A stretch of DNA of 64,000 nucleotides from NCBI GenBank assembly GCA_018654745.1, contig JABILA010000085.1, forward strand, positions 74,191-138,190, written 5' to 3'. The translations under genes were made by a program, and so were the position numbers. Of the stretch, positions 1 through 64,000 are shown in pieces. How positions within the stretch are numbered: the stretch's first letter is position 1; every line of letters begins with the position of its first letter. Origin of the DNA: Alphaproteobacteria bacterium. GTDB lineage: Bacteria; Pseudomonadota; Alphaproteobacteria; UBA2966. The notes under the pieces were generated by a model. That model saw only the letters and a list, made by a program, of their open reading frames with translations, did not search any database and was not told the DNA's origin.

Positions 1-97
1 CGACCAGTTCGACATCCTCCATCGTGCTCCAGGCGTTATGATGAAACTGGCTGAAATAGCCGGTTCCAGCCGTGGCGACCCGCAGTTTTTGTGTCAT
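1..97 (-). CDS. Partial CDS, N-terminus of a Gfo/Idh/MocA-like NAD-binding oxidoreductase; continues beyond window start
   Basis: Reverse complement of 1-97 reads MTQKLRVATAGTGYFSQFHHNAWSTMEDVELV, a Rossmann-type N-terminus typical of Gfo/Idh/MocA. Its ATG at 95-97 overlaps the TGA of the upstream gene (ATGA coupling). Too short for the ORF track. Confidence 0.35.
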   Translation of the reverse strand, partial: MTQKLRVATAGTGYFSQFHHNAWSTMEDVELV

Positions 98-1245
98 GCG
101 GCGGTTTCCTGATTTGCCTGCAATCCGTCAAAGGCGGTGTACACAGCCTTGAAGATTGCATCTGTTCCGGCATCACCACCCAGTTCGAAGGGCACAAGAT
201 CACCACTTTCAAAAGCCCGGTCGACGGCTGTCACGATCAGATCAGCGGCACGTGAGCAGGCTTCATTGCTTTTCACATCGCCCAGCCATTCCAGCATCAT
301 GGCTGCTGACAGGATCATCGCGGTCGGGTTGGCCTTGCCGGTGCCGACGATATCCGGTGCCGTGCCATGGCAAGGCTGGAAAACCGCGTGGTTGTCACCG
401 ATGTCCGCAGAAGGTGCCATGCCCATACCGCCGATCAGGCCGGCACCGAGGTCTGACAGGATATCGCCAAACATATTTTCGGTGACCAGCACATCAAAGG
501 CCCAGGGGCCGCGCACCATATTCAGGGCGGTAGCATCGACATAGGCATAATCCGCACCCAGATCTTTATTCAGGGCAGCGCGTTCATCAAAAATACTGCG
601 GAAGAAAGCAAAGGAGCGAAAGACGTTGGCCTTGTCGACACAGGTAACATTGCCGCGATGTCCCTTGTCCTTGCGCTTCCTTGCAAGATTGAAAGAAAAA
701 TCAAAAAGCTTTTCCGAGATATCACGGGTGATGACCAGGGTGTCTGTCGCAATCTGGTCATCTTCCAGGGTGCCTTTGCCGCGCGATGCAAACAGCCCTT
801 CAACCGATTCGCGGATCAGGACAAAATCCAGTTCTTTCGCCCGTGGATCGGCCAGCGGATAATTCAAGCCAGGGACGGCGCGAACCGGGCGCACGCCTGC
901 ATAAAGTTCGAGATCAAACCGCAGATCAAGCTGTGGTGATATTTCTGTGCCGTCCGCGTAGCGCACATCCGGCAAGCCCATGGCCCCCAATAATATGGCA
1001 TCCGCCCTGGCCGCTGCTTCGCGCGATGAATCGGGATAGGCGACGCCAGTATCGCGATACAGTGCGGCCCCGGCCGGGACCATTTCAAAGTTCAGCGCGA
1101 AGCCGCCAACTTTTGCGGCGACGTGCGAGAGCAGCGCTTCGCAGGGTGTCATGACTTCTGGCCCGATACCGTCACCTGGCATGACAGCAATATTAAATTC
1201 CGTAGGCGTGGGCATGGTGTTCTCCGGTTGTTGAAAGCGCGACAA
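94..1245 (-). CDS. Tartrate dehydrogenase/decarboxylase or D-malate dehydrogenase (decarboxylating); isocitrate/isopropylmalate dehydrogenase family
   Basis: 383 aa. Carries the IAVMPGDGIGPEV nucleotide-binding motif and the NMFGDILSD...GMAPSADIG...CHGTAPDI core typical of TtuC/YeaU/LeuB-type decarboxylating dehydrogenases. Confidence 0.8.
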   Translation of the reverse strand: MSRFQQPENTMPTPTEFNIAVMPGDGIGPEVMTPCEALLSHVAAKVGGFALNFEMVPAGAALYRDTGVAYPDSSREAAARADAILLGAMGLPDVRYADGTEISPQLDLRFDLELYAGVRPVRAVPGLNYPLADPRAKELDFVLIRESVEGLFASRGKGTLEDDQIATDTLVITRDISEKLFDFSFNLARKRKDKGHRGNVTCVDKANVFRSFAFFRSIFDERAALNKDLGADYAYVDATALNMVRGPWAFDVLVTENMFGDILSDLGAGLIGGMGMAPSADIGDNHAVFQPCHGTAPDIVGTGKANPTAMILSAAMMLEWLGDVKSNEACSRAADLIVTAVDRAFESGDLVPFELGGDAGTDAIFKAVYTAFDGLQANQETAA

Positions 1246-1269
1246 TCCGGATTGCGGAATGCCTCAATA

Positions 1270-1298
1270 GTTAATGTATACGTTAATTCATACATTAA
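1270..1298. promoter_or_regulatory. Perfect 9-bp inverted repeat TTAATGTAT-N11-ATACATTAA (contains GTATAC) in a divergent promoter region
   Basis: Read directly from the sequence. It lies between the divergent starts at 1245 and 1331. Confidence 0.45.
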
Positions 1299-1330
1299 AT
1301 CAACAGGGCTCATGACTGGACGAATGCTGT

Positions 1331-2482
1331 TTGACCGTCCATGTTTATGCCTGTCTCGGGGGCTTTTGGAAAATACTTATGCGTTACTTGTTAAACTCGT
1401 ATTTCGGGCACGGCCTGCCGTCTGAAACCGGTCTGGCTGAGGGCGAAATATCCACAGATGCTGAGGCGGCAAAGGCACTGTTCAAACTATGTCCGGCTGC
1501 GCACGTAACGCCGCTGACGGATCATGCCGATCTCGCAAAATCCCTGAATATTGGCCGTCTTTATCTTAAAGATGAACGGTCCCGTATGGGACTTGGCAGT
1601 TTCAAATCCCTGGGCGCAGCTTATGCCATCGCCAAATCCGCGGATAAATGCGTCCGGGATGGCAAGACGGACAGTCACGATGCGGCCTTGCAGGGCGTGA
1701 CCTATGTTTGTGCCAGTGCCGGAAATCATGGATTATCCATGGCTGCCGGTGCGGCGTTGTTTGGTGCCCGGGCTGTTGTCTATTTGTCGGATACAGTCCC
1801 CGAAGCATTTGCCGATCGGCTGAGGGCCAAGGGTGCCGAAGTTGTCCGCGCCGGTCACAATTACGAAGCCAGTATGGCAGCCGCCGTTGATGCCGCCGCT
1901 GCCAATGGATGGAACCTGTTGTCCGACAGCACCTGGCCGGGGTACAGCGACCCGGCACGTGATGTCATGGAAGGGTACCTGATCATGGGCATGGAAGTCG
2001 TTGATCAAATGCCCGAAACCCCGACCCATATTTTCCTGCAAGCTGGTGTCGGTGGCCTTGCTGCTGCCAGCGCCGCCGCTGCCCGTACCAGCTGGGGACC
2101 TGATCCGGTCATCTGTATTGTAGAACCCGACGCAGCCCCTGCCCTGTTGGGTAGTATCGCCGCCGGAAAAGCCGTTGCCTCAGGCGGACCCGTTTCCAAC
2201 ATGGGCCGACTGGATTGCAAGGAGCCGTCACATCTGGCCTTGAAATATCTCGCACGGGAAGCGAACGCTTTTATGGTCGTCAGTGACGCCGAAGCCCTGG
2301 CTGCCGTCGCGACCCTGAAAGAAAATGGTGTGGCCTCTACACCTTCCGGTGTTGCCGGGTTTGCCGGTCTGCAAATCGCTGCAACGGAGAAAATCGATAT
2401 CGGGCTGGATGAAAATTCCCGTGTCCTGATATACATCTCTGAAGGGCCTGAAGATGAAGGGTCTGACGATGTCGGGGACTGA
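1331..2482 (+). CDS. Diaminopropionate ammonia-lyase-like PLP-dependent enzyme (fold type II)
   Basis: Carries the SFKSLGAAYAI lysine motif (compare E. coli DpaL NAFKMLGGAYAI), plus GNHG and QAGVGG...IVEPD motifs. An alternative start at 1379 (MRYLL) has the better RBS. Confidence 0.6.
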   Translation: MTVHVYACLGGFWKILMRYLLNSYFGHGLPSETGLAEGEISTDAEAAKALFKLCPAAHVTPLTDHADLAKSLNIGRLYLKDERSRMGLGSFKSLGAAYAIAKSADKCVRDGKTDSHDAALQGVTYVCASAGNHGLSMAAGAALFGARAVVYLSDTVPEAFADRLRAKGAEVVRAGHNYEASMAAAVDAAAANGWNLLSDSTWPGYSDPARDVMEGYLIMGMEVVDQMPETPTHIFLQAGVGGLAAASAAAARTSWGPDPVICIVEPDAAPALLGSIAAGKAVASGGPVSNMGRLDCKEPSHLALKYLAREANAFMVVSDAEALAAVATLKENGVASTPSGVAGFAGLQIAATEKIDIGLDENSRVLIYISEGPEDEGSDDVGD

Positions 2483-3611
2483 CTTTCCTGACAGCGAATT
2501 TGAGGCCCGGCTGGAAGCTGCCCAAAGTGCCATGCTGAGCGACGGCCTTGATGCGTTGCTTTTCACGACCGAAGCCGAGATGCGATATTTCACCGGCTTT
2601 CGCACTTTGTTCTGGCAAAGCCCGACCCGCCCCTGGTTCCTGATCATTCCCAAAACCGGAAAACCTGTCGCTGTCATACCGGAAATCGGTGCGGCCCTGA
2701 TGGGCCAGACCTGGCTGGATGATATCCGCACCTGGTCGTCCCCCCATGCCGATGATGACGGTGTATCGCTGCTGGTGGATTGTCTGTCGAACGCATCAAA
2801 CATCGGTGTGATGATGGGTCGCGAAAGCTATTTACGCATGCCGCTATCAGATTACCAAAAGCTGGCAGATCGATTGCCGTCAGCTCAATTTGTCAATGCC
2901 AGTGATCTGGTGCAAGCCCTGCGCATGGTAAAATCACCTGCCGAGATAGAAAAAACATTGGCGATTTGCGAGATCGCTTCGCGCAGTTTTGCCAACGCCG
3001 AAGAATTGTTTTTTGAAGGCCAGCCACTGAATGAAGCCTTCCGGGCGTTCAAGATTGATTTGCTGACACAGGGTGCCGAAGACGTGCCCTATCTGGTGGG
3101 TGGCGCCGGACAGGGCGGCTATGGCGATGTTATCTCACCACCCTCCGCCGAGCCGCTGAAAGCAGGCGATGTTCTGATGCTGGATACCGGCGCGACGCTG
3201 GCGGGATACTTCTGTGATTTTGATCGTAACTATGCTTTTGGTCATGCTGATGACGCGGCCAAGTCGGCCTATGACACATTATTCAGGGCCACGGATGCTG
3301 CACTTGAGGTCGCCCGACCGGGCAGCCGTTGCAGTGATCTTTATGCCGCCATGGCCAGGGTGATTGAACAGGACGGCGGCGATGTCGGGCGTTATGGTCA
3401 TGGTCTGGGCATGCAGCTGACCGAATCACCGTCCATCATTTCCTTTGACCAGACCGTGATGAAACCGGGTATGGTGATGACCCTGGAACCTGGCATGAGC
3501 ATCGGAGACGGTAAGATCATGGTCCACGAAGAAAATATTCTGATTTGTGACGGCCCACCAAAATTATTGAGCCAACGGGCAGCGCCCGAGCTGCCGATTT
3601 TCGGAGGGTAA
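2454..3611 (+). CDS. M24 family metallopeptidase (creatinase/prolidase-like)
   Basis: 385 aa. It has a creatinase-type N-domain plus an M24 pita-bread C-domain (GHGLGMQLTE, MVHEENI). Its 5' end overlaps the preceding gene. Confidence 0.7.
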   Translation: MKGLTMSGTDFPDSEFEARLEAAQSAMLSDGLDALLFTTEAEMRYFTGFRTLFWQSPTRPWFLIIPKTGKPVAVIPEIGAALMGQTWLDDIRTWSSPHADDDGVSLLVDCLSNASNIGVMMGRESYLRMPLSDYQKLADRLPSAQFVNASDLVQALRMVKSPAEIEKTLAICEIASRSFANAEELFFEGQPLNEAFRAFKIDLLTQGAEDVPYLVGGAGQGGYGDVISPPSAEPLKAGDVLMLDTGATLAGYFCDFDRNYAFGHADDAAKSAYDTLFRATDAALEVARPGSRCSDLYAAMARVIEQDGGDVGRYGHGLGMQLTESPSIISFDQTVMKPGMVMTLEPGMSIGDGKIMVHEENILICDGPPKLLSQRAAPELPIFGG

Positions 3612-3615
3612 CCGG

Positions 3616-4359
3616 ATGAAACTGTCTTTCGATGTCGACGACGGGGCCGGATCAACAGCCGCACTGGGGCTGATCGTATTGCAGAGCGACGAAAGCATGG
3701 AAGCCGAATTACGGTCCGTGTTTGATCAACCCGGCATTGCCCTTTATCACAGCCGTATCCCCAGCGCGCCGGAAGTCACCGCCGAAACCTTGAAACAAAT
3801 GGAACTGGATTTACCGCTGGCGGCGTCTTTGCTGCCCACGGCCCGGTCGCTTGATGTGGTTGGCTATGGTTGCACATCTGGGGCCACGGTTATTGGTGCT
3901 GACAATGTTGCTGCAGCGATCAACGCCAGCCATGACGGGGCCAAAACAACGGATCCAATAACCGCGGTTATGGCAGCCTGCAGGCACCTCAGTGTCAAGC
4001 GACTGGGTTTTGTCACGCCCTATGTCGCCGAGGTTTCAGAAGCCATGCGGACCTTGCTGGAGAAGAACGGACTGACGGTGGCAGCCTTTGGCTCCTTTGA
4101 GCAAATCGAGGAATCTGTGGTCTCTCGCATTACCGAGCAATCCGTATTGCAAGCTGTTTGCGCCATCGGTGAAAATGAAAATGTCGACGCGGTTTTTGCC
4201 TCCTGCACCAACCTGCGCAGTTTTGATATCATTGACCAGGCAGAAACAGATATTGGCAAACCGGTTATCTCCAGCAACCTGGCCCTGGCCTGGCACATGT
4301 TGACCCTGGCGGGCCTGCCAACTGCGGGCAAAGGTCCCGGAAAATTATTCAACTCATAA
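3616..4359 (+). CDS. Asp/Glu/hydantoin racemase superfamily protein (arylmalonate decarboxylase / maleate isomerase / EutA-like)
   Basis: 247 aa with YGCTSGATVIG and a second Cys-containing half typical of this fold. It sits 4 nt after the preceding gene. Confidence 0.6.
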   Translation: MKLSFDVDDGAGSTAALGLIVLQSDESMEAELRSVFDQPGIALYHSRIPSAPEVTAETLKQMELDLPLAASLLPTARSLDVVGYGCTSGATVIGADNVAAAINASHDGAKTTDPITAVMAACRHLSVKRLGFVTPYVAEVSEAMRTLLEKNGLTVAAFGSFEQIEESVVSRITEQSVLQAVCAIGENENVDAVFASCTNLRSFDIIDQAETDIGKPVISSNLALAWHMLTLAGLPTAGKGPGKLFNS

Positions 4360-4380
4360 TCTCTGACAGCTGAGGGTCCT

Positions 4381-5562
4381 ATGCCTGACGTCGATCTTCC
4401 CTTTTCCCGCAACGAATATGCCGAGCGTCTGACCAGGGTCCGCCGGGCCATGGAGGTCAAAGGCATTGAGCTGCTGATCTCCTCGGACCCCTCCAACATG
4501 GCCTGGCTGACGGGTTATGACGGCTGGTCCTTCTATGTGCATCAGTGCGTGCTGATCCCGATGGAGGGTGAGCCCTTCTGGTTTGGTCGCCTGCAGGATG
4601 GCAACGGTGCCTTACGCACGGTCTATATGAATGAAGCAAACATTCTGTCCTATCCTGACCATTATGTGCAGTCGCCGGATCGCCATCCCATGGATGTGCT
4701 CAGCACCCTGATCACGGACCGGGGTTGGGACAAGCAGCATATCGGCGTGGAAATGGACAACTACTATTTCTCCGCTGCGGCCTTTGCATCTTTATTGAAA
4801 CATCTGCCCAACGCACAATTTCAGGATGCCACGGCCCTGGTGAACTGGTGCCGGGCGGTGAAGTCCGAACAGGAACTGACCTATATGCGCCGCGCCGGAG
4901 CCATCGTCAGCAAGATGCATCAACGCATTTTTGATGTCATTGAACCGGGCATGCGCAAATGCGATCTGGTGGCTGAAATTTATGATGTCGGCATTCGGGG
5001 TACGGATGGTCACGGCGGCGACTACCCGGCCATCGTCCCACTCTTGCCCTCAGGATCAGATGCCGCAGCACCTCACCTGACCTGGGACGACAAGCCCATG
5101 GAATCCGGTGAGGGAACTTTCTTTGAAATCGCTGGTTGTTACCGGCGCTATCATGCACCGCTGTCCCGCACGGTTTTTCTGGGAAAGCCTTCACAGACAT
5201 TTCTGGATGCCGACAAAGCCGTACAGGAAGGCATGGTCGCCGGCCTTGAAAAAGCCAGAGCCGGAAATACCTGCGAAGACATCGCCCATGCCTTTTTTGC
5301 CATCCTTGAGAAGCACAATATCTCCAAAAGCAACCGGGCAGGTTATGCCATCGGTATCAGCTATCCCCCGGACTGGGGCGAGCGCACCATGAGCCTCCGC
5401 TCAGGTGATCAAACCATCCTTGAGGTAGGCATGACTTTCCATTTCATGACCGGCCTGTGGATGGACGACTGGGGCATGGAAACCACCGAAAGCATCGTCA
5501 TCACAGGCGGTGAGCCGGAATGCCTGGCGGACGTACCACGTAAATTGATGGTGAAGGATTAG
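4381..5562 (+). CDS. M24 family hydrolase, ectoine hydrolase (DoeA/EutD)-like or creatinase-like
   Basis: 393 aa. It has a creatinase-type N-domain plus an M24 C-domain. Its context, with a DoeB-like deacylase 1 kb downstream, supports the DoeA-like reading. Confidence 0.65.
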   Translation: MPDVDLPFSRNEYAERLTRVRRAMEVKGIELLISSDPSNMAWLTGYDGWSFYVHQCVLIPMEGEPFWFGRLQDGNGALRTVYMNEANILSYPDHYVQSPDRHPMDVLSTLITDRGWDKQHIGVEMDNYYFSAAAFASLLKHLPNAQFQDATALVNWCRAVKSEQELTYMRRAGAIVSKMHQRIFDVIEPGMRKCDLVAEIYDVGIRGTDGHGGDYPAIVPLLPSGSDAAAPHLTWDDKPMESGEGTFFEIAGCYRRYHAPLSRTVFLGKPSQTFLDADKAVQEGMVAGLEKARAGNTCEDIAHAFFAILEKHNISKSNRAGYAIGISYPPDWGERTMSLRSGDQTILEVGMTFHFMTGLWMDDWGMETTESIVITGGEPECLADVPRKLMVKD

Positions 5563-5572
5563 GAACTTTTAG

Positions 5573-6358
5573 TTGGAAGACATCTACACGCCTCCGGATA
5601 TAGAACGTTCCCGAAAGACTTTTTACCAAGGCTTGATAGGGGTTGCTCTGCTAATATTAGTTACATTAGGCGTCGGCTACGCGGCATACCAATTCAATCC
5701 GTACATCGGCTGTATTGATTTAGCCAGATCAGTCAATTCACGACTGGAATTTTGCTCTACCGTTATTGAGGATCAAACCTCCAGCGCGCTGGATAAGAAA
5801 AATGCCCACTTCAACAGAGGTCAAATCAAACAAAACTCTGGCGATTTTTCCGGTGCCGTTAAAGATTTTTCTTTCGTCATTCAAATCGATCCAGGACGAT
5901 ATGAAGGTCACTTTTTTCGAGGAAAATTGTATTCCCTCACCAAAGAACTCCGGAAAGCCAGGGCAGATCTCAACGAAGCAATCCGAATCAGGCCAGCTGA
6001 AGAAAAAATCCGTATCGCCAGAGCAATGGTGCTAATTGATCTGAAGGAGTTTTCTTCATCGTTGAAAGACCTGGACACCGCTATACGCATGGGCGATCGG
6101 AAGGCAAAAACGTTTTTGGCCCGGGCCTTTGTTCTGTTTCAATTGGGAAAATTCAAGGAATCTCTGTCTGACATCAACAAATTTTTCTCCACGAGCAAAA
6201 GCCAGGACTGGCGCGCCTACGTCTTGCGAAGCGCCATCTATCGCAGGCTAAAAAACGATGCAAATGCAAATGTTGATAGGAAAAAAGCGCTGGAAATCAC
6301 CTCAGACAAAAAGAGAGTTCGCGCATATTTTGGGGAACTTGGCGAAGCTGATCCGTAA
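5573..6358 (+). CDS. TPR-repeat protein with a single N-terminal transmembrane anchor, encoded on a low-GC insertion
   Basis: TTG start 10 nt after the upstream stop, with an AGGAA RBS. It has a hydrophobic segment LIGVALLILVTLGVGYAAY and then about 6 TPR-like 34-aa repeats. The local GC of about 42% contrasts with about 57% in the flanks. Confidence 0.6.
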   Translation: MEDIYTPPDIERSRKTFYQGLIGVALLILVTLGVGYAAYQFNPYIGCIDLARSVNSRLEFCSTVIEDQTSSALDKKNAHFNRGQIKQNSGDFSGAVKDFSFVIQIDPGRYEGHFFRGKLYSLTKELRKARADLNEAIRIRPAEEKIRIARAMVLIDLKEFSSSLKDLDTAIRMGDRKAKTFLARAFVLFQLGKFKESLSDINKFFSTSKSQDWRAYVLRSAIYRRLKNDANANVDRKKALEITSDKKRVRAYFGELGEADP

Positions 6359-6436
6359 TATTTGAGTGGTTCGATTGAGTCCGGCCGAAGACAGTTCTGT
6401 ATCGTCGTCATATTGCCAAAAACTGGCTCACTATGG

Positions 6437-6499
6437 ATACTGGCCTTCGCCAGTATGACGAAAACGAAATAGCCGTGTCATACTGGCGAATGCCAGTAT
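6437..6499. promoter_or_regulatory. Two copies of the 20-bp palindrome ATACTGGC-N4-GCCAGTAT, 43 bp centre to centre, upstream of the DoeB-like gene
   Basis: Sites at 6437-6456 and 6480-6499. Their flanking sequences are inverted relative to each other. Confidence 0.5.
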
Positions 6500-6539
6500 C
6501 CATAGTGCAGTTCCAACCAAAACCAGGACGCCGGACATC

Positions 6540-7529
6540 ATGCAAAATTCCCCCATCACCGCCACAGTTGATTTCGAAGCGGACGGCGTGCAACATGGCT
6601 TTTTTAAATTACCGCATTCCCATGATGGGTCGGCCTGGGGATCGATCATGATTCCGGTGACGGTGGCAAAAAACGGAGACGGCCCGACCGTGTTGCTGAC
6701 CGGCGGCAATCATGGTGATGAATATGAAGGGCCGATTGCGCTGATTGATCTGGCGGCAACGATCAAGGCCAAGAACATCTCGGGCCGGGTGATTATTATT
6801 CCGGGCATGAACTACCCGGCGTTTCAGGCCGGAACCCGAACCTCCCCCATAGACAAGGGAAATTTGAACCGGTTCTTCCCCGGCAACCCGGCAGGCAGCA
6901 TCACTGAAAAAATCGCCGATTATTTCCAGCGCACATTGCTGCCCCTGGCGGACTTTGTCGTCGACATTCATTCCGGTGGCAAGACCCTGGATTTTGTGCC
7001 CTTCTGCGCAGCGCACGTGTTGGAGGACAAGGACCAGCAAGCCAGGTGTGTTGCTGCCATGCAGGCCTTCAATGCGCCCTGGTCCATGATGTTGCTGGAA
7101 ATCGATGCCGTCGGCATGTACGACACAGCCGCAGAAGACATGGGCAAAGTGTTTATTTCTACTGAACTGGGAGGTGGTGGCTCAGCCCGTGCTGAAACTG
7201 TGGCCATCGCCAAAAAAGGTGTGCGCAATGTTCTGAAACATGCCGGTGTCCTGGAAGGCAATCCCGACCTGTCCCCGACCATCAATATCGAGATGCCGGA
7301 CGACCGCTGTTTTGTCACGTCCGAAACCAGCGGTTTGCTGGAAGTCTGCGTTGACCTGGGCGACACCGTCCGTAAAGGCCAAACCCTGGCCCGTGTGCAC
7401 GACATGAAACGCACCGGGTCAGATCCGGTTGTTTACGTCAGCCCCATCGACGGCATCTTCACCGCCAGACACTTCCCCGGCCTGATCGGCATGGGCGATA
7501 TTGTGGCGGTAATCGCAGTGCCCGCTTAA
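6540..7529 (+). CDS. Succinylglutamate desuccinylase/aspartoacylase family deacylase (N-acetyl-diaminobutyrate deacetylase DoeB/EutE-like)
   Basis: 329 aa. Carries the TGGNHGDEYEG and DIHSGG zinc-ligand motifs of the AstE/AspA family. Confidence 0.7.
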   Translation: MQNSPITATVDFEADGVQHGFFKLPHSHDGSAWGSIMIPVTVAKNGDGPTVLLTGGNHGDEYEGPIALIDLAATIKAKNISGRVIIIPGMNYPAFQAGTRTSPIDKGNLNRFFPGNPAGSITEKIADYFQRTLLPLADFVVDIHSGGKTLDFVPFCAAHVLEDKDQQARCVAAMQAFNAPWSMMLLEIDAVGMYDTAAEDMGKVFISTELGGGGSARAETVAIAKKGVRNVLKHAGVLEGNPDLSPTINIEMPDDRCFVTSETSGLLEVCVDLGDTVRKGQTLARVHDMKRTGSDPVVYVSPIDGIFTARHFPGLIGMGDIVAVIAVPA

Positions 7530-8539
7530 CGCCAGTGCACCATGGGTAATCCGGCGACGGGTGAGCGGAAATACGGGATGCGGGTACCGGCCAGTGAGCC
7601 AATATAAACCGTCTTTAAATCCGGTCCGCCAAAGGTTATCGAGGCCATCCATTTAGCAATTGTCCCGCCACACGCCAGCATCAGTTCCGGCGTCACTTCA
7701 TCCCGCTCGAACGCCTGTTCCAGGATTGTCGAAGGACCGGGGACATCATCATCCAGGATGATGCGCAAGTCGCCCTCAGGCGTAATGGCGAAAATCTGGT
7801 CGCGCATAATGTGCGTGCCCCAGAGATTGCCGTAATCATCAAAGGCAATGCCGTCAATGAAATAGCCAGTATTGGAAGGGCCATAAATCTCCCGGTCTGT
7901 CAGCGAACCGTCGGGCTGCACCCGCATGCGACTGATGTGACGACCACTGGTTTCAACGATATAGAGCCATTCTTCCTTTGCATCGAGGCGGATTTCATTG
8001 GTGAAGTGAAAACCATCGGCAACGATGCGAATGCCCTTTTCGTCAACCAGGGCCACATAGCCGTCCTTGATGTCGGGGCTGATGGCCTCCATCCAGTTGT
8101 GGATGCGGGTCGAGACCGTGAGCCAGATGCGGTTTTTGGAATCGCGCAAGACAAAATTTACCTTGCCAATGGGCTGGCCGTCGATGGTGTCGTGCAGCAT
8201 CCGGGTCTCACCGGTGCGGGTCATAACTTCCAGAATATCTGTGCCAAAATTGGAAATCAGAATGTCACCATTTTCCGCGAAGGCAAGGCCATTGGGCAAG
8301 GTGCCATCGACAAATTTATTGGCCACATCAGTCGACGTGGAAAAGTTTGCGGCATAATCCTGAGTGATGATTTCCTGGCTGCCATCGGGTGAGATTTTCA
8401 CCACCCCGCCGCGTGCGTCGGCGGACCACAAGGTGCCATCCGGTTCTGCCAGAATACATTCGGGACGCTGCAGGTCTTCGCCGATATAAGAGATATCAGA
8501 CTTGCTGACGGTGAAGCCGTCGATGGGATTGTTTGTCAT
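7526..8539 (-). CDS. SMP-30/gluconolactonase/LRE-like beta-propeller hydrolase
   Basis: 337 aa with repeated D-G-x-L-W/Y and NGLAF motifs. Its stop overlaps the next gene's start. Confidence 0.55.
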   Translation of the reverse strand: MTNNPIDGFTVSKSDISYIGEDLQRPECILAEPDGTLWSADARGGVVKISPDGSQEIITQDYAANFSTSTDVANKFVDGTLPNGLAFAENGDILISNFGTDILEVMTRTGETRMLHDTIDGQPIGKVNFVLRDSKNRIWLTVSTRIHNWMEAISPDIKDGYVALVDEKGIRIVADGFHFTNEIRLDAKEEWLYIVETSGRHISRMRVQPDGSLTDREIYGPSNTGYFIDGIAFDDYGNLWGTHIMRDQIFAITPEGDLRIILDDDVPGPSTILEQAFERDEVTPELMLACGGTIAKWMASITFGGPDLKTVYIGSLAGTRIPYFRSPVAGLPMVHWR

Positions 8540-8544
8540 GGGTT

Positions 8545-9327
8545 TCAGTCCTGATCTTCGATAATTGCCACAGCTCGGGTCCAGCCTGCGGAAGCCGCCT
8601 TGATTTTGACCGGAAAACAGGAGACCTGGAAACCATCGGCGGGCAGGCTTTCCAGATTGTGCAATTTCTCCAGGTGACAGTAGCCGATTTCCATGCCGGC
8701 CCGGTGCCCTTCCCAGATCAGGCTTTCGTCACCGGTTTCCTCGAACTTGTCCTTGGTGTGAACAAAAGGCGCATCCCAGCTCCAGGCATCTGTGCCGGTT
8801 ACGCGGACACCACGTTCCAGCAAATAGAGTGTTGCTTCCCGCCCCATACCGCAACCGGTAGAGACATAGTGATCTGTGCCATAGGCCCGACCGGCCCCCG
8901 TATTCACCAGAACAATTTCCATGGGCTTGAGGTCATGATCAATGCGTTTCAGTTCGGCCTCAACATCATCGGCGGTCACGACATAACCATCCGCCCGTTC
9001 GCTGAAATCAAGTTTGACGCCTGGGTTAAAGCCCCAGTCCAGCGGCACTTCGTCGATTGTGATCGCGCGCTTGCCCTTGTCCATGGTGGAATGAAAATGA
9101 TACGGCGCATCGAGGTGGGTGCCGTTGTGGGTGGTCAGATTAATACGTTCAATGGCCCAGCCTTCTCCGCCCGGCAATTGATCTGTTTCCAGACCCGGAA
9201 AGAAGCTTTTGACACTCTCCGCCGTATCCGCGTGCTTGAGATATTCGATTTCGGGACTGAAACCGGGCGGGTCCGAGACCACATCATTTTCAAGCGGCAT
9301 TGAAATATCTATTATTTGTCTGCCCAT
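8545..9327 (-). CDS. Cyclase family protein (kynurenine formamidase-like)
   Basis: Carries the HNGTHLDAPYHF motif, which matches the HxGTHxDxPxH signature of this family. Confidence 0.7.
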   Translation of the reverse strand: MGRQIIDISMPLENDVVSDPPGFSPEIEYLKHADTAESVKSFFPGLETDQLPGGEGWAIERINLTTHNGTHLDAPYHFHSTMDKGKRAITIDEVPLDWGFNPGVKLDFSERADGYVVTADDVEAELKRIDHDLKPMEIVLVNTGAGRAYGTDHYVSTGCGMGREATLYLLERGVRVTGTDAWSWDAPFVHTKDKFEETGDESLIWEGHRAGMEIGYCHLEKLHNLESLPADGFQVSCFPVKIKAASAGWTRAVAIIEDQD

Positions 9328-9413
9328 AATTGCCCCTCCCCGGAGCTTGATTGATTTTGCGTTCTCGTCATGCCCGTGCTCAACCCGGCCATGACGGTAT
9401 TTCGGTTCGCCCC

Positions 9414-10358
9414 CTACTTGGCCAGCTTTGACATCATGCCGAACAATTGCACGACATCGGGCGGCGAGGTATCGCCGTTAAATTCCTTGAACAAAGTATC
9501 GACATTGACGGCAATCCGTTCGCCGTCTCCCCACGATGAATAATCGTCCATGGCGATATCCTGTGCGGCTTCCATCACGCTCATACCCGCAGCGTGGCGT
9601 TTGCGGGCTTCGGCTTCGATATAAACAAGATAGCCACGCACGGCTTCGACACCAGCCTTGTCCGTCACGGGACCGTGGCCCGGCACAATGGTTTCGACGT
9701 CCCAGCCCAACATCAGATCACACGCCTTGATCCAGTTGGCCACAGGTCCGGCCCACATGATCGGATGGCCTTCGATGAACAGGATATCGCCGGTGAAAAC
9801 GGTTTTGTCGCCAGGCACATACACCAGCGTATCGCCCTTGGTATGGGCCGGGCCTACTTCGTGCAGTTCAACATTTTTGTCGCCGACCTTGCGTGTTGTC
9901 ATGCCGGAAAAGGTTTCCGTGGGAGCTGCGAGATCGATGCCATCAAATTCAAAAACATCAAAAAGTTTTTTCAGGAATTCACCGGCTTCACCCATGGCAC
10001 CGGCATTGCGCATGATCTCGGCCAGGGCCTGGGGCGGCAGTTCTGCCATTTCTTCCGCACCGGCAGCGGAAGCAACGATCGCAGCGCCTTCGACCAGCTG
10101 GTTCCCAAAAGTGTGATCACCATTGGCGTGGGTGTTTACAAGGGTGCCGATATTTTCAGCCTGGGGCACCGCATCGCGCATCGTCTTCAACATGTCGCGG
10201 GTCAAGTTCAGATCGAACAGGGTGTCCACCAACAAGCTTTCTTCGCCGTCAGTGATCAGTCCGGCGTTTGACCAACCCCAGCCACCGTCCGGTTGAAGAT
10301 AGGCGAAACTGCCCTGCCCCAGATCATGCAGCCCTTTTGTATATTGCCATTTGGACAT
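9414..10358 (-). CDS. MBL-fold metallo-hydrolase
   Basis: Carries a THANGDH (HxHxDH) motif, with a further His and Asp downstream. Confidence 0.7.
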   Translation of the reverse strand: MSKWQYTKGLHDLGQGSFAYLQPDGGWGWSNAGLITDGEESLLVDTLFDLNLTRDMLKTMRDAVPQAENIGTLVNTHANGDHTFGNQLVEGAAIVASAAGAEEMAELPPQALAEIMRNAGAMGEAGEFLKKLFDVFEFDGIDLAAPTETFSGMTTRKVGDKNVELHEVGPAHTKGDTLVYVPGDKTVFTGDILFIEGHPIMWAGPVANWIKACDLMLGWDVETIVPGHGPVTDKAGVEAVRGYLVYIEAEARKRHAAGMSVMEAAQDIAMDDYSSWGDGERIAVNVDTLFKEFNGDTSPPDVVQLFGMMSKLAK

Positions 10359-10386
10359 TCGTTTTTCTCCCCGTTTAATTGCAGCC

Positions 10387-11385
10387 TTAATCGTTGCGCA
10401 ACACGCGATTACGGATCACGCCGATACCGGATACTTCCAGTTCGACAATATCACCGGCGTTCAATGCCCGGCCATGTTCCAGACCGCAGCCATCTCCCAC
10501 CGTGCCGGAACCGATGAATTCACCCGGATGCAGGGTTTCACCTTGCGAAATATGGGCGATGACATCTTCAAACGTCCAGTGCATTTCACTGGAAGACCCG
10601 CGTGACATCTCGACGCCGTTCACGCGCACAATCATTTCGTGATCATAAGGATCGCCAAATTCATCTGCGGTGACGATGCATGGCCCCATCACATTTGCAT
10701 TGTCAAAGTCCTTGCCCTTGGCAGGGCCCAATTGCGCCGCCATTTCCGCCATCTGGGCATCACGTGCCGAAAAGTCGTTGAAAATGGTGTAGCCAAAAAT
10801 ATGCTCTCGCGCCCGTTCTGCCGGAATGTCTTTGCCGCCCTTGCCGATAAAAATGCCAAACTCCATTTCGTAATCCATGAAGTGGGAATAGGACGGCCAG
10901 ACAACATCCGTTCCGGTACCGGTCACAGCAAAGCGATTGGCCTTGTAATAAATCGGCTGGTCATACCATATCTGCGGAATTTTGAAGCGCCCCGAGGCCC
11001 GCAGTTCTTCCGCAGCCCCCACCGGGTCATCGGATGACGCTGCCTGGCGAAGGATGGCCTGGTCCATGGCTTGCTGGAGATGTTTTTCAAAACACATGCA
11101 GTCCCGCATTTGCGGCGGGGCCGGTATGGGTGCCATCAGCGCCACCTGATCCAGCGGCATGAAGGCATCCGGTACCTGGCCTTGATCTGCCCGGCCAAAA
11201 GTATTGCGTAATTTGTCCAGCGCTTCGTCACCATTTTCGATCAGGGCCAACATGGAACGAAAAGGTTGGTAGGGACGACGATTGAAGCTGACTTCTGCCG
11301 CCTGAATGTCGACCACGTGGTTTTCGTCACCTGTCAGGACACCCAGTCGATATTTGCCATCGGCATTAAATGTTACGAGTTTCAT
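10387..11385 (-). CDS. Fumarylacetoacetate hydrolase (FAH) family protein
   Basis: 332 aa. Its C-terminal FAH fold carries the EHGRALNAGDIVELEVSGIG motif. Confidence 0.75.
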   Translation of the reverse strand: MKLVTFNADGKYRLGVLTGDENHVVDIQAAEVSFNRRPYQPFRSMLALIENGDEALDKLRNTFGRADQGQVPDAFMPLDQVALMAPIPAPPQMRDCMCFEKHLQQAMDQAILRQAASSDDPVGAAEELRASGRFKIPQIWYDQPIYYKANRFAVTGTGTDVVWPSYSHFMDYEMEFGIFIGKGGKDIPAERAREHIFGYTIFNDFSARDAQMAEMAAQLGPAKGKDFDNANVMGPCIVTADEFGDPYDHEMIVRVNGVEMSRGSSSEMHWTFEDVIAHISQGETLHPGEFIGSGTVGDGCGLEHGRALNAGDIVELEVSGIGVIRNRVLRND

Positions 11386-11571
11386 CTGGTGTCCGTCCCT
11401 GTGATCGTTAATTGATTCGTTATTTGATTAAAGGGATTATGCAGGTGATTTTTGAAAAAAACATCGATTTTTTTTAATATTGGCGATTTTTTTCTTTTTT
11501 TTACTAATTTTTTTTGCCATCATGCCTCGGAACATAATTTCAAAACCGATCCGAATGGACCAGCACCGATT

Positions 11572-12288
11572 ATGAATTCTGCTGAAATCGACATTGAAGA
11601 GAATGGTCCGGGCGTGACCTTGACCAATGTCGCGTTGGACAGGTTGCGCAACGATATCCTGCGCGGTGCCTTTACGCCCAGCACAAAGTTGCGCATTGAG
11701 GAATTGAAAGAAAGATATGGTGTCGGTGGCAGCCCCATGCGTGAGGCCCTGTCCCGCCTGGTCGCCGAAGGCCTTGTCAAAAGCCTTAATCAGCGCGGCT
11801 TTCGCGTTGCCCCTATCTCGGCAGATGATCTTCTTGATATCACAGAAACCCGCCAATCTATTGAAGGAACCGCTGTGGTCCGGGCGATTGAACGCGGCGA
11901 CGATGCCTGGGAAGGCAGTGTACTGGGGGCGTTCCATCGCCTCGACAAGTTCCTGGCCCGTGGTGTGCCCATCAGCGAAGAAAACGGTGATGACTGGGAA
12001 GTTATTCACAGCAATTTCCATCGCACCCTGATATCTGCTTGCGGTTCCCCCAGGATGATCGGCTTTTGTCACCAGCTTTATGATCAAGCCACCCGGTACC
12101 GTAGTTTACTTGTGGATTACAATTTCGAATCCCGTGATTTGATCGCTGAACATCGCGATCTTCTGGACGCTGTATTGTCACGTGATGCCGACAGGGCGCG
12201 CACTATGTTGGAAAAACACATTGCCCTGACGGCTGATATTATCCTGTCGACTGAGACCGACATTTTTGAAGGCACTTCAGAAAAGTAG
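11572..12288 (+). CDS. GntR-family transcriptional regulator (FadR subfamily, FCD C-domain)
   Basis: Winged HTH with LRNDILRGAFTPSTKLRIEELKERYGVGGSPMREALSRLVAEGLV. The start was taken at the ATG at 11572, because the longer ORF version runs into an AT-rich T-tract region. Confidence 0.8.
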   Translation: MNSAEIDIEENGPGVTLTNVALDRLRNDILRGAFTPSTKLRIEELKERYGVGGSPMREALSRLVAEGLVKSLNQRGFRVAPISADDLLDITETRQSIEGTAVVRAIERGDDAWEGSVLGAFHRLDKFLARGVPISEENGDDWEVIHSNFHRTLISACGSPRMIGFCHQLYDQATRYRSLLVDYNFESRDLIAEHRDLLDAVLSRDADRARTMLEKHIALTADIILSTETDIFEGTSEK

Positions 12289-12337
12289 TGCCTTGTTGAC
12301 ACGCCCTGCGCGTGAAATTCGTTTGGGAGGACGGAAC

Positions 12338-13411
12338 ATGAATAAAGCAATCGTCGCATCGGCCCTGGGTCTGATGGGAGCAGCCGTTATCGCTGTTGCC
12401 AGTCAGTCTGCGCTGGCCAAGGATATCAATGCCACCCTGGCAGCTGGTCATCCACCTGTTTTTCGCTGGGTCAAGCATGCCAGCAAAACCTTCATTCCTG
12501 CCGTAAACAAGGCGCTTGAAGGTTCAGGTCACACGATCAAATGGAAAGAGCAATATGCAGGCTCTCTGGCCAAGGTCGGCAGTGTCCTTGAGGCCGTTGA
12601 AGAAGGCCTGGCAGAAGTAGGCCTGGTTTCCACAGTGTTTGAACCTGCCAAACTGTCGGTGCAAAACGTCACTTACTACACGCCGTTTACATCTACGGAT
12701 GCAACCGCGATTTCGAAGATGATCGATGATCTGCATCGCACCAACAAGGACTTCCAGAAGACCTGGCATGAAAATGACCTGGAATATCTGGGTGCCGGCA
12801 TCGGCATTGATGACTATCTGCTGATGAGCAAGTTCCCGGTCAAGTCCATCGCAGACCTGAAGGGCAAGAAGATCGGTGCCCCCGGACCAGCCGTTAACTG
12901 GTTAAAAGGCACAGGCGCTGTTGGCGTTTCCGGCAACCTCACCACCTATTATAACGAAATCAAGACAGGTGTTTATGACGGCGTCATCGTCTTTGCGTCT
13001 GCTGCCCTGCCTGGCAAACTTTATGAAGTTGCACCTTACATCACCCGCATCGGCTTTGGTGCGCAGTATGCCGGTGGCATCGCTGCCAACAAGGACTGGT
13101 ATGACGCGCAGCCTGCTGTTGTTCAAAAAGCCCTGAAATCTGCCGCTGAAATTGACCGGGTGGCTTATCACAAGGACCTTGAAGCAACGGTTGTCAAATT
13201 CCTCGCGATCATGAAGTCCAAGGGTGCAACGGTTTCTGATGTCGACGAGAACTTCCGCAAGGAATGGGCCGCGGGCATGGATAATGCTGCCAAGGTCTGG
13301 GCCGCAAACCTGGACAAGGCCGGTAAAAACGGTACTGCCGTTCTCAAGAACTATATGAATGCCATGCGCAAAGCCGGTGCCACACCGGTTCGTAACTGGG
13401 ATCAGGAATAG
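12338..13411 (+). CDS. dctP: TRAP transporter substrate-binding protein (DctP-type) with signal peptide
   Basis: GGAGGA RBS ahead of the ATG at 12338. It has a signal peptide (AAVIAVASQSALA), and the DctQ and DctM genes follow. Confidence 0.75.
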   Translation: MNKAIVASALGLMGAAVIAVASQSALAKDINATLAAGHPPVFRWVKHASKTFIPAVNKALEGSGHTIKWKEQYAGSLAKVGSVLEAVEEGLAEVGLVSTVFEPAKLSVQNVTYYTPFTSTDATAISKMIDDLHRTNKDFQKTWHENDLEYLGAGIGIDDYLLMSKFPVKSIADLKGKKIGAPGPAVNWLKGTGAVGVSGNLTTYYNEIKTGVYDGVIVFASAALPGKLYEVAPYITRIGFGAQYAGGIAANKDWYDAQPAVVQKALKSAAEIDRVAYHKDLEATVVKFLAIMKSKGATVSDVDENFRKEWAAGMDNAAKVWAANLDKAGKNGTAVLKNYMNAMRKAGATPVRNWDQE

Positions 13412-13430
13412 ATCTGATTGATCATTACTG

Positions 13431-14009
13431 ATGTCTGATAAACAGGATCAACAGCCGTCCGCCTTGTGGTCACTTTTTGCGATCACAAGGCGGATGATTG
13501 ATGGTGTGACACGGGGCCTGAATATGCTGGGCACCGTGTTGATCCTGTTGCTTGTTGTCCTGATCAATTCCGATGTGGTTGGCCGCAGTTTGTTTGGACA
13601 TCCGGTCTCCGGTGTGCCGGAAATGGTCAGCCTTTCCATTGTCGCCATCGTGTTTTTGCAAATAGGCCAGACCGTTGTTGTCGGCAGGCTCACGCGGTCC
13701 GATGCTTTGCTGACGATTATTGCCCGGAAATGGCCACGTGTGCGCCAGGGCATGGAGCTGGTCTTCAATCTGATGGCAGCTGCATTGCTTGCCATCCTGT
13801 TTTCTTCCAGCCTGTCCTTGTTTGAAAAAAGTTGGCGAAAACAAACATTTATCGGCTCCATCGGCGATTTTACCGCGCCTGTCTGGCCGGTAAAACTCCT
13901 TATTCTGGTGGGCTGTGCGGTGCTTGTATTGCAGTTCCTGCTGTCCGCCATCAAGGTCTTTTTACCTGAAGAGCTTCAGGATAAACCGGTGCAAAATGAC
14001 GACATTTGA
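13431..14009 (+). CDS. dctQ: TRAP transporter small permease
   Basis: 192 aa with 4 predicted TM segments. Its end overlaps the start of dctM. Confidence 0.75.
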   Translation: MSDKQDQQPSALWSLFAITRRMIDGVTRGLNMLGTVLILLLVVLINSDVVGRSLFGHPVSGVPEMVSLSIVAIVFLQIGQTVVVGRLTRSDALLTIIARKWPRVRQGMELVFNLMAAALLAILFSSSLSLFEKSWRKQTFIGSIGDFTAPVWPVKLLILVGCAVLVLQFLLSAIKVFLPEELQDKPVQNDDI

Positions 14010-15303
14010 TATTGGTATTACCTCTTTGATCGTCATGGTGATCCTGGTTTACGCCGGTTTGTTTGTGCCCATCGCGCTGATGTTGTGCTCCTACATTGGT
14101 GTCTGGGCGATCAAGGGATCTCCTTTTCTGGCTGGCAAATTGCTCGCTTTGGCGGCCTATGATTCCATTGCCAGTTATCATTTTGGTGTGGTGCCGGTCT
14201 TTGTGCTTATGGGCTTTATTGTCCAGGTAACCGGGATCGGGCGTGACGCTTTCGATGTGGCCAATTTTATGTTTCGTCACCTGCGCGGTGGTTTAGGCGT
14301 TGGTACCGTTGGTGCCAATGCCATCTTCGCCGCGATCACCGGTATCTCTATTGCCTCTGCCGCAGTCTTCACCCGGCTGGCAGTTCCGGAAATGTTGCGC
14401 CATGGCTACACGGCCCGATTTGCTGTTGGTGTGGTTGCCGGATCGTCCGTGCTTGGCATGCTGATCCCACCAAGTTTGTTGTTGATCCTTTATGGCATTC
14501 TGACGGAACAGTCTGTCGGTGATTTGTTTCTGGCAGGCATTTTGCCCGGCATCCTGCTGGCTTTTCTGTTCGGCCTGACAGTTGTACTGATGGCCTATTT
14601 CATGCCGGGTTTCATTGGCCGCAACCTGTCGCCGTCAAAGGAAGGTGACATGGGCGTCACCGATTTGTTCCGCAAAAGTGCCCCAATCGTCACCCTGATC
14701 GGTCTTGTCCTCGGCGGCATTTATGGTGGCTTGTTTACACCGGTTGAATCCGGTGCTGTAGGCTGCATCGCTGCCATAGCGATTGGTCTGGTACGACGAT
14801 CACTCAGCTGGAACGATTTCTGGTCTGTGCTGACCGACACCGGCATCGTCACCGCCAGCATCTGCTTTTTGATCATCGCGGCGCAAATGTATTCCCGCAT
14901 GCTGGCCATCTCTGGCTTGCCCGCCGAATTTGGCACCTGGATCGCCACCGCAGATATTGGCTTCTGGGGTGTGGTCCTGGCCTATGTTGCCCTTGTAATC
15001 GTCATGGGGACAATTCTGGATTCGTCGTCCATCATGTTGATCCTGGTGCCGATCATCTTGCCGGTCATGGTCTCGTTCAATGCTGACCTGATCTGGTTTG
15101 GCATCGTCACTATCATCGCTGTTGAAATCGGGTTACTGACGCCGCCGTTCGGGATATCGGTCTATGTGATAAAGTCGACACTGGAAGACCAGTCCATCAC
15201 GCTTGGCAGCATCTTTGCCGGCGCGGCCCCCTTTGCCCTGATGATGCTGTTGGCACTGGGTCTGGTTCTGGCCTTCCCGATCCTGACCACAGGCCTGCTA
15301 TAA
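13996..15303 (+). CDS. dctM: TRAP transporter large permease
   Basis: About 435 aa polytopic membrane protein with DctM-like sequence. The start was taken at MTTFDIGITS. Confidence 0.85.
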   Translation: MTTFDIGITSLIVMVILVYAGLFVPIALMLCSYIGVWAIKGSPFLAGKLLALAAYDSIASYHFGVVPVFVLMGFIVQVTGIGRDAFDVANFMFRHLRGGLGVGTVGANAIFAAITGISIASAAVFTRLAVPEMLRHGYTARFAVGVVAGSSVLGMLIPPSLLLILYGILTEQSVGDLFLAGILPGILLAFLFGLTVVLMAYFMPGFIGRNLSPSKEGDMGVTDLFRKSAPIVTLIGLVLGGIYGGLFTPVESGAVGCIAAIAIGLVRRSLSWNDFWSVLTDTGIVTASICFLIIAAQMYSRMLAISGLPAEFGTWIATADIGFWGVVLAYVALVIVMGTILDSSSIMLILVPIILPVMVSFNADLIWFGIVTIIAVEIGLLTPPFGISVYVIKSTLEDQSITLGSIFAGAAPFALMMLLALGLVLAFPILTTGLL

Positions 15304-15340
15304 ATAGCCAGCCGGCCTGATATTTCGGAGAGACTCTTTA

Positions 15341-15937
15341 ATGGCGCGTATCAAAACCATCGCCCGGGAAGACCTGGGCGAATTCACCGAGACATTCGAC
15401 AAGCTGGAAGCAGCCATGGGATTCATCCCCAACAGCCTGCTGACCATGGCACATCGGCCAAAGCTGATGGCGACGTTTCTACCCCTGGCGATGGAGGTCC
15501 TGGCGGGTGAGACTTCCCTGCCCCAAGGTTTGCGAAACCTGATTGCCCATATCGCCAGTCTTGCCGCCGGTTGCCAATATTGCATGGCACACACTGCAGA
15601 CTCGTCTGCCAAAGCAGGCATCGCCGAAGAAAAAATCGCTGCGGCTTTTGAATATGAAAGTAATCCGCTGTTTTCAGATGCTGAACGCGCCGCCCTCGGG
15701 CTCGCGCAATCCGCCGCCAGTGTACCCAACCTGGCAAGCGACGAAGATTTCGCAGAACTGCGCCTTTATTTTTCAGAAGAACAGATCGTCGAAATCGTCG
15801 GCGTCATTTCCCTGTTCGGTTTTCTTAACCGCTGGAACGACACCATCGGCACCGAACTGGAAGATCACCCAACCCAATTCGCACAAAAAACCATCACCGC
15901 CAGCGGCTGGTCGGTTGGCAAACACACCGGAGATTAG
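15341..15937 (+). CDS. Carboxymuconolactone decarboxylase / AhpD-like peroxidase-related family protein
   Basis: 198 aa with the AhpD-like helical core and a CQYC motif. Confidence 0.7.
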   Translation: MARIKTIAREDLGEFTETFDKLEAAMGFIPNSLLTMAHRPKLMATFLPLAMEVLAGETSLPQGLRNLIAHIASLAAGCQYCMAHTADSSAKAGIAEEKIAAAFEYESNPLFSDAERAALGLAQSAASVPNLASDEDFAELRLYFSEEQIVEIVGVISLFGFLNRWNDTIGTELEDHPTQFAQKTITASGWSVGKHTGD

Positions 15938-17839
15938 TTACTCCGCCGCTTCTCGCTGCCCGACATCCTCGCGGCCCATCCATTTCTGGAAGACCGGTGT
16001 GGTTGGTGGCTCCAGATGTGTGTCGGCCATGCAACGCGCTTTCAATTCTTCCATGGTGCCACCACGGTCAAACAACTGGACTTCGCCGCGCTCGGTCTTC
16101 ATGCGTTGACGCAGATCATCCGTGGCACGCTGATCAACGTTGAAGCTGTCATCCAGCACCACGCCATAACGTTTTGCGCCTTCGATGGAGACAAGACCGC
16201 GACTGGTATCCAGCGCCACTTGTGCCGCCTCACGTGTAAGCGGATCACCCCAGCCACCACCGCCCCAGGTGTTGAAATAAAGCGTATCGCCATTGGCAAC
16301 CTTGATGCGGTCACATTTGGAGACCATCCACTCGCGGGTGCCATCGGCCCGGACCATCAGCTTGTCGCTACGTTGTCCCGGCAGGCCACCATTGACGCCC
16401 CACGGGTGGCTTAGCCAGCGATCATCATGGATTGAAATCTCGCCAGGCTCGAGGAATTGATAGCCCATGGACAGGCCATTGCCGCCGCGATGCAGGCCAG
16501 GGCCACCGGAATCGATGATGGTTTCGTAGGTCACAATGCGCAGTGGGAAATAGGCCTCAAGAAATTCGTTGGGCACATTGGTAAAAGCCGGCCACAGAGA
16601 ATGACCGTCGGGGCCATCACCGGCAGGACGGCCTGGCACACCGCCAAAGCCGATCTGATAGAGCTGATACCATTCACCGTTTTTGTCATAGCCCGAATAC
16701 ATAAAGTGCGGACTGTCCGAGAAACCGGCGGCACAGAGCGCATCCGGTGAGCCCTGGCCGAGGACGCCGCTCATGATGTCAAAGATACGCGACAGCAAGT
16801 GTGTGCGTGATGACAGCGCCGCTGGCCGGATCGGTTTCAAAATAGTGCCACGCGGAATGCGCACATCCACCAAATCGTAGAAGCCGTCATTGAACAGGAT
16901 TTGCGGATCAAACAGGTTGATGAAAAATGCCCCGAGGAACATTTTGAACATTTCCTCGTTGAGCAAGAAATTCACCGAACTGATGGACTGCGGATCAGTG
17001 CCGCCGAAATCAAAGATAACGTGGTCGCCCTCGCGCCACAGGGTGCAGGCGATTTTGTACGGGCCCATGCCCATACCGTCATCATCGATATAGTCTTCGA
17101 AATAGACTTTCTTTTCCGGCACCACCATATTCAGGATCGCGCTCATGGCGACGCGGTTGCGGTCCAGCATATTTTCCATGGCCCCAACCAGCTGGTCCGT
17201 GCCAAAGCGATCCGACATTTCCACAACACGCCGTTCGGCCAGACGCAACGCCGCGATGATGGCGTTGAAGTCAGACTTGTTCCATTCCGGCAAACGACAG
17301 TTGCGCAGGATCACACTGAGCAGTTCTTCGTTCAGCTTACCCTTGTGATAAATCTTCACAGGCGGCAACTGAATGCCTTCTTCAAAGATTTGTGCGGCGT
17401 CGGTGGGCAAACTGCCCGGCACCTTGCCGCCGACATCGGTCATGTGACCAAACATGGCAGCCCAGGCGACGATGCGACCATCGATGTAAATCGGCATCAT
17501 GGTCAGCCAGTCATTGAGGTGACTGATGGCACCATTGCAGCTGTAGGGATCGTTGGTCAGGAAGATGTCCCCTTCCTCGATCTCGCCGTCATAGCCTTCC
17601 TTGAAGCCCGAGAAGAACGAGCCGAACTGGCCAACAACCATCTTGCCGTCGGGATTGGCAATCATGGGGAAAGCGTCGTGCTGTTCACGTATACCCGGCG
17701 ACATGGCGGTGCGAAAGAGCACGGCATCCATCTCTGTACGGGCATTTTTCAGGGCGTTCTCAATGATATCAAGCGTAATCGGATCGATATCAACATTGTC
17801 GAACGGCCTGGTGTTGGTCTGGATAATTTTTGCGGGCAT
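15938..17839 (-). CDS. hyuB: Hydantoinase B/oxoprolinase family protein (ATP-dependent hydantoinase/lactamase beta subunit), copy 1
   Basis: 633 aa starting MPAKII...ITLDIIENALKNAR. HyuB-type conservation runs throughout. Confidence 0.85.
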   Translation of the reverse strand: MPAKIIQTNTRPFDNVDIDPITLDIIENALKNARTEMDAVLFRTAMSPGIREQHDAFPMIANPDGKMVVGQFGSFFSGFKEGYDGEIEEGDIFLTNDPYSCNGAISHLNDWLTMMPIYIDGRIVAWAAMFGHMTDVGGKVPGSLPTDAAQIFEEGIQLPPVKIYHKGKLNEELLSVILRNCRLPEWNKSDFNAIIAALRLAERRVVEMSDRFGTDQLVGAMENMLDRNRVAMSAILNMVVPEKKVYFEDYIDDDGMGMGPYKIACTLWREGDHVIFDFGGTDPQSISSVNFLLNEEMFKMFLGAFFINLFDPQILFNDGFYDLVDVRIPRGTILKPIRPAALSSRTHLLSRIFDIMSGVLGQGSPDALCAAGFSDSPHFMYSGYDKNGEWYQLYQIGFGGVPGRPAGDGPDGHSLWPAFTNVPNEFLEAYFPLRIVTYETIIDSGGPGLHRGGNGLSMGYQFLEPGEISIHDDRWLSHPWGVNGGLPGQRSDKLMVRADGTREWMVSKCDRIKVANGDTLYFNTWGGGGWGDPLTREAAQVALDTSRGLVSIEGAKRYGVVLDDSFNVDQRATDDLRQRMKTERGEVQLFDRGGTMEELKARCMADTHLEPPTTPVFQKWMGREDVGQREAAE

Positions 17840-17866
17840 GTGGAAAAGCCTCCTCTTGGTCCGATG

Positions 17867-20332
17867 TTATGCAGGGTTAATGATGATGTTGCCGACATCA
17901 TCAATTTCGCCCACATGGTCGGGCAGGATCAGCGTGGTTGAATCCATTTCAGTGACAACCGCCGGACCGCGGACCTTGTCCCCGGCTTTCAGCAAACTGC
18001 GGTCATAAATTTTTGCCGCATGGTTTTTACCATTGGCGTAAACATTGGTGTCTTCGTAGACGGCTTGTGAACCATCGCCCCCTCCTTGCGGCAGGCGTTC
18101 GGCGGTAGCTGTACTTTCACCGCCCTGAACCATGGCTCGCAGATTATATAATTCGCGCTGGGTATCCAGTTTAAAGGTGAATAGCTGTTCATGCAGGTCA
18201 TCAAACTGGCGACCCAGTTCCTTCAGACCCTGGCTTTTGAATTCTTCCGGTGTCATGTCCACCGTCAGGCGCATACCCTGACCGGCATAGCGCAGATCAA
18301 TCTGATAGAGGGTTGTTTGCTCGTCACGCGGCACGCCTTCGTCGTTGAGGACTTCGGCCGCCTGGGTTGCAAGTTCTTCCAGAACACCAAGCACTTCCTG
18401 ATCCGAGGTTTCGTCAAAGCGACGTACATAGGTGCGCGCCGCTTCGTTTCGCACCCGCGTTGTGGCATCGCCGTAAGCACACAACACGCCAGGTCCTGGT
18501 GGAATGATCACCGGCCACGAATTCATTAATCTACCAAGCGCATTGGCGTGAATGGGGCCTGCACCACCAAAGCCGATCAGGGCAAAGTCGCGCGGATCAA
18601 AACCCTGCTCCACCGACACAAGTCGCAAGGCACCAAACATATTTTCGTTGACGATGTTGACGATGCCTTCTGCGGCTTCCAGCATTGAAAGCCCCATGGC
18701 ATCGGCAACGTTTTTAACCGCCTTTTCCGCCGCCGCCCGATCCAGTGGCATGTCACCGCCCAGTTTGGCAGTTGAGGGCAGATAACCCAGCACAACATTG
18801 GCATCGGTTACGGTTGGTTCGGTTCCGCCCATGCCATAGGCCGCAGGTCCGGGCTCTGCGCCGGCACTTTGTGGTCCCACACGCAAGGCTTTGGTCAGTT
18901 CCGGCACATAGGCAATGGAGCCACCACCTGCACCAACCGTGCGCACATCAACGGAGGATGCCCGTACCGTAATATCCGCCACCCTGGTTTCGCGGCGGGT
19001 TTTGGCCACACCATCCTGGATCAGCGCCACATCGGTTGAGGTTCCGCCCATATCAAAGGTCAGCAAGTCCTTGTAACCGGCCTGTTTTGCCATCCAGATG
19101 GCACCGGAGACACCACCAGCCGGGCCCGACATCAACAGGTTCACCGGCAATTCCTTGGCACCGTCAGCAGAAGACAAACCACCGTCCGAGCGCAGGATAT
19201 GCAATTGCGTGCCACCCGTGCGACGATCCAGTTCCGACATCAGGTTTTCAATATATTTCGAGACAACCGGCCGGATATAGGAGTTCACGACCGTTGTTTC
19301 AGCTCGTTCATATTCATACATTTCCGGCACAATTTCCGACGAAATCGAAATCGGCACGTCCGGCATAACTTCCTGGGCGATCTCGCGAATGCGACGTTCG
19401 TGCGCCCCATTGGTATAGGAATTCATCAGGGAAACGGTCAGTGCTTCAATGCCATGTTTTGACAGGGCTGCCAGATCAGTGCGTAGTTTCTGTTCATTCA
19501 GCGCATCAACTGTTTCACCCTTGGCACTCATGCGCTCGTCAGCTTCAATGGTCAGCTCAAGCGGTGCCAGCGGATCGGTTTTGTTGAAAATCACCCAGCC
19601 GCCAAGGCCACCCGGCACATAGGACCGGGCAATTTGCAGGGTTTGTTTATACCCCTTGGTCATCACCAGCCCCACTTTGGCACCGGAGCCGGTCAGAACT
19701 GTGTTGGTTGCAACCGTTGTGCCGTGCATCACCTGGCCAATGGATGTTGGTTCTATCCCGGCGAGGCCGCATATCTTTTCAACACCGTTCAGGACGCCAA
19801 TGGAAGAATCCTGTGGGGTTGAAGGCACTTTGGCCGTAAAGGTTTGCCCGGATTTTTCCTCGATTAAAAGAAGATCGGTAAAGGTACCGCCAACATCCAC
19901 ACCCAACAGATAATCCCCACCTGATGGCGTACGTCGACGTGGTGCGTCGCGGGTATCGCTGACCGGCTTTGGTGCGACGGGCACAGGTGCTGGCGCCTTG
20001 CGAGCTTCCGGCGCGGGTTGGCGATTTTCTGGTTGCGGCACATATGAAGAAGGCTGGGCCGGTGCCGGAGATGACGCGGCGGCTGACCCGCCACTCATGG
20101 CCGGTGCGACAGTCGGTGTAGGTGCGATGACCGGTGCAGATGACGCAGACCCGTTTGATGTTTGCACAGGTGCAATCGATGGAGCCGCATTCGCTGTCGA
20201 CCGGGCCTCTGCACTGCCAGAGTCGCGACTGCCGCCAGATTTTTTAACGCCGCCCAGTTGGTCAAATTCGTTTTTGAAATCATCCAGCTGTGTGTCGAAC
20301 CAGCCAGTCAGATCTTTATTATCTTTTGTCAT
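17867..20332 (-). CDS. hyuA: Hydantoinase A/oxoprolinase family protein (alpha subunit), copy 1, with an N-terminal extension of about 140 aa (helix plus Pro/Ala/Ser-rich linker)
   Basis: The HyuA core begins at aa 141 (LLGVDVGGTFTD). Residues 1-140 are an amphipathic helix, DLTGWFDTQLDDFKNEFDQLGG, followed by a low-complexity P/A/S-rich segment. Confidence 0.85.
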   Translation of the reverse strand: MTKDNKDLTGWFDTQLDDFKNEFDQLGGVKKSGGSRDSGSAEARSTANAAPSIAPVQTSNGSASSAPVIAPTPTVAPAMSGGSAAASSPAPAQPSSYVPQPENRQPAPEARKAPAPVPVAPKPVSDTRDAPRRRTPSGGDYLLGVDVGGTFTDLLLIEEKSGQTFTAKVPSTPQDSSIGVLNGVEKICGLAGIEPTSIGQVMHGTTVATNTVLTGSGAKVGLVMTKGYKQTLQIARSYVPGGLGGWVIFNKTDPLAPLELTIEADERMSAKGETVDALNEQKLRTDLAALSKHGIEALTVSLMNSYTNGAHERRIREIAQEVMPDVPISISSEIVPEMYEYERAETTVVNSYIRPVVSKYIENLMSELDRRTGGTQLHILRSDGGLSSADGAKELPVNLLMSGPAGGVSGAIWMAKQAGYKDLLTFDMGGTSTDVALIQDGVAKTRRETRVADITVRASSVDVRTVGAGGGSIAYVPELTKALRVGPQSAGAEPGPAAYGMGGTEPTVTDANVVLGYLPSTAKLGGDMPLDRAAAEKAVKNVADAMGLSMLEAAEGIVNIVNENMFGALRLVSVEQGFDPRDFALIGFGGAGPIHANALGRLMNSWPVIIPPGPGVLCAYGDATTRVRNEAARTYVRRFDETSDQEVLGVLEELATQAAEVLNDEGVPRDEQTTLYQIDLRYAGQGMRLTVDMTPEEFKSQGLKELGRQFDDLHEQLFTFKLDTQRELYNLRAMVQGGESTATAERLPQGGGDGSQAVYEDTNVYANGKNHAAKIYDRSLLKAGDKVRGPAVVTEMDSTTLILPDHVGEIDDVGNIIINPA

Positions 20333-20398
20333 ATCTGTTCTTCCACCGTCGCAAGCCTGAGGTCGGGAAAATATCTGGATAATGGTAAGACGGGCAGA

Positions 20399-21046
20399 TC
20401 AGGGCGCATTGCGACCCCGCCAGGCCTCTATCCATTCAATAACGCTGTCGGTATCGGTGATGTCAGCATACCGTCGGCCGACATCCCGCAGATTGTCGTT
20501 GTGGGGTCGCTCGTCATGATCACCGACACCATCTTCCGGTACAATCGTTCGATACCCGAACTGAAAACTGTCGATCACAGATGCCCTGATGCATCCAGAT
20601 GTAACACAGCCCACCAAAATCACCGTATCAACTTTTTGTTTGACCAAAAACGGTACGATGGGTGTCTGGAAAAATATCGATGCCCCGGTCTTGCACATTT
20701 TGACGTCATAGGCGGGATCGTAAATTCTGGAATCCAGTTCCGTGCAAGGGTGGCCGTGGATCAAATCTTCACGAACCGCACGCACTTTCCAGTACGGCAT
20801 ATCCTCAAGAGATTTGTAGGCCGTATAACAAGTAGCGACCGGCACCTCGCAGCGCCGCGCGACGTCCAGCAAGCGCGCAGCGTTGTCGACAGCCCTGTCG
20901 ATCAGGGGCGCGCCCCCCAGCGGATATTTTTCTTCGGTAAAAGCGGTCTGGAAATCAACAACAACAATGGCAGGCCGATCGCCATAGCCAATGGTTTCCG
21001 TGCCATAGGTCCGCTCATGATATGTCGCTTCAGAAACGTCGCTCAT
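20399..21046 (-). CDS. Isochorismatase-family cysteine hydrolase (N-carbamoylsarcosine amidase-like), copy 1
   Basis: Core VDTVILVGCVTSGCIRASVIDSFQFGYR. The start was taken at MSDVSE with a GGGGAGA RBS. The longer ORF version (to 21163) would run through palindromic leader repeats. Confidence 0.75.
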   Translation of the reverse strand: MSDVSEATYHERTYGTETIGYGDRPAIVVVDFQTAFTEEKYPLGGAPLIDRAVDNAARLLDVARRCEVPVATCYTAYKSLEDMPYWKVRAVREDLIHGHPCTELDSRIYDPAYDVKMCKTGASIFFQTPIVPFLVKQKVDTVILVGCVTSGCIRASVIDSFQFGYRTIVPEDGVGDHDERPHNDNLRDVGRRYADITDTDSVIEWIEAWRGRNAP

Positions 21047-21203
21047 GATATCTCCCCTGATCGCGCACTGTGGTACCACAGCAAGATTGTCGTGGCGCCA
21101 CAGCAAAACCTGTCGTGGCGGTTCCACTGCATCGATAATTTCTGCGGCCCCCCGTTTGGGCAAGACAACAGTCTGTTTTCGTTGTGATCGAAAACACGCC
21201 GAT

Positions 21204-21217
21204 TTGTATACTATAAT
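21204..21217. promoter_or_regulatory. TTGTATAC motif immediately followed by TATAAT in a divergent promoter region
   Basis: Reads tTTGTATACTATAATgg. The same TTGTATAC core recurs at 26095, 41144, 37898, 41081 and 1274. Confidence 0.4.
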
Positions 21218-21369
21218 GGCTGAAAGGAATTTGTCGCGAAAGCACTAATACCAGGAAATATTTTATTCCAATCTACCCTTCAGACAATCGACACCCCGCA
21301 ATTCGAATGCTAGCCTTGCCCCGGTACAGTTGACGATAGGCAAATCCAACCCTGCTTGAGGTAATTCTC

Positions 21370-22455
21370 GTGGACAGCAAGTCAATCGCATTCCTGGAAG
21401 TCATGATTGCCCTTGGCGTCATAGGTATTCTGGCGTTTCTGGTATACCTGATTTCCCGTTTTGCCATGCACAACCGTGCCAAAACAGCGGTTGGAAAGAC
21501 CGTTGGCTACACCCCGCAGTGGTATGAATTCCTGTTGGCGGCGATCATAGTTGTCGTCGCAGCCATCTTGTTCCTCTGGCAGTTTCCACCCGGTGGGCGC
21601 GCAGACTGGGGTGAAGATTCACGTTCGATGACGTTCTTTGTCATTATGATGATCATTTGTGCCGTCGGCATTATTGTATTCCTTCTGACCGTCTTCTGGC
21701 GCATCGCCCAGACCCCGAAGGAAGCGCCAGCAGAAATCCTGACCGCCTCTGCTACCCCTTCGCCAGCACCGGCAGAGGAAACCGGGCCCGTCAAAGCCCG
21801 ACACGAATCACCCTCAGCCGTCAGATTGCTGGGTCTTCTGGGCTTTGTTGTCGCCTTTCTGGTTCTGAACTGGACCTGGGTCTCCTACGCTGATCAGTAT
21901 TTCCTGATGTTGAATCTGGTCTATCCGGCCGGCCTGGTCGTGGCCCTGGTGATGTTGTTTGACAAGGCCAACAGGGCCTGGAATGTCAAATTGCCGGGTG
22001 AGACGATCCGCGAATGGTTTTTCCTGGATGCAATACTGTTTCTTTATATCCTGGCGTATCTGAACCTGAGGCAGGCAGGCGGTGGTGAAAATTACACTGC
22101 CCAGTTCTGGGATGTCGTTAATGTTGTCGGCTTTTTGTTTGTCTTCTGGATCATTGATCGCAAGACCACCAGCCTCAGGTTTCTGGTCACACACATATAC
22201 TTCCTGGCCCTGCCGATCTTATTGCTGATCTGGCGTTCGGTTCAAGGCGTCGAAATCGCCGCAGATATTTCCTGGTGGAGTACGATCTGGCCGTTTTTTG
22301 CCCTGGCTGCCGTCTTCCTGGTGCTGGAATTCATTATTCTGATAATCAATCGTGAAAGTGATAATCAGACGGTCGGCACGGTCAAGGACGTCATATTCCT
22401 TATACTTTATGTGATTTTATTACTGGCGGCCCGGCCGGAAGTTGCAGCTTCATGA
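21370..22455 (+). CDS. Polytopic integral membrane protein of unknown function (about 9 TM segments)
   Basis: GTG start with a GAGGT RBS; ATG at 21403 is an alternative. Highly hydrophobic. Its stop overlaps the amidase ATG (ATGA). Confidence 0.55.
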   Translation: MDSKSIAFLEVMIALGVIGILAFLVYLISRFAMHNRAKTAVGKTVGYTPQWYEFLLAAIIVVVAAILFLWQFPPGGRADWGEDSRSMTFFVIMMIICAVGIIVFLLTVFWRIAQTPKEAPAEILTASATPSPAPAEETGPVKARHESPSAVRLLGLLGFVVAFLVLNWTWVSYADQYFLMLNLVYPAGLVVALVMLFDKANRAWNVKLPGETIREWFFLDAILFLYILAYLNLRQAGGGENYTAQFWDVVNVVGFLFVFWIIDRKTTSLRFLVTHIYFLALPILLLIWRSVQGVEIAADISWWSTIWPFFALAAVFLVLEFIILIINRESDNQTVGTVKDVIFLILYVILLLAARPEVAAS

Positions 22456-23864
22456 CAGATCTGGCACGCCTTGGCATTGCCGAACTGGGCGATCTGATCG
22501 CAAAAGGTGAAGCCTCACCTGTTGAAGTGATGCAGTCGACGCTGGCCAGGATCGACCGCCTTGATGGCGGATTAAACGCATTTCTGTCGATCTATCCTGA
22601 CCAGGCACTGGCGGCAGCGGCAAAAGCCGAAAAGGAACTCGCAAATGGTCAGTCTCGTGGGCCTTTGCATGGGGTCCCGCTTGGCATCAAGGATTTGTTT
22701 GAAGTCGAAGGCATGACCCGAACCTGTGGATCAAACCTGATCCAGGAACCGCCAGCAGAAAAAGACGCCACCAGCGTCGCCCGTCTGAAAGATGCCGGTG
22801 CGATTGTGGTTGGTCTTTTGAACCTCAATGAATTCGCCTATGGCCCGACCGGAATCAATATTCATAAAGGCTCCGCCCGCAACCCCTGGGATCGGAGCAA
22901 AACCTGTGGTGGATCAAGTGCCGGTGCTGGATGCGCTGTTGCCGCCGAACTGGTGCCAGGTGCCATGGGCACGGATACGGGTGGCTCGATCCGCATTCCG
23001 GCCTCGGTTTGTGGTGTGGTCGGATTAAAGCAAACCTTTGGCCTCGCCAGTCGACACGGTATTTATCCATTATGTGACAGTTTTGATCATGGCGGTCCCC
23101 TGACCCGCACCGTGCGTGATGCGGCCTTGATGTTACAGGCGTTCGCCGGTGAAGATTTGCATGACTTTACGACACGCGGCGCACGTACAGACAACTATTC
23201 GGCCCGGCTTGGTCAATCTATCAAGGGCCTCAAGGTTGGTGTCCCCACATCATTTTTCTTCGACGATGTACATGCAGACACGGTAGCCGCCGTGCGCGCC
23301 GCGATTCAGGTTTTCAGTGATCTCGGCGCGGACGTTCAGGAAGTGGACGTGCCATTTGGTCAGGATGCTGTCGACAGCTGGAATACCATGGCCATGGCAG
23401 AAGCCTTTGTTGTCCATGAAGACCATATGGCCACCAACAAATATGACCTGGCACCGGATGTCAGCAGCCGTCTTGAGCTTGGCCGTAACATCAGCGCCCG
23501 GGATTATCTGGCATCGCGGGAACATCAAACCCGGGTCAAACAGGAAATGCAGGCCTTTATGGCGGACTATGATGTGCTTGCCATGCCAACTTCACCGATT
23601 CCGGCGATTTCGATTGAGACTGGCACAGCAAACCTGAACGGACGGGAAGTTGATGGCGCACCAATTATGGGGCGGCTGACACGAATGGCTGTGTTTACCG
23701 GCCAACCGGCGATCAGTGTACCTTGCGGGTTTACGAACGAGGGTTTGCCCATTGGCTTGCAACTAATGGGGCACTGGTTTGACGAGGCCGCTTTGCTGGG
23801 GGCTGCCGATGCCTATGAACAGGCAACAAGTTGGCACACGATGGTGCCACCGGAGATTAATTGA
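22452..23864 (+). CDS. Amidase signature (AS) family amidase
   Basis: Carries GGSSAGAGCAVAAELVPGAMGTDTGGSIRIPAS, the AS signature with the Ser-cisSer-Lys triad context. Confidence 0.85.
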   Translation: MTDLARLGIAELGDLIAKGEASPVEVMQSTLARIDRLDGGLNAFLSIYPDQALAAAAKAEKELANGQSRGPLHGVPLGIKDLFEVEGMTRTCGSNLIQEPPAEKDATSVARLKDAGAIVVGLLNLNEFAYGPTGINIHKGSARNPWDRSKTCGGSSAGAGCAVAAELVPGAMGTDTGGSIRIPASVCGVVGLKQTFGLASRHGIYPLCDSFDHGGPLTRTVRDAALMLQAFAGEDLHDFTTRGARTDNYSARLGQSIKGLKVGVPTSFFFDDVHADTVAAVRAAIQVFSDLGADVQEVDVPFGQDAVDSWNTMAMAEAFVVHEDHMATNKYDLAPDVSSRLELGRNISARDYLASREHQTRVKQEMQAFMADYDVLAMPTSPIPAISIETGTANLNGREVDGAPIMGRLTRMAVFTGQPAISVPCGFTNEGLPIGLQLMGHWFDEAALLGAADAYEQATSWHTMVPPEIN

Positions 23865-23953
23865 TCACACGACCTGGTTGCCTGAATATGGAAGCCTGGG
23901 ATAGGATTTATGAAAATGTGTACGAAAAACGGATTTTGCAGGGGGATAAGTGA

Positions 23954-24433
23954 ATGAGTGGCTGGCAATGGTTTTGGACCCTGGTGGGTTTCATTGTTTA
24001 TATTATCGTTCTGATTTTCCTGTATTTCTACGAGCCCTTCAAAGACCTGTTCAATCTGGTTGTCTATGGCCTCAGCTATAGCAATGCCATCTTCTGGGCG
24101 GGTGTAATAATCGGCATTGTCGGATTTTGCACTTTCCACTGGCGCGCCTACCGGCTGCACATCGTCAAACAAAAAAGCGTTGAATCGATGGTCCTGAGTT
24201 CCCTGCGCGGATCAACTTTTGTGGCCATTTTGCTCAGTGCCAGTGCTGCATTGCAGGCCGTACAAATGCTGTGTGTGCATCTGTTGCAACCCGGCTACGC
24301 CATCGATGCCGCCTTTGGCAAACGCCTGACCGCGGTACTCGCCTTGCTGATCCTGACCGGTTTGTTCTGCATCCTGTTCTGGCTGTTGAAAATCATGCGG
24401 TCACCCAAAACGTCGGTACCTTCAACGGTTTGA
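23954..24433 (+). CDS. Small 4-TM membrane protein of unknown function (paralog of 38139-38663)
   Basis: 159 aa with a CAGGGGGA RBS. It shares LIFLYFYxPF, IFW..V.GI, HW and ALQAV.ML..HL blocks with the second copy. Confidence 0.6.
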   Translation: MSGWQWFWTLVGFIVYIIVLIFLYFYEPFKDLFNLVVYGLSYSNAIFWAGVIIGIVGFCTFHWRAYRLHIVKQKSVESMVLSSLRGSTFVAILLSASAALQAVQMLCVHLLQPGYAIDAAFGKRLTAVLALLILTGLFCILFWLLKIMRSPKTSVPSTV

Positions 24434-24460
24434 TTGGAACCTGAGAAATCAAAACACGTC

Positions 24461-24558
24461 GTCACTCCGGGCTTGACCCGGAGTCTCTGTAGCCTATCCA
24501 GTGAAACTTGGGCCTGATTTCAAACGCCGTTGAGACTCCGGGTCAAGCCCGGAGTGAC
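24461..24558. repeat. REP/MITE-like element, copy 1: 27-bp arms GTCACTCCGGGCTTGACCCGGAGTCTC in inverted orientation around a 44-nt spacer
   Basis: Arms at 24461-24487 and 24532-24558. Each arm is itself hairpin-forming (CCGGG...CCCGG). An identical-arm copy lies at 43193-43291. Both sit between convergent gene ends. Confidence 0.7.
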
Positions 24559-24607
24559 GGAGGGTTAAGAGGATACTTTCGTCGTTACAAGCGCAGACCG
24601 TTTACGT

Positions 24608-26059
24608 TTACCCGCCGTTTCGCGAACCCGGGGCCCGTGACGGGATATCGCCGGAACGGCCTGGCGTGTACATGCCGCCATAGGCGCCGCGCTTGACGAA
24701 GTTGCCATCGCCCTTTTGGCCCAGATACTGACCCTTGTCGATGATCATGCGACCTCGGCTGAAGACGGTTTCGGTGAAGCCTTTCACCGGCATGCCTTCA
24801 TAAGCGTTGTAATCGATGTTCATGTGATGGGTATGACCGTTGTAATAGCTGATGATCTCTTCGCGTTCAGGATCGAAGATCACGATGTCGGCGTCACTAC
24901 CCACAGCAATGGTGCCCTTTTTCGGGAACAGGCCAAAGATTTTGGCGGGTGAGGTTGATGTCAGTTCGACAAAACGGTTGATGTCCAGGTATCCCCCGTT
25001 GACGCCATAGTGATAGATCAGGCTCATACGGTTTTCGATGCCGGGGCCGCCATTGGGGATCTTGCTGAAGTCGCTTTTGCCCAGTTCCTTCTGTTCTTTC
25101 ATGCAGAATGGGCAATGATCCGTTGAAATGGCGTTCAGGGCATTGCCGCGCAATCCGCGCCACAGTTCTTCCTGGTTCCACTTTTCCCTGAGCGGCGGTG
25201 TCAGCACATATTTAGCGCCCTCAAAACCTGGCTCATCATATTTGTCGACATCCAGCAGCAGGTATTGCGGGCAGGTTTCAGCATGGGCCATGACGCCACG
25301 GGCCTGGGCCATGCGCAGCTCCTGCAGCGAGTCATAGCTGCTAAGGTGTACAATGTAGACCGGCGACTTCGCCACTTCGGCAATTGCCAATGCACGGTGA
25401 ACGCCCTCTGCTTCGAGGCGTGTGGGCCTGGTCAGGGCATGATATTTGGGTTCAATGTGGCCTTCCGACAGGGCGATCTTGATCAGCTCATCGATCACAA
25501 CACCATTTTCCGCGTGCATGCAAATCAGCGTACCGTCTTCGCCAGCCTGGCGCATGGCCCGGAATATTGTGCCGTCATCAGACATCATGGCCCCTGGATA
25601 GGCCATAAACATTTTGTAACTTGTGACCCCTTCGTCCGCCAGCGCCCGCATTTCCTTTGTGCGCGTTTCCGGCATATCTGTCAGGATCATATGGAAGGCA
25701 TAATCAATCGCTGTTTCCCCGGCAGCCTTGGCATGCCACGTTTCCAGGGCTTCCAGAGACGACTGCCCCTTCATCTGAACGGCGAAATCAATGATGCAAG
25801 TGGTGCCTCCGAATGCGGCGGCACGTGTGCCTGTTTCGAACGTATCCGACGTGGTTGTTCCACCAAAGGGAAGCTCGAGATGCGTGTGCGGATCGATACC
25901 GCCAGGGATCACCAGCTTGCCTGCGGCATCAACCACAACATCGGCTTCCAGTTGCAGATTTTTGCCAATCAGGTCAATCGTGTCGTCATTGACATAGATA
26001 TCTGCGTGATAGTCGTCTGTTGCCGTTACGATCCGGCCATTCTTGATTAATACGCTCAC
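24608..26059 (-). CDS. D-hydantoinase / dihydropyrimidinase (cyclic amidohydrolase)
   Basis: 483 aa from a GTG start with a GGGGAGG RBS. Starts MSVLIKNGRIV...GGIDPHTHL and has a carboxylated-Lys region. It has a C-terminal Gly/Pro-rich tail of about 25 aa. The longer ORF to 27061 is an artefact. Confidence 0.85.
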   Translation of the reverse strand: MSVLIKNGRIVTATDDYHADIYVNDDTIDLIGKNLQLEADVVVDAAGKLVIPGGIDPHTHLELPFGGTTTSDTFETGTRAAAFGGTTCIIDFAVQMKGQSSLEALETWHAKAAGETAIDYAFHMILTDMPETRTKEMRALADEGVTSYKMFMAYPGAMMSDDGTIFRAMRQAGEDGTLICMHAENGVVIDELIKIALSEGHIEPKYHALTRPTRLEAEGVHRALAIAEVAKSPVYIVHLSSYDSLQELRMAQARGVMAHAETCPQYLLLDVDKYDEPGFEGAKYVLTPPLREKWNQEELWRGLRGNALNAISTDHCPFCMKEQKELGKSDFSKIPNGGPGIENRMSLIYHYGVNGGYLDINRFVELTSTSPAKIFGLFPKKGTIAVGSDADIVIFDPEREEIISYYNGHTHHMNIDYNAYEGMPVKGFTETVFSRGRMIIDKGQYLGQKGDGNFVKRGAYGGMYTPGRSGDIPSRAPGSRNGG

Positions 26060-26089
26060 AAAATGCCTCCCCTGATCAATCTGGTTTGC

Positions 26090-26102
26090 TATAATTGTAT
26101 AC
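26090..26102. promoter_or_regulatory. TATAAT-TTGTATAC motif, followed by a TTGTAT repeat, in the divergent promoter between the D-hydantoinase and the ABC transporter
   Basis: Reads gcTATAATTGTATACTGTTGTATca. Confidence 0.4.
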
Positions 26103-26236
26103 TGTTGTATCATCTTGCACACTACGTGATCACAGAAATCATTAATTGGCCTTTGAGAATGACCAGGTAATAGTTTGAGATCGTGTTCATTCGCGTTAAG
26201 GCCGGAAAAATAACAATCGCTCCAGGGAGAACGAAG

Positions 26237-27508
26237 ATGGCCAAAGACAAGAAGAAGACTAGTAGCAAAGTATCGCGTCGCCAGTTTGTTGGCGGTGCCG
26301 CAGGCGCAGTCGCCGCAAGCTCGGTAGTCGGATTTCCGGCAATCGTCTCGGCAGCCGACCCTATTCGCGCCATTGGTCTGGGCGTGAGTATCATCAATGA
26401 AATTCAAAGCCGTGCCGCCAAGGATATTGGCTTTGGTATTCGGGGCCAGGCGCTTGGTTATGGTGCCCTGTTCGGCAAGACTTTGAACCAGAACGACCAG
26501 TATGAAGTGTCGGAATGCTATTTCGACATGTTCGACGCAATGGTGCCGTCCAAGGTATTCCAGCCCATTGATACCAAGCGTATCCGTGACTGGGACAAGG
26601 TCTCGAACCTTGTTAAAACCGGCAAGCTGACACCAGGTTCGCAAATCGGTCAGGGCGATGCACCTGTTACCAAGTTGTGGGTCGACAAGGACGGTAATCC
26701 AACCGATGGTCCGTCGCAATATATCTCGGCTGTTCCAGCTGCGCATAATGCGGACTCGCTGGGCTATAACCCGGACGACACCGGCCGCGCGATTGAAAGC
26801 TGGGCCGAACTCTACAGCCCGGATTTCAAAGGCAAGGTTGCGCTTATCAATGTGCCTCAGGTTGGTGTGATGGATGCTGCCATGGGCATGGAAGCGTTGG
26901 GTCTGGCGAAATTCGGCGACAAGGGTGACATGACCCGCGCTGAAATCGACACCTTGATCGAGTTCCTGATCGTCAAGAAAAAGGAAGGCCACTTCCGCGC
27001 TTTCTGGGAAACCTTCGGCCAGTCCGTGAACCTGATGGTATCCGGTGAAGTCGCCCTGCAAAGCATGTGGTCACCGGCGGTGACGGCTGTAAATGCTGAA
27101 GGTGTTAAGTGCGTCTATGCTTCACCAAAAGAAGGCATGCGTGGCTGGCATGGTGCATTGGCAATTTCCGCCAAGGCATCCGGCAAAAAGCTTGATCAGG
27201 CTTATGAATATATCAACTGGTGGCTGGATGGCTGGGCCGGTGCCTTTGTGGCGCGTCAGGGCTACTATTTCTCGACGCCGGCAAATACCAAAAAGCACCT
27301 GCCAAAAGCAGACTGGGATTTCTGGTATGAAGGCAAGCCTGCTGCCATGGAACTCAATGATCCGTTTGGCTCTCCATTGGTCGAAAAAGGCGCTGTCCGT
27401 GACGGTGGCTCCTATGAACAGCGCTTCAAGAACATCGCTGTCTGGAACTCGATCATGAAAGAAAATGATTATCTGGTGAAACGCTGGACCGAGTTTCTCG
27501 GCTCCTGA
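26237..27508 (+). CDS. ABC transporter periplasmic substrate-binding protein (PotD/PotF-like family) with a Tat signal
   Basis: GGGAGA RBS. Twin-arginine motif SRRQFVGGAAGA, followed by an SBP family-1 fold. Confidence 0.75.
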   Translation: MAKDKKKTSSKVSRRQFVGGAAGAVAASSVVGFPAIVSAADPIRAIGLGVSIINEIQSRAAKDIGFGIRGQALGYGALFGKTLNQNDQYEVSECYFDMFDAMVPSKVFQPIDTKRIRDWDKVSNLVKTGKLTPGSQIGQGDAPVTKLWVDKDGNPTDGPSQYISAVPAAHNADSLGYNPDDTGRAIESWAELYSPDFKGKVALINVPQVGVMDAAMGMEALGLAKFGDKGDMTRAEIDTLIEFLIVKKKEGHFRAFWETFGQSVNLMVSGEVALQSMWSPAVTAVNAEGVKCVYASPKEGMRGWHGALAISAKASGKKLDQAYEYINWWLDGWAGAFVARQGYYFSTPANTKKHLPKADWDFWYEGKPAAMELNDPFGSPLVEKGAVRDGGSYEQRFKNIAVWNSIMKENDYLVKRWTEFLGS

Positions 27509-27664
27509 TAACCGACGTTCCCAAAGCGGAGCGCAGTTGCGACAAGACTGGAGCCGGTGTGGCCTTTGCCGCACCGGCCCCTTTTTCGTCAGGACTGAAT
27601 TATTACGATCAATGTAGAGCGAAGCGGTCTGGACAGGACCCTGGGGAAGCACGAAAATACGGAC

Positions 27665-28645
27665 ATGACTGAGGCAGGCCAAACACATCACCCGGGGCTG
27701 ATCGGCGAACAACCTGTGCCCGACGAAAGTGCCGTGCGGGAAAAAATTATCCGGCCCGTGGAAGGTTTTGCGACGGGCTGGTTGATCGCACCGGCCGCGA
27801 TTTGGTTGTTTCTGATTTTGATCGTGCCCCTGGCCGCCATTATTGTTTTCAGCTTTTTCGAATCAACAGCCCATGGCATGGTCTTCGATCTGACGGTCCA
27901 TTCCTATGCGGAATTTTTCCTCACGGAAGGGTTTTTTGACTCTGAGTCAAATAGTTTCCTGAAGATCAGTGTTTTTATCAAGACGCTGGGATCAACCATA
28001 TATTTCACGTTGTTGACGATGCTGTTTTGTCTGATCGTCGGCTACCCCATTGCCTATTTCCTGGCCATGCAAGTTCAGGAATTCAAATGGCAACTGGCTC
28101 TGTTCCTGCTGTGCATGGTGCCTTTCTGGACAAGTTATCTGATCCGCGCTGTCGCCTGGCTGCCCATGCTGGGGCGTCGGGGCCTGATCAACCAGGCCTT
28201 GCTGGGTATGGGGATTGTCGACAAACCCGTCAGCTTTTTGTTCTATTCCGAATTTGGCTACATGTTGGCCCTTGTACAAATTTATGTGGTGCTGGGCATT
28301 GGTCCGATTTTCTTCTCGCTGGCCAAAATCGACAAGGCCATCCTGGAAGCCGCCATCGACATGGGGGCAACGCCGTTCCAGATATTCCGCGAGATCATCG
28401 GCCCCATGTCCTTGCCCGGTGTGGCTATTGGCATGATCTTCATTTTTGTGATGATCATGGGCGAGTTTGCCACTGCCGTTGTGGTTTATGGCGGCAAGAC
28501 CAGTACCACCGGCACGGTCATCCTGAATTACTACGGCATCGCAAACTATCCCTTTGCGGCGGTAAATGCCTTGATGCTTATGGTGGCGATGATCATCGGG
28601 ATCGTCATCATCCTGCGCGTCGTCGATATCCGGAAGGAACTGTAA
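27665..28645 (+). CDS. ABC transporter permease (PotB-like)
   Basis: 6-TM BPD transporter permease with the EAA loop (LEAAIDMGATPFQIFREI). Confidence 0.8.
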   Translation: MTEAGQTHHPGLIGEQPVPDESAVREKIIRPVEGFATGWLIAPAAIWLFLILIVPLAAIIVFSFFESTAHGMVFDLTVHSYAEFFLTEGFFDSESNSFLKISVFIKTLGSTIYFTLLTMLFCLIVGYPIAYFLAMQVQEFKWQLALFLLCMVPFWTSYLIRAVAWLPMLGRRGLINQALLGMGIVDKPVSFLFYSEFGYMLALVQIYVVLGIGPIFFSLAKIDKAILEAAIDMGATPFQIFREIIGPMSLPGVAIGMIFIFVMIMGEFATAVVVYGGKTSTTGTVILNYYGIANYPFAAVNALMLMVAMIIGIVIILRVVDIRKEL

Positions 28646-28646
28646 A

Positions 28647-29474
28647 TTGGCTCGCTGGACACCAGAACGAAAACGAAAGCTGCGGGTCAAATCCGGCTTT
28701 AGTTTATATTACATCGTCTTCCTGATTTTCATTTATGGTCCCATGATCGCCATGTTCATCCTGTCGTTTCAGGGACGTCGCGGTGGCACCAGTTTTCCCA
28801 TGCGCGGCTGGAGCCTTCATTGGTGGAAAAAACTGTTTGAACCGTCCCTGGTCGGTGACATGCAAGGCGCCATGGGCCGGTCGATCATCCTGGCGATTAT
28901 GGTGATGATCGTCATCGCCCTGTTTTCGACCATGCTGGCCATGGCCTTTCGCAAGAAGTTCCGCTTTTCCAATGTGCTTTTTTACACCATCCTGGCAGGC
29001 CTGATGGTGCCGGGCGTCTTGCTCAGCCTTGGTCTGGCGATGGTCTTACGCCAGTTAGGCATTTCACCGAGTTGGTACACATCCGCCTTTGCCGTGCACG
29101 TGGTCTGGGCCCTGCCCTTCGGGTTCCTCGTGATGATGGCGGTGTTTAACCGCTTTGATTCCAGTCTAGAGGAGGCGGCCCGCGATATGGGGGCCAGTGA
29201 ATGGGTCGTGTTCAAGGAGGTGACCCTGCCCCTGATCACGCCGGGCATTGTCGCCGCCGGTTTGTTCGGCTTCACTTTGTCCTACGATGAATTTGCCCGA
29301 ACGACCTTGCTGTCCGGCGAGTTCAATACCTTGCCGCTGGATATTAACGCCTCGATGACCCAGCGCATCCGACCGACCCTGTTTGCGCTTGGCACGGTGT
29401 CGACCCTGTTCTCACTGGTCATGATCGGATTGTTCCTGGGGATTTACACGATCCTGTACCGAAGATCGCATTAA
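28647..29474 (+). CDS. ABC transporter permease (PotC-like)
   Basis: TTG start 2 nt after the upstream stop, with a GGAAGGA RBS. EAA loop (LEEAARDMGASEWVVFKEV). Confidence 0.8.
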   Translation: MARWTPERKRKLRVKSGFSLYYIVFLIFIYGPMIAMFILSFQGRRGGTSFPMRGWSLHWWKKLFEPSLVGDMQGAMGRSIILAIMVMIVIALFSTMLAMAFRKKFRFSNVLFYTILAGLMVPGVLLSLGLAMVLRQLGISPSWYTSAFAVHVVWALPFGFLVMMAVFNRFDSSLEEAARDMGASEWVVFKEVTLPLITPGIVAAGLFGFTLSYDEFARTTLLSGEFNTLPLDINASMTQRIRPTLFALGTVSTLFSLVMIGLFLGIYTILYRRSH

Positions 29475-29480
29475 GACGTT

Positions 29481-30581
29481 TCAGCGGTTCGCCGTCACGA
29501 CGTCCAGCAAAATTCCGGCTTCGGCGCCCCAGCTGATGGTTTCGCGGTCGCCGTAGTTACGTATGGAATCAGATAGTTTCCGGTGTTGCTCCACCTTGAC
29601 ATAATGTTGCGGCGCAATCTCAAAAACATCGGTTTCCAGGGTGCCGAGATATTCCGTGTTGACATAGGCACCTTCAATTGAATTCGCCATGTCGCCATTT
29701 TCGCCCGTATGCATCAGGTCAGCCCGGACAGAAAAAGTGACTTCCTGGCCGACGGCGACGTCCGCGATATAGTCTGGCTTTCGCACGTAATAGAGTTTTT
29801 CACCGGATTCAACGAAAACGATGGAACCGCTGCGCGACTTGATCACACCGTCAAAGAGATTGTTCGTGCCGATGAAGTCAGCAACAAAGCGGGTGCGTGG
29901 CGATTCGGCGATTTCCCGGGAGGTGCCGATTTGTTGCACCAGACTGTCACTCATAACGATGACCTTGTCGGCCATGGCCATGGCTTCCGCCTGTGAGTGC
30001 GTGACCATGATAAAGGTCATCTCAAGATCACGCTGAATGCGCTTTAACTCAATCATCATGGTCTGGCGCAGCGAATAGTCCAGCGCGCCCAATGGTTCAT
30101 CCAGCAATAGCAAAGTCGGGTTGGAAATCAGGGCACGGGCGAGGGCAACACGTTGTTGCTGGCCACCGGATAAATCTGCCGGACGCCGCATGGCAAAATC
30201 ACTCAGGCCCACCATTTCAATCATCTGCCAGGCTTCGCGCGAACGTTTGTCGGGCTCGATACCCTGCATTTTCAGACTGAATTCAACGTTCTGCAAAACA
30301 TTGCGGTGGGGAAACAGCGCGAAGCTCTGGAACATCATCGCTGTGTCGCGCTGCGACGGAGGCAGGTCTGTGACGTCCTCCCCCTGTATCTCGATAGATC
30401 CGGAGGTGACTTCCTCGAGACCGCCGATCATGCGCAGGGTCGTGGTCTTGCCACAGCCCGACGGCCCCAGCATGGCAACAAACTCACCCCGTTCAATCTC
30501 GGCGTTGAAGTCAATTACCGCACGTACACCGCCGGGGTAAGTCTTGTCGACGTTCCGGAGAACGACGTCAATTTCAGCCAT
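29481..30581 (-). CDS. ABC transporter ATP-binding protein (PotA-like, with C-terminal TOBE domain)
   Basis: Walker A GPSGCGKTT, signature LSGGQQQRVALARAL and Walker B LLLDEPLGALD. It is on the opposite strand to its permeases and co-directional with the flotillin gene 12 nt upstream. Confidence 0.85.
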   Translation of the reverse strand: MAEIDVVLRNVDKTYPGGVRAVIDFNAEIERGEFVAMLGPSGCGKTTTLRMIGGLEEVTSGSIEIQGEDVTDLPPSQRDTAMMFQSFALFPHRNVLQNVEFSLKMQGIEPDKRSREAWQMIEMVGLSDFAMRRPADLSGGQQQRVALARALISNPTLLLLDEPLGALDYSLRQTMMIELKRIQRDLEMTFIMVTHSQAEAMAMADKVIVMSDSLVQQIGTSREIAESPRTRFVADFIGTNNLFDGVIKSRSGSIVFVESGEKLYYVRKPDYIADVAVGQEVTFSVRADLMHTGENGDMANSIEGAYVNTEYLGTLETDVFEIAPQHYVKVEQHRKLSDSIRNYGDRETISWGAEAGILLDVVTANR

Positions 30582-30593
30582 ATACCTTACCCG

Positions 30594-33407
30594 TTAATCA
30601 GCTGCCTTCGCAGTCGCCTGGAGGAGCGACCAGACCGTCTCAAATGGCAGGTCATTAAACGCACCACCTTCATTGGCATTTTTCAGCAAGCCAAGCGCCT
30701 GCGTCTGAGCCTCATTATTTCCGGCCTTGTTCTCCAGGACCTTGAGAGCATCGGAGAAGGGAATCTCGCGCTTCTTTTTGGTGCCAAAATTATCACGCAC
30801 CAGATCAGACAGTTGTTCCGCCATCTCGCGGAATTCACCGCCACGACCAGGCTTGCCCCAAATGCCGCGAATGCCGTTGCTGGCAAAGCGCTGTTTCAGG
30901 CCTTCTGGCAGGGATTGGGCGACACCTTCCAGAACTTCACCAAGGGAGAAGCCTGAGGTGAACATGTCGCGGATGGTGTCAACGGTTCCGTCACCGCCGC
31001 CATACATCCGGATCTGGGCCTGGCTTAGGGCGTTACCCATGGCTTTGGCCTGATCAATATGCACATCACGTTCTGCTTCGATTTGCAGTTTGGAGAGTTC
31101 AAGGAAAGCGGCAGCGTCATTATATTTCTTGAGCGCTTCGGCCTTGGCTTCCATGCCATTTGCCTCGGCTTCCAACATACGCTGGGTATTGTTGACGCGT
31201 AGTTCCTCGATCTCGGCTTCGGCCCGACCGCGTGCCGCGGCTTCCTGGGTAATGCCATCGGCCGAGATGACCTGGGCTTCGCTGTTGGCCTTGGCCCGGA
31301 TCAGCGTTGCATCAGATTCTTCGGACGCTGACTTTTTACGGGCAGAGGCCTGACTGATCATATGCATGGAATTCACCGCTGCATCAGCTTCCTCGGCAAT
31401 GGTTTTGGTTTCCGCGGCCTGTTCAGCAGAAATCCGTTCCACTTCTTTCGACTGTTCGGCATCCGCAACCACACGGGCAGTCTCAACACCTTTTTCTGCT
31501 TTGGCTTTTTCAGCTGTGGTCTTCAGACGTTTGACTTCAGCATCTTCCAGTTCACGGGTCTTGTTAACGAGGACGATTTCACGATCACGCTCTTCCTTTT
31601 CACGGGCGAGGAAGCGCAGTATGTCAGCTTTTTCGCGTTCCTGCTCCTTGGCGATGATCTTGATTTCATCTTCCTTGGTTGCCAAGGCCTGGGCCGTGCG
31701 TGATACGCGGGCCGCTGCGTAATATTCGCCTTCCTTGTTGACCAGGGCGATTTCGCGATCCTTTTCCTCGGCTTCACGAGCCAGCTGGCGGCGAATTTCA
31801 GCGCGCTCCAGTTCTTCGGCTTTGCCAACAAGGGCAATATCACGATCCCGCTCTTCAGCTTCACGAGCCAATGAACGACGGATTTCGGCGGCTTCGCGGG
31901 CCTTGCTTTCGTCGATGACAGTTGCGTCGCGCTTTATCCGGGCCTGTTCGATGGTCAGCTCAGTGGCGATTTCTTCCTGCTCTACCTCCAGACGGCGTTC
32001 AAGAATAATGCGCTGCTTCTCGCTCAGGACACGCGCCTTCTCTTCGGCGATCTGCTTTTCCTGTTCGGCAACAGCGAGGGCTTCGTCCTTGTCAATATTC
32101 AGCACATTCAGCTTCGTATCCAGGGCCCGTTTGCGCATGGTCAAAGATGTGGCTTCCGTCACTTTGTGACGGGCATCCCGCGCAGCTTCTTCGGCTTTCA
32201 TGACCTCAGTTGTCTGGGCGATGTCTGCTTCCTGGCGTTCACGCTCCTTGGCAGATAACTGGATTGCCCTGTCTTTTTCAGCCGCTTCACGAGCCAGCGA
32301 GCGATCAATTTCGGCCAACTCATTTTGTTTGGCCTTTTCGACCAGGGCGATCTGGCGATCTTTTTCTGCCTGTTCCAGCGCCAGGTTACGCTCGATATTC
32401 GAGAGCTCTTCTTCCTTGGCTTTGCCGATCAGGGCGATTTCCTTGTCGCGGCGTTCTTTCTCCAGAGTCAAAGTGCGGTCAATTTCCGACAGCTCACGTT
32501 TCTTGGCTTCTTCGGTAATCGCGACTTCACGGTCTGTGCGCTGACGCTCCAGTTCAACTTCGTTGGAGATTTCGCGTTCTTCGACAGCCTTGCGCTGGTC
32601 CAGCATATAGACTTGCTTCTGACCCAGTTGCAGTGCCTGTTCGTTGGAAATGTCCTTGTCCTGACTGGCGTTCGCGAAGGCTTCTTTTCTTTCGATCTCC
32701 AGCAGTTCCAGCTGTGTATCGAGATCCTTCTGGCGAATGGCAACAGTTGTGCGCTTTTCGGTTTCGTGCACCTTGCGCTTGGCGTTGGAGGTAATCTCGG
32801 TGATGATCTTCAAACCTTCAGCATCAAAGATGTTGTTGGAATTGAAGTATTCCTTACCGGCCTGTTCCAGGGTCACAATGGTAACTTCTTCCAACAGCAA
32901 ACCGTTGACCTGGAAACTCGCAATAACGTTTTCCTTGACGGCCTGGGCAAACTCTTCGCGGTTCTCATGCAATTCGCTCAGGGTCTTGGTCGCGGCATAA
33001 CTGCGCAGGGCACTTACAACCTTGGCTTCCAGCAAGTTGCGAACTTTTTCAGCATCGAAGGTTTTGTCACCCAGACTGCGACTGGCGGTCAGCAGGTCAT
33101 CTTCCGTGCGCCCGACATGGGCATACAGTTCTGTGACAATATCAATCCTGATTTTGTCCGACGTCAAAACGGCCTGCTCGCGTGAGCGGCTGACGATCAG
33201 CTTGATGGTTTCCAGGGAAATCCACGATACCTCGTGGAAAACAGGCAGGACTATCGCACCACGCCCCAGGCACACCTTGGTGCCCAGAAAACCGGTTCGG
33301 ATAAAGCCCATGTTGGCTGGCGCTCTTTTGTACACCCAGATCGAGATGACATAAAGAATGGCCAGGACAACAATTGCCGAGAAGAAAGTTCCAATCCAAA
33401 GTTCCAT
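30594..33407 (-). CDS. Flotillin-like SPFH/Band-7 protein (YqiK family) with a greatly expanded coiled-coil repeat region (937 aa)
   Basis: N-terminal TM helix plus an SPFH domain (GFIRTGFLGTKVCLGRGAIVLPVFHEV...). It has at least six 29-31-aa repeats of consensus AEI-R-LAREAEEKDR-IALV-KA-E, and a YqiK-like C-terminus. Confidence 0.75.
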   Translation of the reverse strand: MELWIGTFFSAIVVLAILYVISIWVYKRAPANMGFIRTGFLGTKVCLGRGAIVLPVFHEVSWISLETIKLIVSRSREQAVLTSDKIRIDIVTELYAHVGRTEDDLLTASRSLGDKTFDAEKVRNLLEAKVVSALRSYAATKTLSELHENREEFAQAVKENVIASFQVNGLLLEEVTIVTLEQAGKEYFNSNNIFDAEGLKIITEITSNAKRKVHETEKRTTVAIRQKDLDTQLELLEIERKEAFANASQDKDISNEQALQLGQKQVYMLDQRKAVEEREISNEVELERQRTDREVAITEEAKKRELSEIDRTLTLEKERRDKEIALIGKAKEEELSNIERNLALEQAEKDRQIALVEKAKQNELAEIDRSLAREAAEKDRAIQLSAKERERQEADIAQTTEVMKAEEAARDARHKVTEATSLTMRKRALDTKLNVLNIDKDEALAVAEQEKQIAEEKARVLSEKQRIILERRLEVEQEEIATELTIEQARIKRDATVIDESKAREAAEIRRSLAREAEERDRDIALVGKAEELERAEIRRQLAREAEEKDREIALVNKEGEYYAAARVSRTAQALATKEDEIKIIAKEQEREKADILRFLAREKEERDREIVLVNKTRELEDAEVKRLKTTAEKAKAEKGVETARVVADAEQSKEVERISAEQAAETKTIAEEADAAVNSMHMISQASARKKSASEESDATLIRAKANSEAQVISADGITQEAAARGRAEAEIEELRVNNTQRMLEAEANGMEAKAEALKKYNDAAAFLELSKLQIEAERDVHIDQAKAMGNALSQAQIRMYGGGDGTVDTIRDMFTSGFSLGEVLEGVAQSLPEGLKQRFASNGIRGIWGKPGRGGEFREMAEQLSDLVRDNFGTKKKREIPFSDALKVLENKAGNNEAQTQALGLLKNANEGGAFNDLPFETVWSLLQATAKAAD
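31538..32498 (-). repeat. In-frame tandem repeat region, about 90-nt period, encoding the flotillin coiled-coil repeats
   Basis: Protein residues about 304-624 show repeated ELSEIDRTL / LAREAAEKDR / IALVxKA blocks. The corresponding DNA shows repeated gcgatttc...cttgtcgcg-type segments. Confidence 0.5.
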
Positions 33408-33469
33408 AATCGTCCCTACACTTGCTTTTTAGATTTGAGTTTCGGAAACATAACCAAGCGAGCTTTCAC

Positions 33470-35743
33470 TCATGATACACCTGTTTTTCGCTCACCGAAA
33501 TCGAACAATTCCAGTGCTTTTCGACCGTGTTTCAAAGCCTCGCGTAAATCTGTTGTGGCTCTGAGATCAAGTTCATGCCGTCGCCCACCAATGACAACGC
33601 CATAGGCTTCGCGGGCTTTGTCCAGGGTCGTCAACTTGCGGGCGACATCATTTCTGACACGCTGTGGATCACGCTCAAGCGGATCACCCCAGCCTCCACC
33701 GCCAGCCGTTCGAAAGACAATTCTATCGCCTTCTTCGACCCGCACGTTATCAATTTTTGAGGGCAAGGGTTCGGGTTCAGCGTTGCCACGAATAATCCAT
33801 TTTGCCGAGCAAGCACCGGGTTGTCCGCCAAGAATACCCCAGGGCTGTGATTCATGACGATCGTCATGAATAGAGACGTCGCCCGGTTCCAGCAATCGAT
33901 AGACTTTTTCTATACCATTGCCGCCGCGATGTTTACCGGCACCACCGGTATCCGCAACGGAGCCATAACGCTCGATGACCATGGGATAGAAATTTTCGAG
34001 ATATTCCGTGGGAATGTTTTCAAACAAAGGCCACCAGGAATGGCCGTCCATGCCGTCACCGACCGGACGTCCCGGAATACCACCATAGAGAATTTCCATG
34101 AGCTGGAACGGTCGTTTATGACTGTCCGTGCCGGAAAACAGGAAATGTGGACTGGAGCCATAACCCGCAGCCGTTGCCATCTCGGGTGCGTGACGACTGA
34201 GGGCACCGCCCATAACATCAAACTGGCGCGACAGGGCATGGGTGCGACAACCCAGCGCTGCCGGGAATTCAGGATTAACCAGCGACCCCTTGGGCAGGGT
34301 CACATGAATCAGATCATAAAAGCCGTCATTAAACAAAATCTGCGGATCAAAAACCATGATCATGTAGACGCCAATGAACATCTTGAACATGCCGTCATGC
34401 AGATAGAAATTAATCGGACCCGGTGCCTGGGCCGACGTTCCGGTCCAGTCAAAATAAGCGTGATCCCCTTCGCGCCAGACCGTCAGCTTCATTTTGAAGG
34501 GACCGTTACCGCAACCATCGTCATCCACAAAGTCTTCGAAATATTGGGGCTCTTCCGGCAGGTTTTGTACGATCAACTTGCGCATGGCCCGGTTGGTGCG
34601 TTCCAGCAAGGCTTCGCAGGCCTGCTTATAGGTCCCGGTGCCAAAGCGATCACAGATTTCGATCACCCGACGTTCACCGGCACGACACCCGGCAACAATG
34701 GCCATCAGGTCACTGTAATTCATTTCCGGGGTGCGGGTGTTGTTCATCAGGATATCAAGGGCGGCTTCGTTCAGGACCCCGGCGTCATAAATCTTGATCG
34801 GCGGGATGCGCATACCTTCGCCAAAGATCGAGGTCGCTGCCGTCGGCATGCTGCCCGGCACGGGGCCACCAACATCCATCATGTGGCCAAACATCGACGC
34901 AAAACCAACCAGTTCCGGATTTGATTTCGCGCCCACAAAGACCGGGATCAAAACCATCCAGTCATTGATATGGCTGATGGCACCGCCGCACTTATAGGGA
35001 TCACTTTGCAGGATCACGTCACCTGGTTTGAGATCAAAATCCTGCTGCTTCAGCATCTCGGAAATATAAGAGCCGAACTGGCCGACGATCATGCGCCCGT
35101 CGGCATCTGTGATCATGGGAAATTCGTCATGCTGTTCACGGATTACCGGCGACATGGCCGACCGGAACAACAAGGCATCCATTTCGTGGCGCGCATTGCG
35201 CAAGGCATTTTCGATCAGGTCCAGGGTCACAACGTCCAGAGGACCTGCAACTGCCACTGCACCTTTGCCAGCACGGGCAGCAGGTGATTTGGGTGACTGA
35301 TCCTCTTCCACCGACGGGGCCGGCGCACGTCCGGTGAACTGATCCGCACATCGTAGGGCTGCTTCGGTCGCAGCCTGCTCAAAAGCCAGTGCCCAGTTGC
35401 CGTCCAGCGAGGCTGAGCCCTGATCTGCCTTGGATTGCCCCTCTACCGTCAACTTGATGCGGACAATCGCTTTATCATTGTCGGATTTGACATCAATGAT
35501 GTCGTGCGACCAGTCAAAATCAAATCGCCTGTTCAAGGCGACGACCGCTGCCGTGGCCAGTTTCAGATTGCCTGGCACCTGATTGTCTGATTGTGACCCG
35601 GCCTGACTGGCCGGTCGGGCGCTGGGGCTGAGCAAACTGGCATCGTCCATCTGGCGACTGAACAGCTGGTCAAACTGGTCCTTGTTGGCGGTCAACAAGT
35701 CGTCCAGCGAAATGGGAGTGCGCGTGCGGGTTTCTTCAGACAT
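33470..35743 (-). CDS. hyuB: Hydantoinase B/oxoprolinase family protein, copy 2, with an N-terminal extension of about 170 aa (helix, linker, small beta-rich module, P/A-rich linker)
   Basis: The HyuB core begins at about aa 170 (VVTLDLIENALRNAR). The ATG lies 2 nt after the hyuA-2 stop. The extension opens with ISLDDLLTANKDQFDQLFSR. Confidence 0.8.
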   Translation of the reverse strand: MSEETRTRTPISLDDLLTANKDQFDQLFSRQMDDASLLSPSARPASQAGSQSDNQVPGNLKLATAAVVALNRRFDFDWSHDIIDVKSDNDKAIVRIKLTVEGQSKADQGSASLDGNWALAFEQAATEAALRCADQFTGRAPAPSVEEDQSPKSPAARAGKGAVAVAGPLDVVTLDLIENALRNARHEMDALLFRSAMSPVIREQHDEFPMITDADGRMIVGQFGSYISEMLKQQDFDLKPGDVILQSDPYKCGGAISHINDWMVLIPVFVGAKSNPELVGFASMFGHMMDVGGPVPGSMPTAATSIFGEGMRIPPIKIYDAGVLNEAALDILMNNTRTPEMNYSDLMAIVAGCRAGERRVIEICDRFGTGTYKQACEALLERTNRAMRKLIVQNLPEEPQYFEDFVDDDGCGNGPFKMKLTVWREGDHAYFDWTGTSAQAPGPINFYLHDGMFKMFIGVYMIMVFDPQILFNDGFYDLIHVTLPKGSLVNPEFPAALGCRTHALSRQFDVMGGALSRHAPEMATAAGYGSSPHFLFSGTDSHKRPFQLMEILYGGIPGRPVGDGMDGHSWWPLFENIPTEYLENFYPMVIERYGSVADTGGAGKHRGGNGIEKVYRLLEPGDVSIHDDRHESQPWGILGGQPGACSAKWIIRGNAEPEPLPSKIDNVRVEEGDRIVFRTAGGGGWGDPLERDPQRVRNDVARKLTTLDKAREAYGVVIGGRRHELDLRATTDLREALKHGRKALELFDFGERKTGVS

Positions 35744-35745
35744 AT

Positions 35746-37845
35746 CTAGTTCTGCCCCGCCGCTGATTGACCCGCAACTGATTGTGTCACCAAAGCCTGC
35801 CCTTCGGGATGGATCAGGATATTCAGATATTCATCGACATCACCGGCATAACCCGGATGGATGACACAGGTCGAATCTTTTTGAACCACAATGGCCGGGC
35901 CTGAGATATGGTTTCCGGCCTCCAGCTTGTTGCGGTCGTAAACGCCGGTGTTCACAAAGCTGCCGTCAAAATACACCTGGTCCTGACGCAACAAGGCGGA
36001 AGACGCATCGGGTCCGGCTTTTTCAAACTTTGGAAACGCAACCTTGTCCACCTGGCCTGTACCGATCACACGCAAATTGACGATCTCAACCGGTTGATCA
36101 AGTTTGAAGCCATATTGGCGTTCATGGGCGGCACCAAAATCGGCGGCCAGACCAGCAAGACCTGATCCTTGCAGCTTTTCCGGATCGACATCCAGGCTGA
36201 ATTCATAACCCTGACGGAAATAGCGCACATCAGCCTGATAGCGCACTTCACGTCCGGTCTGGCCCAGGCCTTCTTCCTGCAGCCAGGCGTTGGCTTCGGC
36301 CCCTAGGCCGTTCAGAATATCGACGACCTCGGACACTTCTATATCGTCGATGGTCCGGGCAAAGGTACGGGCAAATTCGTTTTTGATATCGGAATACAGG
36401 AAACCCAGCGCCGATAATACGCCAGGCGTTGGCGGCACAATGACCGGGAAACAACCAGCCAGAATACCCATGGCGTTGCCATGCAAAGGCCCGGCACCAC
36501 CAAAAGCCACCAGCGCAAAGTCCCGTGGATCAAGGCCTTTTTGCACAGAGACCAGACGCAAGGCACCAAACATGTTTTCGTTGACGATATTAAGAATGCC
36601 TTCCGCCGTCTGGTGCAAATCAAGCCCCAGCGCACCGCCCAGTTTAGAGACGGCATCCTTGGCGGCCTGAACATCCAGGGACATGCTGCCGCCCAACAGG
36701 CTGGGAGGCAGGCGACCCAGAACAACGTTGGCATCCGTAACAGTTGGCGCATCACCGCCATGGCCGTAACAAGCCGGTCCAGGCCGGGCACCAGCGCTGT
36801 CGGGACCCACGCGCAAGGCACCGGTCATCGGTACATGGGCAATGGAGCCACCGCCTGCACCGACGGAATGAACTTCGACAGACGGCACCTTGATCGGATA
36901 GTAACCCAGCTGGGTTTGACGCGACAAATTGGGCGTTCCGTTCTGGATCATCGACACATCGGTTGAGGTGCCGCCCATATCGAAACCCAGGGCGTTTGGA
37001 TACCCGGCCAATGTGGCCAGGTAAGCGGCACCGGATACACCACCGGCGGGGCCGGACAACATGGTATGAACCGGAGATTCGGTTGCCCGTGCAACACTCA
37101 TCAAGCCGCCGTCGGAACGGACAATATTAACCTTGGGACTGAACTGGATACCGCGCAGTTTTTCTTCGAAGCCTTTCAGATAGCGCCCCATGCTGGGTCG
37201 CACATAGGCGTTCATCACTGTCACCAGTGTGCGCTCATATTCACGGAACTCCGGCAGCAATTCTGACGACAGGGAAATGGGAATATTGGCATCCATTTCC
37301 TGGATCATGGCCTTGAGGCGTTTTTCGTGTGACGGGTCCGCATAGGAATGCATCAATGAGATGGTAATCGACTCGACACCTGAATCCAGGAGCTCACGGA
37401 TACTCTCACGGGCCAGGGTCTCTTCCATGGGGGTGATGATATCGCCGCGCGCAGAAATGCGTTCCTGTATGCCGCGGGTAAATTCCAGATCCGCCAGCGG
37501 GTCCGGCTTTATCATGATCATCCAGCCAGCCAGAGGGCCGGGCGTCTGTGATCGTGCCAGATGCAGGACTTGCTCAAATCCTTCGGAGACCAGTAAACCA
37601 ACCCTGGCACCTTTTTCCTCGAGCACGATATTTGTAGATACTGTGGTGCCATGCAGCAGGGCTTCGATGCTCGACGGCGACACGCCGGTTTCACGCACCA
37701 ATTCTTCAATACCATTGTGAATGCCGACGGATTGGTCAGCCGGAGTCGAGGGCGTCTTTAACAGATGCATGGCACCTGTTTCGCCGTCAAATAGCAGGAG
37801 ATCGGTAAACGTCCCCCCTACATCAATGCCAAGTCGACTTGACAT
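35746..37845 (-). CDS. hyuA: Hydantoinase A/oxoprolinase family protein, copy 2
   Basis: 699 aa starting MSSRLGIDVGGTFTDLLLF. GGAGG RBS. Confidence 0.85.
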   Translation of the reverse strand: MSSRLGIDVGGTFTDLLLFDGETGAMHLLKTPSTPADQSVGIHNGIEELVRETGVSPSSIEALLHGTTVSTNIVLEEKGARVGLLVSEGFEQVLHLARSQTPGPLAGWMIMIKPDPLADLEFTRGIQERISARGDIITPMEETLARESIRELLDSGVESITISLMHSYADPSHEKRLKAMIQEMDANIPISLSSELLPEFREYERTLVTVMNAYVRPSMGRYLKGFEEKLRGIQFSPKVNIVRSDGGLMSVARATESPVHTMLSGPAGGVSGAAYLATLAGYPNALGFDMGGTSTDVSMIQNGTPNLSRQTQLGYYPIKVPSVEVHSVGAGGGSIAHVPMTGALRVGPDSAGARPGPACYGHGGDAPTVTDANVVLGRLPPSLLGGSMSLDVQAAKDAVSKLGGALGLDLHQTAEGILNIVNENMFGALRLVSVQKGLDPRDFALVAFGGAGPLHGNAMGILAGCFPVIVPPTPGVLSALGFLYSDIKNEFARTFARTIDDIEVSEVVDILNGLGAEANAWLQEEGLGQTGREVRYQADVRYFRQGYEFSLDVDPEKLQGSGLAGLAADFGAAHERQYGFKLDQPVEIVNLRVIGTGQVDKVAFPKFEKAGPDASSALLRQDQVYFDGSFVNTGVYDRNKLEAGNHISGPAIVVQKDSTCVIHPGYAGDVDEYLNILIHPEGQALVTQSVAGQSAAGQN

Positions 37846-38138
37846 TGCACCTCCCTGTTTTTCAGCCTCGTTAAGACTTGATGGCCAAATACGTCAAACC
37901 CCGAAAATGTATACAACATTTACAGGGTTATTATTCAGCCCCTACCCCGGATACTTGATTGTAGCCTTATTATCGTCGATTGGGCCCTTGTATGATTCTC
38001 TAACCAGCGTCCCGGGTCAACGCCCGAATAGACTTTGTATGCAAAATAACCACATCAGTTTGACAGAAACGCAATTACATGTACCATTCGGCCAGTGAGG
38101 TACGCCCACATCTCGAACTTCAATGGATAATAAGAACG

Positions 38139-38663
38139 ATGTCAGATGAAATAGCAGATCGCCGTCGGCCCCGTTTCTGGATTGGCCTGCTCGCCTTCAT
38201 TATTCTGCTGATATTTCTGTACTTCTATACGCCGTTTGAGACGTTGGTGAAGGACAGTATTCCAAATATCCATTTCAACAATGTAATCTTCTGGTTTGCC
38301 TCGGTCGTGGGCATCATTGCCTATGCCGTGTCGCACTGGCAGTCCTTCCGCAACAATCTCTCCAGCCATGTTTCTGATCTGAACGTGCCGGTCCTGGTCT
38401 TCGATACCCTGCAGGTTTCGATCCTGATCGCCGTGATCTTCTGCGCCGGTGCAACCTTGCAGGCGGTAGCCATGCTGGCGGAACATCTCATGAGCAGTGC
38501 GCCGATTATTGGCTCAGGGCTTGGTGAAAACCTGTTGGCGATTGTGTTGCTGGTGGTGATGGCGGTGTTGTTCTACCTGCTGCACCATGTCGTCCGCGCC
38601 TTCCGCGACGGCTGGCAAACACGCAGGCCACCCCGGTTTGGATCATCTTCGTCTGACGGCTGA
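38139..38663 (+). CDS. Small 4-TM membrane protein of unknown function (paralog of 23954-24433)
   Basis: The start was chosen by alignment with its paralog (MSDEIADRRRPRFWIGLLAFIILLIFLYFYTPFE). It is divergent from hyuA-2. Confidence 0.55.
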   Translation: MSDEIADRRRPRFWIGLLAFIILLIFLYFYTPFETLVKDSIPNIHFNNVIFWFASVVGIIAYAVSHWQSFRNNLSSHVSDLNVPVLVFDTLQVSILIAVIFCAGATLQAVAMLAEHLMSSAPIIGSGLGENLLAIVLLVVMAVLFYLLHHVVRAFRDGWQTRRPPRFGSSSSDG

Positions 38664-38666
38664 TAA

Positions 38667-39722
38667 TCAGGCGGATAGCTGCTGAATATCCGAATTCGCA
38701 AGGCCGTTGAAGGCCGCCAGTGAGGCTTCAATCCGGGCCTGATCCATATCGCGCACTATAAAGACCAGCCTTGATCTCTTGTCTTCATCCGGCCAGTTTT
38801 CGAGATGCACCGGTGGGTGCACGACATGCTGCACACCGTTGATCAGCACCGGCGTGCCAACCCCCAGTACATTTAGCATCCCTTTGATTCTTAACACTTT
38901 ATCGCCGTAATGATTGAGCAACATGGTCATCCAGATGCCATAGGCTGTCCAGTCCAGGGGGGCATCAAAAGTCAGGGCAAAGGACGTGACACCGGAGGTA
39001 TGAAGGTGATCGCCCGCGTTATCATGATCATGCCCCGCATGTGAGGCGGTCGTTGCCGTCGACATCAGGTGGTTGATTTCCTGGCGCTTGCCTTTTGGGT
39101 CATGAATATCTTCCGTGATCAAACGCCGGGGACCAAGATCATCAACGGCTGCATCAAATAAAGGTGCCGAAATATTCAGGCGCTGCAGGGCGAGGCGCAA
39201 GGCTGCCGTGTCGCCCGGGTCCGCAATATCCGTTTTGGTGATAATCAGGCGGTCGGCAACAGCGACTTGTTTAACAGGCTCTTCAAATTCCGCCAGCTGT
39301 TTCAAGCCGTTGACGGCATCGACCGTAGTGATCACATTGCCAAGGCGGAAATGATGCTGCAACACAGGTTCCGCCAATACCGTATAGGCGATAGGCACGG
39401 GGTCAGCGAGACCGGATGTTTCGATAATCACGCGTTTAAAAGCCGGTATTTCACCGCGTTCCCGACGGTCGAACAAATCCCGCAAACTGTCCTTGAGATC
39501 ACCGCGAATGGCACAGCAGATACAGCCATTGTCCATCAACAAAGTGCTCTCGGTGGCGGTCTCCAGCAGGTGATGATCGAGACCAACTTCGCCAAATTCA
39601 TTGACCAGCACCGCCGTGTCATCGAGCAAAGGCGAATGTAATAACTGCTGCAGCAAGGTCGTTTTACCGCTGCCGAGGAAGCCGGTCACGACATTGACGG
39701 GAATGAAAGAATTGTATGCCAT
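38667..39722 (-). CDS. COG0523 (CobW/ZigA/Zng1-like) G3E-family GTPase metallochaperone
   Basis: P-loop GFLGSGKTT and the GCICC metal-binding motif. It has a C-terminal CobW_C-like domain with His-rich stretches (HAGHDHDNAGDHLH). Confidence 0.8.
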   Translation of the reverse strand: MAYNSFIPVNVVTGFLGSGKTTLLQQLLHSPLLDDTAVLVNEFGEVGLDHHLLETATESTLLMDNGCICCAIRGDLKDSLRDLFDRRERGEIPAFKRVIIETSGLADPVPIAYTVLAEPVLQHHFRLGNVITTVDAVNGLKQLAEFEEPVKQVAVADRLIITKTDIADPGDTAALRLALQRLNISAPLFDAAVDDLGPRRLITEDIHDPKGKRQEINHLMSTATTASHAGHDHDNAGDHLHTSGVTSFALTFDAPLDWTAYGIWMTMLLNHYGDKVLRIKGMLNVLGVGTPVLINGVQHVVHPPVHLENWPDEDKRSRLVFIVRDMDQARIEASLAAFNGLANSDIQQLSA

Positions 39723-40046
39723 CTAGTCCGCCGTCAGGTCGGCAATCAAGTCATCAGCCAGCGGATCAAAGGACCGCCCGGTCAGGGTTTCCGCCTGGGC
39801 CCACATTTGCGCCAGATTATCGACAATGGCCGTTTTGCCGGTATTGCCCTTGAGGATATAGGCATTGCCTGACCAATCCTTGAGGCCGAGACCATAATGC
39901 CCAAGAACGCGGTTAACGATGCGGGTGCGTTGCTGGCGTTCCCGAAGGGATGTCCCCGGATCTGATTGTGCGGCAAAGGCATCCGGGTTTGTTGACTGGT
40001 CCGTCCAGTGACCCCGCCCGCCAAGGACACCACACAGGCCACACAT
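39723..40046 (-). CDS. Hypothetical small protein (107 aa) beginning MCGLCG, translationally coupled to the COG0523 GTPase
   Basis: Its stop abuts the GTPase ATG, and its ATG lies 6 nt after the deacetylase stop. No family recognised. Confidence 0.45.
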   Translation of the reverse strand: MCGLCGVLGGRGHWTDQSTNPDAFAAQSDPGTSLRERQQRTRIVNRVLGHYGLGLKDWSGNAYILKGNTGKTAIVDNLAQMWAQAETLTGRSFDPLADDLIADLTAD

Positions 40047-40051
40047 ATCCG

Positions 40052-41065
40052 TTACCTCGGGTTTCGGGCGGCAAAGTCATCGGCAATTTCATCAAATGTG
40101 CAGAACCGCACACCCGTATGGGCGCTGATATGATCAAAGACCCGTTGCAGCATCATCTGAACCTGCGGTCGCCCGGACACATCCGGATGGATCGTCAAGG
40201 TGAAGACAGCATAATCATATTCGTTATAAACCCAGTCGAACTGATCAATCCACAATTGTTCGATATCGCGCGGATTAACAAAACCATGACTGTTTGGAGC
40301 GCCCTTGATGAACATCATCGGTGGCAAATCATCGAGATACCAGCTGCCGGGAATATCAATCAGATCCGTTTCCTGACCACGAACCAGCGGTTTCATCCAT
40401 TCGTCCGGGTGCTTGGAATAATCGATCTTGGTCCAGCTGTCGCCAACGCGCGCATAAAACGGGTGGAAGTCGTCGTTCATCAAACTGTGGTCGTACTTGA
40501 TGCCCTTGGCCAACAACAGTTCGTTGGTAATGGGACTGAATTCCCACCACGGCGCTACATAGCCGGTGGGTCGCCTGCCGGAAACCTCTTCAATCAGCTC
40601 GATACATTTGTCCATCACCGCTTCTTCCTGAACCGGTGTCATGGCGATGGGATTTTCATGACTGTAGCCATGCATGCCAATTTCATGTCCGGCATCAACC
40701 ACCATCTGGGTTTCTTTCGGAAAAGTCTCGATGGAGTGGCCGGGGATAAACCAGGTGGTGGGGATTTGCCATTTGTCGAACAAGCGCACCAAACGCGGCA
40801 CCCCCACTTCACCGGCAAACAAACCACGGGAAATATCACAAGGCGAATCTTCGCCACCGTATGACCCCAACCAACCGGCAACAGCATCCACATCAACACC
40901 CACGGCACAAAGGATTTCCTTGCGTCCGCCACTGGCCGCAGACCGGCTGGCGATGGAACTGGAGGCTGAGCTGGAAGAAAAGGCCGGGCGAGGCTGATAT
41001 CGCCCACCTGACACACCGCCGCGAATACCCTGTGTTGGTCGACCAGACCCGGAACTGTCACTCAT
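40052..41065 (-). CDS. Polysaccharide deacetylase (CE4) family protein, PuuE/allantoinase-like, with an N-terminal Ser/Gly-rich disordered segment of about 50 aa
   Basis: Catalytic region ...[13 protein letters not shown]...[13 protein letters not shown]...HPDVSGRP. The N-terminus reads [47 protein letters not shown]. Confidence 0.75.
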
Positions 41066-41143
41066 CCCAAAAAATCCCCCTGTATACTTTGTTGTGATTA
41101 TTTTTAATCCTGGCCTTGTTATTCTGCAATCAGATCATGTTTA

Positions 41144-41151
41144 TTGTATAC
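41144..41151. promoter_or_regulatory. TTGTATAC motif (aTTGTATACTAagg) in the divergent promoter between the deacetylase and the isochorismatase copy 2
   Basis: Same 10-nt core, TTGTATACTA, as at 21204. A further GTATAC lies at 41081-41087. Confidence 0.4.
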
Positions 41152-41156
41152 TAAGG

Positions 41157-41248
41157 CGGTTCCAGTTTGAACGGAACCGCAATAATTCGAATGTTGCCTC
41201 ATACTTTGGGGTTTGAGGCAACGCTGCGTTTCCGTGAAACCCGGAAAC
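41157..41248 (+). promoter_or_regulatory. Structured 5' leader: three consecutive hairpins upstream of the isochorismatase copy 2 gene
   Basis: Hairpin A 41157-41179: 7-bp stem CGGTTCC/GGAACCG. Hairpin B 41194-41221: 8-bp stem TTGCCTCA/TGAGGCAA. Hairpin C 41228-41248: 7-bp stem GTTTCCG/CGGAAAC. Confidence 0.35.
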
Positions 41249-41312
41249 GCTCTAGGGCGTCTTCAATGAAACCTGTTTCTCAGAAAATGCGACGGGACAA
41301 CCAGGGAGAAAG

Positions 41313-42041
41313 TTGTTGAGCGATTGGCAAGACGAAACACTGCAGAGTTATCAGAACAAGGGCCTGGGCTCTCGTGCCGGGTTCGGCAAACGTCCGGCAT
41401 TGTTAATAGTGGATTTCATTAACGGATTTACCGACCCGTCTTCGCCGCTGGGTGGTGATTTTTCGAGCCAGTTGGCCGTGACCGGTCAATTGCTGGAAGT
41501 TTTCCGCCGCGAACGGCTGCCCATCGCATATACCACTATTGAATATGACGCCGATTATCGCGATGCCGGTGTCTTTATCAAAAAGGTCCCATCGCTTTCG
41601 GTGCTGCTGCGGGGCTCTCCCATGTGCAATATCGATGATCGTATCCGCCCCGAAACCGGCGAATATATTGTCTCCAAAAAATACGCCAGCAGCTTCTTCG
41701 GCACCAATCTGGATACCTGGTTGCGCAACAATGACGCCGACACCGTTGTCATTGTCGGCTGCACCACAAGCGGATGCGTCCGCGCTTCTGCCGTTGATTC
41801 GCTGCAATACGGTTATTACACCATCGTTGTCCGGGAAGGCTGCGGTGACCGGGCAGATGGCCCCCACGAAGCCAATCTTTTTGATATGGACGCCAAATAT
41901 GCTGACGTTGTCTCGACTGCAGAAGCCCTGGACTATGCCAACGGCCTGACCCGCAAACCTGATTCTCATGCAGCGCGTGTAGCTGGCCGCAACTTCAAAA
42001 GCTGGTGGGCCGAAGGCAACACAGACAAGCAGGAAGGATAG
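41313..42041 (+). CDS. Isochorismatase-family cysteine hydrolase (N-carbamoylsarcosine amidase-like), copy 2
   Basis: TTG start with an AGGGAGA RBS. Carries VVIVGCTTSGCVRASAVDSLQYGYY. It is a paralog of 20399-21046. Confidence 0.75.
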   Translation: MLSDWQDETLQSYQNKGLGSRAGFGKRPALLIVDFINGFTDPSSPLGGDFSSQLAVTGQLLEVFRRERLPIAYTTIEYDADYRDAGVFIKKVPSLSVLLRGSPMCNIDDRIRPETGEYIVSKKYASSFFGTNLDTWLRNNDADTVVIVGCTTSGCVRASAVDSLQYGYYTIVVREGCGDRADGPHEANLFDMDAKYADVVSTAEALDYANGLTRKPDSHAARVAGRNFKSWWAEGNTDKQEG

Positions 42042-42045
42042 ACCG

Positions 42046-42255
42046 ATGTCCGGAAAATACACCTCTGCCTTTGATGACATGCTGGCCAGTAATGAAAAGC
42101 AGATGAACGATGTCCTGGGTGTATCACCGGCATCCCGGCACCAGAGCAAACCCGTCGCAGCAGAGCAAGCACCTGTCCCGGACACGTCCCGGGCAGCGAC
42201 CAGTGATACGGTGTCGGGCACGGCCAATGGCATCCCTTTTACCCTGAAAACCTGA
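42046..42255 (+). CDS. Small protein (69 aa): N-terminal helix homologous to the HyuA-1 and HyuB-2 N-terminal peptides, followed by a Pro/Ala/Ser-rich disordered tail
   Basis: AGGAAGGA RBS. AFDDMLASNEKQMNDVLG aligns with LDDLLTANKDQFDQLFS (HyuB-2) and FDTQLDDFKNEFDQLGG (HyuA-1). Confidence 0.45.
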   Translation: MSGKYTSAFDDMLASNEKQMNDVLGVSPASRHQSKPVAAEQAPVPDTSRAATSDTVSGTANGIPFTLKT

Positions 42256-42290
42256 CGACAAACCAAGAACCATAAATCGGAGTTAACCGT

Positions 42291-43160
42291 GTGAGTAATT
42301 CAATCATCCGCGACAAACTGGATCGTGGCGAATTTTTTCTGGCGCCTGGCATCCACGATATGATGGCCGCCGTGATTGCCAACAAGGTTGGATTTGAAAT
42401 TGTCTATGGCACAGGCTACTGGATGACCGCTTCGGCTTATGGTCTGCCGGATGCCGGTATTGCAACCTATTCCCAAATGCTGGACCGGGTTTCTACCCTG
42501 GCCAGAACTTCGGACGCGGCGGTGATTGCGGATGCGGATACCGGTTACGGCGGCTTGTTGAATGTGCACCACACCGTGCAAGGATATGAAGAGGCCGGGA
42601 TCACGGCCATTCAGATTGAAGACCAGGAATTCCCTAAAAAATGCGGCCACACACCCGGCAAAAAATGTGTGCCGCTGGAAATCATGACTGACAAGATCAA
42701 GGTCGCCTGCGATGCCCGCAAGGACAAGAAGAATACCCTGATCGTGGCCCGGACAGATATTTACCAGGCCGAAGGGTTTGATGCCTCCATCCGCCGTGGC
42801 GCTGCCTTTGCCGAAGCCGGCGCTGACATTATCTTTGTCGAAGCCCTGACCAGCGAAGACGAAATGCGCCGGGCCTGCGATGAAATCGACGCCCCGATGA
42901 TTTCCAATATGGCCCAGGGTGGTGATACCCCCATGCGCACAGGCGAAGAACTGGCGGATATTGGCTATGCCTGCGCCATCTATCCGGCAACGACAGCCCT
43001 GTCCGCGGCCTATGCCACCGAACAGGCCCTGCTGCATTTGAAACACCAGGGCACCAACGAAAGCCCGGATGTGCCGATGTTTGATTTCCAGGAGTTTAAT
43101 CGCCTGATCGGCTTCGAAGAAGTCTGGGCCTTCGACAAAAAATGGGCCCGCGACGACTGA
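42291..43160 (+). CDS. Isocitrate lyase/PEP mutase superfamily enzyme (2-methylisocitrate lyase / carboxyvinyl-carboxyphosphonate phosphorylmutase-like)
   Basis: GTG start with a GGAG RBS. Carries ADADTGYGG...IQIEDQEFPKKCGHTPGK...ARTD, close to PrpB. Confidence 0.8.
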   Translation: MSNSIIRDKLDRGEFFLAPGIHDMMAAVIANKVGFEIVYGTGYWMTASAYGLPDAGIATYSQMLDRVSTLARTSDAAVIADADTGYGGLLNVHHTVQGYEEAGITAIQIEDQEFPKKCGHTPGKKCVPLEIMTDKIKVACDARKDKKNTLIVARTDIYQAEGFDASIRRGAAFAEAGADIIFVEALTSEDEMRRACDEIDAPMISNMAQGGDTPMRTGEELADIGYACAIYPATTALSAAYATEQALLHLKHQGTNESPDVPMFDFQEFNRLIGFEEVWAFDKKWARDD

Positions 43161-43192
43161 GGGGAAGGCCTATATCGTTCCCTCAGCACCCC

Positions 43193-43291
43193 GTCACTCC
43201 GGGCTTGACCCGGAGTCTCTGGTGAAGCTGGATTAAGGGATGTGGTGCAGGTTGAGACAATGCTGAGACTCCGGGTCAAGCCCGGAGTGAC
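43193..43291. repeat. REP/MITE-like element, copy 2 (same 27-bp arms as 24461-24558, different 45-nt spacer)
   Basis: Arms at 43193-43219 and 43265-43291. It lies between convergent gene ends. Confidence 0.7.
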
Positions 43292-43348
43292 GCTGGTCTG
43301 GAATGCATCATCAGAGTTGATGACGGCTTAAACAAGGCCCGGACGCCC

Positions 43349-44326
43349 CTACCAGTTCATCGACAGCAACAGCTTCCCGGCGATCTGGCGGCTTTCCATC
43401 TGGCGGTGCATGTCGCGCACGTTATCCAGGGGAATGGCGTTGACGATGGGGATGTTAAGCCAGCCTTCCTGGATGCCCTGCACGGTATAATCCAGCCCCC
43501 GCTTCCACAATCGCGCATCCGGTATGACATGGGTGATGGAAAAACGGGTGAAGGAGATGGACCTTGGCAAAATACGGTCGCGCAGATTATCGAAGGGTTT
43601 GCCTTCGGCTTCGCCAATATTGATCACGTGGCCCAACAGGCGCACGGCATCGAAGGTCCGGTCCAGCATCGTTGCACCGATTGAATCGAGCGCCAGATCA
43701 GCCCCCCTGCCATCGGTGCGTTCCATCACAACCTCGACGAAGTCTTCGTCCTTATTGTTGACCACAACTTCCGCCCCATAGGCCAGGGCCTTTTGTTCCT
43801 TGCCGCGCGTCCCCACAGTGCCGATGACCCGCGCCCCGGCCTTGACCGCAAGCTGGATCGCCAGCAAGCCGACACCACCACCTGCCGCATGAACCAAAAC
43901 AACATCGTCTTTTTTCAGACGGTAAACTGTGTGCAGCATATGGTAGGCGGTCAAAGCCTGTATCTGGAACGCCGCACCAACATCCATCGCTATATCGTCG
44001 GGTAGTTTGTAGACCGTGGCGGCGGGTGCCAGGCACTTTTGCGCGTAACCACCAAGCGGCGGAATCGCCACAACCCGGTCTCCGGCGGAAAGGCCGGACA
44101 CAGCGTCTCCGGTGGCCAGAACCTTACCGGAAACTTCAAATCCGGGGACGCAAGGATATTCCGGCGGATGGGGATAAATACCGCTGCGCACCTGGGTATC
44201 GGCCCAGTTGCAACCGGCATAGGCAACTTCGATCAGGACATCTTCCGGTCCGGGCTGTGGGTCAGGCACATCCTTTATGACCAAGGCATCAAGATCACCT
44301 GGTGCATCAACAAAAACAGCGCGCAT
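43349..44326 (-). CDS. NADPH:quinone oxidoreductase / zinc-type medium-chain dehydrogenase family
   Basis: 325 aa with GGVGLLAIQLAVKAGARVIGT Rossmann motif on an MDR fold. Confidence 0.8.
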   Translation of the reverse strand: MRAVFVDAPGDLDALVIKDVPDPQPGPEDVLIEVAYAGCNWADTQVRSGIYPHPPEYPCVPGFEVSGKVLATGDAVSGLSAGDRVVAIPPLGGYAQKCLAPAATVYKLPDDIAMDVGAAFQIQALTAYHMLHTVYRLKKDDVVLVHAAGGGVGLLAIQLAVKAGARVIGTVGTRGKEQKALAYGAEVVVNNKDEDFVEVVMERTDGRGADLALDSIGATMLDRTFDAVRLLGHVINIGEAEGKPFDNLRDRILPRSISFTRFSITHVIPDARLWKRGLDYTVQGIQEGWLNIPIVNAIPLDNVRDMHRQMESRQIAGKLLLSMNW

Positions 44327-44494
44327 GTTTCATTTCCCCCTGTAGCGATATCGGTTTTAACCGATTCGCATCGTCTCATATCTTCATTGCATTGCAACCT
44401 GGCACAGTCCTCAGGTGTTTCAACTAAAGTTGAGAACACCCTGGTGTATCTTTACATCATAAGCTCACAACCAGGCTTCAACCAAACAACACTT

Positions 44495-45322
44495 TCAGGC
44501 TGACAGACTTTGGCGGATATTATCCAGCACGCCTTCCTCGTCCGAGGCGATAACGGTTTCACCGATCAAACGGTTCCAGTAGGTTTCCGAACCAAAGGCT
44601 GTTCGCCCTTGTTGAATGCGACGGGTGAACAATTGCAGATCATATTCTTCCGTCGCCCCGATGGCCCCGTGCACCGCATGGGCATGGGCACTGACCAAAG
44701 CCGCTGCATCACTGGTCCTTGATTTGGCCAGCGCTGCCAGCAATGGATCAGGCATCCAGCCATCAGAGGCAAAGCCGATTTCCGCCGCCATTTTCGCGGC
44801 GAAGGTTTGTTCCGCCATAATGCTGAGCAATTGTTGAACGGCCTGAAACTTGCCAATCGGACGCCCGAACTGGGTTCTGTCATTGGCGAATTCGACGGTG
44901 ATTTCAAATGCCCGTTCCAGGGCACCGACCAACAAACCTGCTGCGACCAGGGCACCTGTTGAACGTCTGACTTCCGGTGTTTCAAAGGGAATATCATCGG
45001 ACCACAGGATCGGGCCTTTGGGTGCCTCTTGCCCGGCGGCGGCATAGGCTGCCCTGGCCACCATGGTTTCCGCCATGGGGACCGGCAAGGCGTAGCGGCC
45101 ACATAGAAGCACAAGGGGAAAGACATCCCTTAAAGCCAGGTCTGCACCACCCTTGTCTTCAGAAATCAGGGCATCCGCAAATCCGGACTGTTCAATTTCT
45201 TCCCACAAGCTATCGGGGCTGGCACCATTTTCGATTTCGCGTACATGGGCCGGTGTGCAATGCGTTTGCAAAAGCCGTTCGAAGGCATTGGCGAGCAAAT
45301 CATCTGTCATCATCTGTTCCAT
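44495..45322 (-). CDS. Acyl-CoA dehydrogenase-like protein lacking the middle beta-domain (beta subunit of a heteromeric ACAD)
   Basis: 275 aa. It has only the ACAD N- and C-terminal helical domains. It sits 11 nt downstream of a full-length ACAD. Confidence 0.6.
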   Translation of the reverse strand: MEQMMTDDLLANAFERLLQTHCTPAHVREIENGASPDSLWEEIEQSGFADALISEDKGGADLALRDVFPLVLLCGRYALPVPMAETMVARAAYAAAGQEAPKGPILWSDDIPFETPEVRRSTGALVAAGLLVGALERAFEITVEFANDRTQFGRPIGKFQAVQQLLSIMAEQTFAAKMAAEIGFASDGWMPDPLLAALAKSRTSDAAALVSAHAHAVHGAIGATEEYDLQLFTRRIQQGRTAFGSETYWNRLIGETVIASDEEGVLDNIRQSLSA

Positions 45323-45333
45323 ATTTCCAGGCC

Positions 45334-46485
45334 TTACCTTAACCCTAAGCCACGGGCGATGATGCCGCGCAGGATTTCACGGGTGCCGCCACGCAAGGAA
45401 AATGTCGGCGACATCAGGGTCACATATTCCAGGGTCCTCAATAATTCATCCGGCACAGGCGCATCCGGCTCACTTGCCAGGGCATCTGCGATCAGGGTGG
45501 GTATAGCCTGTTCAACTTCCGTCCCCATATCCTTGACCAAAGCGGCTTCTGTGGCTGGACTTAAGCCTTTTGTCAGTTGGTCGGTGATGGCCAGCGACAT
45601 GGCCCGCAGCACCGCCAGATGGGTGGCGAATTTGCCGATCAGAACTGTTGAGGCCTCACTGATCACGGGTCTGGATTTAAGGTAGTCCAGCCAGCCATCG
45701 AGCAACTGAATGCTGGAATATATGCGTTCAGGCCCACTGCGTTCGAACGCCAGTTCCGAGGTAACCTGTTGCCAACCCTGACCTTCGGTTCCGACCAGGG
45801 CATCTTCGGCCAAAACAACATCATCAAAGAAGACTTCGTTGAAATGACTGTCGCCACTCATATCCTTGATGGGTCGCACATCGATGCCCGGCAAGGACAT
45901 ATCAATAATGATCTGGGACAACCCTTTGTTGCGATCTTCCGGCTCCCCCGAGGTGCGCACAAGGGCCACCATATATTGGGAAATATTTGCGCCGGACGTC
46001 CAGATTTTCTGACCGTTCAGCAACCAGCCGTTATCGGTTTTGACAGCGCGCGTGCGCACACTGGCGAGATCCGATCCGGCAGTAGGCTCACTCATGCCAA
46101 TGCAGAAAAAGGCTTCGCCCTTGCAGATTTTGGGCAAATAGAAATCCTTCTGCGCATCCGTGCCATATTTCAGGATCAAGGGGCCGCTTTGGCGATCGGC
46201 AATCCAGTGGGCATAAACCGGCGCACCGGCATTCAGCAATTCCTCAACCAGCACAAACCTTGCATAGGGGCTGCGCCCGCCGCCGCCATATTCTTCCGGG
46301 AAGGTAATTCCAACCCAGCCTTTGGCCGCCAGCTTTCGGCTGAAATCAGCATCGAGGCCGACCCACGACCGGGCCAGCACATCGCGTGGCCGCCCTTTCA
46401 GGGCATCCTTGAGGAATGCCCGAACAGCCGGACGAAGGGCTTCGTCTTCAGGCGGGATCGAAACGAGGGGGAGAGAACCAAGCAT
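45334..46485 (-). CDS. Acyl-CoA dehydrogenase (alpha subunit)
   Basis: Full three-domain ACAD (CIGMSEPTAGSDLASV ...). The start was taken at MLGSLPL; an upstream ATG at 46548 is possible. Confidence 0.75.
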   Translation of the reverse strand: MLGSLPLVSIPPEDEALRPAVRAFLKDALKGRPRDVLARSWVGLDADFSRKLAAKGWVGITFPEEYGGGGRSPYARFVLVEELLNAGAPVYAHWIADRQSGPLILKYGTDAQKDFYLPKICKGEAFFCIGMSEPTAGSDLASVRTRAVKTDNGWLLNGQKIWTSGANISQYMVALVRTSGEPEDRNKGLSQIIIDMSLPGIDVRPIKDMSGDSHFNEVFFDDVVLAEDALVGTEGQGWQQVTSELAFERSGPERIYSSIQLLDGWLDYLKSRPVISEASTVLIGKFATHLAVLRAMSLAITDQLTKGLSPATEAALVKDMGTEVEQAIPTLIADALASEPDAPVPDELLRTLEYVTLMSPTFSLRGGTREILRGIIARGLGLR

Positions 46486-46653
46486 AAGGAAATCCGGTTG
46501 GGAAAGGGATGATAACTCAGGATAAATGATCAAACCTCGGGAGTGCAATGGGTGCAGTGCAATGCCTTGAATGCGTCAGCGTGATCACAGGAACCGGAAT
46601 GCGGGGATCAATCCAATTTCGTAACATACTATTTTTCAAGGACGGATAACTCA

Positions 46654-47361
46654 ATGACCCTCAAAGCCCCCATCGAGAAACTTGACTGGCCTGCCCTGAC
46701 AGAGGAACTGGTTACCTCAGGGTTTGCCAGCGCTGGTAAATTACTGGACACGCAGCAATGCACTGACCTGATCGAAGGTTATGACAGCGGCACCTATCGC
46801 AGCCACATACACATGGCGCGCTATAATTTTGGCCGGGGTGAATACAAGTATTTTGCCCGGCCCCTGCCTGACCTGGTGCAGAACCTGCGCCGCAATCTTT
46901 ATGAAAAACTGGTCCCGGCAGCGAACCTCTGGGCCCAACGGCTGAACATGCCGCGCCAGAATTACCCGGACAGCCATGAAGCCTGGTTGCAGCAATGTCA
47001 CGACGCCGGGCAGACCCGGCCCACGCCCCTAGTCCTGAGATACGAGGCCGGAGATTACAATTGCCTGCATCAGGATTTGTACGGCGATATCTGGTTTCCC
47101 TTCCAGGTCGTGTTTATGTTGAATACACCGGGTAAGGATTTTACCGGCGGTGAATTTGTTCTCACGGAAACCCGGCCCCGCATGCAATCCATCGCAAATG
47201 TGATCCCCCTTCAACTGGGCGAAGCGGCCATATTTGCCGTAAACTATTGTCCAGGGAAATCAGTTCGAGGATACAGCCGCACAAGTTTGCGCCACGGCGT
47301 CAGCAAGGTCAGAAGCGGCCACCGTCACACTATGGGACTGATTTTCCACGACGCTAAATAG
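46654..47361 (+). CDS. 2OG-Fe(II) oxygenase superfamily protein (putative)
   Basis: 235 aa. LHQD (HxD) and a distal His in a predicted jelly-roll region (FTGGEFVLTE). Family-level call only. Confidence 0.5.
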   Translation: MTLKAPIEKLDWPALTEELVTSGFASAGKLLDTQQCTDLIEGYDSGTYRSHIHMARYNFGRGEYKYFARPLPDLVQNLRRNLYEKLVPAANLWAQRLNMPRQNYPDSHEAWLQQCHDAGQTRPTPLVLRYEAGDYNCLHQDLYGDIWFPFQVVFMLNTPGKDFTGGEFVLTETRPRMQSIANVIPLQLGEAAIFAVNYCPGKSVRGYSRTSLRHGVSKVRSGHRHTMGLIFHDAK

Positions 47362-47454
47362 GCCCCTATCAAGACCAGGCAGGGAAAACCCTGGCCTGAG
47401 TTACAGTTGATCAATGACGTGCTAAAATGGGTCAACCCGAACCGGAGACCTTTC

Positions 47455-48714
47455 ATGTCTGACGCCTATATCATTGCTGCTTTCTCGACACCCTTTGCCA
47501 AAATGCCGGATACATCTTTCAAGGACCTGACCCGTCAGGCCTATATGGGATTGCTGGCGGATGCCGAACTGACCGACGGTCGGGACATCGAACAGGCCTG
47601 GTTTGGCAATTGCGGCATGGGCACATTTGGCCAGGCCTGCATCCGGGGTCAGGTTTGTTTCACGCCGCTGGTACAGGAGGGCCTGTTCCCGGAACGCGTG
47701 CCGGTGATCAATGTGGAAGGCGGTTGTGCCACAGCCTCCATGGCTTTTCACGGTGCGTGGAAGGATGTGATATCGGGGCAATCAGAATTGTCGCTGGCCA
47801 TCGGCGTTGAAAAAACCTTCATCCGGGATGACCCGGCGAAGATCCAGGAAATCTTCGATGGTGGCATCGACCAGCTCGACCCACAGGAATGGAAAGACTA
47901 TTACACTGCCGCCGGCGAAAAATCGGGCAAGCCATTTGATATGGAAAATAAAAAGGGCACCGTCTTCATGGATACCTATGCCATGCAGGCGGCCTACCAT
48001 ATGAAAAAATATGGCACCACCCAGGCCCAGATCGCTGCCGGGGCATCCAAAAACCATTATCACGGCAGTCTCAACCCAAAAGCCCAATATCGCTTTGAAG
48101 TCAGTGAAGAAGAAGTCTTGAAGGACCGGGAAATCAGTTATCCCCTGACCCGCTCCATGTGTGCGCCCATCGGTGATGGCGCTGCAGCGGCCCTGATTTG
48201 TTCCGAGGCCTATCTGGCAACCTTGGCGGAAAGCGTGCGCGCCCGTGCCATCAAAATCCGGGCCAGCGTTTTATCCGGCGGTAAATATCGTGACCTCGAT
48301 GAACCTGGCCTCAGTTCCGTTGCCGTGCAAAAAGCCTATGCACGATCTGGCTTGTCGCCCGACGATATTGATGTTGTTGAATTGCATGACGCCACGTCAT
48401 TTTGCGAAATCTACCAGGTTGAAATGCTGGGATTTTGCCCCGAAGGAGAAGGCGGAAAATATGTAGCCTCCGGGGCCACCAAACTGGGCGGCGAACGACC
48501 GGTTAACCTGTCCGGCGGCCTGGTCTCCAAGGGACATCCGGTTGGTGCCACCGGATTGTCGATGATCGACGAACTTGTCTCTCAGTTACGAGGTGAAGCC
48601 GGTGATCGCCAGGCGAAAGGTGCGAAAATTGCGCTGGCCGAAAATGGTGGTGGGGTGATCGGTTTTGATGAAGCTGCCTGTTCGATCATTATTCTCGAAG
48701 GACAGGCCAGCTGA
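47455..48714 (+). CDS. Thiolase-like protein (SCP-x / nonspecific lipid-transfer thiolase family)
   Basis: GGAGA RBS. Thiolase fold with Cys in NVEGGCATASMAF, and a C-terminal GHPVGATG motif. Confidence 0.7.
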   Translation: MSDAYIIAAFSTPFAKMPDTSFKDLTRQAYMGLLADAELTDGRDIEQAWFGNCGMGTFGQACIRGQVCFTPLVQEGLFPERVPVINVEGGCATASMAFHGAWKDVISGQSELSLAIGVEKTFIRDDPAKIQEIFDGGIDQLDPQEWKDYYTAAGEKSGKPFDMENKKGTVFMDTYAMQAAYHMKKYGTTQAQIAAGASKNHYHGSLNPKAQYRFEVSEEEVLKDREISYPLTRSMCAPIGDGAAAALICSEAYLATLAESVRARAIKIRASVLSGGKYRDLDEPGLSSVAVQKAYARSGLSPDDIDVVELHDATSFCEIYQVEMLGFCPEGEGGKYVASGATKLGGERPVNLSGGLVSKGHPVGATGLSMIDELVSQLRGEAGDRQAKGAKIALAENGGGVIGFDEAACSIIILEGQAS

Positions 48715-48818
48715 CCGGTTTTTTGCCTGGATAATCGCGTTAAAAGACCCGGAATGCGAACAAATGTCCGCCAAATGAGAAGAAATGTCCGCTAAATGCC
48801 CCTCATTTTAGGGACTGA

Positions 48819-49541
48819 TCAGTCCTGAAATTCTGCCGCCAAAGCTGCGACAGCGGCATCAATAATTTCCTGCCCTACCCCCGCACTGGCCAGTGCCGAA
48901 TGTGATCCGACCCGACCATCCGGGAATTGTGCCCGGTGTTCGTCTGGTGGTCCATGGCGATCACCTGAGTGCTTCTTGATGTAGTCCGCCGTCAGTTTTT
49001 CCGGCGGTTGTTCCGCGTCCCCCGCTGGTAAAGTCCGGTGCGTTGCCTGGGTTATCGCAACCTCGGACGGCGTTGCATGCATGCCTTCCCAGTCACCGTA
49101 ATTTTCATCACGTAACACATTCACCGCATCAAAATCCCACCAGCTTTTGATACGAATTTTCACCTCAGGAAAGCCTGTGGCAACGCGTTTCAAAGGTTCC
49201 AGATTGGCCCCGTGACCGTTCAGAAAATAGATATTCCCAAATCCGTGATGCACCAGCCCGGCCACGATTTCCGTGACCAGAGATTCAAATACAGATACCG
49301 AAATCGAGACCGTTCCCGGGAACGACATATTGAACGGCGCTGGCGTATAAGCCAGTACAGGTGCCACATAAACGCCAGCCACATCACCAGCCTGACGGGC
49401 GATTTCCTCGGCGCAAAGTGCGTCCGTGCCGATCAGTCCCATGGGGCCGTGCTGTTCCGTTGAACCGGTGGGAATGATGATGTGATCTGACTGTTTCAGA
49501 TAAGCATCGACCTCCTGCCAGGTTGCAAGATCAAGCCTCAT
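48819..49541 (-). CDS. Creatininase (creatinine amidohydrolase) family protein
   Basis: 240 aa with IIPTGSTEQHGPMGLIGTDALCAEEIAR and a GHGAN motif. Its start overlaps the GST stop. Confidence 0.8.
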   Translation of the reverse strand: MRLDLATWQEVDAYLKQSDHIIIPTGSTEQHGPMGLIGTDALCAEEIARQAGDVAGVYVAPVLAYTPAPFNMSFPGTVSISVSVFESLVTEIVAGLVHHGFGNIYFLNGHGANLEPLKRVATGFPEVKIRIKSWWDFDAVNVLRDENYGDWEGMHATPSEVAITQATHRTLPAGDAEQPPEKLTADYIKKHSGDRHGPPDEHRAQFPDGRVGSHSALASAGVGQEIIDAAVAALAAEFQD

Positions 49542-50188
49542 AACGAAGCCAGATATGCGGCAAGCTTTGGTTGGTAATCGTCAAGCTCGGCGGCGACAGC
49601 GGGAAAAGTTTCAATGATCCCGCGATAAGCCAGCACAGCATCCGGCCACGTAACCTGCAATCCCATAACCGGTGTCAAAGCATCTATCCAGGCAAAGGTT
49701 ATGGGAAAGCCACAATCCGCCAGGGTCAGATCGCTGTGTGGCCAGTCAGGTGCGACGAGATCATCGGCCAGCATGGCGGCAAGTTGTGCCAGACGTGTCG
49801 TCAGTTCCAGCGACTGGGTTTTCGCCAGTTCAACATCACGCAATGCAGGGTTCAATGTCGGGAAAAGCTTGCGCAGCGCCGGTTCCAGGCGGGTGTCATG
49901 AAACCTGCTGCGCTCACGTATCCTGGCCCGATCTGCGATATTGTCGGGCAACATGGCCGGGTCGGGGTGCTTGTCGTTGAGGTATTCTGCGATGGCCTCA
50001 CCGTCTGCCAGAAGCAAATCACCGTCACGCAAGGCCGGAAGATTTCCGGATGCCACGGTCTGTTTATATTCGTCAGAACCATAACCACCGGGCGGTGGTT
50101 GCTCCTGCCAGGCAAGGCCTTTATGGCGCAACAAGATGCGCAGCTTTGCGCAATAGAGACTGACGGGGATGGCGTAAATTTCAAGCAT
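49538..50188 (-). CDS. Glutathione S-transferase family protein
   Basis: GST N-terminal thioredoxin-like domain (EIYAIPVSLYCAKLRILL) plus a C-terminal helical domain. Confidence 0.75.
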   Translation of the reverse strand: MLEIYAIPVSLYCAKLRILLRHKGLAWQEQPPPGGYGSDEYKQTVASGNLPALRDGDLLLADGEAIAEYLNDKHPDPAMLPDNIADRARIRERSRFHDTRLEPALRKLFPTLNPALRDVELAKTQSLELTTRLAQLAAMLADDLVAPDWPHSDLTLADCGFPITFAWIDALTPVMGLQVTWPDAVLAYRGIIETFPAVAAELDDYQPKLAAYLASL

Positions 50189-50189
50189 C

Positions 50190-50217
50190 AAAAAAGCGGG
50201 GCATCGAAATGCCCCGC
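50190..50217 (-). terminator. Rho-independent terminator (9-bp GC-rich stem GCGGGGCAU, 4-nt loop, U6) downstream of the amino-acid-binding protein gene
   Basis: Plus strand reads AAAAAAGCGGGGCATCGAAATGCCCCGC. On the minus transcript the hairpin is followed by UUUUUU. It lies immediately upstream of the GST start. Confidence 0.6.
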
Positions 50218-50265
50218 CCTCTCTGAAATCAGGGACAATATGACTTCGATTATACCGAAATCACT

Positions 50266-51054
50266 CTAGTTCTGTAACTTCCACTTGCGGCCAAGTTTGG
50301 CAAAGAAACCACGCTCGGTTTTCAGGCCAATCCAGGTGTTGACGTAGTTGATCCAGACCTGATCAGACTGAGGCAACAACATCGCAATTGGTGTCCGGGC
50401 CTTGGGTGCCGATACCGGCACAACCATCATCTGGGGGTATTTTTCCACCAGCTTGTAAGCTTCAACATTTGAAGTGATGTGGGCATCTGCGCGACCTGCC
50501 AAAACTTCCTGGAAGTCACGAGCCGGGGCTTCAACGATTTTGTGGGATGCGTTGGGGAAAAACAATTTAACCTGTTTTTCCTGGGTCGTACCCAGTGTGG
50601 CAGCAACGGTAACGCCTGCCTTGTTCAGGTCTGCCCAGTCTTTGTATTTGTCGGCGTTTTTGGCCAATGTCAGTGGCACAGTTGCCAGTGAGAAATAGCT
50701 GACAGAATAACCGGTCGCCTTGGCACGTGCCGGTGACACAGAAGCCGAACCTGTCATGTGGTACTTGCCGGATGTCACGCCACTGACCAGGGTTTTCCAG
50801 TCCGTCGGCACGAATTCGACCTTGACCCCAAGGTCCTTCGCCAGTTCGGTCATGACATCAATATCGTAACCGGTATAGGAATTTGTGGCCGGATTTTTCA
50901 TGGTCATCGGGTTCCAGTCACCCGTCGTTCCGACCTTGAGAGTGCCGCCATTCAGAATATCCTGCAGCGCAGATGCAGCCAGCGTTTGGGTTGCAGTTGC
51001 CAGCATCAAGCCTGCCGCTGCTACGGAAACTGCTGCGATTTTGGTAAATTTCAT
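50266..51054 (-). CDS. Polar amino acid ABC transporter substrate-binding protein (family 3)
   Basis: Signal peptide ending ...ATQTLAASA, followed by an SBP_bac_3 fold. Confidence 0.8.
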   Translation of the reverse strand: MKFTKIAAVSVAAAGLMLATATQTLAASALQDILNGGTLKVGTTGDWNPMTMKNPATNSYTGYDIDVMTELAKDLGVKVEFVPTDWKTLVSGVTSGKYHMTGSASVSPARAKATGYSVSYFSLATVPLTLAKNADKYKDWADLNKAGVTVAATLGTTQEKQVKLFFPNASHKIVEAPARDFQEVLAGRADAHITSNVEAYKLVEKYPQMMVVPVSAPKARTPIAMLLPQSDQVWINYVNTWIGLKTERGFFAKLGRKWKLQN

Positions 51055-51186
51055 TATTTTGCCTCCCTTTAATTTTTCTAATTCTTATCATTACTTGCAA
51101 ATCGATGAATTGCAACACATTATATATGTTGCATGGCATGCAACATTGTATCCGAAACCTGCGCGAGCGAGATATCAGGGGGAATT

Positions 51187-51939
51187 ATGCAGTCGAGTGA
51201 AGCGGAAACGATTATCCGGGTTGAGAACGTCTCCAAGAATTTTGGTGACTTTCAGGCGCTGAAAAGCGTTTCCCTGGATGTATCCCTGGGCGAGCGGGTT
51301 GTTATCTGCGGCCCTTCGGGTTCAGGAAAATCGACCTTGATCCGATGTATCAACGGTCTGGAAGAACACGAATCTGGCGATATTGTTGTCGATGGCGTGA
51401 CCCTGAGCCAGAGCGCTACCAGCCTCAGGGATATCAAGGCCCGTGTGGGTATGGTGTTCCAGCAGTTTAACCTGTTTCCGCATTTGACCGTTCTTGAAAA
51501 TCTGACCCTTGGTCCGATCCGGGCCCGGAAAATGTCAAAACCCGATGCTGACGCCCTGGCCATGAAATATCTCGAGCGCGTGCGTATTCCGGAACAAGCC
51601 GCAAAATATCCACCGCAGTTATCGGGCGGTCAACAACAGCGCGTTGCCATCGCCCGGTCCTTGTGCATGGAACCAAAGATCATGCTGTTTGACGAGCCTA
51701 CATCTGCCCTGGATCCGGAAATGATCAACGAAGTTCTGGAGGTCATGGCGGAACTGGCAACCAGCGGGATGACAATGATTTGCGTTACCCATGAGACCGG
51801 ATTTGCCCGCAGGGTTGCCGATAAAATGGTTTTTATGGATTACGGCGAAATCGTTGAAATGGCTGAGCCGGAAAAGTTCTTCACGTCGCCGGACAGTCAA
51901 CGCTGTCGTGACTTCCTCGACAAAATCTTACATCACTAG
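51187..51939 (+). CDS. Polar amino acid ABC transporter ATP-binding protein
   Basis: Walker A GPSGSGKST, signature LSGGQQQRVAIARSL and Walker B MLFDEPTSALD. GGGGGA RBS. Confidence 0.85.
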   Translation: MQSSEAETIIRVENVSKNFGDFQALKSVSLDVSLGERVVICGPSGSGKSTLIRCINGLEEHESGDIVVDGVTLSQSATSLRDIKARVGMVFQQFNLFPHLTVLENLTLGPIRARKMSKPDADALAMKYLERVRIPEQAAKYPPQLSGGQQQRVAIARSLCMEPKIMLFDEPTSALDPEMINEVLEVMAELATSGMTMICVTHETGFARRVADKMVFMDYGEIVEMAEPEKFFTSPDSQRCRDFLDKILHH

Positions 51940-51948
51940 GGGGTGGGT

Positions 51949-52689
51949 ATGAACAAATTAATCATAAGCGCCGCCCTTGTCCTGCTACTTGCCGGCTGCT
52001 CCGGTAACTGGGGCTGGTATGTGGTCAATCCCACCACCGAAGGCGGCATGATCAATCTGAAGTTTCTGATTAGCGGCCTTTATTATACGATACTGTTATC
52101 TGTGACGGCGATTTCAATCTCGATCGTTGTCGGCCTGATCATCGCCCTGCCCGCCCTGTCCAAAAATCGCTATATGCGCGGCATCAACAGATTTTATGTC
52201 GAGATCGTGCGCGCCGTGCCGATCCTGGTGCTGATCCTTTGGGTCTATTACGGCATGCCGCAGCTTGCGGGTATTGCGATCAATGTTTTCTGGGCCGGTG
52301 TCATTGCCCTGGCCCTGTCTGACAGCGCCTTTGAAGCAGAAATCTTCAGGGCCGGCATTCAGTCGGTGAACAAAGGCCAGTATGAGGCGGCCCACACGAT
52401 TTCGCTCAATTACCCGGACACCATGCGCTTTGTTATCTTGCCGCAAGCCATCCGCCGGGTGTTACCTGCTCTGGGAAACCAGCTGGTCTATATGTTGAAA
52501 ATGTCATCCCTGGTTTCGGTCATCGGCATGCAGGAATTAACCCGTAAAGCCAACGAATTGGTGGTCACAGAATACAGGCCGCTGGAGGTCTATACAATTC
52601 TGGTTCTTGAATATCTGGTTTTGATTTTGGTTGTTTCTGCCGGTGTTCGCTGGCTTGAGAATCGTATGAAGACCGACGAGCGCGGTTGA
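51949..52689 (+). CDS. Polar amino acid ABC transporter permease (His/Glu/Gln/Arg/opine family)
   Basis: 5-TM permease with an EAA-type loop (EAEIFRAGIQSV). Confidence 0.75.
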   Translation: MNKLIISAALVLLLAGCSGNWGWYVVNPTTEGGMINLKFLISGLYYTILLSVTAISISIVVGLIIALPALSKNRYMRGINRFYVEIVRAVPILVLILWVYYGMPQLAGIAINVFWAGVIALALSDSAFEAEIFRAGIQSVNKGQYEAAHTISLNYPDTMRFVILPQAIRRVLPALGNQLVYMLKMSSLVSVIGMQELTRKANELVVTEYRPLEVYTILVLEYLVLILVVSAGVRWLENRMKTDERG

Positions 52690-52702
52690 GGGAGTAGTCG
52701 TT

Positions 52703-53281
52703 ATGTCAGCCTGGATCAAAATGATTTCTGATGAGGACGCGAGCGAAGAATTGCTCGATGTGCTCAAGCTTTCGCGCACGCCACACGGCACCGTCGACAA
52801 TGTCATGCGGGTGCACTCCCTGCGTCCAAGCACTTTGCGCGGTCATGTTGTGTTGTATCGTGCGGCCCTGCATGACGAAGCCAATACGCTGCCAACATGG
52901 TTGCAGGAAACCATCAGCTCCTATGTGTCTATCCTCAATAACTGCGCCTATTCGCTTGCCAATCACTGGGCCAATGCGAGACATCTGATCGGCGACGAAG
53001 AACGTGCCGATAAAATTGAAAAAGCGCTGAACGACAGAAAACCTCAGGATGCTTTTGATGGAGCTGAACTTGGGTTGCTGCAATATACCGAAAAACTGAC
53101 GCTGAGCCCCGGCACCATGGTCGAAGCCGATGTTGAACAGTTGAAAGCCACAGGACTGGACGACGGCCAGATCCTCGAAGCCAACCAGATTATTTGTTAT
53201 TTCAACTATGTTAATCGCAGCCTGAATGGATTGGGCGTGTCGACGGATGGCGATATCGTCGGATACTACGCCAAAACTTGA
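52703..53281 (+). CDS. Carboxymuconolactone decarboxylase / AhpD-like peroxidase-related family protein (second copy)
   Basis: 192 aa. It shares the CxY-containing core region with 15341-15937. Confidence 0.7.
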   Translation: MSAWIKMISDEDASEELLDVLKLSRTPHGTVDNVMRVHSLRPSTLRGHVVLYRAALHDEANTLPTWLQETISSYVSILNNCAYSLANHWANARHLIGDEERADKIEKALNDRKPQDAFDGAELGLLQYTEKLTLSPGTMVEADVEQLKATGLDDGQILEANQIICYFNYVNRSLNGLGVSTDGDIVGYYAKT

Positions 53282-53304
53282 TATATTGCGTTACATGCAT
53301 TATT

Positions 53305-53319
53305 TTGCATTTAATGCAA
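53305..53319. promoter_or_regulatory. Palindrome TTGCATT-T-AATGCAA (with an adjacent ATGCAT) upstream of the 2OG-oxygenase/regulator putative operon
   Basis: Read from the sequence. It lies 30 bp upstream of the ATG at 53349. Confidence 0.35.
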
Positions 53320-53348
53320 TTTTTCTTGAGTGAACGGAGTTGATAAAT

Positions 53349-54308
53349 ATGGCTTACGCGCAGGCAAAACAGTTCGACGCCAGCTTGATTCCGGTGATCG
53401 ATATCACGCCCCTACGTGATGGCACAGACCCGGTTGGCGTCGCCAAAGCCTTGCACGCGGCCAGTCAGGACCTGGGCTTCATTTACATTCAGGGCCACGG
53501 TATCCCGGAAGAAACAATTGAAGCCGCCAGAGCCAGCGCCATGGATTTCTTTCGCGCATCCGAGGCTGACAAATCATCGGTTGCCGTTTCAACCAAACAC
53601 CGTGGCTGGCTGGGCCAGAACGGTGCCAAGATGCAGGACGATGCCAAGGCCGATCTGAAAGAAAGTTATATCTGGGGCTGTCAGGATGATGACGGCAAGG
53701 CCCCGGACGACCACCATTTGCGGGGTGCCAACAAGTGGCCTGAATTTGCCCCGGCCATGGAAAAACAGGCCATGGCGTATTTTGACAGCGTTCACGAGGT
53801 TGCCCATCATTTAATGCGCGGCTTCGCACTGGGCCTGGACCTGGAAGAAGATTTTTTTCTGCGCACAGCCTCAAAACCGCTGAGCCGGGCGTCTTACGTA
53901 TATTACCCACAACAACCGGAAGATTTGGGCGAAGAACAATTCGGGGTCGGACCCCATACCGACTTTGGTGTGCTGACAGTTCTGTGTCAGGATTCGGTCG
54001 GCGGCTTGCAGGTTGAAGATATCAATGGCGACTGGGTTCATGCACCACCGATTGAGGGAACATTGATTGTTAATGTCGGTGATCTGCTGTCGCGCTGGAC
54101 GGATGGTGCCTACAAATCAACTGTTCACCGGGTGGTCAACACGTCGGGCCGTGAGCGTTTGTCTCTGGTGCTGGCCTTCGATCCTGACCCCGATACGCAG
54201 ATCGATGCGCGTGAAGTTTTTGGCGAAGATTACAAGCCGGCGGAAGAAGCTATAAGCTGCGGTGATTATCTTGTCTGGCGCTTCAAACGGGCGTTCTCTT
54301 ATCGTTAG
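53349..54308 (+). CDS. 2OG-Fe(II) oxygenase, isopenicillin-N-synthase-like family
   Basis: GGAG RBS. HTDFGVLTVL (HxD) ... VHRVVN, a distal His, and the RxS motif context. Confidence 0.75.
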   Translation: MAYAQAKQFDASLIPVIDITPLRDGTDPVGVAKALHAASQDLGFIYIQGHGIPEETIEAARASAMDFFRASEADKSSVAVSTKHRGWLGQNGAKMQDDAKADLKESYIWGCQDDDGKAPDDHHLRGANKWPEFAPAMEKQAMAYFDSVHEVAHHLMRGFALGLDLEEDFFLRTASKPLSRASYVYYPQQPEDLGEEQFGVGPHTDFGVLTVLCQDSVGGLQVEDINGDWVHAPPIEGTLIVNVGDLLSRWTDGAYKSTVHRVVNTSGRERLSLVLAFDPDPDTQIDAREVFGEDYKPAEEAISCGDYLVWRFKRAFSYR

Positions 54309-54317
54309 GTACAGATC

Positions 54318-54914
54318 ATGACCGAGGTATCACCTCCACCGCAAAACAATACGATTGACCTGGCCATCGGATCGGCCTTGCGCGATATACGCCAGGCCCG
54401 GGACCTGACAGCACGACAACTTGCGACAGAATCTGCTGTCTCGGCGGCAATGATCAGCCGGATCGAAAATGGCCAGGTTTCGCCTTCGATATCGACCCTG
54501 AATGCCCTGAGCAAAGCGCTTGATGTGCCGTTGGTGAGTTTGTTTCGGGAAACCAGTTCACACCATTCAGACTTTACCCATGTCAAACAGGGTGAAGGTC
54601 TGGCATCGACACGCATAATTGACGATCACACGCACGACTTCATCAATCTGGCATTTCACACCAGACGCGATTTGCAGTTTGAGGCACGTATGGTGACACT
54701 GGTCCGCCAGGATGCGCGCCCGCCCGTCTATATCGGTCACGGTGTTGTCTTTGTTTATGCGGTCGAAGGCGAAGCAATTTACGATTATGGCCAAAGGGAA
54801 ATCACCCTGAAAGCCGGAGACAGTTTGAGCCTGGATGCCGAGCTTCGGCACGGCTTTAAGCGGGTGATCACCGATGAGTTCAAGTTCCTGACAGTTCAGG
54901 CAGAGAGACGATAA
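54318..54914 (+). CDS. XRE-family HTH transcriptional regulator with a C-terminal cupin domain
   Basis: HTH LTARQLATESAVSAAMISRIENGQ, followed by a cupin beta-barrel. Confidence 0.75.
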   Translation: MTEVSPPPQNNTIDLAIGSALRDIRQARDLTARQLATESAVSAAMISRIENGQVSPSISTLNALSKALDVPLVSLFRETSSHHSDFTHVKQGEGLASTRIIDDHTHDFINLAFHTRRDLQFEARMVTLVRQDARPPVYIGHGVVFVYAVEGEAIYDYGQREITLKAGDSLSLDAELRHGFKRVITDEFKFLTVQAERR

Positions 54915-54916
54915 AT

Positions 54917-56038
54917 ATGACGACGATATCTTCAAAAGACGATCTGATCACTTCGGAAAAAGATCTGATCACGGGTGCCCGCAATCTACTGATCAACTGC
55001 GCCGAACTGACGCCTGAACAAACCCTGGTCATCATCTGCGAAGACCCGGCACTGGGCTGGTATGACCAGAATGTCGCCGAAGCACTTGAAAATGAAGCCC
55101 GCGACATGGGAATCACGCCAACCGTTTTGCATGTGGGTGCCCCCGGAAACGACAAGAACCCGGAAGTCGTCGATGCCGTTGGCAACCATGATTGCGCCCT
55201 GTTTCTGGCCCGGATCGGGGATCAGGACCGGTTCGCTGATCCCGTGCCCGGCAAAAAGACGATTATGTGCTATGCCCGGAATGCGGCCATGTTGGCATCG
55301 ACCTATGGCCGCGCTGACCACCGGGCATTTTTGCAACTGAAGCAGGCGGTGAACGATATCCTGTTGGCTGCAACCAATATCCGCATGACCTGTGCAAAAG
55401 GAACCGACATTTCCGGCAGCGTATCAAAGAGTGATCGGGAAGAGCCCGGCGATGTATCCGTTCGACGTTTTCCCCTGGGGGTGCCCCAGCCGCTGGATGC
55501 GTCTGAGATGTCGGGTCGGGTCGCCCTGGCAAACTTCCTGACGCCCACCGGGTCAAAAATGTACGAACCGGCTTCTGTGCAGATTGAGGAAGTTGTCTTT
55601 GCCGAGGTTCAGGAAGGCCGGATTGCTGATCTGACCGGCAACATCAATATCGTCGGTGACATCAGAGACCATTACCAGATGGTGTCGAAGAAATTCGGCA
55701 TCCAGGATGACAATGTTCATTCCTTTCACGCAGGCATTCATCCGGGCTGCAGTTACGATACAACTGCACAAGCCGACCCGGATCGCTGGTCAAATACGGT
55801 CTTTACCAACCCCCGTGTGTTGCATTTTCACACCTGTGGAGATTACGCACCTGGCGAAATCTGCTGGATGGTTATCGACCACACTTTGTCGGTCGATGGC
55901 AAGAACTTGTGGCAGGATGGCCGTATGTGCCTGGACGATTTTAACGCCACGCGCCAATGTCTCGAAGACTGGCCGGAACTGAAAGCAATGTTCGCAGAAC
56001 CGGCCCAGGCTATTGGTCTGGGAAACGAGGCAATTTAA
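54917..56038 (+). CDS. Hypothetical protein, distantly M29-aminopeptidase (AmpS) / NicX-like
   Basis: Starts 3 nt after the regulator stop. The C-terminal region HFHTCGD...ICWMVIDHTLSVDGKNLWQDG resembles the AmpS metal-site region. Low-confidence family call. Confidence 0.4.
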   Translation: MTTISSKDDLITSEKDLITGARNLLINCAELTPEQTLVIICEDPALGWYDQNVAEALENEARDMGITPTVLHVGAPGNDKNPEVVDAVGNHDCALFLARIGDQDRFADPVPGKKTIMCYARNAAMLASTYGRADHRAFLQLKQAVNDILLAATNIRMTCAKGTDISGSVSKSDREEPGDVSVRRFPLGVPQPLDASEMSGRVALANFLTPTGSKMYEPASVQIEEVVFAEVQEGRIADLTGNINIVGDIRDHYQMVSKKFGIQDDNVHSFHAGIHPGCSYDTTAQADPDRWSNTVFTNPRVLHFHTCGDYAPGEICWMVIDHTLSVDGKNLWQDGRMCLDDFNATRQCLEDWPELKAMFAEPAQAIGLGNEAI

Positions 56039-56062
56039 CTCTCGCCCGTTAACTCTCTCCTG

Positions 56063-56374
56063 TTAACTCTCGCCAGGTTGTGGTCCGTCATAGCCTTCAA
56101 CGATGACCAGATCGCCAATCGATACGGCCTCGCGTAATTTGATGGCGGCCTGGTATTCCGGCGAATTGTAGCAAGCCATGGCCGTTGCATAATCTGCAAA
56201 TTCCAGCACGACCTGCTTTTGCCTCGCCGAGCCTTCTACCTCTTCGAAATCGCCGCCCCGGACCAGAAAGCGTGCGCCATATTTTGCAAAAGGTTCCGCA
56301 TTCGCCGCGATATATTTTCCGTAGGCGTCAGCGTCTGAAATATCGACACGCGCAACCCAATATGCCTTGGCCAT
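56063..56374 (-). CDS. DUF1330-family small protein
   Basis: 103 aa; AYWVARVDISDADAYGKYIA...FLVRGG is typical of DUF1330. Confidence 0.55.
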   Translation of the reverse strand: MAKAYWVARVDISDADAYGKYIAANAEPFAKYGARFLVRGGDFEEVEGSARQKQVVLEFADYATAMACYNSPEYQAAIKLREAVSIGDLVIVEGYDGPQPGES

Positions 56375-56442
56375 TCAATCTTCTTTCAAGTGATTTTTGT
56401 TCGCCCTAATATACACAGCTGAGCTGGATTTACAGCAGCGGA

Positions 56443-57987
56443 TCAAGCCTGCAATTGAGGAAAAATGTCGACCCCCGCCGCATCAATGATGGCGCCGGAA
56501 CGGATCAAGGCTGTGCTTGCTTCAATGTCCGGGCTGAGAAACCGGTCATCCCCCATGGTTTCGACATCCTGTCGCAGACACAACAAGGCTTGTCGCAAGG
56601 CAGGACTGGTGGACAGAGGACTTCTGAATTCCACGCCCTGGCAGGCCGTCAGATATTCAACACCAATGATCGCGGACAAATTATCCACCATTTCCAGCAG
56701 TCGCCGGGCTGCATGTGCGGCCATGGAAACATGATCTTCCTGATTGGCGCTGGTCGGTGTCGAATCCACAGAACAAGGCGAGGCCTTTTGTTTGTTTTCC
56801 GACATCAAGGCAGCTGTTGTAACCTCGGCAATCATAAAACCGGAATTCACACCGGGGTTCGGGGACAAGAAGGCCGGCAAACCAAAATTCATGGCTGGGT
56901 CGACCATCAAAGCGACACGGCGCTGGGCGATGGCACCAATTTCTGCAATGGCAAGTGCGGTATGATCGGCGGCGAGGGCCACGGGTTCTGCATGAAAGTT
57001 ACCACCGGACACGATGGAACCGTCTTCAACAAAAACCAGGGGATTATCGGTGACGGCGTTGGCTTCAATTTGCAGGGTCTTGCCCACGGCGCGAAGCGAA
57101 TCCAGACAGGCCCCCAGCACCTGTGGTTGGCAGCGAATGCAGTAGGGATCCTGCACGCGTTCATCATCATCGCGGTGGGAATCGCGGATTTTCGATCCGG
57201 ACATCAGGGAACGCAAAGCTTCGCCCACGTCGATCTGGCCCTGGTGCCCCCTGAGGGCGTGGATTTCGGGTCGGAACGGTGCGGCGGAACCCATGATAGC
57301 ATCCGTCGACATGGCACCGGTGACCAGCGATGCCATGGCGCAGCGCCAGGCCTCAAACAATCCGGCCAATGCCAAAGCCGTTGACACCTGGGTGCCGTTG
57401 ATCAAGCCGAGACCCTCTTTGGGACCAAGCACAACAGGTGACAAACCGGCGGCTTCCAGTGCTGCCTGACCAGACATCCTGCGACCTTCAAACAGTGCTT
57501 CACCCTCGCCGATCATGGTAGCCGTCATATGTGCCAGTGGGGCCAGATCACCAGAGGCACCAACGGACCCTTGACCAGGTATAACCGGAGAGACACCTTT
57601 GGCCAGCATGGCTTCCATCAATTTTATGACTTCCAGACGCACGCCGGAAGCACCGCGTCCCAGTGACATCAGCTTTAACATCATGATCAAACGGACGACC
57701 GGTTCCGACAAGGGTTCGCCAACGCCACAGCAATGGGAAAGGATCAGGTTGCGTTGCAGGCGTTCAGTATCCTGGGCCGGAATCTGGGTGTTGGCCAGTT
57801 TGCCAAAGCCGGTGTTCACGCCATAAACCGCTTCAGTTCCCTGCGCAGCCCTGGCCAGTACGGCGGCGGCGGCGTTGATCTTTTCATGCGTATCGGGATG
57901 CAACTGAACGGCGGGACTTTGGCGATACAGCACTTCCAGGTCATTCAGTGACACCTGGCTGGGAACAAGGATCATGGGTTCAGTCAT
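56443..57987 (-). CDS. hutH: Histidine ammonia-lyase
   Basis: 514 aa with the [18 protein letters not shown]-forming Ala-Ser-Gly motif. Confidence 0.9.
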
Positions 57988-58007
57988 TTGCTGCTCTCAT
58001 TTGATTT

Positions 58008-58763
58008 TCATTGACCGGTGCTGAACCGGCCGACAAGTCTGTGGCGATCACCAGGATAGGTAAGTTGTACGAAAGTCAGGCCCTGCCCTGTCATCCAGGT
58101 CGTACGCTCGACCCGCAGACAGGCATCGCCCGTGTCGATTTGCAAAAGTGAGGACTGTTCTTCCGATGCATTGACCGCAAGGATCGTGTGTTCAACCCGG
58201 CTCCAGGGCACGTTGCCGAGAAGCCAGCGGTTTGGAGGAACTTCGTCAAAAGGTGCGTCTCGTGCACCCGGTACCGCTGCCAGATTGATATAGCGTTCTT
58301 CGATTAGCACAGCCTCACCGTCGCTGAGATGACGACACTTCAGGAACAACCCGGTTTCACCGGCGTCACAATCAAGGCGCTCTGCAACGTGGCTGCCAGC
58401 CGGCTTTTCCTGACGCTCAAGCAGTTCGTAGGCATAGACGGCACCCGTTTCTTCGATTTCGTCTGCGATGTCGCGCAATTCCATGACCGCATGTTCAACT
58501 ACTGCCGGGGCAACAAATGTACCGTTGCGGCGGTGGCGGACGATCAGGTTTTCATCCGCCAGCATTTGCAGTGCACGGTTCACCGTCATGCGGGAAGTGT
58601 TAAATATTTGCAAGAACTCATGCTCGGACGGCAGGCGATCTCCGGGTGCCTTGAGACCGCTGTGAATAGCCGAGGCGATGGACCGTTTGATCTGCCGATA
58701 AAGCGCCCCCCGGCCATCCAGCGTGAATACGGGTTTTTCTGTCGTGTGTGTTTCAGTCATCAC
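58008..58763 (-). CDS. hutC: Histidine utilisation repressor (GntR/HutC subfamily, UTRA domain)
   Basis: Carries LPSEHEFLQIFNTSRMTVNRALQMLADENLIVRHRRNGTFV. It sits between hutH and hutF. Confidence 0.85.
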   Translation of the reverse strand: MMTETHTTEKPVFTLDGRGALYRQIKRSIASAIHSGLKAPGDRLPSEHEFLQIFNTSRMTVNRALQMLADENLIVRHRRNGTFVAPAVVEHAVMELRDIADEIEETGAVYAYELLERQEKPAGSHVAERLDCDAGETGLFLKCRHLSDGEAVLIEERYINLAAVPGARDAPFDEVPPNRWLLGNVPWSRVEHTILAVNASEEQSSLLQIDTGDACLRVERTTWMTGQGLTFVQLTYPGDRHRLVGRFSTGQ

Positions 58764-60121
58764 GCAGCCACCAGTTTTTTCAAAACATGAGCATAACGCG
58801 CCAGGTTTTGTTCACGGGCCACATGACGACCTTCGTGAACCAGATGTTTTCCGCCAACCCAGACGTCGCGAACAACGGAGTTATCGCCCGCAAAAATCCA
58901 GCCATCCAGTATGTCATCGCCTGATCGCGCCATCAGAGATGGGTGCCGGTCATCCAATGAAACAATGTCTGCCCTTGATCCCGGCGCTATTTTGCCGATT
59001 GCGCGACCACTGGCCTGCGCACCACCTGTCAGCACTGTGTCCAAAAGGTGACGCCCGGTGGAACCACCTGGCTTGGCCAGCACATTTCGGCCCTGACGTT
59101 TGAGCCTTTGGCCATATTCCAGTAGCCGCAATTCTTCGGCGGCACTGATCCTCACGTTGCTGTCGCTACCGATTGCCATGTGACCGTTGAGTTCGAGATA
59201 CATGTCAGCGGCAAATATTCCATCCCCGAGATTGGCTTCGGTGACAGGACAAAGGCCTGCGACGGCACCGCTTTGTGCCAGTGCTTTCATTTCGGCGTCG
59301 GTCATATGGGTAGCATGCACCAGGCACCAACGGTCATCGACGGACGCCTGATCAAACAACCATTCAACCGGTCTGGCACCGGACCACGCAAGGCAGTCTT
59401 CGACCTCTTGTTGTTGTTCGGCAATATGGATATGGACCGGGCCGTCGGGCGACTGGTCCAGAATTTCAGACAGCCCCTGCGGTGTCGCGGCACGCAGGGA
59501 ATGAGGCGCAATACCAACAACTGTATCGGACACAGTTTTCGCCGCGGTTGTTGCGCCTTCGACAAGTTGTGCAAACATTTCAGGTGTATTGGCAAAGCGG
59601 CCCTGGGCTTCACCAGGTTCCGCACCGCCAAAGCCACTGCTTTCGTAAAAGACCGGTAGCAATGTCATGCCAATGCCGGAATCTGTGGCGGCTTCCAGTA
59701 TGGCCAGGGACATCTCGGCAATATTGTCAAAGGGACGACGACCAGGGGCGTGATGCAAATAATGAAATTCGGCCACGGATGTGAACCCGGCTTCCAGCAT
59801 TTCCATGTAGGCAAGAGTGGCAATCGCGGCCAGGTCTTCTGGTGTTACCTGGTCGACAAAGCGATACATCAGATCCCGCCAGGTCCAGAAGCTGTCATCG
59901 CTCTGGCCCCGACGTTCAGTTAATCCCGCCATGGCTCGCTGGAAAGCATGGCTGTGGCAGTTGGGCACCCCAGGGAGTGCGATGGTACCAGAATAATCGA
60001 CATCGGGTCGCGCAATGCCTGTTGTCACAGACGTGATCCAACCCTCGGCATCAGCCTCGATCAGAACGTCCTTGGCCCAGCCGGCAGGCAACAGACAATG
60101 GGTAAAATGGAAGCGCGTCAT
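58760..60121 (-). CDS. hutF: Formiminoglutamate deiminase (amidohydrolase superfamily)
   Basis: Starts MTRFHFTHCLLPAGWAKDV ... HSHAFQRAMAGLTERRG, with an AGGAAAAGAAG RBS. Confidence 0.85.
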   Translation of the reverse strand: MTRFHFTHCLLPAGWAKDVLIEADAEGWITSVTTGIARPDVDYSGTIALPGVPNCHSHAFQRAMAGLTERRGQSDDSFWTWRDLMYRFVDQVTPEDLAAIATLAYMEMLEAGFTSVAEFHYLHHAPGRRPFDNIAEMSLAILEAATDSGIGMTLLPVFYESSGFGGAEPGEAQGRFANTPEMFAQLVEGATTAAKTVSDTVVGIAPHSLRAATPQGLSEILDQSPDGPVHIHIAEQQQEVEDCLAWSGARPVEWLFDQASVDDRWCLVHATHMTDAEMKALAQSGAVAGLCPVTEANLGDGIFAADMYLELNGHMAIGSDSNVRISAAEELRLLEYGQRLKRQGRNVLAKPGGSTGRHLLDTVLTGGAQASGRAIGKIAPGSRADIVSLDDRHPSLMARSGDDILDGWIFAGDNSVVRDVWVGGKHLVHEGRHVAREQNLARYAHVLKKLVAA

Positions 60122-60145
60122 CTTCTTTTCCTGATGTGCATTATA

Positions 60146-60195
60146 TTGTCTATACAAAAAGACTTGCCCCCTGTCCATTCAAATTGTATAGACAA
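60146..60195. promoter_or_regulatory. Two HutC-type operator palindromes, TTGTCTATACAA and TTGTATAGACAA, in the hutF-hutI divergent promoter
   Basis: Sites at 60146-60157 and 60184-60195. They resemble the Pseudomonas hut operator TTGTATGTACAAG. Confidence 0.55.
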
Positions 60196-60226
60196 TTAAT
60201 CCTGACTTCAAAAACGGAGTTCCCTG

Positions 60227-61468
60227 ATGGCTTTTCTGGTCGACACAATCTGGCGAAACGCCCGCATTGCAACGATGTCTGCGGGTTCCAGAAACTATGG
60301 CATTATAGAAGATGGCCTGATCGCGGCACAGGATGGCCGCATTGCCTGGGTCGGGGCAGCCAGCGAAGCACCACAATTTGATGCCATACATTTGCATGAT
60401 TTGCAGGGCCGCTGGATAACGCCGGGTCTGGTGGATTGCCACACACATCTGGTTTACGGCGGCAACCGTGCCCTGGAATTTGAACAGCGTCTGCAAGGGG
60501 CGACGTACGAAGAAATATCCCGTGCCGGGGGCGGTATCGTGTCGACCGTGCGGGAAACGCGCAATGCAACACTTGAGATGCTGATTTACCAAGCCACGCC
60601 ACGTCTTGAAAGTTTGATGGCCGACGGTGTCACGACAATTGAAATCAAATCCGGTTACGGCCTGAACGTTGAAACCGAGATCAAGATGCTGGAGGCAGCA
60701 CGTGCCCTGGCGGAAGATCACAACATCCGGGTGCAGACAACTTTCCTCGGTGCACATGCCCTGCCCCCGGAAGCGGACGGTGATTCTGACGCCTATATCC
60801 AGCAGGTCTGCGAAGAACAATTGCCAGCCGTTGCGGCAGCAGGATTAGCAGACGCCGTCGATGCTTTTTGTGAGGGCATTGGATTTTCCAATGATCAGAC
60901 AAGACGCGTGTTCGAAGCCGCCAGAGTACATGGCTTGCCTGTAAAGCTACACGCAGAACAGCTTTCAAACCTGGGGGGTGCGGCCCTGGCTGCGGAGTTT
61001 GGCGGATTGTCGGCGGATCATCTGGAATATGTTGATGAACCTGGTATCGAAGCCATGGTCAAAGCCGGAACAGTGGCGGTGATCTTGCCTGGCGCTTTCT
61101 ATTTTCTGCGCGATACCCATGTGCCGCCGGTCGATTTGATGCGCAAACATGGTGTGCCCATGGCGCTGGCCAGTGACAGCAACCCGGGCTCTTCCCCCAT
61201 GGGCTCCCTGCTTTTGGCCCTGAACATGGCTTGTACGCTTTTTCATATGACACCGGTCGAAGCACTGGCAAGTGTGACATGCAACGGCGCTGCAGCTCTT
61301 GGGTTGCAAGACGAAACCGGCTCCGTCGAAGTCGGCAAGGCATGTGATCTCGCAGTCTGGGATATCGAACATCCGGCGGAACTGAGCTACACCATCGGCC
61401 TGAACCGACTGCACATGCGGGTCTGGAACGGCCTGGTTGAATACAAAACCAGCGGCCTGACTTCGTGA
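60227..61468 (+). CDS. hutI: Imidazolonepropionase
   Basis: 413 aa with [34 protein letters not shown]. Confidence 0.9.
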
Positions 61469-62277
61469 GTGAGTTTCTCGAAATTCATCAGGGGACGTCT
61501 CCCCTGGTCCTGTCAATGCCGCACAGTGGCCGCGATCTGGTCCTGGAAGTTGAAGCCTGCCTGAATAACGAAGGCCGGGCCCTAGCTGATACGGACTGGT
61601 GGATTGAACGCCTCTATGATTTTCATCCCGCGCTAGGTGCGGGTGTTGTGCGCACAAAACTGTCCCGTTACGTCATCGATCTCAATCGCGATCCTTCCGG
61701 CCAGTCGCTATATCCAGGCCAGGCAACGACAGGATTGTGCCCGACGGAAACTTTTGACGGGGTGCCCATATATCAGCCGGGAAAAGAACCGGACGATGCT
61801 GATGTGGCCAACCGCCTGACCAGGTATTTCCAACCCTACCATGATGCCTTGCAACAAACGCTGGATGCCACAGTTGCCCGGCACGGATTTGCCTTGTTGT
61901 TTGACTGTCATTCCATCCGCTCGGTTGTCCCGCGTTTGTTTGAGGGCTTGTTGCCGGTTTTCAATATTGGCACCAACGACGGCAAAGCCAGCGCACCGGA
62001 CCTCGGGCAAATTCTCGCAGACACCTGTGCCGCCCAAGATGATCTGTCCTTTGTTCTGAACGGACGCTTCAAGGGTGGCTGGATCACCCGCCACTATGGC
62101 GATCCGGCCAACAACATTCATGCGGTGCAGCTGGAGCTGTCACAAGCCGCTTACATGATCGAAAAACCACCCTGGACTTATCTTGAACCTAACGCGGCAG
62201 CCACCGCCAGCATTATCCAATCTGCCTTACAACACATGCTCGCCTGGTCGAGCAATCATCTGGGAGAAACTTCATGA
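61465..62277 (+). CDS. hutG: N-formylglutamate amidohydrolase
   Basis: GTG start overlapping the hutI stop. Carries [12 protein letters not shown] ... FDCHSIRS. Confidence 0.85.
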
Positions 62278-63944
62278 ACCAGCCCACACGCACAGACAAC
62301 AGCCGTCATATTTCGGCCCCGCGCGGTACTGAACTCAACACCCTGAGCTGGCTGACAGAAGCCCCCTTGCGCATGTTGATGAACAATCTGGATGCCGAAG
62401 TTGCAGAAAACCCTCAGGAACTGGTGGTTTATGGCGGCATCGGCCGGGCGGCAAGGAACTGGGAGGCTTTCGACCAGATCGTCGCCAGCCTGAAAACCCT
62501 GAAGGAAGATGAAACCTTACTGGTGCAATCAGGCAAACCGGTGGGTGTCTTTCGCACCCACGCAGACGCCCCCCGAGTGCTGATTGCCAATTCGAACCTC
62601 GTGCCGGAATGGGCCAACTGGGATCATTTCAACGAACTGGATAAGGTGGGTCTGATGATGTACGGCCAGATGACGGCAGGCTCGTGGATCTATATCGGTA
62701 GCCAGGGCATTGTTCAGGGCACCTATGAAACCTTTGTCGAAATGGGTCGCCAGCATTATGGCGGCGATCTTGCCGGTCGCTGGTTCCTGACCGGTGGTCT
62801 GGGCGGTATGGGTGGTGCCCAGCCGCTGGCAGCAACCATGGCCGGTGCTTCGATGCTGGCGGTTGAATGTCAGCCCAGTCGCATCGACTTCCGCCTTGGC
62901 AACGGATACCTCGATAAACGGGCCGACACCATCGACGAAGCCCTGGCAATAATCGAACAATCCTGCGCCGACAAAAAACCGGTTTCCGTTGGCCTCTTGG
63001 GCAATGCCGCAGAGGTTTTCCCGGAGTTGGTGCGCAGAGGTGTGCGACCGGATGGTGTCACCGACCAGACCTCAGCCCATGATCCCTTGAACGGTTATTT
63101 GCCCGCAGGCTGGACCCTGGATCAGTGGCAAACAGCAAAAGAAAAAGATCCCAAGTCCGTGGAAAAGGCCGCCAAGGAATCCATGGCTGTCCAGGTTCGA
63201 GCCATGCTGGATTTTATGCATATGGGTGTGCCGACAGTGGATTACGGCAACAACATTCGCCAGGTCGCCAAGGACATGGGTGTTGCTGATGCATTTGATT
63301 TTCCGGGCTTCGTACCCGCCTATGTGCGGCCCTTGTTCTGTCGCGGTGTTGGCCCCTTCCGCTGGGTGGCCCTGTCCGGTGACCCGGAAGACATCTATCG
63401 CACCGATGCCAAGGTGAAAGAACTGATTCCGGATGATCCGCACCTGCACAACTGGCTGGATATGGCACGTGAGCGCATTCATTTCCAGGGCCTGCCATCG
63501 CGCATCTGCTGGGTGGGTCTGGGCCAACGCCATCGCCTGGGGTTAGCCTTCAATGAGATGGTCAAATCCGGTGAATTGAAAGCGCCCGTTGTCATTGGCC
63601 GCGACCACCTGGATTCTGGCTCAGTTGCCAGCCCCAACCGTGAGACCGAGGCCATGAAAGACGGATCAGACGCTGTCTCCGACTGGCCTTTACTAAACGC
63701 ACTATTGAATACGGCCTCCGGTGCCACCTGGGTATCGATCCATCACGGCGGTGGTGTCGGCATGGGTTATTCGCAGCACGCTGGCATGGTCATTGTCTGT
63801 GACGGCACCGACGATGCAGCCAGACGGATTGAGCGTGTTCTGTGGAACGATCCTGCCTCTGGCGTCATGCGCCACGCCGACGCAGGATACGAAAGCGCCA
63901 TCGACTGCGCGAAGGAGTTTGGTCTGAATTTGCCGTCTTTGTGA
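62274..63944 (+). CDS. hutU: Urocanate hydratase
   Basis: 556 aa with the typical urocanase NAD-binding region. Its start overlaps the hutG stop. Confidence 0.9.
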
Positions 63945-64000
63945 GGAAAGTAATAAATGCTCCAAAATTGATTGGAATCAAACAGAGATTTTCTATTTCG

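Follow-up and report, generated by a model that had tools for sequence, protein, structure and literature searches.

A conserved N-terminal extension of a HyuB-type hydrolase subunit, coupled to a neighbouring flotillin-like gene, as a candidate tethered docking peptide

A BMC encapsulation peptide is an amphipathic helix of about 18-20 aa at a protein terminus, joined to the rest of the protein by a linker of low conservation; the cargo-loading peptides of encapsulins are usually C-terminal. Assemblies of SPFH proteins with clients include HflK/C with FtsH, the domes of flotillin, erlin and prohibitin, and the major vault protein with the INT domain of PARP4. On membranes, SPFH proteins are described as assembling into rings or domes (PMC12624060, PMC11348225, PMC12280208), the rings making up the domes (PMC12624060). 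In the literature pairing flotillin or SPFH proteins with hydantoinase, oxoprolinase, caprolactamase or Rad52-like proteins, no account of the arrangement analysed here was found; the nearest example was a flotillin-associated rhodopsin cluster (PMC10308929), in which the flotillin is a different one and no tag is reported.

The window, i.e. the whole stretch of 64,000 nucleotides of alphaproteobacterial DNA that was analysed, contains a second copy of hyuB (hyuB-2) in which, by the Pfam boundaries, 169-170 residues stand ahead of the Hydantoinase_B core. The gene, the parts of its extension and its neighbours are as follows:

35746..37845, minus strand: hyuA-2, CapA-like partner subunit, without extension (Pfam and NCBIfam).
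33470..35743, minus strand: hyuB-2 CDS, 757 aa, N-terminal extension and HyuB/CapB-like core.
35639..35713, minus strand: acidic amphipathic helix, aa 11-35 (ISLDDLLTANKDQFDQLFSRQ), proposed docking peptide (AF2 helix at 13-35, pLDDT ~85).
35564..35638, minus strand: linker 1, aa 36-60, rich in Ser/Pro/Ala/Gln, predicted disordered (pLDDT <50 for aa 42-53).
35324..35563, minus strand: predicted Rad52-fold (annealing-protein core) module, aa 61-140, alpha-beta-beta-beta-alpha (AF2 and fold searches).
35237..35323, minus strand: linker 2, aa 141-169, rich in Ala/Pro/Lys, predicted disordered (pLDDT ~50).
30594..33407, minus strand: flotillin-like SPFH protein of 937 aa, proposed receptor/scaffold (Pfam Band_7, E 2.3e-13).
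29481..30581, minus strand: ATPase of an ABC transporter, the next gene downstream of the flotillin (order shared with L008 and L164).

The product of hyuA-2 contains the Pfam domains Hydant_A_N, Hydantoinase_A and Hydant_A_C, and the gene pairs with hyuB-2 in an operon arrangement. Only 2 nt (AT) separate its stop codon TAG (35746-35748) from the hyuB-2 ATG at 35743. From this spacing the first-pass annotation had suggested translational coupling; the spacing was indeed seen in the DNA, and the suggestion stands. The 170-aa extension claimed in the same annotation is borne out by the ORF, by the start of the Pfam core at aa 170 and by its conservation. Hydantoinase_B (PF02538) matched HyuB-2 over aa 170-688 and along its full length (profile 1-519 of 519, E 9.4e-150), with 499.9 bits against a gathering cut-off of 26.8. 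The NCBIfam model of caprolactamase beta (CapB, NF050157) gave 239.6 bits, and because this score lies far under the equivalog cut-off of 1000, HyuB-2 is classed here as a relative of CapB and not as a CapB equivalog. Matches of the core in the PDB were to N-methylhydantoinase and hydantoinase chains, and the HyuB core dominated the matches when the PDB was searched with alignment A1.

The division of the extension into a helix, a Ser/Pro linker, a small folded module and a second linker before the core had been read from the letters, and both Pfam and AF2 agree with it. A homologue search with the extension alone had no return, although relatives do exist; the exhaustive HMMER search gave 40 proteins, two of which (P0009 and P0032) were repetitive junk. 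Once conservation in HyuB orthologues was followed up, the extension was found in ~45/80 genome loci and ~50 metagenome loci (~100 related loci), so that the objection raised beforehand, absence of the region in all relatives, does not hold. Given this presence in the genome and metagenome loci, the extension is no chance over-extension of the ORF. Towards the closest relative, pN/pS was 0.048/0.40 for the helix, 0.15/0.83 for the module and 0.046/0.56 for the catalytic core, and pN reached 0.28 in linker 1 and 0.36 in linker 2; linker 1 also differs in sequence and length between orthologues. By this measure the extension is translated and under purifying selection, with the helix constrained as strongly as the catalytic core. 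Elsewhere in the window, an 817-aa ORF (24608-27061) was considered as a third long extension and rejected: its TTG start extends the frame too far, the N-terminal sequence is implausible and Amidohydro_1 starts at aa 383.

The 937-aa protein encoded downstream consists of an N-terminal transmembrane segment, Band_7, a long helical region with 29-aa repeats and a conserved C-terminal domain. No PDB match was found for it by phmmer, and the FloT model (NCBIfam NF058507) reached 31.6 bits against a cut-off of 700, in the SPFH region only, which leaves the protein outside the FloT equivalog. Because the transmembrane segment is followed by KR, the positive-inside rule would place the body of the protein in the cytoplasm.

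A flotillin-like gene (850-960 aa) was located directly downstream of hyuB, within ~100 nt, in 49/49 helix-bearing genome loci; helix and flotillin were scored over L001-L049, where L031 starts at the contig edge and was not scorable. Among L050-L080, none of the 31 HyuB orthologues had the helix or the flotillin gene, at about equal core similarity (61-67%). In the metagenome scan, which was centred on the flotillin gene, no locus with 2.4 kb or more of DNA upstream lacked a helix-bearing hyuB there. Many Alpha- and Gammaproteobacteria of soil and sea have a conserved three-gene unit of hyuA, tagged hyuB and flotillin and, judged by this co-occurrence, the HyuB helix is strictly coupled to the downstream flotillin-like gene.

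Our main reading, which as a whole we give a probability of about 0.5, is that the extension recruits HyuAB to a flotillin scaffold by means of a flexibly tethered docking peptide. The extension is a translated appendage made of modules, on the beta subunit of an ATP-dependent hydrolase for lactams or hydantoins (HyuAB/caprolactamase type). Its helix would dock to the giant flotillin-like SPFH protein encoded directly downstream, with linkers 1 and 2 as flexible low-complexity tethers. The module, as a minimal domain homologous to the Rad52-type beta-beta-beta-alpha core, would most likely serve in oligomerisation or clustering and give higher valency. One subunit per HyuAB pair would carry the helix (HyuB in pair 2, HyuA in pair 1), as would a small helix-bearing protein. 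These carriers would be brought to the cytoplasmic face of the flotillin assembly beside the co-encoded ABC importer, and imported cyclic amides would be hydrolysed at the membrane. The analysis itself shows the anatomy, the conservation and purifying selection, the fold, the loss of the DNA-binding residues and the co-occurrence of the genes; binding of the helix to the flotillin, oligomerisation through the module and substrate channelling are the steps that we infer. The proposal bears on the choice of clients by bacterial flotillins and on what the clients gain, and its candidate signal is a discrete, deletable peptide of ~20 residues which, if docking holds, could be used as a small tag to send proteins to flotillin platforms.

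More tentatively, and with some doubt on our side, the helix may be the address tag of a new flotillin-based enzyme compartment or platform of Proteobacteria, a tall SPFH dome or raft on the inner membrane to which tagged enzymes are recruited or in which they are enclosed. The repeat number of the flotillin would then set the height of the dome, and the lactam-hydrolysing enzymes and the small adaptors on an exapted phage-type Rad52 ring would share one short peptide. If true, this would be a bacterial counterpart of the vault or of HflK/C client enclosure, serving catabolic enzymes and using a targeting peptide that can be transferred.

The helix had been described as shared with other proteins, and the helix HMM did match, besides hyuB-2, the N-terminus of HyuA-1 (window position 20311, E 8.5e-8) and a 69-aa ORF (E 6.4e-10):

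20249..20311, minus strand: HyuA-1 N-terminal helix (LTGWFDTQLDDFKNEFDQL), followed by ~110 aa of Ala/Pro/Ser linker (gene 17867-20332).
42046..42255, plus strand: 69-aa ORF (ORF69) with a helix (SAFDDMLASNEKQMNDVL), a disordered linker and a conserved C-terminal SGTANGIPFTLK motif (helix HMM).

Among relatives of HyuA-1 the helix motif is kept in more than 110 protein clusters. ORF69 is the positional counterpart of standalone helix-plus-module proteins of 160 aa, which are found 3' of the isochorismatase gene in other loci. By these matches the helix is portable, being carried by HyuB-2, HyuA-1, ORF69 and the standalone proteins. HyuA-1 pairs are located within 10 kb of the flotillin cluster in this window and in L164, and in L162 and L166 they stand beside the isochorismatase gene, a standalone helix protein and a second hyuA running off the locus edge. 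In gammaproteobacterial HyuB copies the helix and linker are kept and the module is absent. Because of these copies, and because the pN of the helix is at the level of the core, the helix acts like the indispensable part of the extension and the module like an optional one.

This distribution could also be explained by a metabolon-assembly element, in which the helix binds the module or other helix proteins and clusters both HyuAB enzymes with accessory hydrolases, the flotillin being co-regulated or having a separate membrane role. Several enzymes of one catabolic island bear the helix, helix and module occur together on HyuB-2 and the standalone proteins, and the HyuA-1 loci L161 and L165 have the helix with no flotillin gene nearby, all of which would fit such clustering. 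However, gammaproteobacterial loci with helix and flotillin have no module within 8 kb, and the only strict partner of the HyuB helix over ~100 loci is the flotillin gene, so we consider metabolon assembly unlikely.

With regard to what the helix itself could contact, its motif of ~20 residues reads h-D-x-x-L-x-x-x-K-x-x-F-D-x-h. The HyuB-2 helix has a hydrophobic moment of 0.40 and a net charge of -2, and the helices overall have moments of 0.36-0.42, net charges of -2 to -3 and mean hydrophobicities of -0.04 to -0.17. Direct binding of an amphipathic helix to the membrane, as in MinD and FtsA, with the flotillin merely organising a lipid domain, would be consistent with the moment of ~0.4 and with the membrane-related context of flotillin and ABC transporter. 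Known lipid-binding helices are basic and hydrophobic, however, whereas these are negatively charged and of low mean hydrophobicity with a D/Q-rich polar face, and the polar positions that do not vary among them (D, K, D) point to a specific contact with a protein. Because it is acidic as well as amphipathic, the helix fits protein binding better than lipid binding, and direct membrane binding appears improbable.

The module had been put forward as a small folded beta-rich domain, and the AF2 model predicts such a domain with three strands at a pLDDT of ~95 (H64-74, E78-88, E91-100, E103-112 and H117-137); only this alignment-based model was used, the single-sequence AF2 model being poor (pLDDT 47). 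The structure search proposed for these residues was run against the PDB and viral models, and the best matches were Rad52, Mgm101 and phage annealing proteins, followed at lower rank by RNA-binding alpha-beta-beta-beta-alpha domains. The beta-beta-beta-alpha core fold of PF04098 is present in the model, and by its predicted structure the module is a Rad52-fold domain, where the first-pass annotation had named no family. Sequence searches of Pfam and the PDB with the window's own extension or module gave nothing useful, and the window's own module had no match to Rad52_Rad22 (PF04098) at E<=10. The orthologous modules of L016 and L022 scored 21.5 and 21.9 bits against a Rad52_Rad22 cut-off of 20.3, and PF04098 matches were found in 6/28 module members, always spanning the whole module (profile 35-128 of 153). 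By hhalign, the module alignment matched one RAD52 sequence over the FG..W stretch only, with a probability of 1.6%, a value that is uninformative with a single-sequence template. Two other candidates were rejected: the RFC small subunit (module profile against the PDB, hmmsearch, E 1.4e-3), since the matched region is AAA+ alpha/beta, no Walker motifs occur and the AF2 model confidently shows a three-stranded antiparallel sheet instead, and TagT, with weak matches at E ~1.3.

The alignment of the module to RAD52 covers residues ~68-160 only, with disordered linkers on either side, and the parts that complete a ring subunit, the N-terminal hairpin (human 25-67) and the C-terminal helices (160-208), are absent. 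In human RAD52 numbering, the equivalents of K152, R153 and R156 are A/M/R/L/T, K/N/R/G/H and D/A/E, respectively; in the outer site K102 is deleted and K133 is replaced by E in 22/28 members, while R55 and Y65 of the DNA groove sit in the absent 25-67 stretch. The module has a pI of ~5.3-5.8, versus 7.9-8.6 for RAD52. Judged by these residues, the basic single-stranded DNA-binding positions of Rad52 are missing from the module and DNA binding has probably been lost. A module that still binds single-stranded nucleic acid (e.g. its own mRNA or DNA) in a regulatory or moonlighting role would agree with the annealing proteins at the top of the fold and profile matches and the RNA-binding domains at lower ranks; but with neither the inner nor the outer DNA site conserved, an acidic module and a context that is purely catabolic and membrane-related, we regard such binding as very improbable. 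The module is instead read as exapted, on account of its acidity and of the basic DNA-binding residues that it has not retained, and it is probably an oligomerising domain. A role in oligomerisation or clustering is proposed because Rad52-fold proteins characteristically form rings, and the analogy suggests that ring formation rather than DNA binding is the property kept. A Rad52-type annealing-protein core re-used outside DNA metabolism, on a catabolic enzyme, would widen the known uses of this fold.

In its anatomy HyuB-2 agrees with BMC encapsulation peptides, having an amphipathic helix of ~18-20 aa at its terminus and a variable linker after it, and the helix could accordingly target the enzyme for encapsulation in a BMC or encapsulin shell whose genes lie elsewhere. 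What constantly neighbours hyuB, though, is a flotillin gene and not a shell gene, and when the window and 163 related loci (2.4 Mb) were searched by tblastn with PduA and EutN, BMC-H and EutN homologues were absent at E<=1e-3, so that a BMC shell was rejected and we attach very little credence to encapsulation. Least credible is a long HyuB-2 that is only a minor product, with the main start at the GTG of V163 and an extension of little function: this in-frame GTG (window 35257) has a weak AAGG upstream and could give a minor short isoform, but the substitution pattern is that of a translated extension with strong purifying selection on helix and module, the hyuB ATG stands 8-9 codons ahead of the helix and shortly after the hyuA stop in nearly all orthologues, and no in-frame ATG occurs between M32 and M188 of hyuB-2; on this evidence the internal start that had been named as a way to overturn the claim does not hold as an objection.

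Compared with known systems, HyuB-2 resembles caprolactamase CapAB, N-methylhydantoinase HyuAB and 5-oxoprolinase in its full Hydantoinase_B profile and in its HyuA subunit partner gene. In contrast, the residue alignment with the solved HyuB-type chains 7hk5_A and 6yra_B runs from profile position ~163 on and includes the core only, the extension being unmatched. Of the Rad52/Rad22 family of single-strand annealing proteins (PF04098; human RAD52, yeast Rad52, Mgm101, phage Sak and Sak3) only ~80 residues are found here, fused to or beside catabolic enzymes and a flotillin gene and not recombination genes.

The targeting peptides of BMCs and encapsulins are similar in that a short terminal amphipathic helix and a variable disordered linker are carried by several enzymes of one locus and by only one subunit; here the motif is another one, and the linked partner is a membrane-anchored SPFH/flotillin protein. 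As in the SPFH client systems, the gene of the presumed client has as its neighbour the gene of a large SPFH protein whose wall region is long and helical. This flotillin has roughly double the length of FloT or YqiK, with 29-aa repeats, and the presumed clients, as we infer them from the genes, are soluble ATP-dependent amide hydrolases with a dedicated short peptide.

The hyuB-2 gene, which encodes the B subunit of one of two lactam/hydantoin-hydrolase-type HyuAB pairs, is arranged with its neighbours as follows.

33470..35743 (-), hyuB-2, ORF of 757 residues
35746..37845 (-), hyuA-2, upstream of hyuB-2
30594..33407 (-), gene for a flotillin-like protein of 937 residues, directly downstream of hyuB-2

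As the first-pass annotation had read it, the ATG of hyuB-2 lies 2 nt past the hyuA-2 stop (TAG). Pfam Hydantoinase_B covers residues 170-688 with its entire profile (E 9.4e-150), and therefore 169-170 residues precede this domain, in agreement with the 170-aa extension claimed earlier. Judged from its sequence, the core is an ordinary HyuB/CapB-like subunit; in a residue-by-residue alignment with the solved HyuB-type chains 7hk5_A and 6yra_B only the core was matched and nothing aligned to the extension. A word-indexed protein search with the 170-aa extension returned zero relatives, such negatives being unreliable for short, fast-evolving regions, while 40 relatives were found by exhaustive HMMER search and dozens by genome scan. 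The scan, performed with the full HyuB-2 protein, yielded 80 loci. Conservation among HyuB orthologues, proposed as a check in the first-pass annotation, was found in L001-L049 (Alpha- and Gammaproteobacterial MAGs): a related extension lies upstream of the core, its ATG preceding the helix by 8-9 codons, except in L031, where a contig end cuts the locus off. The HyuB proteins of L050-L080 (Chloroflexi, Binatia and others) start about 20 residues before the core.

Selection on HyuB-2, window versus its closest relative, L081 (flotillin 94% identical)
Helix: pN 0.048, pS 0.40
Module: pN 0.15, pS 0.83
Linkers: pN 0.28-0.36, pS 0.74-0.85
Catalytic core: pN 0.046, pS 0.56

This pattern shows that the extension is translated and that its helix is constrained as much as the enzyme itself. 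Translation mainly from an internal start, the possibility that could have undone the long form, is disfavoured by the same pattern. Between M32 and M188 no in-frame ATG occurs; a GTG at V163, preceded by a weak AAGG, could yield a minor short isoform at most.

AlphaFold2 gave a poor model without an alignment (pLDDT 47). When an alignment of 37 relatives taken from the exhaustive HMMER search was supplied, the predicted helix, linker, small folded module and second linker could all be recognized.

aa 13-35, helix (pLDDT about 85)
aa 36-60, disordered stretch
aa 61-140, compact module (pLDDT about 95; H64-74, E78-88, E91-100, E103-112, H117-137)
aa 141-169, disordered stretch

In gammaproteobacterial versions (L030, L035, L038-L040, L042-L046) the helix is retained together with a long disordered linker, and the module is absent, so that the helix is constant and the module optional. 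This anatomy and this pattern of conservation are established observations.

The fold search suggested earlier for the module, then left without a family, pointed to a Rad52-type fold. In the PDB, the best eleven Foldseek matches of the module model were all RAD52 chains (E 2e-4 to 1e-3); among viral models a phage 'Rad52/59/22' protein came first (E 1.5e-5) and SAK3 annealing proteins next. Rad52_Rad22 was the only recurrent Pfam family among 28 module sequences; it matched six of them, each over the whole module (profile positions 35-128 of 153), and two orthologous modules scored 21.5 and 21.9 bits against a gathering cut-off of 20.3 bits. The window's own module, more divergent than its orthologues, gave no match in the Pfam search; it aligns with the matching orthologues, with W78 invariant. 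Residues 63-165 of RAD52, in a sequence checked against the PDB, were added to this alignment. The structural signature residues F79, G80, W84, G125, A146 and L151 are kept in the modules, whereas the DNA-site residues are not: K152 is replaced by A/M/R/L/T, R153 by K/N/R/G/H and R156 by D/A/E, the K133 position is E in 22 of the 28 and K102 is deleted. The pI is about 5.3-5.8, versus 7.9-8.6 for RAD52. We conclude that this module has a minimal Rad52 fold and has probably lost DNA binding. That it still binds nucleic acid, as its fold relatives might suggest, is disfavoured by this loss of basic residues. Self-association into rings, typical of such cores, would be retained.

The helix had been described as shared, and indeed a single HMM matches three ORFs of the window: the N-termini of hyuB-2 and hyuA-1, and a 69-aa ORF.

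15938..17839, hyuB-1, second pair, no extension
17867..20332 (-), hyuA-1, with a 140-aa extension (helix 'LTGWFDTQLDDFKNEFDQL', then an Ala/Pro/Ser linker of about 110 residues)
41313-42041, isochorismatase gene, followed directly by the 69-aa ORF
42046-42255 (+), 69-aa ORF (shared-type N-terminal helix, disordered linker, C-terminal SGTANGIPFTLK motif)

The tag is thus on the A subunit in pair 1 and on the B subunit in pair 2. All helices follow the pattern h-D-x-x-L-x-x-x-K-x-x-F/L-D-x-h and are amphipathic (hydrophobic moment 0.36-0.42) and acidic (net charge -2 to -3). HyuA-1 relatives (more than 110 protein clusters, about 790-825 aa) have in common an N-terminal 'LTSWFDxQLDDLKxEFDRLGG' and, after it, a Pro/Ala linker of about 100 residues; the sources give them no name other than 'N-methylhydantoinase A' or 'hydantoinase/oxoprolinase family protein'. 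Standalone proteins of about 150-170 aa, which comprise just the helix, a linker and the Rad52-fold module, about 20 residues being inserted before the last helix, are encoded in many alphaproteobacterial loci (e.g. L008:1193-1678 (-)), always directly after an isochorismatase-family hydrolase gene, an arrangement also present in a more distant lineage (L162:3082-3594 (+), L163). The 69-aa ORF and its relatives (L081:1234-1581 (-), L001:1595-2125 (-), L082:405-785 (-), L102:1355-1600 (-)) have in common the helix and the SGTANGIPFTLK motif, which is similar to the GASGGVRFKIG insertion seen in the standalone modules. The 69-aa ORF may encode a pared-down adaptor that pairs, through its last strand, with the module of HyuB-2.

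The flotillin-like protein has at its N-terminus a transmembrane segment with KR after it; then come a Band_7/SPFH domain, a helical region of great length with 29-residue repeats (R.LAREAEEKDREIALV...) and a conserved C-terminal domain. Since orthologue lengths in L001-L049 cluster at 850, 908 and 937 aa, in steps of 58 and 29 residues, the sequences suggest a helical wall or stalk that is lengthened or shortened by whole repeats. By tblastn over the 80 genome loci, the gene is immediately 3' of hyuB in L001-L049 and was found after hyuB in none of L050-L080, which is exactly the split given by the HyuB helix. In a flotillin-centred metagenome scan (80 loci, 54-94% identity), a helix-bearing hyuB lies directly upstream of flotillin in all loci whose upstream DNA spans 2.4 kb or more. 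Helix-bearing hyuB and the flotillin gene are linked. An ABC-transporter ATPase gene lies directly downstream of flotillin in the window, L008 and L164.

Six HyuA-1 loci (L161-L166) were compared beside that of the window. The flotillin cluster lies within 10 kb of HyuA-1 in the window and L164; in L162, L163 and L166 the isochorismatase-plus-standalone unit is beside a second hyuA gene running off the locus edge, and neither was found within 10 kb in L161 and L165. At the HyuA-1/HyuB-1 locus of L165 (1-1939; 9.4-Mb genome), two phage-type integrase genes occupy the place taken by the ABC ATPase and flotillin genes in the window and L164, which suggests a mobile or rearranged cassette in that genome.

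The surroundings contain the following genes.

38667-41065 (-) and 41313-43160 (+), CobW-type GTPase, 107-aa protein without family, PuuE-like polysaccharide-deacetylase-fold hydrolase, isochorismatase-family amidase and methylisocitrate-lyase/PEP-mutase-family protein
24608-27061 (-), 817-aa TTG ORF with an Amidohydro_1 (D-hydantoinase/dihydropyrimidinase-like) domain from aa 383

The latter ORF is over-extended. Roughly its first 330 residues resemble translated non-coding DNA; the true start is probably near MIQQYT or VLIKNGRIV. Together with the two HyuAB pairs, the D-hydantoinase-like enzyme and an ABC importer nearby, this looks like a catabolic island for some cyclic amide or N-heterocycle. 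In the streamlined marine bacteria SAR11, HIMB59 and Pseudothioglobus, a different flotillin gene is fixed beside a rhodopsin paralogue, within a nitrogen-compound catabolic cluster (urea-carboxylase-like, PxpA, formamidase), a further instance of a flotillin gene sitting inside a catabolic island (PMC10308929).

SPFH proteins form ring or dome assemblies holding clients, according to three papers (PMC12624060, PMC11348225, PMC12280208). We infer helix-flotillin binding, oligomerisation and channelling: one subunit of each HyuAB enzyme would bear, on a long and flexible tether, an acidic helix for docking, the helix would bind the co-encoded flotillin assembly on the inner membrane's cytoplasmic side, and docking would bring these ATP-dependent amide hydrolases next to the ABC importer encoded with them, with the Rad52-fold module, fused or standalone, multimerising the tags. 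A rival explanation is that the helix is a metabolon-assembly element binding the module. It could also be a microcompartment encapsulation peptide, but a search of 2.4 Mb of related loci turned up no genes for BMC shells. Direct lipid binding is disfavoured for an acidic helix.

The extension joins two things that we could not find described in a literature search: a Rad52-fold domain outside DNA metabolism, and a short peptide that several enzymes share and that is strictly linked to a giant flotillin gene. The chance that the extension is the mark of a new kind of enzyme platform based on flotillin is substantial, roughly 0.3. The extension would act in the manner of the terminal targeting peptides that serve protein compartments, and of the recruitment of clients by SPFH cages; by defining features it belongs to neither family.

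Follow-up and report, generated by a model that had tools for sequence, protein, structure and literature searches.

Behind an isochorismatase-family gene, and ahead of a methylisocitrate-lyase-like gene, lies a short open reading frame of 69 codons, ORF69, in the 64,000-nucleotide stretch of alphaproteobacterial DNA analysed here (the window). Is ORF69 a real gene, to which family does it belong, and which of the enzymes encoded around it does it serve? Its surroundings are those of a nitrogen-compound catabolic island, with a creatininase, two creatinase-like genes, two HyuAB pairs, a dihydropyrimidinase-like amidohydrolase and hut genes. The features discussed below are collected in Table 1. 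In the annotation the ORF69 gene carries the label "hypothetical".

Table 1. Position of ORF69, its elements, and the related or neighbouring features in the window
Feature	Coordinates	Strand	Basis or remark
HyuA-1, 821 aa, with an N-terminal extension of about 140 aa	17867..20332	-	Directly 3' of isochorismatase-1
HyuA-1 conserved N-terminal helix region, aa 7-33	20234..20314	-	Clade conservation, hhalign
Flotillin-like SPFH protein, 937 aa	30594..33407	-	Directly 3' of HyuB-2
HyuB-2, 757 aa, Hydantoinase_B with a 170-aa N-terminal extension	33470..35743	-	Pfam, hhalign
HyuB-2 putative Rad52-like alpha-beta3-alpha domain, aa about 63-138	35330..35557	-	Without the hairpin insert
HyuB-2 N-terminal helix, aa 12-29, SLDDLLTANKDQFDQLFS	35657..35710	-	Homologous to the ORF69 helix
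"MCGLCG" protein, 107 aa	39723..40046	-	
PuuE-like Polysacc_deac_1	40052..41065	-	
Isochorismatase-2, cysteine-hydrolase family	41313..42041	+	Start codon uncertain (233-242 aa); Pfam, PDB, synteny
NFKSWW C-terminal tail of isochorismatase-2	41991..42008	+	Candidate docking site
Shine-Dalgarno-like AGGAAGGA	42031..42038	+	7 nt 5' of the ORF69 ATG
ORF69, 69 aa, type II (mini) member of the helix-linker-hairpin family	42046..42255	+	ATG 42046 to TGA 42253-42255
N-terminal amphipathic helix, aa 8-24	42067..42117	+	AF2 pLDDT about 82; family alignments; muH 0.33
P/A/S/T-rich disordered linker, aa 26-54	42121..42207	+	Alignments, AF2
C-terminal beta-hairpin motif [VI]SGTANG[IV]PF[TSRK]L[KT]x, aa 55-69	42208..42252	+	Alignments, AF2
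PEP_mutase/ICL-family (methylisocitrate-lyase-like) gene	42291..43160	+	Probably co-transcribed with ORF69; not a conserved partner

ORF69 is a conserved gene

The stop codon of isochorismatase-2 (TAG, 42039-42041) lies 4 nt 5' of the ATG of ORF69, and the ribosome-binding site claimed by the original prediction is indeed found at the expected place. This motif sits within the last codons of isochorismatase-2, which fits a translational coupling between the two genes; ORF69 is probably coupled to isochorismatase-2 in this way. On the other side, the GTG of the lyase starts 35 nt beyond the ORF69 stop, the very distance previously given, and a site scan detected neither terminator-like nor plus-strand promoter-like sites between isochorismatase-2, ORF69 and the lyase.

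The identical ORF69 protein is present on more than 74 contigs, the MAG GCA_018672995.1 from an uncultured marine alphaproteobacterium included; a scan of genome contigs returned one locus only. Residues 1-26 and the C-terminal 14 residues stay nearly unchanged in orthologues, whether these share 74%, 58-51% or about 45% identity; the linker between them is freely substituted, and through in-frame indels its length varies between about 29 and 44 aa. Codon differences within both conserved modules are mostly silent, with synonymous to non-synonymous counts of 5:1 and 4:0 for the window compared to L006, and of 6:0 and 5:1 for L010 compared to L012. On the opposite strand a frame of 287 codons (41403..42266) is open in the window, but it is a shadow ORF: stops interrupt it in six of the seven orthologous loci checked, the exception being L022, where one antisense frame has no stop. 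Altogether the conservation, the synonymous excess and the breaking of the antisense ORF elsewhere indicate that ORF69 is a real and constrained protein-coding gene, free-standing as first described. To judge from these alignments, purifying selection conserves it, in marine alphaproteobacterial MAGs and also outside them.

A fusion of ORF69 with isochorismatase-2 through stop readthrough or frameshift was considered and dropped, because the frames differ and because the geometry of the junction differs according to the lineage, between a gap of 4 nt and an overlap of 4 nt.

Two short modules joined by a flexible linker

The protein had been described beforehand as a helix followed by a disordered tail. 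The AlphaFold2 model computed with an alignment of relatives supports the helix (residues 8-24) and a low-confidence coil (25-54) corresponding to the P/A/S/T linker; the tail is nevertheless not wholly disordered, as it ends in a conserved beta-hairpin that had been overlooked (55-60/63-68, pLDDT 75-86). The helix obeys the family motif [YF]xS[AP]FDD[LM]LAxNxKQ[MLF]DxLxGG, or in a broader form [YF]xS[AP]FDD[LM]LAxNx[KR][QE]xDxLxGG. The hairpin of ORF69 reads VSGTANGIPFTLKT, and there is no second copy of this C-terminal motif within the window. Two conserved short modules separated by a flexible linker compose the anatomy to be expected for a docking or adaptor peptide.

A family of accessory proteins in two forms

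When 1.84 billion representatives were searched exhaustively by HMMER with the N-terminal profile, 15 matches were obtained. Nearly all are proteins of 67-98 aa laid out like ORF69, from the helix through a P/A/S/T linker to the C-terminal hairpin motif, and this mini architecture is kept in about 10 clusters at 50% identity. One match is a longer protein of 176 aa, P0017, and another, P0009, is a false positive, in fact a LysM-like repeat protein. The enlarged alignment, used in a word-indexed search, brought in about 55 further proteins, 160-220 aa long and free-standing as well, which we name type I; at least one belongs to an Immundisolibacterales MAG. Four entries (P0018, P0019, P0041 and P0051) were put aside as apparent type I genes whose call is truncated or shifted in frame.

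Type I proteins are laid out as a helix (MSSRYTSAFDDLLAKNRRELDALY...), a PAS-rich linker and a folded domain carrying the sequence GSAGGVAFSF in a glycine-flanked insert. This insert, a hairpin, is the counterpart of the C-terminal motif of ORF69: the ORF69 hairpin aligns with GSAGGVAFSF of type I and with NGSVNGYKFRL of P0017, giving the family motif G[TS][AV][NG]G[VI][PA]F[x][LF], and a hairpin is predicted in both AF2 models, that of ORF69 and that of type I. An HMM made of the three window peptides (ORF69, HyuB-2 and HyuA-1) is circular and was excluded as evidence; leave-out HMMs and profile-profile tests were used instead. Run over the window translated in six frames, the HMM derived from type I helices only has a single significant match, ORF69 (E 2e-7), and the match of ORF69 to the whole-family HMM reaches E 5e-15.

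ORF69 is thus a reduced, "type II" form of an accessory protein, in which the two most conserved short elements of type I are retained. As the full-length relatives are free-standing proteins of 160-220 aa, the mini form most likely arose from such a protein and not from an extension of the lyase. We hold this descriptive part, that is the family of ORF69, its architecture and its context, with high confidence. Pfam, NCBIfam, PHROGs and PADLOC gave no meaningful match for ORF69, for type I, for the HyuB-2 extension or for the 107-aa neighbour.

The folded domain may resemble that of Rad52

In the AF2 model of the type I protein P0030, the helix (8-25) and a disordered segment (29-73) precede a helix (H79-88), three strands (E93-102, E105-113 and E120-128), the hairpin (137-146) and a long helix (H155-177). 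The type I models are of modest confidence, with a mean pLDDT of 65.6 and an alignment shallow in diversity. Among the known systems closest to this domain is the N-terminal single-strand-annealing domain of Rad52 and Mgm101 (PDB 8g3g, 5jrb, 9yi6), and the best PDB match of the type I sequence profile is Rad52 (E 0.031), a "GW" strand and an "AAFERA..." helix being aligned. In Pfam, searched up to E 10 and with Rad52_Rad22 (PF04098) included, P0030, P0017 and the HyuB-2 extension found nothing, and ORF69 found one unrelated weak match. Moreover the basic stretch ERAKKS, at the start of the long helix of yeast Rad52, becomes ERARED in type I and EQAATE in HyuB-2, so that its basic residues are not conserved. 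The type I domain would adopt a Rad52-like alpha-beta3-alpha fold, a likeness that falls short of demonstrating membership of the Rad52 family.

HyuB-2 carries a fused copy of the family protein, HyuA-1 a more distant helix

The N-terminus of ORF69 had been said to align with those of two hydantoinase subunits encoded in the window, HyuB-2 and HyuA-1. In larger alignments the likeness holds well for HyuB-2. BLASTP matches ORF69 to its N-terminus with E 7e-4, none of 5000 shuffles exceeds the observed Smith-Waterman score for the two peptides, and the comparison of the HyuB-2 helix with the family by hhalign gives a probability of 95.6% (E 1e-8). A family HMM constructed without the Hyu peptides also recovers this helix, with E 0.017 over the whole window and 0.0013 on the peptide. 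The helix is kept in L012, L016 and L017. We observe that the start called by NCBI for HyuB-2 cuts off this conserved helix.

The similarity extends beyond the helix. When the HyuB-2 extension is aligned with type I by hhalign (probability 96.6%, E 6e-10), about 26 residues are skipped, exactly at the hairpin insert, and the domain HMM scores E 5e-10 on HyuB-2. L016 and L017 have HyuB orthologues of about 70% identity in which the extension is preserved, and the hairpin-less domain is found on HyuB in all three type II lineages with enough flanking sequence, the window clade, L016 and L017. An HMM search of the window located the helix module in ORF69 and HyuB-2 only, and the folded domain in HyuB-2 only. 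Judged by sequence, what HyuB-2 bears at its N-terminus is the family protein in fused form, with helix, linker and domain, minus the hairpin that ORF69 keeps.

For HyuA-1 the relation is weaker. Its extension has a helix and then a PAS-rich linker of about 110 residues, and lacks a folded domain; the first 33 residues are conserved within the clade and the linker is variable. The pairwise comparison with ORF69 is not significant (666 of 5000 shuffles) and the family HMM leaves the HyuA-1 N-terminus undetected. Profile-profile comparison nevertheless relates the HyuA-1 helix to the family without a gap (hhalign probability 70%, E 4e-5), in the register of the original prediction. The HyuA-1 helix is probably a divergent member of the ORF69 helix module, through a relation that we qualify as moderate to marginal.

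The constant neighbour is an amidohydrolase

Conservation and synteny in relatives had been suggested as a test; the constant neighbour turns out to be the gene upstream, not the lyase. An orthologue of isochorismatase-2 is found directly 5' of the helix-protein gene in the window and at every related locus with readable neighbours, i.e. about 20 loci from at least nine lineages, with isochorismatase-2 identities down to 53%. The spacing between both genes goes from about 30 nt down to a 4-nt overlap. All the isochorismatase-2 orthologues of this set terminate, after a variable spacer, with [DNS]Fx[RKSQ][WF]W, an FxxWW tail that is absent from the paralogue isochorismatase-1. The nearest solved relatives of isochorismatase-2 are N-carbamoylsarcosine amidohydrolases (E 1.6e-64 and 1.4e-36).

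Other genes accompany the pair less regularly. The PuuE-like gene and the gene of the 107-aa "MCGLCG" protein recur near it, a distant high-GC lineage included. L028 and L029 show the order isochorismatase-family amidohydrolase, type I, HyuA, and the first cluster of the window is ordered isochorismatase-1, helix-bearing HyuA-1, HyuB-1. In the type I lineages L015, L019 and L027, no Hyu gene lies within 10 kb, which suggests that the core role of the family may concern the amidohydrolase alone.

A possible tether between amidohydrolase and hydantoinase

In the creatinine route, an ATP-dependent N-methylhydantoinase of the HyuAB type produces N-carbamoylsarcosine, which is the substrate of N-carbamoylsarcosine amidase. 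Since the product of the one enzyme is the substrate of the other, a tether holding both is the most economical reading of ORF69: we infer, with about an even chance of being right, that it is an adaptor subunit linking the ATP-dependent hydantoinase with the isochorismatase-2 amidohydrolase. Helix and hairpin would be two separate binding motifs, making of ORF69 a flexible bivalent tether that holds the amidohydrolase beside HyuAB, in the manner of a docking domain or of the scaffold subunit of a two-enzyme metabolon. One end would dock on the amidohydrolase, possibly on its WW tail, FxxWW being a candidate site for the helix. The HyuB-2 domain lacks the hairpin and ORF69 has the hairpin without the domain, which suggests that the hairpin may dock into the HyuB-2 domain, where it would fill the empty site. 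We assign motifs to partners on two grounds, the order of the genes and the complementary hairpin loss.

N-methylhydantoin is degraded via N-carbamoylsarcosine to sarcosine (PMC4417704), and the system of N-carbamoylsarcosine amidohydrolase and N-methylhydantoinase (PDB 26st, 1nba; PMC4417704) resembles ours in three respects: the partner of ORF69 is closest to the former enzyme, the helix-bearing enzymes are of the HyuA/HyuB type, and creatininase and creatinase-like genes are present in the window. It differs in that our literature search found for these enzymes neither an accessory or tethering protein nor N-terminal extensions. The NCBIfam scores obtained here are far below the equivalog cut-offs.

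A more elaborate assembly can be imagined, which we regard as speculative and rather unlikely. A Rad52-like, possibly ring-forming hub would recruit, by helices borne on flexible arms, an N-carbamoyl-amino-acid amidohydrolase to hydantoinases; here the hub would have been split, hub and helix being fused to HyuB-2 and ORF69 providing in trans the missing hairpin strand and a second helix, a case of fission and complementation, and the whole may sit on a flotillin platform.

Among known systems, AtzG, which accompanies the 1-carboxybiuret hydrolase AtzE, and GatC, which accompanies GatA, are small accessory subunits of amidohydrolases. Like ORF69 they are of about 70 aa, are encoded together with an amide-hydrolysing enzyme of N-heterocycle catabolism and are presumed to act in complex formation, not in catalysis. 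Their partner, however, is an amidase-signature enzyme and not an isochorismatase-like cysteine hydrolase, they have no detectable sequence similarity with ORF69, and ORF69, unlike them, is mostly disordered with two short motifs. A second comparison is with the encapsulation peptides of microcompartments, the cargo-loading peptides of encapsulins and the docking domains of PKS/NRPS, which are terminal docking or targeting peptides. As in ORF69, HyuB-2 and HyuA-1, a short amphipathic helix at a terminus is joined to the rest by a flexible linker of low conservation, and one module is present on several proteins of a pathway. They are, however, unrelated to ORF69 in sequence, genes for a shell, an encapsulin or a megasynthase are absent from the window, and the ORF69 module also occurs on its own, in a mini-protein that bears a second motif.

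Alternative roles

ORF69 could act without bridging anything, as a competing or regulatory decoy: its helix would compete with those of HyuB-2 and HyuA-1 for a shared docking site, or its hairpin would plug the amidohydrolase, in order to tune assembly or activity. A small, disordered and free-standing protein that shares its helix module with HyuB-2 and is encoded with the amidohydrolase could well behave so. Type I proteins, however, carry both motifs on a folded domain, at loci without helix-bearing Hyu nearby and hence without an obvious competitor, and two independently conserved motifs suit bivalent binding better; we therefore find this role improbable, though worth keeping in mind.

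The helix might instead be a targeting peptide, directing ORF69, HyuB-2 and HyuA-1 to an assembly of the flotillin-like SPFH protein or to a protein compartment, as microcompartment and encapsulin peptides do. A terminal amphipathic helix with a poorly conserved linker has the right appearance, and the arrangement flotillin-HyuB-HyuA is kept in L016 and L017, so that the flotillin-like protein may be, speculatively, a platform. But type I loci have no flotillin within 10 kb, no microcompartment-shell or encapsulin Pfam family occurs among the window genes or in related loci, and the constant neighbour in every locus is the amidohydrolase, not flotillin. These observations, the first two especially, weaken the targeting role to a slender possibility.

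The original prediction looked downstream, and proposed ORF69 as an adaptor bringing the lyase into a complex or as the remnant of a former N-terminal extension of that enzyme. This proposal had in its favour the short distance between the two genes, without a terminator between them, and the retention of the lyase 3' of the small-protein gene in the window clade and L021-L023. Synteny largely refutes it: apart from the window clade, one sister lineage alone (L020-L023) has a lyase 3' of the helix-protein gene, and the lyase is absent downstream in L015, L016, L017, L019, L027, L028 and L029. Its place is taken by an HMGL-like gene on the opposite strand in L016 and L017, by an FAA hydrolase gene in L015 and by a PIN gene in L019. 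As for the lyases with an in-frame N-terminal version of the peptide, which the remnant idea calls for, there is none among the matches of the family searches, and the full-length relatives are free-standing proteins with a Rad52-like domain. The partner being always an isochorismatase-family gene, ORF69 appears neither a relic of the downstream lyase nor an adaptor for it, and we give both ideas very little credit.

It is equally hard to see in ORF69 a non-functional, decaying remnant of a type I gene. It certainly lost the folded domain of type I, but the persistence of the mini form in its ten or so clusters with both motifs, the synonymous excess, a linker accepting only in-frame indels, and the retention of the ribosome-binding site and of the coupling geometry all speak against decay. 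Finally, a nucleic-acid role after the Rad52-like fold (single-strand annealing or binding) and a RiPP-type precursor peptide can be practically dismissed, as ORF69 has no Rad52-like domain at all and no Pfam match supporting one, the ERAKKS stretch is not kept and the neighbourhood is purely catabolic, and as no RiPP-modifying enzyme is found near ORF69 or in the related loci, where the neighbours are hydrolases and catabolic enzymes only, and the C-terminal "core" is conserved and not variable.

Significance

If ORF69 does tether the amidohydrolase to the hydantoinase, it would represent a compact, genetically encoded coupling of two consecutive enzymes of hydantoin- or creatinine-type nitrogen catabolism, made of a 17-residue helix, a linker and a 14-residue hairpin, and the family would provide a case of a Rad52-type fold recruited outside nucleic-acid transactions. 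Docking peptides and small scaffold subunits are already known kinds of thing. The literature search gave no description of such a protein or of the Hyu N-terminal extensions, and the family, its Rad52-like domain in a catabolic setting, the HyuB fusion and the reduction to two motifs are not described in the libraries and literature searched. For annotation purposes, this is a family without a Pfam, NCBIfam or PHROG model. Whatever the mechanism, its strict pairing with one subfamily of FxxWW-tailed amidohydrolases offers a clean lead on a small-protein subunit in abundant marine Alphaproteobacteria. The tryptic peptide YTSAFDDMLASNEK would be diagnostic of ORF69.

The amidohydrolase and hydantoinase genes

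The window forms a catabolic island for nitrogen compounds, with a creatininase gene, two creatinase-like M24 genes, two genes like N-carbamoylsarcosine amidohydrolase (CSHase), two HyuAB pairs and a hut (histidine utilisation) cluster. In the window and in the related loci L006-L029, all amidohydrolases encoded ahead of a helix-protein gene (that of ORF69, the 69-aa helix protein, or of a relative) carry [DNS]Fx[RKSQ][WF]W after a variable spacer. This C-terminal motif is subfamily-specific; isochorismatase-1, the paralogue before HyuA-1, is without it. Among clade members the PAS linker of HyuA-1 keeps conserved islands, i.e. APVIAPTPTVAP, SY[VT]PQP and RRTP[SA]GGDY.

The start of HyuB-2 differs between annotations: NCBI places it at Met32, giving 726 aa (MBT3788986.1, MBT7746824.1) and losing the conserved helix, while the JGI and ENA calls give 757 aa. 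Since residues 1-31 are kept in L012, L016 and L017, sequence conservation favours the long form. The HyuB-2 extension also contains a Rad52-like alpha-beta3-alpha domain, an unexpected fusion of a hydantoinase subunit to a recombination-type fold.

Neighbouring genes and ORFs

The order Band_7-HyuB-HyuA is retained in L016 and L017, and the flotillin-like SPFH protein next to HyuB-2 might offer the enzymes bearing the N-terminal helix a platform at the membrane. Long repeated coiled-coil segments are seen in this protein.

The amidohydrolase/helix-protein pair travels with a second pair, in which an uncharacterised protein of 107-113 aa starting with MCGLCG (43% identity between distant lineages) is always accompanied by a PuuE-like gene of the polysaccharide-deacetylase family; in the window a CobW-type GTPase is a further partner of the MCGLCG protein.

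The 817-codon ORF is over-extended: gene callers find there a 501-aa dihydropyrimidinase-like amidohydrolase, and the 300 upstream codons look non-coding. The 287-codon antisense ORF overlapping isochorismatase-2 and ORF69 is rejected as a shadow ORF, because it stays open in this genome alone and, of 7 orthologous loci that were checked, 6 interrupt it with stops.

In L028 and L029 a conserved Cys-rich ORF (..FVCSGCRWWH..GYCRRFPPSRRENGVGAWP..DWCGEY..) sits between HyuA and the type I gene, which encodes the full-length helix protein.

Coordinates of the features (window positions unless a locus is named)
Feature	Position	Strand	Remark
Catabolic island	2454..3611, 4381..5562	+	
Catabolic island	48819..49541	-	
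Catabolic island	56443..63944		
HyuA-1 residues 1-140	19913..20332	-	N-terminal helix, long PAS linker
Over-extended ORF	24608..27061	-	TTG start
Flotillin-like SPFH protein	30594..33407	-	937 aa; directly downstream of HyuB-2
HyuB-2 N-terminal extension	35234..35743	-	residues 1-170; contains the Rad52-like domain
HyuB-2 stretch dropped by NCBI	35651..35743	-	residues 1-31
MCGLCG protein and PuuE-like gene	39723..40046 and 40052..41065	-	
Same pair, related loci	L015 4563..5911, L019 3523..5270, L027 645..1987		
Antisense ORF	41403..42266	-	
Isochorismatase-2 tail motif	41991..42008	+	residues 227-232; same in L006-L029
Cys-rich ORF	L028 1865..2143, L029 1918..2187	-	89-92 aa
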